From Halomicronema hongdechloris C2206 (GTDB lineage Bacteria > Cyanobacteriota > Cyanobacteriia > Phormidesmidales > Phormidesmidaceae): a DNA stretch of 32,000 nucleotides. The DNA is taken from positions 1,590,001 through 1,622,000 of the forward strand of contig NZ_CP021983.2 of NCBI RefSeq assembly GCF_002075285.3. Direction: 5' to 3'. Below the pieces are notes generated by a model that was given only the letters and a program-made list of their open reading frames with translations, was not told the origin of the DNA and did not search any database. Each line of letters begins with the position of its first letter. Position 1 is the first letter of the stretch. The position numbers and the translations under genes are program-made. Of the stretch, positions 1 through 32,000 are shown one piece after another.

Positions 1-136
1 AGATAGCAAATACTACAGTCTTATCCATTGCTTGCAGAGCTGTTTAGGCGGCATGAAGTCCGTAGGACCCCTCTGCAGATTTGGCAGTCAGACTTGGGAT
101 AAGATGCCGATGATCTGTGCTAGAGAATCATTCTCC

Positions 137-1303
137 ATGTATGCCCTCACCCCGGCCACGCTCTACACCGGCCAGCAGCAGCTCTCGGGGCAGGCCTTGC
201 TGATTGAAGGGCAGCACATTATGGATGTGGTGCCGGTGGCAGTCCTGGCGGCTGCCTGCCCTCGAGTTCCTCTGCCAGGGCAACAGGTTGCCCCTGGCTT
301 CATTGACTTGCAGCTGAATGGTTGTGGCGGTGTGCTGTTCAATGACGCCATTACGGCTGAGACCTTAGATCGCATGCATCGCACCAATCTACGCAGCGGC
401 ACCACCAGCTTTCTGCCCACCCTGATTACTACATCGGACGACGCCATGGAGCAGGCCATGGCCGTAGTTCAGGCCTATCGCCAGCACTATCCCCAGCGAG
501 TGCTGGGCCTGCATCTGGAGGGACCTTACCTCAATCCCCAGCGTCGGGGGATTCACGATGGCCGCCATGTGCGGCCAGTGGACGAGGCCATGCTAGCCCG
601 GATCGCTCAATACGGCGGCGATACAGTGACAGTGGTGACCCTGGCCCCAGACATTACCGGCAGCGAGCCTATCCATTGCCTCAGCCAAGCCGGGATCGTG
701 GTCTCGGCAGGCCATAGCAATGCCAGCTATGAGCAGGCCCTGGCTGGGTTTGAGGCCGGCATCACCATGGTCACCCATCTCTTTAATGCCATGTCGCCCT
801 GGCACAGTCGGCAGCCGGGGCTGGTGGCAGCGGCTCTGAGTCGGCCGGAGGTCTATGCCGGCATCATTGCCGATGGTCTCCATGTCCACTTCGGCTCCGT
901 AGCTCTGGCCAAGCAGATTAAGGGAGACCGATTACTGCTGGTGAGTGATGCCATGCCGCCAGTGGGCACCCAGATGTTCTCCTTTTGGATTGGCCAGGAA
1001 GAGGTGTTCTATCGCCAGGGCAAGTGTGTTGCCGCCGATGGCACCCTGGGGGGCTCGGCCCTGACCCTGATGGCTGCTGTTGCCAATTGTGTGCAGCAGC
1101 TGCGGTTGCCCCTGGCCGAGGCCCTGCGCATGGCTAGCCTTTATCCGGCCCGTGCGATCGCACAGGACCATCATCTCGGCCTCATCGCTCCCGGCTACCT
1201 GGCTAACCTGGTGATCTTCGACCAGAGCCTACGGGTCACCGCCATCGTCGACCGAGGACAGCTGCAACTATTTGATGCAGCCCTAGAAGGTGCCGCCCTA
1301 TAG
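137..1303 (+). CDS. nagA: N-acetylglucosamine-6-phosphate deacetylase
   Basis: ORF 32..1303 carries NagA/amidohydrolase motifs GFIDLQLNGCGG, HLEGPYLNP, AGHSNASY and THLFNAM. The ATG at 137 (MYALTPATLYTG...) gives a NagA-sized protein of 388 aa. The upstream 35 codons look non-homologous. Confidence 0.85.
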   Translation: MYALTPATLYTGQQQLSGQALLIEGQHIMDVVPVAVLAAACPRVPLPGQQVAPGFIDLQLNGCGGVLFNDAITAETLDRMHRTNLRSGTTSFLPTLITTSDDAMEQAMAVVQAYRQHYPQRVLGLHLEGPYLNPQRRGIHDGRHVRPVDEAMLARIAQYGGDTVTVVTLAPDITGSEPIHCLSQAGIVVSAGHSNASYEQALAGFEAGITMVTHLFNAMSPWHSRQPGLVAAALSRPEVYAGIIADGLHVHFGSVALAKQIKGDRLLLVSDAMPPVGTQMFSFWIGQEEVFYRQGKCVAADGTLGGSALTLMAAVANCVQQLRLPLAEALRMASLYPARAIAQDHHLGLIAPGYLANLVIFDQSLRVTAIVDRGQLQLFDAALEGAAL

Positions 1304-1518
1304 GCGGAAAATCGGCCAGATAGGCGCGGCGCATGATCAGCATCTGATGCCACCAGTAGTGCCCGCCCACTAAAACTCAGCTCATCCGGAGAAGCACTAA
1401 CCTGGGCGATCGCCACCGGCTCAACAAGCTGGAGCCCTCCATAGCCCAACACCATTACCACCAATCCCAGAACGACTAAAGCAAAGCGCTTCCAAACCTT
1501 CGACTTGACCCGTTTCAT
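1195..1518 (-). CDS. hypothetical small membrane protein (doubtful)
   Basis: The track ORF 1195..1593 starts at a TTG. An internal ATG at 1518 gives MKRVKSKVWKRF plus one hydrophobic helix (ALVVLGLVVMVLGYGGL). The last ~36 codons run antisense through the nagA 3' end and look like Arg/Ser-rich antisense noise. Confidence 0.25.
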   Translation of the reverse strand: MKRVKSKVWKRFALVVLGLVVMVLGYGGLQLVEPVAIAQVSASPDELSFSGRALLVASDADHAPRLSGRFSAYRAAPSRAASNSCSCPRSTMAVTRRLWSKITRLAR

Positions 1519-1614
1519 CAGCTTCACAATCAGAGGGGGTAACCTAGCCACAACTGAAGTCACGATAAACTTTGGACTATGGTCCAGAGTCAAGGGGATA
1601 ACGCTGCAACAAAG

Positions 1615-1752
1615 ATGACAATTCGTGAGCTAGCGGATAGAACGGGCGTGTCAATTGACACCATTCGGTTTTATGAAAAGAGAGGCTGGCTGAATGCGGT
1701 TCACGTTCAACGGCAAGCTAACAATCAGCCGCAACCCACGTCAGTCCCTTAG
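1615..1752 (+). pseudogene. MerR-family HTH fragment (45 codons, below the ORF-track cutoff)
   Basis: Starts at ATG 1615. MTIRELADRTGVSIDTIRFYEKRGWL matches the N-terminal HTH signature of MerR regulators. It then runs into unrelated sequence and stops at TAG 1750-1752. No dimerisation or effector region follows in frame. Confidence 0.5.
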
Positions 1753-1991
1753 GGGTATTAGCTTTGACAAATAGCCAATTAAGGGGGGTAAAGGGAATTC
1801 CGCTGACACTGGGCTGGGAGCAAGGGGAGTCTTTATTTTTGTTTCAAAGTGTTGCGAAGAATGTCATTCGAGTAACGCTTCATGACTTACTCACAAGATC
1901 CTCACTTTCTCTTCTTACTGTTACAAATGGCGCTAGAGAAAAGGCTGATCAATTGTTATCTCGTCAGAGAGTATTTGAGGTTACTACGGCT

Positions 1992-2195
1992 ATGGCTACC
2001 TGCCCTTGTTGCACCAATCATTTAATGAGGCATATTCGTAACCAGGAAGTGTACTGGTTCTGCCGTCATTGTTGGCAAGCTATGCCTGCTGCCGATGATG
2101 GTCGTCTCGCTATTGCATCCTTGGGACATCGCCTTGATAAGGTGCTACAGCCCTCTCAACCGTCGGCGCTGGAATCTCTGGTGGCTATGTCTTAA
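1992..2195 (+). CDS. small zinc-ribbon protein (CPCC...CRHC)
   Basis: The track ORF 1764..2195 starts at a TTG. The internal ATG at 1992 gives MATCPCCTNHLMRHIRNQEVYWFCRHCWQAMP, two CxxC pairs typical of a 4-Cys zinc ribbon. I recall similar small ORFs in cyanobacteria. The start is uncertain. Confidence 0.45.
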   Translation: MATCPCCTNHLMRHIRNQEVYWFCRHCWQAMPAADDGRLAIASLGHRLDKVLQPSQPSALESLVAMS

Positions 2196-2323
2196 CCGGC
2201 CTACGATGTCGCTCTCTAGCGTCGTATCTGAGTCGTTTTCCACGTTATTTGCATCATCAGTGGTGTGGGGTCTGTCTACGGTGACAGCACTGTCTTTGTT
2301 GAGTGTAGATAGCCATAATAACC

Positions 2324-2623
2324 ATGTTGACAATTACGTCTGAGCAAACCCAACTTGTTGTTACCTCAGATATTGCTGAGGTGTTACGGGGCTATCCGTT
2401 TTATCCCTATCATCGGGCCTTCATGGTGTCGTCGCGGCGGCATCAATTGATCGATTTCATTGTGACCCACACGGCTCAAGATCCCATGGCTCATCGTAGT
2501 CAGCATCAGGACGCTTATCAACATCTGATTCGCACCGGAATCGAACAAGTCTTAGGTCATGAGCAGAGTTTTTCTGACCCTAGCCAATCGAAGCAAGAGA
2601 ATGTCTCCCACTGGTTTGGTTAG
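2324..2623 (+). CDS. hypothetical protein
   Basis: 99-aa ORF starting at ATG 2324, convergent with purB. I recognise no motif. It lies in the AT-richer segment. Confidence 0.4.
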   Translation: MLTITSEQTQLVVTSDIAEVLRGYPFYPYHRAFMVSSRRHQLIDFIVTHTAQDPMAHRSQHQDAYQHLIRTGIEQVLGHEQSFSDPSQSKQENVSHWFG

Positions 2624-2648
2624 GGGATGGGGTGAACGCGTTAGACAC

Positions 2649-3944
2649 TTAAATACACAGACGCTGATAGATCTGATCTAAGTGGCGCAAATGATGTTGT
2701 GGGTCGAAGCAGGCAGCGATTTCTTCAGTCGATAAGTACTGCTTCACTTGCTCATTATGGCGGATTTGAGCTTGGAAATCGCCGTCTTCCCGATTCCAGG
2801 CGCTATGGGCGCAAGATTGAACGATGGCATAGGCATCTTCTCGACTCATGCCCTTATTGACTAGGGCTAGCAATATCTGCTGACTAAAGACGACGCCGCC
2901 GTAGACGGTCATGTTGCGCTGCATGTTGTTGGGATGCACCAAGAGATGCTTCACTAAGTCGGTGATCTCTACCAGCATAAAGTGCACCAAAATGCAGGAA
3001 TCGGGAAAGATCACCCGTTCCACTGAACTATGGGAAATATCCCGTTCGTGCCACAGAGCCACATTTTCCAGGGCGGCCATGGCATTGCTCCGGAGGATGC
3101 GAGCTAGCCCAGTCAGCCGTTCAGAACGAATGGGGTTGCGTTTGTGGGGCATGGCTGAGGACCCTTTCTGCCCTTGGGCAAAAAATTCCTCGACTTCTAA
3201 AACATCGGTGCGTTGCAGATTTCGTATTTCTACGGCAAACCGCTCGATAGAGGCCGCCACCAGGGCCAGGGCATTCATAAATTCACTATGGATGTCTCGG
3301 GAAATGACCTGGGTTGAGGCGGTATCGGGCCGTAATCCTAGTTTTTGGCAGGCGAGGGCCTCTACTTTGGGATCGATGTTGGCATAAGTACCGACGGCAC
3401 CGGAGATCTTACCGACCGCAATGTGCTCTTGCAGTTGGGTTAATCGCTCTCGGTGGCGCAGCATCTCAGCTAGCCAGCCAGCCAGCTTAACGCCAAAGGT
3501 GATCGGTTCGGCATGAATGCCGTGGGAACGGCCGATCATGACTGTGTGGCGGTGTTTTTGAGCTTTATAGCGCAGGGCCTGGATCAGGTCTTCCAGGCAA
3601 CTCATGATCAGCTGTAAGCTATCCACCAGCTGCAGGGATAGAGCCGTGTCTAGCATGTCGGAGCTGGTCATGCCGAGATGAATATAGCGGCCGGCTTCGC
3701 CCACATGTTCGTTGAGGTTAGTCAAGAAGGCGATGACGTCGTGGCGAACCTCGGCCTCGATCTCAAGAATCCGCTGGGGATCGAATTGGGCCTTGGCCTT
3801 GATGGTCTCGACTGCATCTGAGGGGATGTAGCCCAGTTCTGCCTGGGCTTCACAGACAGCGACTTCGACCCGCAGCCAGGTTTGATACTTGTAGAGGTCG
3901 GTCCAGAGTTGGCCCATTGCGGGCAGGGTATAGCGTTCGATCAA
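2649..3944 (-). CDS. purB: adenylosuccinate lyase
   Basis: Homology starts at (L/M)IERYTLPAMGQLWTD..., which is the canonical PurB N-terminus, and continues through fumarate-lyase family sequence (GSSAMPHKRNP). A TTG at 3944 gives 431 aa. The ATG at 4046 would add 34 non-homologous residues and overlap the upstream gene by 35 nt. Confidence 0.9.
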   Translation of the reverse strand: MIERYTLPAMGQLWTDLYKYQTWLRVEVAVCEAQAELGYIPSDAVETIKAKAQFDPQRILEIEAEVRHDVIAFLTNLNEHVGEAGRYIHLGMTSSDMLDTALSLQLVDSLQLIMSCLEDLIQALRYKAQKHRHTVMIGRSHGIHAEPITFGVKLAGWLAEMLRHRERLTQLQEHIAVGKISGAVGTYANIDPKVEALACQKLGLRPDTASTQVISRDIHSEFMNALALVAASIERFAVEIRNLQRTDVLEVEEFFAQGQKGSSAMPHKRNPIRSERLTGLARILRSNAMAALENVALWHERDISHSSVERVIFPDSCILVHFMLVEITDLVKHLLVHPNNMQRNMTVYGGVVFSQQILLALVNKGMSREDAYAIVQSCAHSAWNREDGDFQAQIRHNEQVKQYLSTEEIAACFDPQHHLRHLDQIYQRLCI

Positions 3945-4011
3945 GGCCCGTGTCGCAGAATACAACCGCTCTATTGTACCCGGCCAGCTTCCCCATGGCG
4001 GCAATCGGGTC

Positions 4012-5046
4012 TTACCCGACGACGGCCTGCCGTACCATGGCTGCATCTAATTGCCGGCCGATGATGACAAGGCGGGTCAAGGGGGGCTCGCCATTAGCCC
4101 AGGGGCGGTCGTAAAAGCTTTCGAAGCGCTGACCAACCCCATGCAGCACTAGGCGTCTGGGTTTTTGGGGGACGTGGACAAAGCCTTTGATGCGATAGAT
4201 TTCTCGCTGCTCTACTAGGGATTGCAGTCGCTGGATTAGCTCCTGGGGCTGAAAACTGTGGTCGAGGGTGAGGGGAATGGCGGTGATGTCGTCGTCGTGG
4301 TCATGGTCTACCGCATGATCATGGTGGCTGGGGCGACTGTCTAGGTTGTCTTCGACGGCGGCATTGAAACCCAACAGCAAATCAGCTGGGAGGGCACCTC
4401 GGTGGCAGGGAACTAATTTAACGCCTGGTGGTAGTTGCGATCGCATCCAGGCCTCCACTTGCTGTCGTGTGGCCTCATCTACCTGGTCCACCTTACTCAA
4501 AAGCACCAGATCCGCACAGCGGAGCTGATCCTCAAATAGTTCCTCAATGGGGGTCTCATGCTCTAGGCTATCGTCGGCCTGACGTTGGGCTTCCAGGGCA
4601 CTGAGGTCTCCCACCAATTGTCCTGAGGCCAGCGCCTCACAATCCACCACCGTGATCACGCCGTCTACTGTGGCCTGGGTGCGAATCTGGGGCCAGCGGA
4701 AGGCTTGCACCAGCGGTTTGGGCAGAGCCAATCCGGACGTCTCAATCACGATGCAATCGATCTGGTCCCGCCGCTGCATCAACATTTGCATTGTGGGTAG
4801 AAATTCCTCCTGCACGGTGCAGCAGAGACAGCCATTGGTCAACTCTACGATAGTGCTTAGGGCAGTCTTATCTTCATCGCAGACCTGACACCCTTGCAGC
4901 AAGTCGCCATCAATGCCCACCTCACCAAATTCATTGACCAGCACCGCAATGCGACGGCCCTGGTTATGTTGCAACAGGTGGCGTACCAGGGTGGTTTTAC
5001 CCGCCCCCAGAAAGCCGGTAATAACGGTCACTGGAATTTTATGCAT
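4012..5046 (-). CDS. COG0523/CobW-family G3E GTPase metallochaperone with His-rich tract
   Basis: Contains a P-loop (ITGFLGAGKTTLV), the CxCC metal motif (GCLCCT), a His/Asp-rich insert (SHHDHAVDHDHDDD) and a CobW C-terminal region. The ATG at 5046 (MHKIPVTVITGF) fits family N-termini better than the start at 5109. Confidence 0.85.
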   Translation of the reverse strand: MHKIPVTVITGFLGAGKTTLVRHLLQHNQGRRIAVLVNEFGEVGIDGDLLQGCQVCDEDKTALSTIVELTNGCLCCTVQEEFLPTMQMLMQRRDQIDCIVIETSGLALPKPLVQAFRWPQIRTQATVDGVITVVDCEALASGQLVGDLSALEAQRQADDSLEHETPIEELFEDQLRCADLVLLSKVDQVDEATRQQVEAWMRSQLPPGVKLVPCHRGALPADLLLGFNAAVEDNLDSRPSHHDHAVDHDHDDDITAIPLTLDHSFQPQELIQRLQSLVEQREIYRIKGFVHVPQKPRRLVLHGVGQRFESFYDRPWANGEPPLTRLVIIGRQLDAAMVRQAVVG

Positions 5047-5251
5047 TGGACTACGTTGGTGGTTGAAACGGCGCTGTAACCTCTGGCGACTGCTCCTCGC
5101 CAAAGCCAAATCCCATTTAACCTACCATGCCCATTGCCATGCCATCCATCGTCAGGGGCAATGCCTAAATCCGCAAATCAGCTCTCCAATCGACTGACCC
5201 CCATTTTCCTACGGTTGCCCGCTTCAGGGCCGTCAACGTCAAAGCAGTTAT

Positions 5252-5266
5252 TGATATATATTTTCA
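5252..5266. promoter_or_regulatory. candidate Fur-family (Zur/Fur-like) 7-1-7 box
   Basis: TGATATA-T-ATTTTCA matches 11 of 14 defined positions of TGATAAT-N-ATTATCA. It sits in the divergent region between the COG0523 gene and the multicopper oxidase gene. A TATACT -10-like hexamer lies at 5273-5278. Confidence 0.3.
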
Positions 5267-5304
5267 ACTGAGTATACTGATTACTGATTGAGCGTCGATC
5301 CCTA

Positions 5305-6309
5305 ATGGCTGAGTCTCCTCCATCCCATCCCCGGACAAGACGCCCCTGGCGGCGACGGCAAGTTCTGGCCTGGGCTGCTGCTGGTATGGGGGCCCTGGCT
5401 CTAGGCGGCTTAGGGCGACATTGGCGCCGCCAGTCTTTGGCAGAGGTTCGCGTCCCTACCCAGGACGCGGCGATGGATCTGAACCTACCCTACGACCCTA
5501 TCGCCCTGCTACGGGACTTTAACTACGGTACCCTGCGTCACGAAGCAACCGGGCCAGTGCGGGAGTTTGAGGTGGTGGCTGACAGCGTGACCCTCCCCCT
5601 AAACTCGGCCATTTCCTTCGTCAGTTGGAACCTGAACAGACGGGTGCCTGGTCCCACCTTACGGGCCCAAGCCGGGGAGCGGGTGCGCATTATTTTCCAC
5701 AATCAAGATGGGCATTCTCATAGTTTGCACTTTCACGGCACCCACCCAGCGGCCATGGATGGCATCGATCCAGTGCGCCACGGTAAAACGTTTATCTATG
5801 AGTTCGATGCCGAGCCCTTTGGGGTGCATCCTTATCATTGCCATATCGAACCCGTCACCCGCCACATCGGCAAAGGACTCTACGGGCTCTTGATCGTAGA
5901 TCCTCCCCAAGCCCGCCCCTCGGCCGATGAGATGGTCTTGGTGATGGCTGGCTATGACATCAATGACGACCAACGCAATGAGCTGTATGCGTTCAACGGT
6001 ATCCCCAATATTTACCGGGACCATCCCATTGCCATCTATCAACATCAGCGAGTGCGGCTTTATCTACTCAATATGATCGAGTTTGACCCCGTCGCCAGCT
6101 TTCATATTCATGCCAACCTGTTTCAGGTATATCCCACTGGCCGCACCCTAGAGCCTAGCCAAGAAACGGATGTGATTACCTTGGGAACAGCGGAGCGGCA
6201 TATTTTAGAATTTGCCTACGCCTATCCAGGCTGCTACATGTTCCATCCCCACCAGGACGTGATGGCCGCCAATGGCTGCATTGGCTACTTCGACGTGCTC
6301 AAGGCCTAA
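5305..6309 (+). CDS. Tat-exported two-domain multicopper oxidase / cupredoxin protein
   Basis: Twin-arginine signal (RRPWRRRQVLAWAAAGMGALALG). Copper-ligand motifs are HSLHFHG (HxHG), YHCHIEPVTRHIGKGL (HCH...H), FHIHAN and FHPHQD. Size (334 aa) is similar to SLAC/NirK. Confidence 0.8.
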   Translation: MAESPPSHPRTRRPWRRRQVLAWAAAGMGALALGGLGRHWRRQSLAEVRVPTQDAAMDLNLPYDPIALLRDFNYGTLRHEATGPVREFEVVADSVTLPLNSAISFVSWNLNRRVPGPTLRAQAGERVRIIFHNQDGHSHSLHFHGTHPAAMDGIDPVRHGKTFIYEFDAEPFGVHPYHCHIEPVTRHIGKGLYGLLIVDPPQARPSADEMVLVMAGYDINDDQRNELYAFNGIPNIYRDHPIAIYQHQRVRLYLLNMIEFDPVASFHIHANLFQVYPTGRTLEPSQETDVITLGTAERHILEFAYAYPGCYMFHPHQDVMAANGCIGYFDVLKA

Positions 6310-6380
6310 GGCCTATTGACAGCAACAGGCATAGGTTCTAAAGTTACAGGGAAACTATATGAAAATTGTTCTCAACTAAT

Positions 6381-7232
6381 ATGGCCACACGACTAAAGCC
6401 CGTTAACTTCTTTCTAGCCCTAGGATTGACGGCGACCTTAGGAGCCTGCGGCACCCCTACGGCAGACGGTGAAGCCGGGGGAGAGGCAGCATCCGAGCCG
6501 ACTGCAGCCGTGGATGCTGGCGGTGAAGGCGGCGAAGGCGGTGAAGGTGGTGAAGGTGGTGAAGGTGGCGAAGGTGGCGAAGGTGGTGAAGGTGGCGAAG
6601 GCGGTGCCACTGGTAACCCTACCGTCGATTACCTGACTTCCTTGGCCCTGATGAAGGGTCACTTAATGGTTGCTGACGAACTGCTGCAGCAAGGCAACTA
6701 CGCAGAGGCTGAACCCCACATCGGTCATCCGGTTGATGAGCTCTATGGGGGAATTGAAGGACAATTGGTTACCTACGAGGCCGCTCCCTTTAAGGACACC
6801 CTGGTAGAGCTTCATGATCTAGCCAAATCAGCCCCTGACAGCGCTGAGATGGCGGAACAGTTTGAGACGGCCATGGCGGCTGTCGATGACGCCATGGCAG
6901 CGGTGCCCCAGGAGCAGCGTCAATCCCCAGAGGTGGTGATGGCGGTGGTCAATGAAATGCTGACGACCGCAGCTGCAGAGTACGAGGCTGCGATCGCAAA
7001 TAATAAATTCGTTGAAATCGTTGAATATCAAGATTCCCGCGGCTTTGTCCTCTACGCCGAAGACCTCTATCAAGGGGTTGCCGATCAGATGGATGAGCAA
7101 GATGCCGCCGAGATTGCCGCCGCCTTCGAGGAGTTGAAAACGGCTTGGCCCTCAGTCAACCCCCCCGAGGCACCGATCAAATCTCCATCTGAGATCAATG
7201 GCCTCGTCTCTGAAGTCGAACTGCACAGCTAA
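6381..7232 (+). CDS. acidic periplasmic lipoprotein with (GGE)9 linker
   Basis: ATG at 6381. Signal peptide ends in the lipobox LGAC. A Gly/Glu low-complexity repeat is followed by an Ala/Glu-rich helical domain (HIGHPVDELYG). No family was recognised. Confidence 0.7.
   Translation: MATRLKPVNFFLALGLTATLGACGTPTADGEAGGEAASEPTAAVDAGGEGGEGGEGGEGGEGGEGGEGGEGGEGGATGNPTVDYLTSLALMKGHLMVADELLQQGNYAEAEPHIGHPVDELYGGIEGQLVTYEAAPFKDTLVELHDLAKSAPDSAEMAEQFETAMAAVDDAMAAVPQEQRQSPEVVMAVVNEMLTTAAAEYEAAIANNKFVEIVEYQDSRGFVLYAEDLYQGVADQMDEQDAAEIAAAFEELKTAWPSVNPPEAPIKSPSEINGLVSEVELHS
6522..6602 (+). repeat. nine tandem copies of the 9-bp unit GGY GAA GGY (encodes GEG x9)
   Basis: Read directly from the sequence: ggtgaaggc ggcgaaggc ggtgaaggt ggtgaaggt ggtgaaggt ggcgaaggt ggcgaaggt ggtgaaggt ggcgaaggc. 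The units are in frame within the lipoprotein gene. Confidence 0.9.
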
Positions 7233-7289
7233 CTGCCTGTCAGCGTCATTTAGCGACTGAGTGCCCCATCCTTGCCACCTATCCCCCTA

Positions 7290-7318
7290 GTCCGGTCAGT
7301 TTCCTGGCCGGACTTTTC
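7290..7318 (+). terminator. candidate rho-independent terminator after the lipoprotein gene
   Basis: Stem GTCCGGT/GCCGGAC (6 bp plus a G-U pair) with a 10-nt loop, followed by TTTTCT. It lies 58 nt after the stop codon. Confidence 0.5.
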
Positions 7319-7350
7319 TAAGATGATATGGCGTCATTGTATTTCCAATC

Positions 7351-8010
7351 ATGCTATTCCAGGTTCCCGAGGTATTAACCCCAGACGAGTTAACCCAGCT
7401 GACTCAGACCTTAACCCAGGCCGAATTTATCGATGGAAAACTGACCGCTGGTTGGCATGCCAAGCTGGTCAAGCATAATCAGCAACTGGCCAAGACGGTG
7501 CCAGAAGCCGCCAGCCTGAAACAGCAAATCAAGACCGCCTTAAATCGCCATCCTCTGTTTCAGATTGCGGTGCGGCCCAAGACCATTCATTCGATTCTAT
7601 TTAGTCGCTACACTGCCGGTATGAGCTATGGTCTCCACGTCGATAATGCTCTGATGGCGGGCCATCGCTCTGATGTGTCGTTTACAGTGTTTCTCTCGGC
7701 TCCAGAAGAGTATAGCGGTGGTGAGTTGGTCATTGCCGGCCCGGACGATGAACAAGGCTACCGACTCACCGCTGGCTCAGCCTTGGTGTATCCATCCACG
7801 ACTCTACATCGAGTAGATCCGGTGACCCAGGGAGAACGGCTGGTGGCTGTGGGGTGGGCCCAGAGTTGGGTACGGGATGCGGCCCAGCGAGAGCTATTAT
7901 TTGATCTAGAGACAGCCCGCCGCAGTTTATTTGCCAAGGACGGTAAGACCCCTGAGTTTGACTTGCTGTCTAAGAGCATGGCGAATCTATTGCGCCGTTG
8001 GTGTGATTAA
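7351..8010 (+). CDS. piuC: PKHD-type Fe(II)/2-oxoglutarate hydroxylase (PiuC/YbiX family)
   Basis: The N-terminus MLFQVPEVLTPDELTQL...FIDGKLTAGWHAKLVKHNQQL is family-typical. It also has HVDN (HxD) and a distal His (STTLHRV), and a family-typical size of 219 aa. Confidence 0.8.
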   Translation: MLFQVPEVLTPDELTQLTQTLTQAEFIDGKLTAGWHAKLVKHNQQLAKTVPEAASLKQQIKTALNRHPLFQIAVRPKTIHSILFSRYTAGMSYGLHVDNALMAGHRSDVSFTVFLSAPEEYSGGELVIAGPDDEQGYRLTAGSALVYPSTTLHRVDPVTQGERLVAVGWAQSWVRDAAQRELLFDLETARRSLFAKDGKTPEFDLLSKSMANLLRRWCD

Positions 8011-8028
8011 TCTGGCTGCGATGAGCGC

Positions 8029-8604
8029 TTATGAGTGCGTAGGCCCACTGACCGGATAGGGGCTGGTCTCAGCCTGGGGGCAATGACGCTGCAGTAACAT
8101 GGGCAACTGGGCTGGAGATACCCGGCTGTGCAAGGTCTTGCCGATGCGCAGATTAGGGCCATGTTTACAGTGCTTTAGGCAACCGGTGCGCTCTAGGGCG
8201 ATGTCGCTACGCTCGGCATCTACCTGCTTGAGCGCCTGCCACAGGGCGTTGCCACCACGCTTACAGCAGCTGCCCTTACCACAGACTTGAATGCGATGGG
8301 CCTGCCGGGGCGAAACCGAGGCGGGCTCAGGGGGCAACTCCAGGGCTGTCTGAGGAGTGAGGGGAATCACCTGGATGGCTTTCAAGCTGTCTTTCTTGCT
8401 GCGCACCCACACTCGCACCGGAGCTCCTAGGGTGAGTTCCCGTGCGATCGCATAGCGTAGGGGCTTGGGCAATTTAACCGCGTAGGTGCCCTGAGGAGTC
8501 TGCAGTCGAATCCCCTTCAACTTGCCGTGATCGGAGCGAATATCGGCGACATAGGTACCCTGCAGAATCCCTTGATGCCGCAGCCTATCAGCATATTGAG
8601 TCAT
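8029..8604 (-). CDS. thioredoxin-like [2Fe-2S] ferredoxin domain protein
   Basis: The C-terminal half has the Cys pattern CGKGSCCKRGG ... TGCLKHCKHGPNL, typical of thioredoxin-like 2Fe-2S ferredoxins. The N-terminal domain is unassigned. Confidence 0.65.
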   Translation of the reverse strand: MTQYADRLRHQGILQGTYVADIRSDHGKLKGIRLQTPQGTYAVKLPKPLRYAIARELTLGAPVRVWVRSKKDSLKAIQVIPLTPQTALELPPEPASVSPRQAHRIQVCGKGSCCKRGGNALWQALKQVDAERSDIALERTGCLKHCKHGPNLRIGKTLHSRVSPAQLPMLLQRHCPQAETSPYPVSGPTHS

Positions 8605-8748
8605 AAATATAGTCCAGTGACGTCTCTCTCAAAAACCGGATATCATAGCCGCTTTGAATGTCTTTAGCATAACCAGGCCCGCCCTCTCTTGCAATCCCTT
8701 CTCATTATAAAGATTCCCGTAACCCAGCGTCCCCAACCTCCCCGTAAA

Positions 8749-9465
8749 CTAGGCTGGCGTCAGAGACTGCCAGAAAATCCCCATGGCTCGGGCTAGGGCA
8801 GCGGCTTCGCTGTACTGAAAGAAATGGCGTCCCTGGGGACATTGCCAAAGCTGATCCCCACGACCGGGATGTAGCCAATGCTGCCACCTCAAAAACTCAT
8901 GGGAGGCAATCACGCCATCGTCCTGGCTCCCACAGGCCAGTAATGGTACAGGAGAATTGCCGGGGGCCAGGTAGGGATGGCAAATGAGCGAATGAGGGGC
9001 GGGAGTACTATCTAAATCCGCCTCGAGACGGCAGACCAACTCTCGCACCATCGATCTGGCCATGGGACCAAATAAATCGTTCACCAGTTTGAGCAAGATG
9101 CGATCGCGGTGGCAGGGTAACAGGCGTCGTTGGGCATAATAGTGAGAATACCAAGTCACCATTGGGTAAGGCCCCACTCCCAGCAGCGTGAGTGAGCGGA
9201 CCCGCTCAGGATAGCGCTGGGCATAAAGGAGCCCTAAGACTCCACTCAGGCCATGGCCCGCTAAATGCACCGGCTGCGCTACAGACTTGAGATGGTCATG
9301 GAGCAGCGTCAACGGAATCTCCAAAAGGGCTGGCTCGTCGGCAGAATGATGATAATCCCATTGAGCTACCGTCCCTCGATAGGATAGCTGCCGTAGCAAC
9401 GGTCGATTCAGAGGACAGAGGCTGGGGCTCAGATTCAGCCACAGGAGATGGGGAATGGCTGGCAT
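8749..9465 (-). CDS. alpha/beta-hydrolase-fold protein (atypical nucleophile elbow)
   Basis: VHLAGHGLSGVLGLLYAQRYPERVRSLTLLGV resembles the beta5 / nucleophile elbow / helix C region of alpha/beta hydrolases. It reads GHGLSG instead of GHSxGG. Confidence 0.6.
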   Translation of the reverse strand: MPAIPHLLWLNLSPSLCPLNRPLLRQLSYRGTVAQWDYHHSADEPALLEIPLTLLHDHLKSVAQPVHLAGHGLSGVLGLLYAQRYPERVRSLTLLGVGPYPMVTWYSHYYAQRRLLPCHRDRILLKLVNDLFGPMARSMVRELVCRLEADLDSTPAPHSLICHPYLAPGNSPVPLLACGSQDDGVIASHEFLRWQHWLHPGRGDQLWQCPQGRHFFQYSEAAALARAMGIFWQSLTPA

Positions 9466-9897
9466 GGGTTAGTTCTCCAAATCACAGTCAGCTAGGGAGA
9501 TCAACGGCGAGACCGATTAATTGAAAATTATTCCTGTTAAATCCTAACCCCTAGAGTAGTATGCCGCCATCTTCTATGCAATCAATTCTCATTAGCTGGA
9601 GGTTCGCTGCGACAATACTCGCTAGGAATGTCGATAGAAAGCAGCACGTTTCTAGTTACAAAAACCAGTTTTCTGGTAACAAATAGTACGTCGATTTAAC
9701 TGTCCATACGGAAGCGTGACCCAGAGATAATTCATCTGTTCAGACAAGATAGGTTTGTGCCCCCGATTTGAATCAGTAGACGCTATGAAAGCTACTTGAG
9801 ATATCCACTAAACTTATAGAATTAACTGTTCATTTAGTCGATCCTTGGGCTTAATAGGTAAGGTGAATACTCTGACACTCCTCTAGCCATCAGGATT

Positions 9898-12800
9898 ATG
9901 GACAGCTATCCTTATCGACAGCCAACAGTCTCCTATCCCCTGTCTCCGAACCAGAAATTACTGTGGTTAGCCTACCAACTGGCCCCTGATAGCCCTGCCT
10001 ATAACATCTACACGACAGCCCTGATTAAAGGAGCCATTGATACGGCACTTTGGCAAGACAGCTGGAAATATGTTGTCAAGACCCATCCGATTCTGCGGGC
10101 AACCTATCGATGGCATCAGGCTGAACCTGAGCAGGTGATCCATGCAGCCACTTCCCCAGACCTCACATTTAAAGTCATTCATGCATCTGAACTAAGTGAG
10201 GAAGAAGTCAGGCAATATATTCTGGCAGAATCCCGAGATCCGTTTCGCCTAGAAACTGGACCAACCCTAAAAGTCTGTCTCTTTCAGCGAGCACCACAGA
10301 TACATATCCAATTAGTCACTATCCATGAAATCTCAGGGGAACTCCGCTCCCTGAGTATCCTACTCAGAAAATTTCTGCAACGTTACTCCAAGGTTCAAGG
10401 ACATGAATTATCTACTCGGGGATTCAAGCTCTCTGAAAGCTCGGCCTTCACTGAGGGGTACTTATCGCACTCAGCCACGACAATCGTTCAGGAACCCTCA
10501 GCTAAGCATTGGCAATACCCAACGTACATTAACTGGCAAGCCGAGCTACTGTCCACTGAAACAGGCATTCAACTGGGAAACTACTGGGAAAACTATTTGG
10601 CCGATTCTCCAGTCAAGTTAGAACTTCCCATTGATTATCCTCGGCCGCTTAGCCCGAGTTATCACGGTGACGTTTATCTCAACCATCTAGAAGCCACTGA
10701 AGTCACCCAGATTAAGGGGTTTAGTAAGGAACACAATGCTAGCTTATTTGTGATTTTACTGGCCAATTTCTATGCTCTGTTAAGTCGAATTTGCCAGCAA
10801 GAAAACCTATCAGTTGGTATCCCACTCATGTCGAGCTGGTTAGATGAAGAACGTTCTAACACTGTCCTTGGCATGTTGGCTAATTTAGTTCTGTGTCGGC
10901 TTAACTTAACTGGGAAACTCTCCTTTCGTGAGATGCTTGAACGAGTAGCTGCTGCCATCGACGAAGTGGCGCAGCATCGAGACTATCCCTTTCTGGACGT
11001 CGCAAACTATTTTAGACATAAGCATAAAGGCATTACCGAGTCGTTGCCAGTGCAGGTCTCATTTAGTTGGGAAGCAGATCCTTACGCTGCTATAGGGGAT
11101 GTAGCCAATAACTTGAGCATTCAGCCCTATCCTATGGGAGAACAAGGAGGGGGGGCATTTGACCTCTACCTCACCGTCATGGAAGTTGAGGATTATCTGC
11201 AGCTATGCTGGAAATATAGCACCGACGTGTTTTCCCGGGAGACGGTTGCTCGCGTTGCCCAACAATTCAAAGCCTTGCTGATGGCTGCTATCGCTGAACC
11301 AGACCGGCCCTTTACCCAACTCAGTCTCTTGTCGAAAGCAGACCAAAGTAGATTATTGACGGCTCAGAGTCAGGCTCACTCCCAACTACCACAACAATGT
11401 ATCCATCAGTTAATTGAGCGGCAAGTTGAGCGTACGCCTGACAACGTCGCCGTTGTCTTCAAGCAAGATCGGCTCACCTATGCTGAGCTGAATCAAGCGG
11501 CCAATCAACTCGCCCATTATTTACAAAGCTTAGGCATTGGCCCCGATACTCTAGTCGGCATTTTCATGCCCCGTTGCCTAGACATGATGATCGGACTGTT
11601 GGGTATTCTCAAGGCTGGAGCCGCCTATGTTCCCATTGATCCAACCTATCCCCAAGAACGCTTAGCGCACATATTTACTGACTGCCAACCATCTACCTTA
11701 CTGGTCCATCAGCAATGCCTTGTCAATGCTCCCGACACGACAGCCCATATCATTGCCTTAGACGCAGAGTGGCCCACAATTGCGAGCCACTCAATCGCCA
11801 ATCCCTTAAGCCAGGTCACTGCTCGAAACTTAGCCTATGTTATCTACACGTCTGGTTCTACAGGCAAGCCGAAGGGAGTCATGATTGAGCATCGATCCCT
11901 AGTCAACTTTGTCCAACAAGCTTGCCAAACCTATGACATTACTTCAGCGGATCGCATCCTACAGTTTTCATCCTTTAGTTTCGATGCAGCTATAGAAGAA
12001 ATTTATACATGCCTGGTCTCGGGAGGAACACTCTTTTTGCGTCCAGAAAATATGATGGACTCTATCCCGACCTTCCTCGAGACCTGTCAAGATTACGAGC
12101 TCACTGTCTTAGATTTACCCACGGCTTACTGGCACCTCTTGGTGGAGGTCTTAGTAGAACAACCCAAGCTATCGTTACCCTCAAGCTTACGGTGCATCAT
12201 TATTGGCGGAGAGCGGGCCAATCCCTACTATGTAAAACAATGGCAGCGCTATCTTGGCATATCCACTGAGCTCATCAATACCTATGGCCCCACAGAGGCG
12301 ACCGTTGTAGCCACAACCTATCAGTTGCCCCATCAGGTGCCTATGGCAACGAACGTGTTAGCCTCGACCGAGATTCCCATTGGTAAAGCCCTAGGTAATA
12401 TCGAGACCTACGTCCTGGATGAGCAGCAGCAATTGGTGCCCTTCGGCCTATCCGGTGAACTATACCTAGGCGGTATTGCCCTGGCCCGGGGATATCTTAA
12501 TGCTCCAGACCTCACCCAGAGAAGTTTTATTCTTAATCCGTTCGGCTCCAGCTCCAATGACCGATTGTATAAGACCGGCGATTTAGTCCGTTATCTCCCG
12601 GATGGGAACTTAGAGTTTTTAGGGCGTGTTGATCAACAGGTTAAAATTCGTGGATTTCGGGTTGATCCGGGAGAAATTGAGTCGGCCATTACAACCTATC
12701 CAGAGGTACGCCAAGCCCTTGTCATTGCCCAATCAGATCACTTAGGCCATCAACAATTAACCGCCTATATCGTATCTAATCTCATCCCCGATCGCATTCC

Positions 12801-14733
12801 CTATCAGACGGAGTGCTGGCTAGACTATGCTGGGAAATCGGCAAAACTAGAAACCGTTGACATCTCTTCATTAGGCATAGGCCTCTCCCAGGCTCCCCCA
12901 GAGTTGTCCCAAGGCGATTCTGTTCGAGTTCGTTTCCCTTTGCCAGGGCGAGATGATGAGCGCTGGTTCAGTGGTCAGGTGATCTGGAATCATGCTTCCC
13001 GAGTGGGTATAGCACTGCATCCGACTACTGCTGATCAAGCCCTGCTGCAAAAAAGTGCTGCTCACCTGCTGGAATCTCAGGGCATACTGCAAGCGCTACA
13101 GCGAACCGTTGCTGGAGCCCTACGCAAGTATTTAAAGCAAAAGCTGCCGGATTATATGATCCCAGCTAGTTTTATTCTGATCAATGCATTACCACTGACT
13201 CCCAACGGTAAAGTCGATAAGCGACAACTACCTCCTCCCTACAGCAGTCAGCTCAAGGTCGATGAACCAGTGCCAGCGTTCCCGCATACACCTACTGAGC
13301 AGTCACTGGCAGAGATTTGGTCTACATTGCTGGGAGTAAAGCAAGTTACGCTAGAAGACAATTTCTTTGAGCTAGGCGGCAACTCGTTATTAGCCATTCA
13401 GTTTGTCAATTGCTTAAGCGAACGGCTGCAGATAGATATTCCAGTTTGGCTCCTGCTCAAGAATCCCACCATTTCCACTTTAGCGAGTGCCATCACCGAG
13501 CAAACTGAAACGAATCATGTTGCCCCAGCAGACGTCCCATATCTGTCGGATTTCGATCTTAAGGCTGAGGCGAATCTCGATCCGAACATTCACTATCCCA
13601 ACCCCATAGACTTTGCCAGGGCGATATCTCCTGCATCCATTCTTCTGACTGGTCCGACCGGATTTGTCGGACCCTATCTGCTGTCAGAACTTCTGATGAT
13701 TACAGACGCCGATATATACTGCCTAGTTCGTCATCGTGCTGGGACTTCATCCAAGCAGCGCCTCGAAGATCACTTAAAATCCCATGGCCTTTGGCATCAG
13801 ACATATCGTCATCGCATCATTCCAGTTGTTGGCGATCTTTCTAAACCATATCTAGGCCTATCAGAACCGCAGTTTGAAGATTTAGCCCAGAGCATCGATG
13901 TTATTTACCATAATGGTGCTTGGGTGAATTTTATGTATCCTTACTCAGCCCTAAAATCAGTTAATGTTCTAGGCACACAAGAAGTGTTGCGATTAGCGGG
14001 ATACACTAAAACGAAACCAGTCCACTTCATTTCCACTCTATCTGTCTTTTCCGATGCTTATGTTGATAGGAGTCCGGTGTTAGAAACGGAGACTCCTCAA
14101 TTTGAGGAAACACTTAAAGCTGGGTATGATCAGACAAAGTGGGTTGCTGAAAATTTGGTCAAAGCAGCGCAGTCTCGAGGTCTACCCATCACCATTCATA
14201 GACTGGGGACGCTTCTCGGGAATAGTCAGACTGGCATCATTAACAAGCCAAATGATTTCTTTGTTAGTTTGGTTAAAGGTTGTCTGCAGCTCGGCAAGGC
14301 GCCCAATCTAGTCAACAATCTCAATCTCACTCCCATAGATTATGTCAGCAAAGCCGTTGTCTCCATCAGTCAAGATCCAAATCACTTGGGTCAAACCTTT
14401 CATATTACCCATCCTCAGGCTATCTCCTGGACGCAATTGATAGATTGCATCCAGGCTAATGGCTATCATTTGGAACTGTGTCCCTATCCTCTATGGCTAT
14501 CACAATTGAAAACTCAAATAGAGGCAGGTTATCCCAATGATTTAGCAACATTTTTATCTACGTTGAGTTCTGAGGATGAGCTGCCATTAGAAAAGGCGGA
14601 GTTTGATAGCCGTTTATCTAAACAAGCTTTATCTAAGCTGTCACTGGTTTGTCCCGAGATTGACAACGATCTGATCGGGAGATACTTGGGCTATCTTGTT
14701 GAAAGCGGTGGACTACAAGTCAAGCCATCTTGA
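9898..14733 (+). CDS. single-module non-ribosomal peptide synthetase, C-A(interrupted)-T-R
   Basis: 1611 aa. The C domain has LSPNQKLLWL and ILRATY. A-domain motifs are LAYVIYTSGSTGKPKGV, FDAAIEE, NTYGPTEATV, GELYLGGIALARGY, YKTGDLVRY, GRVDQQVKIRGFRVDPGEIE, LPDYMIP and PNGKVDK. The carrier domain has FFELGGNSLLA. The terminal reductase has LLTGPTGFVGPYL and YDQTK (YxxxK). Confidence 0.95.
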   Translation: MDSYPYRQPTVSYPLSPNQKLLWLAYQLAPDSPAYNIYTTALIKGAIDTALWQDSWKYVVKTHPILRATYRWHQAEPEQVIHAATSPDLTFKVIHASELSEEEVRQYILAESRDPFRLETGPTLKVCLFQRAPQIHIQLVTIHEISGELRSLSILLRKFLQRYSKVQGHELSTRGFKLSESSAFTEGYLSHSATTIVQEPSAKHWQYPTYINWQAELLSTETGIQLGNYWENYLADSPVKLELPIDYPRPLSPSYHGDVYLNHLEATEVTQIKGFSKEHNASLFVILLANFYALLSRICQQENLSVGIPLMSSWLDEERSNTVLGMLANLVLCRLNLTGKLSFREMLERVAAAIDEVAQHRDYPFLDVANYFRHKHKGITESLPVQVSFSWEADPYAAIGDVANNLSIQPYPMGEQGGGAFDLYLTVMEVEDYLQLCWKYSTDVFSRETVARVAQQFKALLMAAIAEPDRPFTQLSLLSKADQSRLLTAQSQAHSQLPQQCIHQLIERQVERTPDNVAVVFKQDRLTYAELNQAANQLAHYLQSLGIGPDTLVGIFMPRCLDMMIGLLGILKAGAAYVPIDPTYPQERLAHIFTDCQPSTLLVHQQCLVNAPDTTAHIIALDAEWPTIASHSIANPLSQVTARNLAYVIYTSGSTGKPKGVMIEHRSLVNFVQQACQTYDITSADRILQFSSFSFDAAIEEIYTCLVSGGTLFLRPENMMDSIPTFLETCQDYELTVLDLPTAYWHLLVEVLVEQPKLSLPSSLRCIIIGGERANPYYVKQWQRYLGISTELINTYGPTEATVVATTYQLPHQVPMATNVLASTEIPIGKALGNIETYVLDEQQQLVPFGLSGELYLGGIALARGYLNAPDLTQRSFILNPFGSSSNDRLYKTGDLVRYLPDGNLEFLGRVDQQVKIRGFRVDPGEIESAITTYPEVRQALVIAQSDHLGHQQLTAYIVSNLIPDRIPYQTECWLDYAGKSAKLETVDISSLGIGLSQAPPELSQGDSVRVRFPLPGRDDERWFSGQVIWNHASRVGIALHPTTADQALLQKSAAHLLESQGILQALQRTVAGALRKYLKQKLPDYMIPASFILINALPLTPNGKVDKRQLPPPYSSQLKVDEPVPAFPHTPTEQSLAEIWSTLLGVKQVTLEDNFFELGGNSLLAIQFVNCLSERLQIDIPVWLLLKNPTISTLASAITEQTETNHVAPADVPYLSDFDLKAEANLDPNIHYPNPIDFARAISPASILLTGPTGFVGPYLLSELLMITDADIYCLVRHRAGTSSKQRLEDHLKSHGLWHQTYRHRIIPVVGDLSKPYLGLSEPQFEDLAQSIDVIYHNGAWVNFMYPYSALKSVNVLGTQEVLRLAGYTKTKPVHFISTLSVFSDAYVDRSPVLETETPQFEETLKAGYDQTKWVAENLVKAAQSRGLPITIHRLGTLLGNSQTGIINKPNDFFVSLVKGCLQLGKAPNLVNNLNLTPIDYVSKAVVSISQDPNHLGQTFHITHPQAISWTQLIDCIQANGYHLELCPYPLWLSQLKTQIEAGYPNDLATFLSTLSSEDELPLEKAEFDSRLSKQALSKLSLVCPEIDNDLIGRYLGYLVESGGLQVKPS
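9931..11307 (+). other. NRPS condensation (C) domain with degenerate active-site motif
   Basis: Residues ~12-470. The position of HHxxxDG reads IHEISGE (aa 142-148, nt 10321-10341). The second His is kept, while the first His and the Asp are replaced. Confidence 0.75.
11395..13227 (+). other. NRPS adenylation (A) domain
   Basis: Residues ~500-1110 contain motifs A3-A10 as listed for the CDS. The spacing between A8 and A9 is expanded by about 105 aa. Confidence 0.9.
12787..13101 (+). other. PilZ-like insert within the A domain
   Basis: Residues ~964-1068. DISSLG matches the (D/N)xSxxG motif, followed by GDSVRVRFPLPG...FSGQVIWNHASRVGIAL. The RxxxR motif is degenerate (DRIPYQ). Confidence 0.6.
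13288..13497 (+). other. NRPS thiolation (PCP) domain
   Basis: EQSLAEIWSTLLGVKQVTLEDNFFELGGNSLLAIQ. The phosphopantetheine Ser is at aa 1163 (nt 13384-13386). Confidence 0.9.
13633..14697 (+). other. terminal thioester reductase (R, SDR-type) domain
   Basis: Has a TGxxGxxG-type NAD(P)-binding motif (LTGPTGFVG), YHNGAWVN and the catalytic GYDQTKWVAE (YxxxK). Confidence 0.85.
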
Positions 14734-14772
14734 TTACTACTAAAACGAAGCCGACTCTATCCAGATGCACTA

Positions 14773-17334
14773 ATGCTAACTAATTGGTTTCATAGGAAGC
14801 GAAGGGATGGCTCCCTGACCAGGCAAGCTCTGGCTAAAATTGTGCTGGGAGTCACCTTGGTAATTATCGCGTCTACGGCGCTTAGTTATTTATATATATG
14901 GTCTCTTTTAGAAAATCTGACGAAGAAGAAGCTGAACCAATATATTGTTGAGCGAACGAAACGAGAAGAAACTCTGTTCGAACTAGCCCAGGATAATATT
15001 GAGCTGGTTAAGCAGGTTTGTATTCGCCAACTTAATATGACATCAGCAGAAGACTATTCAGAACAGTACAATGAACTATTTGTGGAATACCCAGATGGAG
15101 TAACCCGTAATCGTCCTAAGTATCCCTACGATCAATATGCTGCGCTTTTTCTAGATGATGATACTGAGGTAACCCCAGATGTTCAACGTCGGGCTGTCAT
15201 CACCTTTGATCTTGCCACCCATTATGGTCGAGCCTGGAACAACCGATTTCCGAATCTCTATTTTTTAGCACCGGAAAACTTTTCGATGGGGTATTGGCCA
15301 ACCTTTAATTGGCCAGCGGAAGCGACTCCAGATGTAGATGAAACTGAGGAAGAGTACTTTTATCTATCGACGCCTGCCTATAACCCGCAACGAGAAACAG
15401 TATGGACTGGTGTGTACATTGATCCCGTTGCTAGAGAGTGGCTTGTTTCAGTCATATCGCCCATCTATATTGATGACCAGCATGTCTTAACGGTTGGTCA
15501 GGATGTCCCTCTAGATGACTTGATTTCACGAACTATCAATCAAACCCTGGAAGGCACATATAACATTATCTTTCGTGGTGATGGTCGTTTAATAGCACAC
15601 CCTGACTTTAAGGAGGAAATTATTCAAAGTGAGGGGCAGTTAACCTTATCAGAAGCCGGAGATGAAAACCTAGAAGAAATATTTAGGTTGATCAAGGCTA
15701 AGGATAACTTGCCCTTAGTTATTAATAATAAATCAGGTCACGAGTTCTTAGCTGTAACTAGAATTACTGGGCCAGGCTGGTATTTTGTCACCGTATTCCC
15801 AAAATCTATCTTATCGAAGCAAGCATCTAATATTGCTGCTTTTGTGTTAATACTGGGAATTACAGTATTGGTGTTAGAACTTATTATTCTATTTCGAGTA
15901 CTTAACCGAGATATTGCCTTGCCTCTGAGAAGGTTGATAACAGCCACCTCTCAGATCGCAGCTGATAACCTTGATGTTGACATTGATGATTCAAAGTCTA
16001 ATGAGTTAGGGCGATTGGCAACTTCGTTTAAGGAAATGGCTGAAAAGTTAAAATCTTCCTTTAAGGCACTAGAGGATATTAACTCAGAGCTAGAGGTTCG
16101 AGTCGAAGAGCGAACCAAGGAGTTGCAAACAGCTAAAGAAGAGGCGGATAGCGCTAATCGTGCTAAGAGCAAGTTTATTGCCAATATTAGTCACGAACTA
16201 CGGACTCCCCTAAATGCTATTTTGGGCATGACTGAAGGGTTGCAAGAAAGAGCCTTTGGCGAAGTCGATGAACAACAGCTAGAAGCATTACAAACTATTG
16301 AGAACAGTGGCAATCATCTCTTAGAATTAATTAATGATATTTTAGATATTGCGAAAATTGAATCGGGGCGGATGGAGCTTCGTTACGCGCCGGTATCCAT
16401 CGCTCATCTCTGTCAAGTAAGTGTTGGTTTTGTTAAGCATGCCGTGCTTAAAAAGCACATTCAATTAGAGACCAGGCTTTCCTCTAATTTGCCTGACTTG
16501 TTGGTTGACGAACATCGGATCAGACAGGTCTTGATCAACTTATTGAATAATGCCTTTAAGTTTACCCCTGAAGGTGGCCGCATTACTCTGACAGCTGAAC
16601 ATCTTCAGCAGGAAGTCTTTGACTCAGGTGATATCGATTATTCGAGGGGTCATTTTTTACGAATTTCAGTTATCGATTCAGGTATTGGCATTGCCCCAGA
16701 AGATTTAGGAAAAATATTTCAACCCTTTATCCAAATTGACAGTGCTCTTAATCGTCGATATACAGGCACAGGTTTAGGATTGGCTTTGATTAAGCGTATC
16801 GTTGAGCTTCATGGTGGCAAGGTAGGCGTTACTAGCCAGTTGGGAGTTGGGAGCTGCTTTACCATTGATTTGCCTTGTACTAAGCCAATGATGTCTGCTC
16901 AATCTTATAACTATGTCGATGTTACTGATATTGCCTCTAGTCAATCCTATGAAAATGCCTCTCCTTTGATTTTAATGGTAGAAGATGAGGAGACTAGTAC
17001 AAGTTCTGTCTTAGATTATCTAGAGACTAGAGGCTATCGAGTTGTGGCCACAGGAAACAACTATCAAACCATTGCCGAAATAGCCCGAATTGAAAACCCA
17101 GATCTAGTCTTGATAGACATTCAAGTATTAAGACCAGATAAACTAGAAAGGATCCGTCAACTTCGTTACGAGCTCGACCTAGGTGATATGCCTATTGTTG
17201 TTCTCGCCCCTAAACCTACATCAGAAACTGATGATCGTTACCTCGCTGTAGGGGTCGATGAATATCTGATCAAGCCAGTGAAGATGAAACAGTTGACACT
17301 CATGATTGAACGGCTCCTTGGCCTAAGCGAGTGA
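14773..17334 (+). CDS. hybrid sensor histidine kinase (TM-dCache-TM-HAMP-HisKA-HATPase-REC)
   Basis: Two TM helices (aa ~21-46 and ~355-378) flank a ~300-aa periplasmic domain with the dCache signature [41 protein letters not shown]-box [18 protein letters not shown] (His474). G-boxes DSGIGI and [18 protein letters not shown]. The C-terminal receiver has [16 protein letters not shown] and DEYLIKP. The gene starts 39 nt after the NRPS stop. Confidence 0.9.
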
Positions 17335-17390
17335 TGTCATTCAGCTGAGGAGCCCCAGTAAGATAACCCAAGCAATACTCCTTCCTTGAT

Positions 17391-18278
17391 ATGAATGGCA
17401 CGATGAATCGGTTAGGTAGCTGGCGGCTGGGCTGGGCAATGCTGGGCAGCGCTGTCTTGATGATGACCGCGGTAGCATGCTCGGCTGAAGAGGCGCCCTT
17501 GGTCATAGAAGTAGAGCCGTCCAGGGTGTCGACAGAAGCCTTGCATCCCTTGCTTGGAGCCAATGTAGTGTACCTAGGGGAACAGCATGATCGGGCTGCT
17601 GATCACGTGACTCAATTGGCCATTATTCAAGGGCTGTATCGGGAAGAGCCCAACCTTGCGATCGCATTGGAGATGTTTCAGCGTCCCTTTCAACCCGTGA
17701 TCGATCGCTACCTCGCAGGAGATATCTCAGAATCCGAGTTACGGGCCCAAACCGAGTATGACCAGCGTTGGGGCTTTCCTTGGCAGTATTACGCCCCCAT
17801 TCTGCGGTTCGCCAAGGATAACCAGCTGCCGGTGCTGGCCTTGAATGCCCCTAGTGAAGTCGTTAGCCAGGTGGCTGACGCCGGACTCGATAGTCTGACC
17901 CCAGAAGACTTTCGCTATCTGCCTCCCCGCCGCGACATCGACACCGGCAATAGCGACTACCAAGCGATTGTGCGAGATAGCTTCGCAGGCCACGGCAGCC
18001 ATGGCGACTTTAACTTCGACAATTTCTTCGCCGCCCAGGTGACCTGGGATGAGACCATGGCCGAGACCATCGCTAATTTCTGGCGAGACTCTCCTGACAC
18101 AACAGTGGTGGTGCTGGCCGGTAGCACTCATATCATTTACGGCTATGGCATTCCCGATCGGGTGGCCCGACGGCTGGGGGATTCCCTGCAACAAACGACA
18201 GTGCTGCTAAATTTTCCCCAGCCGAAGCCATCTAATGCCGCCGACGCCATCGCCGATGTTCTCTGGTATAGCGACTGA
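17391..18278 (+). CDS. ChaN-family (Cofac_haem_bdg / Tiki-superfamily) exported protein
   Basis: Signal peptide (LGSAVLMMTAVAC) followed by VVYLGEQHDRAADH and ALEMFQRPFQPVIDRYLAG, which resemble the ChaN heme-uptake-associated family. Confidence 0.7.
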   Translation: MNGTMNRLGSWRLGWAMLGSAVLMMTAVACSAEEAPLVIEVEPSRVSTEALHPLLGANVVYLGEQHDRAADHVTQLAIIQGLYREEPNLAIALEMFQRPFQPVIDRYLAGDISESELRAQTEYDQRWGFPWQYYAPILRFAKDNQLPVLALNAPSEVVSQVADAGLDSLTPEDFRYLPPRRDIDTGNSDYQAIVRDSFAGHGSHGDFNFDNFFAAQVTWDETMAETIANFWRDSPDTTVVVLAGSTHIIYGYGIPDRVARRLGDSLQQTTVLLNFPQPKPSNAADAIADVLWYSD

Positions 18279-18302
18279 TGGCTCTGCCAGGGTGGGGTAG
18301 GC

Positions 18303-19226
18303 TCACGCCACGTTGAGGGCTCCCTGGCGCCGCAGCCACTGCTTTTGCTGGGCAGACAAGCCGGTGGCATCGGTGAATAGCGCTCCCGCCACTCGGCATC
18401 CTGTCAAGGAAACACCATCGAGTTGGGCATTTTCCAGATTGGCCTCCCGCAGATCGGCATCACTGAGGTTGGCCTGGCTGAGATTAGCAAATTCCAGATT
18501 CCCGTGATACAGCGAGGCCCCCCGCAGATCGGCACTGACCAGCACGGCATTCCAACCGTCGATCCAATCCAGCTGGGCCTGCTCTAAGACGGCAGCAGTG
18601 AGGTCAGCTTCTTGGAAACAGGCTCCCAGGGCCCGGGCTTCCGAGAGATTAGCCCCCATCAAAATGGCTGCTGTTAGGTTGGCCTGGCTTAGATCTGCTG
18701 CCGCCAGGGAAATCCCCGATAGGGTGGCCTGTTGCCATGTGGAGCGGCTCAGAGTTGCCCCCTCAAAACAGGACTGACTCAAGTTAGCGCCATCAAAGCG
18801 GGCCTCGACTAAATTGGCATCCTTAAATCGAGCCTGCGGTCCGCTGACTTGCCGCAGATCTGCGCGTTCCAGATGGGCATAGGAGCCGTCAGCCTGATCC
18901 AAACGACTACCGTAGAGCCGTACGGCTGTGGCTTGAGCTCTGCGGAAATTGACCCTCTCTAGGCAAGCCTGGGTTAAGACGGCACGGTTCAGCTGACTAT
19001 CAGCCAGGCAACTTCCTGATAAGTCAGCCAGAATTAGAGTTGCCTCAGAGAGATTTGTCCCCCGGCCAGAGACGTTGGCGAGACGGGTTCGGCGCAGGTA
19101 GGCAGCTGAGAAATCGCCGCCATCCAGGCAAGCACCACTGAGGTCGAGACCGCTGAGTTCCCCCTGCGTTAGGGATTGACCAGCTCTGACTCGAGTCAGA
19201 ACATCAGATGGGGTGAGTTGAGCCAT
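18303..19226 (-). CDS. pentapeptide-repeat protein
   Basis: The whole 307-aa ORF is made of A(D/N)LSx-type pentapeptides (e.g. ADLSGSCLADSQLNRAVLTQACLERVNF, ANLSQANLSDADLREANLENAQL). Confidence 0.9.
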   Translation of the reverse strand: MAQLTPSDVLTRVRAGQSLTQGELSGLDLSGACLDGGDFSAAYLRRTRLANVSGRGTNLSEATLILADLSGSCLADSQLNRAVLTQACLERVNFRRAQATAVRLYGSRLDQADGSYAHLERADLRQVSGPQARFKDANLVEARFDGANLSQSCFEGATLSRSTWQQATLSGISLAAADLSQANLTAAILMGANLSEARALGACFQEADLTAAVLEQAQLDWIDGWNAVLVSADLRGASLYHGNLEFANLSQANLSDADLREANLENAQLDGVSLTGCRVAGALFTDATGLSAQQKQWLRRQGALNVA

Positions 19227-19342
19227 AGATAACCACGCCGTCTCCGGATACCATCATAAATTATGTCAGTATCGGGAGATACAGACGACTCGTTGAGTTT
19301 TCCGGAATTGGTATGTAAAGGCAGTTTCCCTCCTTCGCTAGC

Positions 19343-19999
19343 TTAAGCCGAAGACTCTAGGCGTTCAGCGACTACCGCATAGAAGGGATCCGTCGAGGGA
19401 AACCCCATCAGTTGCAAAAACATCGGCAGGTTAGCAGGGCGAGCGATCACGTCAGGTGTGCCAAAGCCAGGCACAGAATTGAAATAACGCTTCACCAGCT
19501 CCACCCGACCGGCCTCACTATTCTCCCGCCAGGCAGCAATGGCCTTCTGATAAAACATGCGATTGGAAAAGCTGACAATCGCAACGCCGCCTGGCCTCAG
19601 CACTCGATACATCTGGGCAAATACCTGCTCGGGATACTGCAAATATTGCACCGATACCGCATTCAGCACCGCATCAAAGGAGGTGTCTGCCAAGGGCAGG
19701 TGGGGGGTCTCATTCAGATTCTGGACAAAATAATGATCCAGCTGGGGATTCTGCTGCAACTCTTCGGCGTTGAGACCGTGGCCCTCCACCCACTCGAAAG
19801 CCATCTCCTGCGGTAAGTGAGACACCCAGCTGCTCATCAAGTCGAGAATACGGCTGTGGGGCCGCAGGCGTTGGCGATAGAGATCCATCAGCTGCGTGAT
19901 AAACCCCTCATCCACATGGGTGACCAAACGGGGGGTGCTATAAAACAATTGATCATCAGACTCATCGAGTTTCGCACGCTGGTTGGATTGCAAGGCCAT
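19343..19999 (-). CDS. class I SAM-dependent methyltransferase (Methyltransf_11-like)
   Basis: RILDLMSSWVSHLP (motif I region), FDAVLNAVSVQYL and VLRPGGVAIVSF. The ATG at 19999 is preferred over the GTG at 20059, which would add a hydrophobic leader. Confidence 0.75.
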   Translation of the reverse strand: MALQSNQRAKLDESDDQLFYSTPRLVTHVDEGFITQLMDLYRQRLRPHSRILDLMSSWVSHLPQEMAFEWVEGHGLNAEELQQNPQLDHYFVQNLNETPHLPLADTSFDAVLNAVSVQYLQYPEQVFAQMYRVLRPGGVAIVSFSNRMFYQKAIAAWRENSEAGRVELVKRYFNSVPGFGTPDVIARPANLPMFLQLMGFPSTDPFYAVVAERLESSA

Positions 20000-20200
20000 G
20001 GCACAGAGACAATAATGGGCCAACAAGGTTAGAACTAGCCAAATCACCCAGGACGACACGGCTGAGATCGAGTCTTCTTGCTAAAGACTCCCCGGCTGAC
20101 AACCGCTCAGGGATGGGCTGATTGCCGTGAATCATGCTGTAAAGAATTCTAACGATCTCCGGCTAGCCCTGCTCGAGATTGGCTGATTGCCCCACAGATT

Positions 20201-20722
20201 TCACGAGACTCGCCCGATAGCCTGAAGTCGCCGATTGACGGCGGCAAGGTCAAACCAGTCTGGATCGAAGTCACTGCCCAGACGGTCCCAAAGCTCCAGG
20301 TAAGCAGGGTCGTGGTTATCGTCTAGCCGTTCCAGCACTTCCTCATATCCCCAGATACCACCACTGCCCTCTGGCGGGCAGGCACATTCGCCCTCTAAGC
20401 ATATAGGCGCGGGGGAGTTCGACCGGGTGTAGCTCTCTAAGATCAGTCGGTGTAACCACCCTTCTTGGGGGGCATACCAGTAGAGTAGGCGGTAGCTGCC
20501 ATGGGCCAGCACCTGCCATAGGGGCAACTGCTCATCCTGAAGATCTCCTGCCCCTGGAAGCACAAAGCAGTGGGGCTGGCTATCGCTCCAGCCCATGACG
20601 ACTTGTATCACTGAGTGTAGCTGAACCAACGAGGCCTGGGCTGGGATCTGAAACCGCCGCCAAATCGGGGGATCACTATCGACTAATTCCACCCGGAAGC
20701 GATACAGGGTATGGGACGTCAT
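20201..20722 (-). CDS. pRiA4b ORF-3-like (PF07929-type) domain protein
   Basis: The N-terminus LYRFRVELVDSDPPIWRRFQIPAQASLVQLHSVIQVVMGWSDSQPHCF is the signature beginning of this family. Its ATG directly abuts the upstream gene's stop (TAGATG). Confidence 0.7.
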   Translation of the reverse strand: MTSHTLYRFRVELVDSDPPIWRRFQIPAQASLVQLHSVIQVVMGWSDSQPHCFVLPGAGDLQDEQLPLWQVLAHGSYRLLYWYAPQEGWLHRLILESYTRSNSPAPICLEGECACPPEGSGGIWGYEEVLERLDDNHDPAYLELWDRLGSDFDPDWFDLAAVNRRLQAIGRVS

Positions 20723-22135
20723 CTAGAGTTGATCACCATGTTCTAGTAACCAGTCATTGCCGAGGCGAATGGTAATGTCTGACTGCAAATCACCGGTACT
20801 CTCCACCCGCACTTCCCCGACTCCTAGAAACCGATGGATCATTTCGGCGCTGGCTAAGTCTCCTCGCTGGGCCACAATGCGGGTGATGGGTAAGGGGTCA
20901 TGCCAGGCTCGATCGGAATAAACGTTGTAGTAACCACTGTCATTGAGGGTGTCAATCAGCGATTGCACCGCCACGGCATCACCAGTGCTGTCTTGAATGG
21001 CAATCCGTAGAGAAGCGGGCTCACTGCTGACCGCTGGCTGGACACCAAAGCCGAAATACTGATCTATCATCTCATCGATAGCCGCATAATTCGGCAACCA
21101 ATAGCTCAGGTTAAATTGATTCGGGGAGCTAAAGTCTCCGGGCAGCATCAGCATCTGTACCCCAGAGGCATTGGTCTGAGCCGCAAACCCTACTAAAGCC
21201 AGTAACTCTTCCACACTGAGGTTAGTGTCAACGTGGGACTGAATCACTGAGAGAATATTCGGCAGGCGACCGATGGTGGCGGGGTTGAGGGCTTGCTCAA
21301 CGATAGCCCGCATTAACATCTGCTGCCGCTGAATCCGGCCAATGTCTCCCTTCTCGTCGTAGCGAAATCGCAGGAACTGCATGGCCTGATCTCCATCGAG
21401 GCGCTGTTCTCCCGCCTTGAGATTGATGTAAAGGTGCTGGCTGTCGTCTTGGTATTTCATGTCTTTCGGGACATTCACTGTGACCCCTCCTAGGGCATCA
21501 ACCAGTTTCTCAACCCCTTGCACATTGATCCGCACGTAGCGATCGATGGCGACGCCACCCAGCATATTGCTAATGGAACGAGCCGCCAGAGCTGGCCCGC
21601 CCTCCCGGTTAGCTTCATTCAGCTTGGTCAGTTGTCCTTGCACTCGAGCCCGAGTATCTCGAGGAATAGAGAGCACCACCAGTTGCTCTGTATGGGGGTT
21701 GAACCGGACCAGCAACATCGTATCGGATAGGCCTTCGAAGGAGTTGACTAGGGCGTGATACCCTAAATCTTCTACTTCAGGAGGCGGATTGGTGACGTCG
21801 CTACTCAGCACCTTCAGCCCCAACACCAGAATATTCACCGGGCGAGTGAGGCGAGGTAGGCGTAGCTTCCCTCCGGTGGAAATTGGCTCACCTTGGCCAA
21901 AGATATCGGCCTCTGCAGCACTTAGCTCTGCCTGCATCAGCGGCTGGCTGGACAACGAAATGGCCAACAGCGCTCCGGCGGTAGCTGACACACTGGCAAC
22001 ACCGAGGAGGGCTACACTGATACCGACCCAACGGGGGATGCGAAACGGTTTGGAGGGCTTTCGCGGAGCAGGGGAATAGCGGGTGGGCACAGATAACCTC
22101 TTAGGACAACGATTCAAGACGACGATGACGAGCAA
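20723..22135 (-). CDS. LytR-CpsA-Psr (LCP) family cell-envelope glycopolymer ligase with LytR_C domain
   Basis: One N-terminal TM helix, then NILVLGLK...SDTMLLVRFNPHTEQLVVLSIPRDT...GGPALAARSISNMLGVAIDRYVRINVQGVEKLVDALGGV. The track start at 22135 is a TTG. A GTG at 22090 preceded by AAGAGG is an alternative start. Confidence 0.85.
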   Translation of the reverse strand: MLVIVVLNRCPKRLSVPTRYSPAPRKPSKPFRIPRWVGISVALLGVASVSATAGALLAISLSSQPLMQAELSAAEADIFGQGEPISTGGKLRLPRLTRPVNILVLGLKVLSSDVTNPPPEVEDLGYHALVNSFEGLSDTMLLVRFNPHTEQLVVLSIPRDTRARVQGQLTKLNEANREGGPALAARSISNMLGGVAIDRYVRINVQGVEKLVDALGGVTVNVPKDMKYQDDSQHLYINLKAGEQRLDGDQAMQFLRFRYDEKGDIGRIQRQQMLMRAIVEQALNPATIGRLPNILSVIQSHVDTNLSVEELLALVGFAAQTNASGVQMLMLPGDFSSPNQFNLSYWLPNYAAIDEMIDQYFGFGVQPAVSSEPASLRIAIQDSTGDAVAVQSLIDTLNDSGYYNVYSDRAWHDPLPITRIVAQRGDLASAEMIHRFLGVGEVRVESTGDLQSDITIRLGNDWLLEHGDQL

Positions 22136-22463
22136 TCATCAGCCAACACAAAACCAACCCATGACTTGGTCAGTCCAACTCGAGTCGGTTGCTACCGGAT
22201 TAGCTAGGCTACTTATCTGGGCTTGGCTAAGGGGCCTACCCGTTGCCATGGGGTCAATCAATCAATTTTTAGCAGCATGGTAGCAATATTTCCAAAGAAT
22301 GGATAAAAATTCTCGCGTTTATCTGAAATTTGGGCAGTACTCATGATGGGTTATTGGCCTACTCGCCGGGCCAGTGTCACCTGATAATCGCCTCCGGGGC
22401 TGATTTCCCAGGGCTGCAGCACGGTAGTCTAATTCACGCCGCTCTAATGCATCGCAGGTGACA

Positions 22464-22838
22464 TCACAAGATGCGATCGCTTAATTGGCTAATGCCAGGC
22501 AACTGCACCGATTTGCCCCGCAGCAGCCGCACCATCAGCCATAGGTTGGTGATGAAATACCCCGTGCTAATCAAAGTACTGGTCACCAATAGTCGTAGGG
22601 AGAGGGCCGGGCTGAGTTGAGCGCCTCCGCTGAGCAGCACGTAAGCCAAGAACCAGCCCATGGCCAGGACAACTACTAGGCGACTGGTCGAGCGCTCTCG
22701 CCGACTTCCCCGGCCCAGCCAGAGGCGCCCTAGGGCCGGCACAACACCAAAAATGGGCACCAAATAGAGGAGGAGGGTCAGGCGTTCCAGCGTATCGTGA
22801 CGGTCTGGATCAGAAGTGCGGCGATTGAGAGGGGCCAT
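22464..22838 (-). CDS. hypothetical integral membrane protein
   Basis: ATG start, 124 aa, with three predicted hydrophobic helices (LLLYLVPIFGVVPAL, VVVLAMGWFLAYVLL, LLVTSTLISTGYFITNLWLMV). No family was recognised. Confidence 0.5.
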   Translation of the reverse strand: MAPLNRRTSDPDRHDTLERLTLLLYLVPIFGVVPALGRLWLGRGSRRERSTSRLVVVLAMGWFLAYVLLSGGAQLSPALSLRLLVTSTLISTGYFITNLWLMVRLLRGKSVQLPGISQLSDRIL

Positions 22839-22858
22839 AGCACCACCAACAGCATCAG

Positions 22859-23272
22859 TTAACTCAGGCGACTAGCACTCCAGCACCCTTGGGGCAACCA
22901 ACGACCCTGCAATTGCCTGACGCGCTCTGGGGCCATGCGATAGAGCCAGGCGGTGCCTAGGGGATGTCGATCTGGAGTCAGTACCGTTTCTGCCACTCGA
23001 TGATACAGACTATCCTCAGGGCGATTGGGATAACAGTCCTCGAACTCATCCAGGACGGTGAGGATGGTGGCGTCGGGAAACCCCAGTCGATACCCCTGAA
23101 CCCAGCCCGGTTCCGTAGTTATGGCCGGATATCCCTGGGGCAGGTGATAGAGCCGACCCGGGACTGCAGCGGCGTCGACCGTTAGCACCTGGGGCCGACA
23201 TATCTTGTCATAGGCTAGCTCCCCTGGTTTCAGGGTGCCATAGACAAAGACATACACAGATGGTTGCAACAT
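22859..23272 (-). CDS. gamma-glutamylcyclotransferase (AIG2/GGACT-like)
   Basis: VFVYGTLKPGE is the family signature near the N-terminus. The ATG at 23272 (MLQPSVYVFVYGTL) is preferred, although the ORF extends to 23302. Confidence 0.75.
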   Translation of the reverse strand: MLQPSVYVFVYGTLKPGELAYDKICRPQVLTVDAAAVPGRLYHLPQGYPAITTEPGWVQGYRLGFPDATILTVLDEFEDCYPNRPEDSLYHRVAETVLTPDRHPLGTAWLYRMAPERVRQLQGRWLPQGCWSASRLS

Positions 23273-23355
23273 ACTCAAGGCCAGCATATGGTCTAGCATC
23301 AACCCATATGCTTATCATGGGATACAGTTTGTAACGTTGCTAGAGAGTAGGAGCC

Positions 23356-25965
23356 GTGGGCATAGAGTCGCGATACAATCCTGCTGCTATTGAAACGAAA
23401 TGGCAGCGAGTCTGGGCCGACCAAGGACTGGATCGGGCCGACGAGGACCCGACTAAACCTAAATACTATGCTCTGTCCATGTTTCCCTATCCCTCGGGTA
23501 ACCTGCACATGGGCCACGTGCGCAACTATACCATCACCGATGTGATCAGTCGGGTGCGCCGCATGCAGGGCTGCCGAGTGCTGCATCCCATGGGGTGGGA
23601 TGCGTTTGGATTGCCGGCTGAAAATGCGGCCATTGATCGGGGGATTCCGCCTGGGCAATGGACGTATCAAAACATTGCCCAGATGAAGCAGCAGCTGAAG
23701 CACCTAGGGCTCTCCTATGATTGGAACCGGGAAGTGGCCACCTGTGCTCCTGACTATTATCGCTGGACTCAGTGGATTTTCCTGCAGTTCTATGGAGCTG
23801 GCTTAGCCTATCAACAAGAAGCCGCGGTGAATTGGGATCCTGTGGATCAGACCGTTCTAGCCAATGAGCAGGTGGATAGCGACGGCCGCTCCTGGCGGTC
23901 TGGGGCCAAGGTTGAGCGCAAACTGTTGCGTCAGTGGTTCTTGAAAATCACCGATTACGCCGAAGAGTTACTCCAAGATCTCGATAAACTCCCCGGTTGG
24001 CCAGAGCGGGTTAAAACCATGCAAGCCAATTGGATTGGCAAATCGACTGGGGCTGAGGTGATCTTTGTGGCCGACACGGGAGATGAGATATCGGTGTTTA
24101 CCACCCGCCCGGATACCCTCTGGGGGGCCACCTTCATGGTGCTCTCACCGGAACATCCCTTGCTGGCAAAGCTGACGACGCCCGCACAGGCAGAAGCCGT
24201 CAAGACTTACCAGCAGCAGGCAGCAGCCAAGAGTGATATGGATCGCCTGGCCGATGACAAGGAGAAAACCGGGGTCTGGACCGGTAGCTATGCTACTAAT
24301 CCAGTCAATGGGGAAAAGGTGCCGATTTGGATCGCTGACTATGTATTGATGGGCTACGGCACGGGAGCCATCATGGCAGTGCCGGCCCATGATCAACGCG
24401 ATTTCGAATTTGCCCGTCAGTTTGGGCTATCGGTGAAGGTAGTTGTACAGCCCGATGACCAGCCTCTGGATGGGGAGACAATGACCGCAGCCTGGCCCCA
24501 CGATGGCAGGATGGTCAATTCTGGTCCCTTGGATGGCGTTCCTGCCGGAAAAGGCGATGGAGAGAGTGTAACTACGGCTATCCAATGGTTAGAGGCGAAC
24601 GGCAAGGGGCAGGGGCAGGTCAACTATCGATTGCGAGACTGGTTGATTTCTCGTCAACGCTATTGGGGCGTGCCCATTCCCATGGTGCACTGCCCTGACT
24701 GTGGCACGGTGCCGGTGCCGGAGGAGCAGTTGCCTGTGTGCTTGCCAGAGAGTGTCGCCTTTTCTGGAAGAGGCCCTTCGCCGCTGGCTACTCTAGAAGA
24801 CTGGGTCAACGTGCCTTGTCCCACCTGTGGTGCCTTAGCCCAGCGGGAAACTGACACCATGGATACGTTTATTGATTCTTCTTGGTACTTTTTGCGCTAT
24901 GCCGATGCCCGCAACCAGGAGCGGGTCTTTGCATCGACCAAAGTCAACGACTGGCTACCCGTCGATCAATATGTAGGCGGCATCGAGCACGCCATTTTGC
25001 ACCTGCTCTACTCTCGTTTCTTTACCAAGGTCTTGCGGGATCGAGGCTTGCTCAATTTTGACGAGCCCTTCCAGCGGCTACTGACCCAGGGTATGGTGCA
25101 GGGATTAACCTACATGAACCCCAACAAGGCAGGCAAGGATAAGTGGGTGCCAGCTCACTTAGTCAAGGATCCTGATAATCCTCTCGACCCAGACACTGGA
25201 GACCCCCTGGAAAGGCTCTATGCCACCATGTCGAAATCTAAGGGCAATGGGGTAGCTCCTGGGGATGTCTTGGCCAAGTATGGAGCCGATACAGCCCGCA
25301 TGTTTATTCTCTTTAAGGCTCCCCCTGAGAAAGACTTGGAGTGGGACGATGCCGATGTGGAGGGGCAATACCGATTTCTGAATCGGGTCTGGCGGCTATT
25401 CACTGAGTTCATTGACGAGCGTGACACGGCGTCCCCTTGGCAAGTCACTGTGCCACCAGCCGCAGAGTTATCTAAACCTGAGAAAGAGTTGCGCCGCGCC
25501 ATTCACACAGCTATTAAGGAGATCAGCGCCGACATTGAAGGGGATTATCAGTTCAATACGGCTGTCTCGGAGCTGATGAAGCTTAGCAATGCCCTCAATG
25601 ATGCCCCCTGCAAAGAGTCGCCGGTGTATGCCGAGGGGATGCAGACTTTGCTGTTGTTGCTGGCTCCCTTTGCCCCCCATATTGCTGATGAACTGTGGCA
25701 TCAACTGGGTCATGACGAGTCAGTTCATCGGCAACCTTGGCCTCAGGTAGATGAGACAGCCCTGGTCGCTGATGAAATTACCCTGGTGATTCAAATCATG
25801 GGGAAAACTCGGGGCACGATTGAGGTCCCCGCCGAGTCTGATCAGGCGGCCTTAGAGCAATATGCCCGGGAATCAGAGGTAGCCCAGCGCTATCTGGATG
25901 GACAAACCGTGAAAAAGGTAATCGTGGTGCCAGGGAAGCTGGTGAATTTTGTCGTGGCTAAGTAG
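23356..25965 (+). CDS. leuS: leucine--tRNA ligase
   Basis: GTG start, [15 protein letters not shown], a HIGH-type motif ([15 protein letters not shown]), the CP1 editing region, a KMSKS motif (MSKSKGNGV) and a bacterial LeuS size of 869 aa. Confidence 0.95.
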
Positions 25966-26000
25966 CGTGGATCTTGCCATTGGCTATTTGAGGCTTTTTC

Positions 26001-26311
26001 TATGCCAGGACAGGTAACCCACCAATTGCTCTAGAGCGGCAATCCATTGCCGCTCAGCCTCATGTTCTGAATCAGCTGCAAAAATTCGTGGCCGCGTGAT
26101 TCAAAAACTCCTTCCGCCAGCGATTGAGCACACTGGCATGCAGTTTGTTGCTCCGGCAAATCTCCGCTGACGTTTTCTATCTCATCAGCACTTGCAGGAC
26201 CACTTTGGCCTTAAATTCAGCCGTATATTGTCGTCGATTTCCGCTCGTAGCTGCCCCCTTTCGTAGAACAAGGATACTGCTCTTAGCCTTGTGTCTGAAA
26301 ATCGGGGGCAT
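26001..26311 (-). pseudogene. degraded IS3-family transposase orfA (Transposase_8 / HTH_Tnp_1-type) remnant
   Basis: The minus-strand translation reads ...SGNRRQYTAEFKAKVVLQVLMR*KTSAEICRSNKLHASVLNRWRKEFLNHAATNF. There is an in-frame TAG (nt 26177-26179). A frameshift leads into SEHEAERQWIAALEQLVGYL. No orfB or inverted repeats were seen. Confidence 0.6.
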
Positions 26312-26342
26312 TTCAGCCTGAAAAGTAGGCGTTATTCAGGCG

Positions 26343-27050
26343 TTATTCAATAGAGGTGTGGAGCTGAGGTAATTCGGTAGCACTCCTGCCATCGACGAGG
26401 GTTCGAGTCATCATGGGATTCTCTTGATGGGTAAAGCCCGTGGGACTGTCGGGATGCAACACCACCACGATTAGCCCCGTGTCATCGGTGCAGAAGCGGT
26501 GCTGGTCATGGGCGGGAATGACAAATAGGGTGCCCGGTTGCAGGGGAAGGTGCTGTTGCGGAGTCGTGAGGCTACCGCCACCTGTCACCACTAATCCGAC
26601 CCGATAGCTGGGGTGGGTATGAAGGGTTTGCTCAATTCCCCCGGGTAAGTACATGCCGTGCAGGCAGGGATCCCCGCGGCAAATGGGCGGGATCAGCAGG
26701 CTGCTGGTACCGCCGTTGATATAGGCGAGACGACCGCAGCTTTCTAAAGGACCGCCCACCATAAACATCCCCTGGTAACGTAGAAGGGTGATTACCATGC
26801 CAGCGGAGGCCGCTCCGTCAATGTGACCGCTACCCGGCAGAGAAAAGTACATGCCGGGCTGCAACCGATAGTCGTCGTTTTGGGCGGCTCGATGCAGGTG
26901 AGGTTGTCCCTGATAGACGAAGCCAACGTGGGTGCCCGGGGCAAATAGCTCTAGGGAATGGTGCCACCAGGTGTGCACCTGAATTCGAGGGAACTCTTGG
27001 TTGAGCTCGATGACGGGCTGGGCGGACAGACAATACAGGCTGGAGGCCAT
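26343..27050 (-). CDS. cupin-fold protein (apparently two barrels)
   Basis: The C-terminal barrel reads GIEQTLHTHPSYRVGLVVTGGG...LQPGTLFVIPAHDQHRF (cupin motifs 1 and 2). The N-terminal half has a second beta-rich region. The gene starts 14 nt after the STAND gene stop on the same strand. Confidence 0.6.
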   Translation of the reverse strand: MASSLYCLSAQPVIELNQEFPRIQVHTWWHHSLELFAPGTHVGFVYQGQPHLHRAAQNDDYRLQPGMYFSLPGSGHIDGAASAGMVITLLRYQGMFMVGGPLESCGRLAYINGGTSSLLIPPICRGDPCLHGMYLPGGIEQTLHTHPSYRVGLVVTGGGSLTTPQQHLPLQPGTLFVIPAHDQHRFCTDDTGLIVVVLHPDSPTGFTHQENPMMTRTLVDGRSATELPQLHTSIE

Positions 27051-27064
27051 GGCGGTATCCTCGA

Positions 27065-29377
27065 CTAGGTGGACTGCAGGGGTAAAAAGAGGGTGTCTTC
27101 GAGGTGTTGACGCTGCTCCGGGGCAAGCCTACAACCGTCTCGGTTGAGGCAGTCGACTAGGAGCTGGGTGCCGTAGTAGTACTGCCTCAGGAGGGTTTTC
27201 TCTGCCGCCGTGAAGTGCCAGTGTTGCTCGATGTGATGGCGGGCCTTGGCTGCCGCTCTGGCGCTATCGGCCACATGTTTGATGGTGTCGTCGTCCTGAG
27301 TGTGGTGGTTGAGGCGCTGGAGCAGTGTTTTGAGGGTAGTGCGCTGGTCGCTGTTGAGGTCCCTACAGGTAAGGGCGATTTGGATGGCGATCAGCATTAC
27401 CGCATTGGCGGATGGGGCAGCGGTGATTTGATGGGTGGCATCGTACTGGCGGGCGGCAGCAATGCCGTCCTGTAGGGACAGACCGTCAACCATGCGAGTG
27501 AGGAAACTGGCACAGACCAGCAGGTTCGCCTGGCGATCTACCTGCAGGGCGACGGCACGGTTCTCGTCGATGTCAAAGTCGACGTCGAAGTAAAACGCTC
27601 GCACGGCTGCCGGTTTAATGTCGGCCAAGTCTAGGGCGGCGCTGCGATCGCAAATATCCTGCAGAAACTGTTGTAGCCGTTGGCAGTCGGCGAGGAGGTG
27701 ATCCACGGCTTGCTTCATGGGCAACAGCAGCAGGGCCGCATCCCGCAGCAGTTCCGTAGTCAGCAAAAACACCTCCCGCCACCGCCGCTCCCATAGATGA
27801 TTCACCAAGGACTGGCAGGTGGTGGTGAGGGACGGACTGTTGAACACGATTTCCCGGGCGGCAAAATACTCATGAAAGGTGAGGTGGGAGAAGGAATAAA
27901 TGCCCTTTGCCCGTTCGATCAACAGGCCGTGTTGGGCCTCAATGGAGCGCAGGATGGCCTCACTATCCAGGTGCAACTCGTCTGCGGCGGGATGGGTTTT
28001 AGAGAAGTGGCGGATGTAGTCGGCGATATAGTGCTCAACCATCCCTTGTTTCATGAAATAGTCTTTCTGCTGGAAGGTAATTAAGGCGATATAGCTCAAG
28101 AGATCGGCTTTGCGCTGATGGGAGAGCTGGCGATAGACTTGCTCCCGCTGGATTCCTCGCTTGGCATCCCATTTCTTTAAAAGGGCGTCAATGCCTTCGC
28201 GATATAGTTCCGAGCGGCTGCTAGGGCATTCGCCTGATTCCTCAAAGGCCAGACAGACCAGGGTCAACAATAGGGGGCTGACCGTGAGTTGCTTAATGCG
28301 AGGGCGTTGGTCTAAATGCCGGAGGAAAGTGACGGCATCGATGGGTTTATGGCGGAACCACTTGTGAGCAAAGTCAGCCACTTGGGCGTCGTCGAAGTCG
28401 GCCACTTCAACTTCGGTGAAGGGTTCAAACACATAGTCCCAGGCGGCAATACGGCAGGTCATGACGAATTGGCTGCGCCAGAATTGCTCAGAAAAGTTAC
28501 GAATTTCTCGAATCACCCGCTGATGATCTTCGCCTCTGACTTCGTCTAAGCCATCCAGAAGCACTAGCCCATGGCCACTGTGAAGAACCCGATAGAAATC
28601 GGCGCTCAGTTGCCCTTGGTCAATGGCGGCCCCGTGGGGAGCATAGGGGTATAGGTCGCGATGGCTGATGTAGTCTAGTAGGCCGGGTCGACCGCCGGCT
28701 TCGGCAAAGTCTTTGAGGGTGACGAAGATAGGCACATGGTCGGCCTCAAAGGCTCCTTCGTTGCACTGAATCGCTAGGTGCTTCAAAAAGGTGGTCTTGC
28801 CGGCCCCTGGCTTGCCTAGCAGAATCAACTTGCGGTAGGTTTGCACGGCGTCTAGGGCCGGCATTCGCTCCTCGAGGACAGGCCCTAAGCCTACCCGCTC
28901 GAAGTCCTCGCGGTCGCAGCGGGCCAACAACGCTTCGATATGCTGGTGCCGGCGACCGCTAATTTGCTCCAGAATGTTGACGCTGGTGTAGATATCGTGG
29001 ACCCCGATAGGATGCGACATGTCTAACACCCGCATGGTGCCGCAGCGCTCTCGGATGCTGGGGTAGACTTGGCGCCGTAGTTGGTTAACGATGTCATCGA
29101 CAGTGATCGCCGCAGAAGCTAGGGGTTGGGGGGAAGCACTGACCATGGACGGTGGGGACGACAGGCCGGCAATTACTTGCCAGTCCAGACCGATGCGATC
29201 GCAAATGCCCATGAACAGAACCTGAGAAATCGCTTCCCCCTTGAAAAAATTAGTCACTGGCTGACGACTACACCCCACCATGGCGGCCAACTGCTTCTGC
29301 GTCCACCCGGCCTTCGTCAAGGCCTGACTGGCCAGGTGCAGCCCTTCAGGCGAGGCAGATAGGGACGGCTTGGCCAT
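27065..29377 (-). CDS. STAND NTPase: XRE-type HTH + NACHT + C-terminal all-helical domain
   Basis: HTH GWTQKQLAAMVGCSRQPVTNFFKGE (nt ~29174-29311). Pre-NACHT motif CGTMRVLDMSHPIGVHDIYTSVNILE. Walker A LILLGKPGAGKTTFLK (nt ~28793-28816). Walker B LVLLDGLDEV. Helical tail ends ...LLRQYYYGTQLLVDCLNRDGC. The ATG at 29377 is preferred; the track start at 29398 is a TTG. Confidence 0.85.
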   Translation of the reverse strand: MAKPSLSASPEGLHLASQALTKAGWTQKQLAAMVGCSRQPVTNFFKGEAISQVLFMGICDRIGLDWQVIAGLSSPPSMVSASPQPLASAAITVDDIVNQLRRQVYPSIRERCGTMRVLDMSHPIGVHDIYTSVNILEQISGRRHQHIEALLARCDREDFERVGLGPVLEERMPALDAVQTYRKLILLGKPGAGKTTFLKHLAIQCNEGAFEADHVPIFVTLKDFAEAGGRPGLLDYISHRDLYPYAPHGAAIDQGQLSADFYRVLHSGHGLVLLDGLDEVRGEDHQRVIREIRNFSEQFWRSQFVMTCRIAAWDYVFEPFTEVEVADFDDAQVADFAHKWFRHKPIDAVTFLRHLDQRPRIKQLTVSPLLLTLVCLAFEESGECPSSRSELYREGIDALLKKWDAKRGIQREQVYRQLSHQRKADLLSYIALITFQQKDYFMKQGMVEHYIADYIRHFSKTHPAADELHLDSEAILRSIEAQHGLLIERAKGIYSFSHLTFHEYFAAREIVFNSPSLTTTCQSLVNHLWERRWREVFLLTTELLRDAALLLLPMKQAVDHLLADCQRLQQFLQDICDRSAALDLADIKPAAVRAFYFDVDFDIDENRAVALQVDRQANLLVCASFLTRMVDGLSLQDGIAAARQYDATHQITAAPSANAVMLIAIQIALTCRDLNSDQRTTLKTLLQRLNHHTQDDDTIKHVADSARAAAKARHHIEQHWHFTAAEKTLLRQYYYGTQLLVDCLNRDGCRLAPEQRQHLEDTLFLPLQST

Positions 29378-29674
29378 GGGAACCCTCCAGTAGCTCAAGG
29401 ATTCATTGTACTCACCTCAGCGCCACCTAGGCATTACTGCAGCAAATCATGGGATTAGCGGCCCTGATTCAGCCTGTGCCAGTACTTTAATTATCTTTAC
29501 TTTACTTTTACTCACTATTTAAGTAGGATCTAACCTATCAGCTTAGAGGGTGGTCATCCCAACAGCTACTGCCCGAGTGGTGCATGAAACTGCTCGCTTC
29601 AGACATACATAGGGTCACTACGGACTAACTTCTGTTGTGCGCATTGTTCACTGCAAGGATCCCTTGCTCAGCCC

Positions 29675-31099
29675 ATGCAACAACTCCTTGGCCAAACCAT
29701 ACATAATCGCTATCGGATTCAATCCTTACTGGGGCGTCAAACTGGCCGTAGGACTTTCCTGGCCACCGACTTAGCAACGCAATCGCCCGTTGTCGTCAAG
29801 CTGCTGCTGTTTAATCCCGACTTTACCTGGGAAGACTTCAAGCTGTTTGAGCGGGAGGCCAACACCCTCAAGGCCCTCGACCATGCAGCGATTCCGCAAT
29901 ACCTTGACTCCTTTGAACTCGATACGCAGTTAGGCAAAGGCTTCGCCCTAGTGCAGAGCTATATTGACGCCTCTTCCTTAGAGACGGCAATTCAGGCAGG
30001 GCGGCTGTTTACAGAAGCAGATCTGATTGAGATAGCGGGTCAAATCTTAGAGATTTTGATCTATCTGCATGGGCAAAACCCACCAGTTATCCACCGCGAT
30101 ATTAAACCCAGCAATATTCTGCTGGCCAATCGCTCTGGCCATAGCGTTGGCACTCTCTATCTGGTTGATTTTGGTTCGGTCCAGACCGCCATAAATCAAA
30201 ACAGCGGCACCATTACTATCGTTGGTAGCTATGGCTATATTCCCCTAGAACAATTTGCTGGCAAAACCACGACCGCATCAGATTTATACGGCCTGGGGAT
30301 GACGTTAATTTATCTGATAACCGGTGTTCATCCCGCTGATCTTCCCCAGATCAATGGCCAAGTTGATTTTAGCGGTGATCGGATTAGCTATAGGTTCTCA
30401 AGATGGCTAAAACAGATGACTAATCCCCATCTAGATCGACGATTTGATTCCACTACCGCAGCACTCAAGGCACTTCACGTTGACGCAGAAAGCGATGGCT
30501 GTAATTCCCACCTCAAGCCTGCCAGTAGCCAGGTTGAGCTGTATCGAGATTGCGATCGCATTGAGATAATCACCCAAAAAACACCTGTTGCAGATTCCTG
30601 CGCAGGTTGTATCGTTCTTGCATTTTTCTCCATCATACTTTCTCTATCTACAGGCTCTTTAGTGATAGGAACTTCATTGTTTCTATCGATCATTCTCATA
30701 AGTGGAATTTACGCCAGAAACCTAGTGACTACTAAAGAAGTACTATGTATCGAGAGAAATACGAAAATTAGTATATTTTATCGCAGAGGCTCAACTCAGC
30801 GGGAGCATCATTCGTCTCCATTTCAAGCAATTAATTTACTGGCTTATAATCCAGGCTATACCTTCGACCGCTACATCAATGAGCAAGGCAGAACAATTAC
30901 GGGTGGGACAGTCACCATTTCTCCGAATCTCTCTGTTTATGCTGGCAGTCTTGAATATCAAGTGGGTGGCGGGCACCTTTCTCAAGCAGAGCTGTGGTGG
31001 CTGGGACAGGAACTGAGTGACTTTCTGAATCTGGAAATGAAAATCATTTATCCCACCCCTAAAGTCCCTGCAGAGCAAACCTGTGGATGTGGCTGTTAA
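29675..31099 (+). CDS. membrane-anchored Ser/Thr protein kinase with uncharacterised C-terminal domain
   Basis: Hanks-type motifs VVVKLL (Lys42), HRDIKPSNILL, DFG and GYIPLEQ. There is a hydrophobic hairpin at aa ~308-347 (CIVLAFFSIILSLSTGSLVIGTSLFLSIILISGIY). A ~125-aa tail ends in CGCGC. Confidence 0.85.
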   Translation: MQQLLGQTIHNRYRIQSLLGRQTGRRTFLATDLATQSPVVVKLLLFNPDFTWEDFKLFEREANTLKALDHAAIPQYLDSFELDTQLGKGFALVQSYIDASSLETAIQAGRLFTEADLIEIAGQILEILIYLHGQNPPVIHRDIKPSNILLANRSGHSVGTLYLVDFGSVQTAINQNSGTITIVGSYGYIPLEQFAGKTTTASDLYGLGMTLIYLITGVHPADLPQINGQVDFSGDRISYRFSRWLKQMTNPHLDRRFDSTTAALKALHVDAESDGCNSHLKPASSQVELYRDCDRIEIITQKTPVADSCAGCIVLAFFSIILSLSTGSLVIGTSLFLSIILISGIYARNLVTTKEVLCIERNTKISIFYRRGSTQREHHSSPFQAINLLAYNPGYTFDRYINEQGRTITGGTVTISPNLSVYAGSLEYQVGGGHLSQAELWWLGQELSDFLNLEMKIIYPTPKVPAEQTCGCGC

Positions 31100-31122
31100 G
31101 TTTAGCTACAAGGACATTGATC

Positions 31123-31821
31123 ATGACACCAGACCAAAAAGCCTTGTATGCTCGCATCTGCCGATTTGAGCTAGACGACCCATCGGCAAGCTTTCCCTTT
31201 TCTGCCAAACTCGCCTGGGAATATCAGTGGTCAGAAATCTATACCTACCGAGCCATTCAGGAATACAAGAAATTCATGTTCCTGGCAACGATCAGCGATA
31301 TAGATCTCTCGCCCTCTACTGTCGTTGATCGGGTCTGGCATCTGCATCTACTATATACCCGTTCCTACTGGGATGAGTTTTGCGGCAAGGTTTTGAATAA
31401 ACCACTCCACCATTTTCCGGGATCAGGAGGAGTAGATGAAGGTCTAAAATATTATCACCAATACTGTCGAACAGTAGACATGTATTTTAACTATTTTGGC
31501 GCGCCACCGAATGATATTTGGAATCGACCCAAGTTCAAGAGTGAAGGAACATTGTTCCAATGGGTGGATCGTCGCCGCTGCTGGATTATTTCGAAGCCAA
31601 CTATAGTATTCTGGTTTCAGAAACTGTTTGGAAAGGAGACATGCAAGCTTTGGACAAGGACTTTAGCCGTTTCGCCTAAACTTTTGGTGAAAAAACAGTC
31701 TGATCGAAATCTAGTGCCATTTGGTGATAAAGGAACCTTTTCTGAGGCTCATATCAAAGAGGCTAAGTACTCAAATGGCAGCAACAGTAATTTTATTGGA
31801 TCGGTCGCTGACTACCATTAG
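31123..31821 (+). CDS. DUF1399-like / glycine-rich-domain-protein-like protein
   Basis: The ATG at 31123 lies 23 nt after the kinase stop. FELDDPSASFPFSAKLAWEYQWS...AIQEYKKFMFL...VDRVWHLHLLYTRSYWDEFC...LHHFPGSGG matches the conserved module (WHxHxL...Y) that I associate with DUF1399 and the N-terminus of TIGR04222 proteins. The C-terminal third is unassigned. Confidence 0.6.
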   Translation: MTPDQKALYARICRFELDDPSASFPFSAKLAWEYQWSEIYTYRAIQEYKKFMFLATISDIDLSPSTVVDRVWHLHLLYTRSYWDEFCGKVLNKPLHHFPGSGGVDEGLKYYHQYCRTVDMYFNYFGAPPNDIWNRPKFKSEGTLFQWVDRRRCWIISKPTIVFWFQKLFGKETCKLWTRTLAVSPKLLVKKQSDRNLVPFGDKGTFSEAHIKEAKYSNGSNSNFIGSVADYH

Positions 31822-32000
31822 AATTCCACTGAAGTTTGAGCGTAAACTAGAAAGAAATCAGGAGCTCTAGTGCATCTACGGGGTGACGCTATACTCGGTC
31901 ATTCATTAATGGAAGTCGATTAGGATCTAATGATGAATTAGGGTGTTGGCTAACTTGATGGCAGTTATTTAGGGCAAACCCATGAAGGTGCGGATCTATG

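What the first reader, a model, noticed from the sequence alone, without database searches (positions are those of the whole stretch)
12787..13101. PilZ-like beta-barrel inserted inside the NRPS adenylation domain, between motifs A8 and A9
Motif A8 (GRVDQQVKIRGFRVDPGEIE, aa 909-928) and motif A9 (LPDYMIP, aa 1083-1089) are separated by 154 aa. The usual spacing is about 50 aa. The extra ~105 aa read PDRIPYQTECWLDYAGKSAKLETVDISSLGIGLSQAPPELSQGDSVRVRFPLPGRDDERWFSGQVIWNHASRVGIALHPTTADQALLQK. This reads like a PilZ domain. The (D/N)xSxxG motif is present as DISSLG. It is followed by the characteristic GD-V-V-F-LPG ... G-V-W ... G-I-L strand pattern. The upstream RxxxR arginine motif is degenerate (RIPYQ). 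The A8-A9 gap is the known hot spot for interrupted A domains, where methyltransferase, ketoreductase or oxidase inserts occur. I know of no described PilZ insert there. The insert sits on the mobile Asub subdomain, which must rotate between the adenylation and thiolation conformations. A c-di-GMP-receptor-type fold there could gate non-ribosomal synthesis by a second messenger or by a protein partner.
Basis: partly seen in the sequence, partly recalled or inferred. Interest (0 to 1): 0.8.

Follow-up and report, generated by a model that had tools for sequence, protein, structure and literature searches.

The report
PilZ domain nested in NRPS A-domain
A non-ribosomal peptide synthetase of the cyanobacterium Halomicronema hongdechloris carries a complete PilZ-type (cyclic-di-GMP-receptor-type) domain spliced into the mobile lobe of its amino-acid-activating domain; this is one member of an apparently undescribed family that could link second-messenger signalling directly to natural-product assembly.

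Summary
The 1611-aa NRPS (window 9898-14733, +; C-A-T-R) has about 100 extra residues (aa ~961-1062, window ~12778-13083) in the A8-A9 loop of its adenylation domain.

- **Domain identity.** The extra piece scores above Pfam's PilZ cut-off (E 3e-9 in context, 6e-11 excised). AlphaFold2 folds it as a six-stranded barrel plus C-terminal helix (pLDDT 87). Its 36 best Foldseek hits in the PDB are all PilZ domains.
- **Position.** It fills the same loop that methyltransferase inserts use.
- **Family.** It is not a singleton. I found 69 distinct A domains with the same insert, mostly in filamentous cyanobacteria, plus Candidatus Parabeggiatoa and unassigned metagenome contigs. They carry at least 25 different substrate codes. 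dN/dS is 0.30 in the insert against 0.18 in the flanks.
- **Binding motifs.** [D/N]hSxxG is kept in 68/69. Only the second Arg of RxxxR is kept; the first is Leu in this protein. Three inserts keep the full RxxxR: P0014, L058 and repeat 2 of P0172.
- **Reading.** It is most likely a non-catalytic regulatory or interaction module on Asub. c-di-GMP binding is plausible but unproven, and weakened for this protein.
- **Literature.** No paper in the searched library describes it.

It is a new variant of the interrupted A domain.

The parts
9898..14733 (+). NRPS gene, 1611 aa, domain order C-A(PilZ)-T-R
   Evidence: ORF list and translation. Pfam domains Condensation, AMP-binding, AMP-binding_C (split), PilZ, PP-binding and NAD_binding_4. 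100% identical to the H. hongdechloris C2206 'peptide synthetase'.
9898..11358 (+). Condensation domain (aa 1-487) with a degenerate active-site motif: IHEISGE instead of HHxxxDG
   Evidence: Pfam Condensation matches in two stretches. The motif was read from the translation. The orthologues have IHEILGE and IPEISGE, and there the N-terminal ~170 aa is a separate ORF.
11416..12498 (+). Adenylation core (Acore, aa 507-867), with motif A3 YTSGSTGKPKG intact
   Evidence: Pfam AMP-binding E 1.2e-91. TIGR01733 scores 453 bits against a cut-off of 317. The AF2 model superposes on ApnA A1 and PheA.
12595..12777 (+). Asub N-terminal part (aa 900-960): A8 GRVDQQVKIRGFRVDPGEIE and the beta-hairpin that ends in LTAYIVS
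   Evidence: Pfam AMP-binding_C positions 1-35 match aa 926-960 only. Aligns to LgrA 546-640. AF2 strands at model residues 443-452 and 458-466.
12778..13083 (+). PilZ insert (aa ~961-1062): structured linker, six-stranded barrel (aa 972-1040) and C-terminal helix (aa 1044-1060)
   Evidence: Pfam PF07238 above its cut-off. AF2 of the insert alone gives pLDDT 87 and pTM 0.75; the in-context model is. The top 36 Foldseek PDB hits are all PilZ domains.
12787..12801 (+). Linker half-motif P964-D-R966-I-P968. R966 corresponds to the second Arg of RxxxR. The position of the first Arg is Leu962.
   Evidence: The Arg is invariant in alignment A1. It aligns to R700 of E. coli BcsA. Census of the first-Arg position over 68 scored inserts: L 47, V 11, F 5, H 2, I 1, S 1, R 1.
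12859..12876 (+). [D/N]hSxxG motif: D988-I-S-S-L-G993
   Evidence: Read from the translation. S and G are invariant in the family. 65 DhSxxG and 3 NhSxxG among 69 unique inserts.
13084..13272 (+). Asub C-terminal part (aa 1063-1125): native helix, A9 LPDYMIP (aa 1083-1089) and A10 PNGK (K1105)
   Evidence: Aligns to LgrA 641-683 with no gap. AF2 helix at model residues 569-588.
13303..13494 (+). Thiolation (carrier) domain, aa 1136-1199, with the GGNS serine
   Evidence: Pfam PP-binding E 6.7e-15.
13639..14709 (+). Thioester reductase domain, aa 1248-1604
   Evidence: TIGR01746 scores 327 bits against a cut-off of 213. Pfam NAD_binding_4 E 2.9e-68.
14773..17334 (+). Hybrid sensor kinase (dCache-HAMP-HisKA-HATPase-REC), 40 bp downstream. 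It is a conserved neighbour of this NRPS clade and is possibly co-transcribed.
   Evidence: Pfam. The same gene follows the orthologous NRPS in L001, L057 and L032. No terminator-like site lies between the two genes.

Best explanation
The segment is a complete PilZ-fold domain: a linker, a six-stranded beta-barrel and a C-terminal helix. It is nested in the A8-A9 surface loop of the small, rotating C-terminal lobe (Asub) of an otherwise intact NRPS adenylation domain. It defines a family of 'PilZ-interrupted' A domains.

The PilZ fold is not a catalyst, and the insert occurs in A domains with many different substrate codes. I therefore read it as a regulatory or interaction module, not a tailoring domain.

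Proposed mechanism (inferred, not shown):
- The ligand site lies at the junction between Asub and the barrel. It is formed by linker Arg966 and the D988-I-S-x-x-G993 turn. This is the arrangement in YcgR-like proteins and BcsA, where the RxxxR linker joins PilZ to its partner domain.
- Binding of c-di-GMP, or a related nucleotide, would fix the barrel relative to Asub.
- That would favour or block either the ~140 degree Asub rotation between the adenylation and thiolation states or the docking of the carrier domain.
- Loading of the assembly line would then follow the cell's second-messenger state.

In this protein and most of the family the first Arg of RxxxR is missing, so binding is probably weaker or altered. 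Relatives with both motifs intact (P0014, L058, repeat 2 of P0172) are the likely ancestral, fully competent form.
For: Shown:
- PilZ HMM above its cut-off, in context and excised, and in 54 of 55 family members.
- AF2 of the insert gives pLDDT 87 with six strands plus helices. Foldseek's top 36 PDB hits are all PilZ domains, including BcsA, Alg44, MotI, MapZ and YcgR. TM-scores normalised to the target reach 0.78, at rmsd about 2.4 A.
- The in-context AF2 model (pLDDT 83, pTM 0.71) keeps the Asub hairpin and helix and shows the barrel as a discrete excursion between them. The rest superposes on solved A domains.
- The insert sits in a loop of zero length in LgrA. Methyltransferase inserts occupy the same loop.
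- A-domain motifs A3, A7, A8 and the A10 Lys are intact.
- There are 69 distinct inserts with the same boundaries.
- dN/dS is 0.30 in the insert against 0.18 in the flanks, over 30 pairs.
- At least 25 different specificity-position codes occur among 55 insert-bearing A domains.
- [D/N]hSxxG is kept in 68 of 69 and the linker Arg in 68 of 69, at canonical spacing.
- Full RRxxxR plus DxSxxG occurs in P0014, L058 and P0172 repeat 2. P0014 has nearly the same specificity-position code as the window protein.

Against: - The first Arg of RxxxR is Leu962 here. It is a non-basic residue in 67 of the 68 inserts scored. From memory, and not checked here, mutating either Arg abolishes binding in Alg44, YcgR and DgrA.
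- The linker is P-[D/E]-R-x-P-[Y/F]. It has an acidic residue next to the Arg and two prolines. That looks like a rigid structural joint rather than a flexible loop that wraps a ligand.
- No GGDEF, EAL or HD-GYP gene lies in the window or next to the orthologues.
- No binding or activity data exist.
Confidence: 0.5

Rival explanations
1. Degenerate PilZ used as a protein-protein or domain-domain adaptor. The barrel no longer binds any nucleotide. It acts like the non-binding PilZ proteins (P. aeruginosa PilZ, Xanthomonas XC1028). It would serve as a docking surface for a partner protein, for another NRPS domain or subunit, or as a structural brace of Asub.
For: - The first Arg of RxxxR is lost in 67 of 68 scored inserts.
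- The linker motif P-[D/E]-R-x-P-[Y/F] is rigid and conserved.
- The family profile also matches the non-binding 'type IV fimbriae assembly protein PilZ' structures over part of the barrel.
- Purifying selection fits any functional role.
- No c-di-GMP enzymes are nearby.
Against: - [D/N]hSxxG is retained in 68 of 69 inserts at only ~40% overall identity. The only substitution seen at the first position is the one the canonical motif allows, D to N.
- Described non-binding PilZ-related domains have lost both motifs and usually the C-terminal helix or part of the barrel (10.1101/814665). Here the barrel and helix are complete.
- Relatives with fully canonical motifs exist at the same site.
Confidence: 0.35
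2. Tolerated passenger. A PilZ gene fragment was captured in the permissive A8-A9 loop and persists because it does no harm. It has no function of its own.
For: The A8-A9 loop tolerates large natural and engineered insertions without loss of adenylation (PMC11355689). No functional data exist.
Against: - dN/dS of 0.30 is well below 1.
- The same boundaries and several invariant residues (R, S, G, G, W, G) hold across about 40 species-level genomes and more than 25 substrate codes.
- The insert has been duplicated in tandem: three copies in P0172.
- It has been propagated to two successive modules of the same NRPS.
Confidence: 0.08
3. The insert is a catalytic tailoring domain, like the methyltransferase, ketoreductase or oxidase inserts of known interrupted A domains, and acts on the tethered amino acid.
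For: It occupies the loop used by catalytic inserts (PMC11355689).
Against: - The only Pfam match is PilZ, which is a binding fold.
- It is about 100 aa long and has no cofactor-binding motif.
- All close structural neighbours are c-di-GMP receptors.
- It occurs with at least 25 different substrate codes, which is unlike a substrate-specific tailoring step.
Confidence: 0.02

Closest known systems
Interrupted adenylation domains with a methyltransferase between a8 and a9 (e.g. TioS A4aM4A4b, PDB 5WMM; McyA; PchF; KtzH)
   Same: - A whole foreign domain is nested in the same Asub loop, after the 'LVAYVV' strand and before the 'LRxxLxxxLPxYMxP' helix.
- The A-domain motifs are intact on both sides.
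- The junction is structured rather than a floppy linker (PMC11355689).
   Different: - Known inserts are enzymes (M, Ox, KR) that modify the tethered substrate (PMC11355689). The catalogue of bacterial interrupted A domains that I read covers methyltransferase inserts only (PMC8341866).
- This insert is about 100 aa instead of 330-490 aa.
- It is a ligand- or partner-binding fold and is not tied to one substrate.
C-terminal PilZ domain of bacterial cellulose synthase BcsA
   Same: - It is the best sequence-profile match (E 8e-4) and the best structural match.
- A PilZ barrel is fused in cis to a biosynthetic enzyme and controls it allosterically.
- The Arg and DxSxxG are at identical spacing (23 residues).
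   Different: - BcsA has the full RxxxR. From memory, its first Arg is the switch that releases the gating loop. That Arg is absent here.
- In BcsA the PilZ domain is a C-terminal appendage of a membrane glycosyltransferase. Here it is nested inside a domain of a soluble synthetase.
YcgR/PlzD/MotI-type two-domain PilZ proteins
   Same: The binding motif lies in the linker that joins PilZ to the preceding domain, so ligand binding re-orients the two domains (10.1101/814665). These proteins are structural neighbours.
   Different: In those proteins the preceding domain is itself PilZ-like and the output is protein-protein binding to the flagellar motor. Here the preceding domain is Asub of an A domain.
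Non-binding PilZ proteins (xPilZ: P. aeruginosa PilZ PA2960, Xanthomonas XC1028)
   Same: They have an incomplete RxxxR. The family profile partly matches them.
   Different: They lack both motifs and have a rearranged, incomplete barrel. Here DhSxxG, the six strands and the helix are all kept.
MxcG-type C-A-T-R single-module NRPSs (myxochelin synthetase)
   Same: Same domain order, and the best NCBIfam match.
   Different: - The score of 885 bits is far below the equivalog cut-off of 2300.
- The C-domain motif is degenerate.
- MxcG is not reported to have an insert (from memory).

Membership tests
PilZ domain (Pfam PF07238), canonical c-di-GMP receptor | Matches the family HMM above the curated gathering score | tested here: met
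   37.5 bits in context and 43 bits excised, against a cut-off of 22.5. 54 of 55 family members also match.
PilZ domain (Pfam PF07238), canonical c-di-GMP receptor | Six-stranded beta-barrel followed by a C-terminal alpha-helix | tested here: met
   AF2 model with pLDDT 87: six strands, then a helix, and the same in context. Foldseek's top 36 PDB hits are all PilZ domains. This rests on a predicted, not an experimental, structure.
PilZ domain (Pfam PF07238), canonical c-di-GMP receptor | [D/N]hSxxG motif | tested here: met
   D988-I-S-S-L-G993. Kept in 68 of 69 family inserts.
PilZ domain (Pfam PF07238), canonical c-di-GMP receptor | RxxxR motif in the N-terminal loop, about 23 residues before the D/N | tested here: not met
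   Only the second Arg (R966) is present. The first position is Leu962. The full motif occurs only in P0014/L002, L058 and P0172 repeat 2.
PilZ domain (Pfam PF07238), canonical c-di-GMP receptor | Binds c-di-GMP | not testable with these tools
   This needs DRaCALA, ITC or MST, or co-folding with the ligand.
Interrupted adenylation domain (A8-X-A9 type) | A foreign domain lies between core motifs a8 and a9 of an otherwise complete A domain | tested here: met
   A8 is at aa 909 and A9 at aa 1083. The LgrA alignment breaks exactly there. It is the same loop that M inserts use. A3, A7, A8, A9 and the A10 Lys are present.
Interrupted adenylation domain (A8-X-A9 type) | The insert is the catalytic part of a tailoring domain (M, KR, Ox), which makes the enzyme bifunctional | tested here: not met
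   The only match is PilZ, a binding fold. There is no methyltransferase, reductase or oxidase signature.
Non-canonical, non-binding PilZ-related domains (xPilZ) | Loss of both c-di-GMP motifs, usually with loss of the C-terminal helix or part of the barrel | tested here: not met
   DhSxxG, the full barrel and the helix are retained. The criteria are from 10.1101/814665.
MxcG (myxochelin NRPS) equivalog NF038078 | Score at or above the curated cut-off of 2300 bits | tested here: not met
   885 bits. Only the domain order C-A-T-R is shared.

The most novel reading that the evidence does not exclude
c-di-GMP, or another cyclic nucleotide, binds the PilZ barrel nested in Asub and directly switches adenylation or carrier loading on or off. 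Non-ribosomal peptide synthesis in mat-forming cyanobacteria would then be controlled after translation, module by module, by a second messenger. This would be the first sensor-interrupted A domain and the first direct allosteric control of an NRPS by a nucleotide messenger.
Probability: 0.3. Interest if true: 0.9.

Novelty: new variant of a known kind. Interest (0 to 1): 0.72.

Why it matters
Interrupted A domains are known only as a way to add chemistry (methylation, reduction, oxidation) to a building block. A non-catalytic, receptor-type domain at the same site would add a different principle: a sensor or docking module built into the moving part of the catalytic cycle.

If it binds c-di-GMP, it would be the first case of a second messenger acting directly on an NRPS. 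Control of secondary metabolism by c-di-GMP is otherwise known through transcription factors (for example the YajQ-LysR system, PMC6988422).

It would also give a function to PilZ domains in cyanobacteria. From memory, cyanobacteria encode many c-di-GMP enzymes but few known receptors.

For engineers, a roughly 100-aa ligand-responsive cassette that A domains tolerate naturally, with more than 25 substrate codes, is an attractive switch.

The question is directly testable with an excised domain and standard adenylation and loading assays.

Tried and rejected
- **Insert-only searches of the 5.8-billion-protein index.** The single sequence and the 16-sequence profile returned nothing, not even the protein itself. 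I treat this as a limit of the word index, not as absence. The full-length query and the exhaustive representative search found the relatives.
- **phmmer of the insert alone against the PDB.** It gave only chance hits to ribosomal protein S8. The family profile was needed to reach BcsA.
- **The search for related loci with alignments A1 and A2.** I replaced them with a hand-built degenerate DNA pattern for LExQGx4LQRx6RxxLx3LPxYMxP.
- **AlphaFold2 with locus-derived sequences.** I rebuilt the alignment from P-ids. One version (A4) aligned the wrong module of P0239 and P0246, so I discarded it.
- **'The extra length is ordinary A-domain sequence'.** Rejected by the LgrA alignment.
- **'The insert is a small methyltransferase, oxidase or KR'.** Rejected. 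There are no such Pfam hits. The long A8-A9 gaps of about 470-496 aa in the same data set (P0007, P0008, P0020, P0121 first module, L055), and the 373-aa gap of L031, look like methyltransferase inserts. That reading rests on the N- and C-terminal sequence and on precomputed methyltransferase Pfam families for P0007, P0008 and P0020. I did not scan the inserts themselves.
- **Search for GGDEF, EAL or HD-GYP genes next to the NRPS.** None in the window or in L001 and L057.
- **Metagenome scan with the canonical-motif insert of P0014.** It was swamped by ordinary A9 matches. Only L058 and L093 carried an insert.
- **Literature.** Six searches and five papers read found no description. Most 'Pilz' hits are an author's name or the German word for fungus.
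Full report
**What is in the window.**
The finding lies inside a single 1611-aa ORF (window 9898-14733, + strand). The ORF is 100% identical to a protein annotated only as 'peptide synthetase' of Halomicronema hongdechloris C2206, a filamentous cyanobacterium.

Pfam and NCBIfam give the order Condensation, AMP-binding (A core), a split AMP-binding_C (Asub), PilZ, PP-binding, and thioester reductase. This is a single-module C-A-T-R NRPS.

**Checking the observation.**
- A8 starts at aa 909 and A9 at aa 1083, which is 174 aa start-to-start.
- Against the solved LgrA structure, the sequence up to '...AYIVSNLIPDRIP' aligns to LgrA 546-640. The sequence from '...AGALRKYLKQKLPDYMIP' aligns to LgrA 641-683. 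About 100 residues therefore sit where an ordinary A domain has none.
- The extra residues are not misaligned A-domain sequence.

**Is it a PilZ domain?**
- Pfam PF07238 matches with E 3.2e-9 and 37.5 bits (gathering score 22.5) in the whole protein. It matches with E 6.3e-11 and 43 bits for the excised 130 aa.
- AlphaFold2 on a 16-sequence family alignment gives mean pLDDT 87 and pTM 0.75. The model has six beta-strands, a helix and then a second helix.
- Foldseek against the PDB returns PilZ domains for the first 36 places. They include cellulose synthase BcsA, Alg44, MotI, MapZ, PA0012, PA4608, PlzA, VCA0042, YcgR and MrkH. Best E is 5e-6. TM-scores normalised to the target reach 0.78, at rmsd about 2.4 A.
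- A second model covers aa 495-1125, the whole A domain with the insert (pLDDT 83, pTM 0.71). It keeps the Asub hairpin (model residues 443-466).
- In that model the six PilZ strands are at 478-546, the PilZ helix at 550-566 and the native Asub helix at 569-588 leading into A9.
- The rest of that model superposes on solved A domains. It is closest to ApnA A1 (up to 57% identity over the core) and fits PheA at rmsd 4.2 A. It fits adenylation-state structures better than thiolation-state ones.
- In protein numbering the insert is about aa 961-1062, or window 12778-13083.

**Position relative to known interrupted A domains.**
Several proteins in the same data set have 466-492-aa inserts between A8 and A9 (P0007, P0008, P0020 and the first module of P0121). 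P0007, P0008 and P0020 carry methyltransferase Pfam families.

These inserts begin after the same 'RLVAYVVP' strand and end before the same 'LRxxLxxKLPxYMxP' helix. This is the classical a8-a9 interruption site (PMC11355689).

**It is a family, not a singleton.**
- The full-length search found four orthologues with a precomputed PilZ hit (57-81% identity). It also found a 2752-aa multimodular NRPS, P0014, with PilZ in its second A domain.
- The exhaustive representative search added P0121, P0128, P0129, P0135, P0239, P0246 and P0172.
- A degenerate DNA pattern for the conserved junction helix found 54 stretches of DNA in the GTDB species genomes.
- Nearly all of these are filamentous cyanobacteria: many Microcoleus, plus Kamptonema, Pantanalinema, Nostoc, Calothrix, Geitlerinema, Crinalium, Argonema, Aerosakkonema, Leptolyngbya, Allocoleopsis, Halothece and Dactylococcopsis.
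- Candidatus Parabeggiatoa, a gammaproteobacterium, also appears.
- The pattern matches the window itself, yet the window's genome was not returned. The count is therefore a lower bound.
- Translating the loci gave 59 A domains with an A8-A9 spacing of 173-181 aa. Together with the database proteins there are 69 distinct inserts.
- Pfam PilZ is detected in 54 of 55 members tested.
- Some NRPSs carry the insert in two successive modules (P0135).
- P0172 carries three tandem PilZ domains in one A8-A9 loop.

**Is it maintained by selection, and is it tied to a substrate?**
Across 30 pairs of moderately diverged family members, median dN/dS is 0.30 in the insert and 0.18 in the flanking A-domain sequence. 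The insert is under clear purifying selection, somewhat weaker than on the catalytic parts.

I read the ten specificity-code positions off the family alignment. My register for position 278 may be off by one. The 55 insert-bearing A domains have at least 25 different codes. A substrate-specific tailoring function is therefore unlikely. A general regulatory or structural role fits better.

**The c-di-GMP motifs.**
The defining motifs of binding-competent PilZ domains are RxxxR in the N-terminal loop and [D/N]hSxxG (10.1101/814665).
- The second motif is D988-I-S-S-L-G993 here. Across the family it reads DhSxxG in 65, NhSxxG in 3 and ThSxxG in 1 of 69 inserts.
- One Arg is present in 68 of 69 inserts: R966 here, in the motif P-[D/E]-R-x-P-[Y/F].
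- Three lines place R966 as the second Arg of RxxxR. It aligns with the last Arg of RRGYLR in P0014 and of RRSAQR in P0172 repeat 2. It aligns with R700 of E. coli BcsA. It lies 22-23 residues before the D, as in BcsA and P0014.
- It is also followed by the 'hxh' pattern (I-P-Y) described after RxxxR.
- The position of the first Arg is L in 47, V in 11, F in 5, H in 2, I in 1, S in 1, and R in only 1 of the 68 inserts scored.
- The family therefore has a complete second motif and half of the first.
- Three inserts at the same site keep both motifs in full: P0014 (RRGYLR...DLSTGG), the metagenomic L058 (RRHVR...EDISEGG) and repeat 2 of P0172 (RRSAQR...DISTGG).
- P0014's A domain has nearly the same specificity-position code as the window protein (DAETIGTIVK against DAETIGTVVK). 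It also shares the 'LDLPTAYWH' signature.
- The canonical form is therefore plausibly ancestral. This is an inference.

**How it most likely works.**
- Shown: a complete PilZ fold, conserved and under selection, sits on the mobile Asub lobe at the loop that tolerates whole domains. The A domain around it has all its core motifs.
- Inferred: the PilZ fold is a binding module, and its half-motif Arg lies in the linker to Asub. The most economical mechanism is the one used by BcsA and YcgR-like proteins, where ligand binding at the linker and barrel fixes the orientation of PilZ relative to its neighbour domain.
- On Asub, this could favour or hinder the large rotation between the adenylation and thiolation states, or the docking of the carrier domain. 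From memory of the TioS interrupted A-domain structure, the carrier domain passes near this loop.
- I put about 0.3 on c-di-GMP or a related nucleotide being the signal for this particular protein. The chance is higher for the canonical relatives.
- The main rival is a nucleotide-blind adaptor or brace (about 0.35). It is supported by the lost Arg, by the rigid acidic and proline-rich linker, and by the lack of GGDEF or EAL neighbours.
- It is opposed by the near-perfect retention of [D/N]hSxxG at only ~40% overall identity. Described non-binding PilZ relatives have lost both motifs and part of the fold.
- A harmless passenger (about 0.08) fits poorly with dN/dS of 0.30, the invariant residues, tandem amplification and spread across modules.
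- A catalytic insert (about 0.02) has no support.

**Context of this clade.**
- In the window the NRPS is followed after 40 bp by a hybrid sensor kinase with dCache, HAMP, HisKA, HATPase and REC domains (14773-17334). No terminator-like site lies between the two genes.
- The same kinase follows the orthologous NRPS in Leptolyngbya sp. SIO1E4 (L001), in a metagenome contig (L057) and in a Dactylococcopsis MAG (L032).
- The C domain of this clade has a degenerate active-site motif: IHEISGE, IHEILGE or IPEISGE instead of HHxxxDG. In L001 and L057 its first ~170 aa are a separate ORF.
- The enzyme may therefore act as an A-T-R amino-acid reductase whose small product is sensed by the neighbouring Cache kinase. 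That is speculation. It would make the PilZ insert one more input into a signalling module.

**Novelty.**
I searched the library for PilZ together with 'interrupted adenylation', 'adenylation domain', 'nonribosomal peptide synthetase' and 'NRPS'. I also read three relevant papers:
- the survey of PilZ-related domains (10.1101/814665);
- the catalogue of bacterial interrupted A domains (PMC8341866), which covers methyltransferase inserts only;
- a 2024 review listing M, Ox and KR inserts (PMC11355689).

None mentions this architecture. Precomputed Pfam annotations already flag PF07238 in these proteins, so databases 'know' it, but I found no description. The library lacks most subscription journals, so prior mention cannot be excluded.

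I class it as a new variant of a known kind: the interrupted A domain, with a receptor-type rather than a catalytic insert.

**Verdict.**
The functional idea is plausible but untested, and the missing first Arg weakens it for this protein. Interest is 0.72.

Noticed in passing
window 14773-17334 (+); L001 14286-16874; L057 14608-17190; L032 2497-5025 (-): A hybrid sensor kinase (dCache-HAMP-HisKA-HATPase-REC) directly follows the PilZ-bearing C-A-T-R NRPS in four genomes or contigs. The gap is 40 bp in the window, with no terminator-like site. In L001 and L057 further large multi-sensor hybrid kinases flank the pair. This may be a small-molecule synthase paired with its sensor.
   Followed up: partly
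window 9898-11358; L001 9426-9920; L057 9226-9759: The condensation domain of this clade has a degenerate catalytic motif: IHEISGE, IHEILGE or IPEISGE instead of HHxxxDG. In L001 and L057 its first ~170 aa are a separate ORF, whereas in the window they are fused in frame through a poorly conserved linker. The enzyme may work as an A-T-R reductase.
   Followed up: partly
P0172 aa 3069-3443; P0135 aa 406-581 and 1563-1737: P0172 carries three tandem PilZ domains inside one A8-A9 loop. Repeat 2 has a full RRxxxR and DxSxxG. P0135 has the insert in both of its A domains.
   Followed up: partly
L013 ~3400-6000 (Microcoleus sp. K4-B3); paired matches 705 bp apart also in L030, L037, L045, L046, L050, L051, L054, L055: There is an internal partial duplication. 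After A10 and the start of the carrier domain, the sequence restarts inside A8 ('LGDIEAILSQHP...') and repeats the Asub hairpin, the PilZ insert and A9-A10. The module thus has two Asub-PilZ units in series.
   Followed up: partly
L017, L025, L027, L049 (Candidatus Parabeggiatoa): Members of the otherwise cyanobacterial insert family occur in a gammaproteobacterial sulfur bacterium. This suggests horizontal transfer of NRPS genes between mat-dwelling cyanobacteria and Beggiatoa relatives.
   Followed up: no
L002 (P0014, neighbour gene with Por_Secre_tail); L058 4851-5560: Two inserts at the same A8-A9 site keep both c-di-GMP motifs: RRGYLR...DLSTGG in P0014 and RRHVR...EDISEGG in L058. Both have a shorter C-terminal junction than the cyanobacterial family. 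The Por_Secre_tail neighbour of P0014 hints at a Bacteroidota origin. No taxonomy was established for either contig.
   Followed up: partly
L031 aa 750-1123 of frame +1 (Calothrix sp. NIES-4105); P0180, P0189, P0255: Other A8-A9 inserts of 338-373 aa share an N-terminal '...ELPNGM...N..E.......EIF' signature. From memory this resembles FkbM-type methyltransferases; I ran no family scan. In L031 the next A domain of the same locus carries the PilZ insert.
   Followed up: no
window 4012-5109, 5305-6309, 7351-8010, 8029-8604, 17391-18278: The neighbourhood is rich in metal-related genes: a CobW-type GTPase, a multicopper oxidase, a PKHD-type 2OG-Fe(II) oxygenase, a thioredoxin-like 2Fe-2S ferredoxin and a ChaN haem-binding protein. 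These neighbours are not conserved in L001 or L057.
   Followed up: no
window 11380-12498 (A core): The closest solved A domain is ApnA A1, at up to 57% identity over the core. The specificity positions read about DAETIGTVVK, with Glu at position 239. From memory, that suggests a basic amino-acid substrate.
   Followed up: partly
window 13069-13163: The degenerate junction pattern matches the window, but the genome-collection scan did not return the Halomicronema genome. The family counts from that scan are therefore lower bounds.
   Followed up: yes

Follow-up and report, generated by a model that had tools for sequence, protein, structure and literature searches.

The locus examined here raises the question of what is controlled by a protein that joins a predicted DNA-binding domain to a NACHT NTPase and an all-helical C terminus, and of what a cupin gene contributes beside it. 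It lies within a stretch of 32,000 nucleotides (the window, whose positions are used throughout) from the cyanobacterium Halomicronema hongdechloris C2206, in which the NACHT gene copy is chromosomal and flanked by leuS and ordinary genes. An earlier note on this DNA considered that the protein could be a transcription factor switched by NTP, or that the two genes could form a defence system with the cupin as effector.

The NACHT open reading frame spans 27065 to 29398 on the minus strand and would encode 777 residues from TTG 29398 or 770 from ATG 29377. The true start is the ATG, as the earlier note preferred, because the N-terminal sequence MAKPSL/MAKPTL/MARPSL is conserved (in 25 of 25 orthologous loci examined and in the 29-sequence alignment A1) and GGAGG is found 6 nt upstream. 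The product of the HTH-NACHT-NCH2 STAND NTPase gene so delimited (27065–29377, minus strand) matches the H. hongdechloris "putative NTPase NACHT family protein" (P0001) at 100% identity. Motif residues are given below in the 770-residue numbering; positions of the Pfam domains HTH_3, NACHT and NCH2 are in the 777-residue numbering.

This single gene encodes an XRE-type helix-turn-helix (HTH), a NACHT module and an all-helical C terminus. The N-terminal domain (residues 10–69; 29171–29350, minus strand) is an XRE/Cro-C1 HTH by profile and by its modelled fold, a five-helix bundle with pLDDT of about 88–92, and is predicted to bind DNA. HTH_3 at positions 25–69 scores 21.5 bits in the full protein, slightly below the gathering threshold (GA) of 23, and 26.4 bits in the isolated 72-residue N terminus, above it. 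Among 17 orthologues, 8 match HTH_3 and 10 match HTH_26, and in the PDB the N-terminal profile finds HipB and, at E = 9.5e-4, the XRE-family regulator 3tyr, so that the HTH assignment withstands profile searches. The conserved pre-NACHT motif ERCGTMRVLDM...IYTSVNILE occupies residues 110–137 (28967–29050, minus strand), with CGTMRVLDM...IYTSVNILE at 112–137. AlphaFold2 confidence is low in this motif, falling below 50 for residues 114–133; conservation reaches at least 90% at C112, L118, D119, P123, Y130, V133, N134, L136 and E137, in the cupin-linked clade and in paralogs alike.

The P-loop NTPase core (28349–28831, minus strand) matches Pfam NACHT at 190–350 with 55.8 bits against a GA of 26.7. 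Walker A, GKPGAGKT, spans residues 188–195 (28793–28816) and Walker B, LLDGLDEV, residues 273–280 (28538–28561), both on the minus strand. These motifs, like the pre-NACHT motif, are present as the earlier note quoted them; the Walker A lysine that it numbered K201 is K194 when counted from the ATG. A1 shows no variation at G188–T196, D275, D278 and E279, which across the family are conserved to at least 90%, and a sensor arginine is invariant, as are Walker A and Walker B. The ATPase motifs are intact and under selection. With a GxxGxGK[ST] Walker A, the D[GAS]hDE signature, and profile and fold matches to the NACHT module (NBD-HD-WHD), the protein belongs to the NACHT clade: the AlphaFold2 model of the whole protein (pLDDT 79.5) finds its best Foldseek matches in NLRC4, NLRP3 and NOD2 (E about 1e-10).

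The C-terminal 250 amino acids (residues 521–770; 27068–27817, minus strand) are all-helical by DSSP on the AlphaFold2 model, as the earlier note had it. The region is not an uncharacterised replacement for sensor repeats, since the last ~80 residues (27080–27328, minus strand) are the already described Pfam domain NCH2 (PF22727; positions 691–773, 61.4 bits against a GA of 27), which is precomputed in essentially all homologues listed. The helical tail is not new, and HTH and NCH (NACHT C-terminal helical) domains have been catalogued among bacterial NACHT architectures by Kibby et al. ("Bacterial NLR-related proteins protect against phage", bioRxiv 10.1101/2022.07.19.500537). The same authors list HTH "adaptor" effectors, and the view that an HTH is an unusual N-terminal domain for a NACHT protein was overstated.

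The cupin gene, XM38_015200 (26343–27050, minus strand; 235 residues), begins 14 nt after the NACHT gene, as read from the sequence, and has its own GAGGA Shine-Dalgarno sequence. The spacer (27051–27064) contains no terminator-like site on the scanned minus strand, and the two genes overlap at stop and start codons in orthologous loci L165, L167, L172, L174 and L005. The cupin assignment is upheld by a Cupin_2 score of 40.1 bits and by an AlphaFold2 model of a compact bicupin (pLDDT 92), whose Foldseek matches are bicupins with TM 0.5–0.64, including MncA, 1sfn, 1sef, and gentisate/salicylate and quercetin dioxygenases. H144, H146, H184, H199, Q141 and C129 are invariant among 33 sequences. 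The HxH...H triad H144/H146/H184 is invariant in the C-terminal barrel (26478–26651, minus strand) only. The protein is by sequence and model a bicupin of the cupin superfamily with a putative metal-binding site.

Beyond the cupin gene lies an IS3-family OrfA relic (about 25990–26290, minus strand), identified as such in the earlier note and recognised by in-frame stops and an HTH_Tnp_1 score of 36.1 bits; it is outside the NACHT-cupin system. On the other side, divergent from the NACHT gene, is a Hanks-type Ser/Thr kinase gene (29675–31099, plus strand; Pkinase 102 bits) encoding TM segments and a conserved C-terminal domain. In Thainema (61% identity), PCC 7335 (43%), L005, L104, L106, L116 and L172, a full-length orthologue of the kinase likewise diverges from the NACHT gene. 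Matches of the kinase to PD-T4-6 are non-specific, and unrelated kinases score higher. The gene 3' of the kinase (31123–31821, plus strand) encodes a UCP032817-like protein with 65% identity to the product of a Thainema gene annotated PF27765, and holds the equivalent position in L165, L172 and L005. The divergent neighbour is often the kinase together with the UCP032817-like gene, or else an ANF-receptor binding protein, and with the divergent kinase counted in, the locus frequently comprises four neighbouring genes. This arrangement, and the restriction of the cupin link to one orthogroup, were missed by the earlier note. CHAT-domain genes are close by in L165, L172 and L173.

Conservation of the cupin beside orthologous NACHT genes had been set beforehand as a test of the pairing. 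Of the 13 clade loci found with NACHT seeds, 12 have the cupin next to the NACHT gene, and the pairing persists whether the two genes share a strand, diverge or converge, although these loci are phylogenetically related and the counts are of non-independent events. At the sole exception, L068, the cupin is replaced by Haem_oxygenas_2, another iron redox enzyme. Pairwise distances of NACHT and cupin proteins are correlated (Mantel r = 0.53), with 0 of 2000 permutations as high. The cupin is absent at 58 of 58 paralogs of the cyanobacterial HTH-NACHT-NCH2 family, a figure from the upstream-region analyses; a tree of 90 proteins groups the cupin-linked genes into a single clade, and no locus among the 60 sequences outside it has a cupin. 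The cupin link, newly described here, is therefore a property of one orthogroup and not of this large family as a whole. The orthogroup has a fixed architecture, with 45–68% full-length identity over many genera, and every recovered locus of the clade comes from a different genome. Its specificity is concentrated toward the C terminus, where 26 of 28 clade-specific invariant residues fall within the helical region (residues 542–726).

The region upstream of the NACHT gene bears a candidate operator. A bipartite element, TAgATCCTA-N16-GTAAAGTA (29498–29532, minus strand), is enclosed by an array of five to six 11-nt-phased boxes of the (T)GAGTAAA type (29479–29543, minus strand), seen by autocorrelation and in the consensus of alignment A4. 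A scan of both strands of 1.78 Mb with the composite motif TAAATCCTA-N16-GTCAAGTA yields 24 matches, all with a spacer of exactly 16 nt, of which 23 lie immediately 5' of cupin-linked NACHT genes and share their orientation; motif discovery and the first count drew on the same loci, a circularity mitigated by a hold-out set, in which 6 of 6 loci have the element, and by a specificity scan. Its density is 3.46/kb upstream of clade genes; elsewhere in the loci it is 0.19/kb, and upstream of paralogs 0.06/kb. The element stays oriented to the NACHT gene whether a kinase, a binding protein or neither is divergent. TAAA autocorrelation peaks at 11, 22 and 33 nt (19, 13 and 10 pairs), and the pairs summed over 11, 22, 33 and 44 nt number 46, where shuffled sequences average 2.6 and reach at most 9. 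The sequence GTCAAG/TTGTCA is similar to a -35 box. No consensus RNA structure was found in the upstream array, and an Rfam search of it gave no match. The bipartite, oriented, 11-bp-phased element, described here for the first time, is a highly specific cis element upstream of the NACHT gene.

Paralogs bear period-11 arrays of their own, also a new observation. Such tandem arrays occur in 20 of 84 upstream regions of the family and in 9 of 254 intergenic regions taken as controls (p = 1.8e-7), and 5-mer self-similarity at a shift of 11 is 9.9/kb for the clade, 6.5/kb for paralogs and 1.4/kb for controls. Members of a sub-clade have repeat sequences in common and other sub-clades have different ones, and these changes track the recognition helix, which is SRQPVTNFF in the window protein. 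Paralog arrays are short, 3–6 units of 11 nt, at promoter-like distances from the start codon. In the TRQPIWKFF-type sub-clade of paralogs, period-11 arrays were sought and none was seen.

It is the conserved, strictly oriented, phased element and the period-11 arrays of the wider family that lend support to the first of the two readings. We put at about one half the probability that the gene pair encodes a NACHT-clade STAND transcription factor of MalT/AfsR-like logic that autoregulates its own operon, the cupin being an enzymatic or co-sensing partner. The C-terminal NCH-type helical sensor region would hold an ADP-bound monomer in the off state. What lifts the inhibition might be a small molecule that the co-translated 3-His bicupin produces or uses up, or the state of the bicupin itself; the cupin may thus supply or sense the signal. 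Binding of ATP would then promote oligomerisation, which is envisaged as the gate on DNA binding. The oligomer would array its N-terminal HTHs on the 11-bp-phased direct boxes 5' of its own operon (TGAGTAAATCCTA ... GTCAAGTAAA), controlling transcription of the NACHT and cupin genes and perhaps also of whichever gene diverges from them, for the kinase or for the binding protein. That the HTH binds this element is suggested by their co-occurrence, and by analogy with AfsK-AfsR, the kinase may feed into the NACHT switch.

Autoregulation alone is no proof that transcription is the output, because HTH proteins autoregulate defence operons too. Cyanobacterial NACHT families are generally seen as conflict systems, and the TRQPIWKFF-type sub-clade without arrays and the CHAT-domain genes near some loci also count against the transcription-factor reading. 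The array might merely repress a toxic operon, the helical C terminus sensing an invader or a guarded host protein and the oligomer eliciting either transcriptional defence through the HTH as "adaptor" or, with the cupin as enzymatic effector, metabolite depletion or modification. NACHT proteins of bacteria do defend against phage, and their predicted effectors include DNA-binding "adaptor" domains (Kibby et al., bioRxiv 10.1101/2022.07.19.500537). The family has expanded, with many paralogs to a genome, and plasmids often carry it (54 records); an IS relic adjoins the window locus, and the NACHT protein matches the EruA and PDC-S60 models weakly, at the level of domains. We nevertheless judge an anti-phage system of this bNACHT type rather unlikely here, and the defence reading of the earlier note gained nothing. 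PADLOC-DB v2 gives no match for the cupin and, as its best match for the NACHT protein, PDC-S60 (E = 0.0012, 15 bits), which is not significant; among NCBIfam defence models, the NACHT protein reaches 55 bits for EruA, a domain-level match against a cut-off of 1000, and 18 bits for DS8 against 790. Inspection of the window neighbourhood revealed ordinary genes and no defence island, and the PD-T4-6 matches of the kinase carry no specificity. Fixed architecture with one recovered locus per genome is unlike arms-race variability. Neither gene was found in phages, nor the cupin-linked form on cyanobacterial plasmids, and cupin homologues elsewhere lie within small-molecule biosynthetic clusters, not toxin contexts.

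Other bacteria have cupin homologues, 41–52% identical, with no NACHT gene, and these could instead indicate that the cupin is an ordinary metabolic enzyme sharing a transcript with an unrelated NTPase. The upstream element would then be a promoter, as the -35-like sequence might suggest, or the site of another regulator, HTH binding being a prediction. Such independence is improbable given linkage that persists through three gene orientations, the stop/start overlaps, the significant Mantel correlation, an element whose orientation follows the NACHT gene whichever neighbour is divergent, and the different period-11 arrays of paralogs with different HTH helices. Paralogs also reside on many small (29–61 kb) cyanobacterial plasmids beside ParA and recombinase genes, with tandem 11-nt direct repeats immediately upstream. 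STAND NTPases are of the Orc/Cdc6 lineage, and ORC/Cdc6 structures are secondary Foldseek matches of the NACHT model. The family might on these grounds comprise iteron-binding ATPases of DNA maintenance, akin to replication or partition initiators, the chromosomal cupin-linked copy being a domesticated derivative. We regard this as very improbable: the window copy sits among ordinary chromosomal genes, the repeats are short and at promoter-like distances, and we know of no precedent for a NACHT replication initiator.

A more specific form of the transcription-factor reading can be offered tentatively. A NACHT-clade relative of the NLRs may polymerise as a sequence-specific transcription factor on 11-bp-phased direct repeats when the helical sensor at its C terminus detects a dedicated partner metalloenzyme of oxygenase type, through the state or the product of that enzyme, which is the bicupin or, in one lineage, a heme-oxygenase-like iron enzyme; each paralog would have a matched repeat array. 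If true, this would define a previously unrecognised family of cyanobacterial NLR-type gene regulators, possibly iteron-like DNA binders on plasmids.

MalT, the activator of the E. coli maltose regulon, is the prototype STAND transcription factor, an oligomerising switch dependent on ATP and ligand that binds repeated promoter boxes and whose activity is modulated by partner enzymes. The window NACHT model has a weak Foldseek match to the MalT complex 8bob. MalT, however, has a C-terminal LuxR-type HTH and an ATPase of the MalT clade, whereas the window protein has an N-terminal HTH and a NACHT ATPase. The vertebrate NACHT-clade NTPases CIITA and NLRC5 have transcriptional output, as proposed here for the window protein, with no orthology implied; they are co-activators with LRR sensors and without a sequence-specific DNA-binding domain.

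The bNACHT proteins share with the window protein the D[GAS]hDE module, whose signature was defined by Kibby et al. (bioRxiv 10.1101/2022.07.19.500537), and a tripartite plan of N-terminal output, NACHT and C-terminal sensor. That study finds most NACHT paralogs in cyanobacteria; the word "cupin" is absent from it, and no bNACHT tested has the window architecture or a cupin partner. The window pair differs in lacking a PADLOC match, in belonging to an orthogroup that is conserved rather than variable, and in a candidate cis element suggesting that the protein binds its own promoter.

The domain order of AfsR, the large SARPs and SARP-LAL of Streptomyces, with an N-terminal DNA-binding domain, then a STAND ATPase and then a helical sensor, is identical to that of the window protein. 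STAND activators of the SARP/AfsR type recognise direct repeats at a spacing of 11 or 22 bp, and Ser/Thr kinases phosphorylate AfsR (PMC10936776); here, the direct boxes are phased at 11 nt, and a divergent Ser/Thr kinase recurs. The AfsR/SARP proteins differ in having an NB-ARC/AP-ATPase, an OmpR-type SARP DNA-binding domain and a TPR sensor in place of the NACHT ATPase, XRE-type HTH and NCH-type helices of the window protein, whose system is cyanobacterial and includes a bicupin partner gene.

ORF analysis confirmed the layout that the earlier note had given for the two genes. The NACHT gene lies on the minus strand and can be read from a TTG (27065-29398) or from an ATG (27065-29377); judged from sequence, the real start is the ATG at 29377, because MAKPSL or a near variant opens all orthologues. 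The encoded 770-aa protein matches the H. hongdechloris "putative NTPase NACHT family protein" at 100% identity. A 14-nt spacer separates it from the cupin gene XM38_015200 (26343-27050, minus strand), and the IS3 OrfA relic described downstream of the cupin is real.

Pfam recognizes both a NACHT domain (55.8 bits) and NCH2, "NACHT C-terminal helical domain 2" (61.4 bits). The helical C-terminal domain that had been read from the sequence is thus present, but it is not novel, being already described in Pfam. The three motifs that had been read from the sequence are confirmed: the GKPGAGKT Walker A, a Walker B that bears the NACHT D-G-L-D-E signature, and the pre-NACHT motif. Each is also conserved. 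The best structural matches of the whole model are NLRC4, NLRP3, and NOD2. The N-terminal HTH is borne out by several kinds of evidence. HTH_3 scores 21.5 bits in the full protein, slightly below the gathering threshold of 23, and 26.4 bits, above that threshold, on the isolated N-terminal 72 residues. Most orthologues match HTH_3, HTH_26, or HTH_31, and a PDB profile search with the domain returns the XRE regulator 3tyr and HipB. In the AlphaFold2 model (overall pLDDT 79.5) residues 10-69 form a confident five-helix bundle.

The cyanobacterial HTH-NACHT-NCH2 family is large, with more than 5,000 matches, the best 120 of them near full length at 47-100% identity. A genome scan seeded with a NACHT alignment reached 80 loci. 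In these the cupin follows immediately downstream only where identity is 61-66%, and in one case at 45%; some 70 paralogous genes at 34-53% identity are without it. A common neighbor was looked for around about 60 paralogous genes, and none was found. A neighbor-joining tree of 90 proteins places every cupin-linked gene in one clade, where the cupin accompanies 29 of 30 loci plus the window copy, and it is absent from the 60 sequences outside. Because many of the tree loci had been recruited by their cupin, the unbiased count is taken from the NACHT-seeded loci, in which 12 of the 13 clade members retain it (comparison loci L001-L005, L007, and six further look-ups). The pairing noticed in the window is therefore conserved beside homologous NACHT genes, but within one orthogroup only.

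The reverse scan, starting from the cupin, gave more than 20 loci in which a same-strand NACHT gene immediately precedes it, at gaps of 11-160 nt. It also gave one convergent and two divergent pairs, which indicates that the linkage survives rearrangement. Stop and start codons of the two genes overlap in several species, and the pairwise distances of the two proteins are correlated (Mantel r=0.53, reached by 0 of 2000 permutations). The sole NACHT-seeded clade member without the cupin, L068 from Nostoc sp. CHAB 5715, has in the cupin's position, about 105 nt downstream and on the same strand, a 360-aa Haem_oxygenas_2 "iron-containing redox enzyme" (8583-9665). The arrangement suggests that the partner was swapped for another oxygenase-type metalloenzyme by non-orthologous replacement. 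A contig labeled "MAG: Rhizobium sp. Q54" (L003, CALRKB020000042.1) has a cyanobacterial NACHT-cupin pair together with the upstream element, and is probably mis-binned.

The cupin is modeled as a compact bicupin (AlphaFold2 pLDDT 92). An invariant HxH...H triad (H144, H146, and H184) is confined to the C-terminal barrel; H199, Q141, and C129 are also invariant. Foldseek matches with TM scores of 0.5-0.64 include MncA, 1sfn/1sef, and the gentisate/salicylate and quercetin dioxygenases. Sequence and fold searches for a specific activity gave generic cupin and bicupin matches only (BacB, quercetinase, gentisate/salicylate dioxygenases, MncA). Homologues that lack a NACHT gene, recovered in the cupin-seeded scan at 41-52% identity on mostly high-GC contigs, are found outside cyanobacteria in metagenome loci (L107-L160) and on a Burkholderia sp. 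JSH-S8 plasmid (L161). Their neighbors include asparagine-synthase-like, NRPS, ATP-grasp, and NeuB genes; some adjoin PAPS-reductase/DUF3440 and DUF3102 genes, and in L161 the cupin lies near an aaRS-like gene and GTP cyclohydrolase II. These small-molecule biosynthetic settings argue that the cupin is an enzyme. A pRiA4b ORF-3-like protein is encoded both in the window (20201-20722, minus strand) and at L161 12169-12765, between IS elements beside the Burkholderia cupin island; the shared neighbor is probably a coincidence.

The cupin-linked proteins are set apart chiefly at their C-termini. Identity to the window protein is 0.62 within the clade and 0.37 among paralogs for the HTH, 0.61 and 0.51 for the NBD, and 0.52-0.55 and 0.30-0.32 for the C-terminal regions. 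Clade-specific positions, taken as those with conservation of 90% or more in the clade and 15% or less in paralogs, number 28, and 26 of them lie between residues 542 and 726. These include an acidic D598-x-x-F601-x-I603-D604 motif, N618-x-LVC-x-SF-x-x-R628, an insertion at 651-657, and the NCH2 positions A703, D704, A706, A710, K711, and E726. Such a concentration is expected under the STAND model if the C-terminal region is the input (sensor) domain by which the cupin-linked proteins are set apart.

A phased DNA element lies upstream of the clade NACHT genes. Ten-mers like TAAATCCTAA occur in 16 of 26 clade upstream regions (300 nt each), against a shuffle maximum of 10, and form part of a bipartite element in which TGAgTAAATCCTAy is followed exactly 25 nt downstream by AAAGTCAAGTAAA. 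When up to one mismatch is allowed, the 7.8 kb of sequence upstream of clade genes contains TAAATCCTA 27 times in forward orientation and once in reverse. This forward density of 3.46/kb compares with 0.19/kb elsewhere in the clade loci and 0.06/kb upstream of paralogs at equal GC content. Six new non-redundant loci fetched later as a hold-out (PCC 7335, Thainema, Nodosilinea FACHB-131, Egbenema, Leptolyngbya AN02str, and a JGI contig) all carry it in forward orientation. The composite TAAATCCTA-N(14-18)-GTCAA[GC]TA has 24 matches on both strands of 1.78 Mb of collected locus DNA; 23 immediately precede a cupin-linked NACHT gene in its own orientation, and the spacer is 16 nt in every match. 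The window copy is at 29498-29532 on the minus strand, 121-155 nt upstream of the ATG. The orientation of the element to the NACHT gene is constant whatever the divergent neighbor.

Five to six (T)GAGTAAA-like boxes at 11-nt phase enclose the bipartite element. The commonest TAAA-TAAA spacings are 11, 22, and 33 nt (19, 13, and 10 pairs); altogether 46 pairs are spaced by 11, 22, 33, or 44 nt, whereas shuffled sequences give 2.6 on average and 9 at most. The window's own phasing is degenerate and visible only in comparative analysis; Tandem Repeats Finder (TRF) reports a weak 5-nt period there and nothing more. A sigma-70 consensus scan of 25900-29800 gave no promoter-like site. An RNA-based explanation of the element found no support: it has no Rfam match and no consensus structure (zero predicted pairs).

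Periodicity of 11 nt extends to the wider family. Five-mer self-similarity at a shift of 11 is 9.9/kb upstream of clade genes and 6.5/kb upstream of paralogs, against 1.4/kb in 254 control intergenic regions of the same loci (GC 0.40). TRF arrays of period 11, 22, or 33 occur in 7 of 26 clade, 13 of 58 paralog, and 9 of 254 control regions (family versus controls, Fisher p=1.8e-7). In the control DNA (L001-L080) the dominant tandem period is instead 7 nt, in 34 of 81 repeat-bearing regions. Upstream of a paralog on the 39-kb plasmid of Tolypothrix sp. PCC 7712 (L163, 6905-6945), CTTAGAGACAA repeats with period 11 in 3.7 copies; other paralog arrays are ATGTCTGACTT (3.4 copies), TGACTTGTGTA (2.9), and GTCCAAGTTTT (3.2). 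The repeat sequences are common within sub-clades, differ between them, and track the HTH recognition helix. The pattern is not universal, since arrays are absent from one sub-clade, and a TGAST core as family-wide box is only partly supported, with phased pairs in 8 of 58 paralog regions. HTH-NACHT paralogs at 36-50% identity are found in 54 cyanobacterial plasmid records, including small ones of 29-61 kb, where ParA and tyrosine recombinase genes adjoin them; a second plasmid locus, L164, has a 13-nt repeat only. Instead of simple operators, the plasmid repeats may be iteron-like sites.

Divergent from the NACHT gene is a Ser/Thr kinase gene (29675-31099, plus strand) whose product has TM segments; the conserved domain at its C-terminus closes with a Cys-rich tail (CGCGC). 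The kinase gene is followed by one for a UCP032817-like protein with a VWHLHLLYT motif (31123-31821, plus strand). Thainema has orthologues in the same arrangement, 61% identical over the full length for the kinase and 65% for the UCP gene. The pair is also divergent in PCC 7335, and the loci that have it include L165, L167, L172, and L005. The kinase stands alone in L104, L106, and L116, and in L004 and L102 the upstream match covers the kinase domain but not the C-terminal part. In L002, L084, L097, L170, L171, and L174 the divergent neighbor is an ANF-receptor/Peripla_BP_6 binding protein, and a CHAT-binding-protein fusion adjoins the cupin in L099 and L103/L173. The kinase and binding-protein neighbors place the NACHT-cupin pair often beside membrane or periplasm-facing sensor proteins. 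The remaining window genes are ordinary (NRPS, hybrid histidine kinase, ChaN, pentapeptide protein, LCP protein, GGACT, LeuRS). In the 1611-aa NRPS (9898-14733, plus strand; Condensation, AMP-binding, PP-binding, terminal reductase) an inserted PilZ domain (aa 966-1050) separates the adenylation C-terminal subdomain from the carrier domain, so the enzyme may be c-di-GMP-responsive.

The earlier note had proposed either an NTP-switched transcription factor or a two-gene system with the cupin as effector. We favor, at about even odds (probability roughly 0.5), an ATP-switched, autoregulating transcription factor with an input that involves the partner metalloenzyme, because the anatomy, the phased direct boxes, and the frequent kinase neighbor follow AfsR/SARP- and MalT-type STAND logic. 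The N-terminal HTH would bind the upstream element, oligomerization would gate that binding, and the cupin would presumably feed into the input. The cis element adds support to the transcription-factor reading. Autoregulation also fits a defense operon, so the element alone does not settle the output.

That the pair is a defense or conflict system is the less likely reading. DNA-binding "adaptor" effectors have been listed for bacterial NACHTs, as has a cyanobacterial expansion of NACHT paralogs (Kibby et al., bioRxiv 10.1101/2022.07.19.500537), and HTH-NACHT paralogs are common on plasmids; the orthogroup, however, is conserved rather than variable. The defense-system search that had been recommended, made with PADLOC, found no significant match for either protein, and NCBIfam returned only a domain-level EruA match, so that the two yielded nothing usable for a defense assignment. 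PADLOC PD-T4-6 models do match the divergent kinase at 171 bits, but they score unrelated cyanobacterial Hanks-type kinases at 302 (L042, 1792-3285) and 223 bits (L078, 14767-16008). These calls are non-specific and were rejected as defense evidence. Specific support for defense has thus not been gained.

NACHT, NCH2, HTH domains on bacterial NACHTs, and STAND transcription factors are already known or catalogued. Literature searches on NACHT, cupin, and cyanobacteria together, and on NCH2, found nothing relevant, and the searched literature does not mention the NACHT-bicupin operon, the replacement of the cupin by a heme-oxygenase-like enzyme in one lineage, or the bipartite 11-bp-phased element and the family-wide period-11 arrays. 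To our knowledge, bacterial NACHT/NLR-like proteins have been studied almost solely for their role in sensing phage and then killing or arresting the cell, and the STAND transcription factors we know of come only from other STAND clades (MalT, AfsR/LAL). If the transcription-factor reading is true, an NLR-type switch also serves ordinary gene regulation in bacteria, and one protein, one DNA element of about 55 bp, and one enzyme would make a simple system for coupling NACHT oligomerization to output. The paralog arrays offer a ready set of protein-DNA specificity pairs, and the named isolates with orthologues, among them Synechococcus sp. PCC 7335, are possible experimental hosts.

The binding sites of SARPs are direct repeats at a spacing of 11 or 22 bp, and AfsR is a substrate of Ser/Thr kinases, which phosphorylate it (PMC10936776). 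Like the AfsR/SARP- and MalT-type proteins, the window protein combines a DNA-binding domain, here N-terminal, with a STAND ATPase and a helical sensor. Its apparent target, direct boxes spaced by one helical turn, resembles that of AfsR/SARP, and the NACHT gene often has a Ser/Thr kinase gene as neighbor. Unlike both, it belongs to the NACHT clade and is built with an XRE-type HTH, an NCH sensor, and a bicupin partner.
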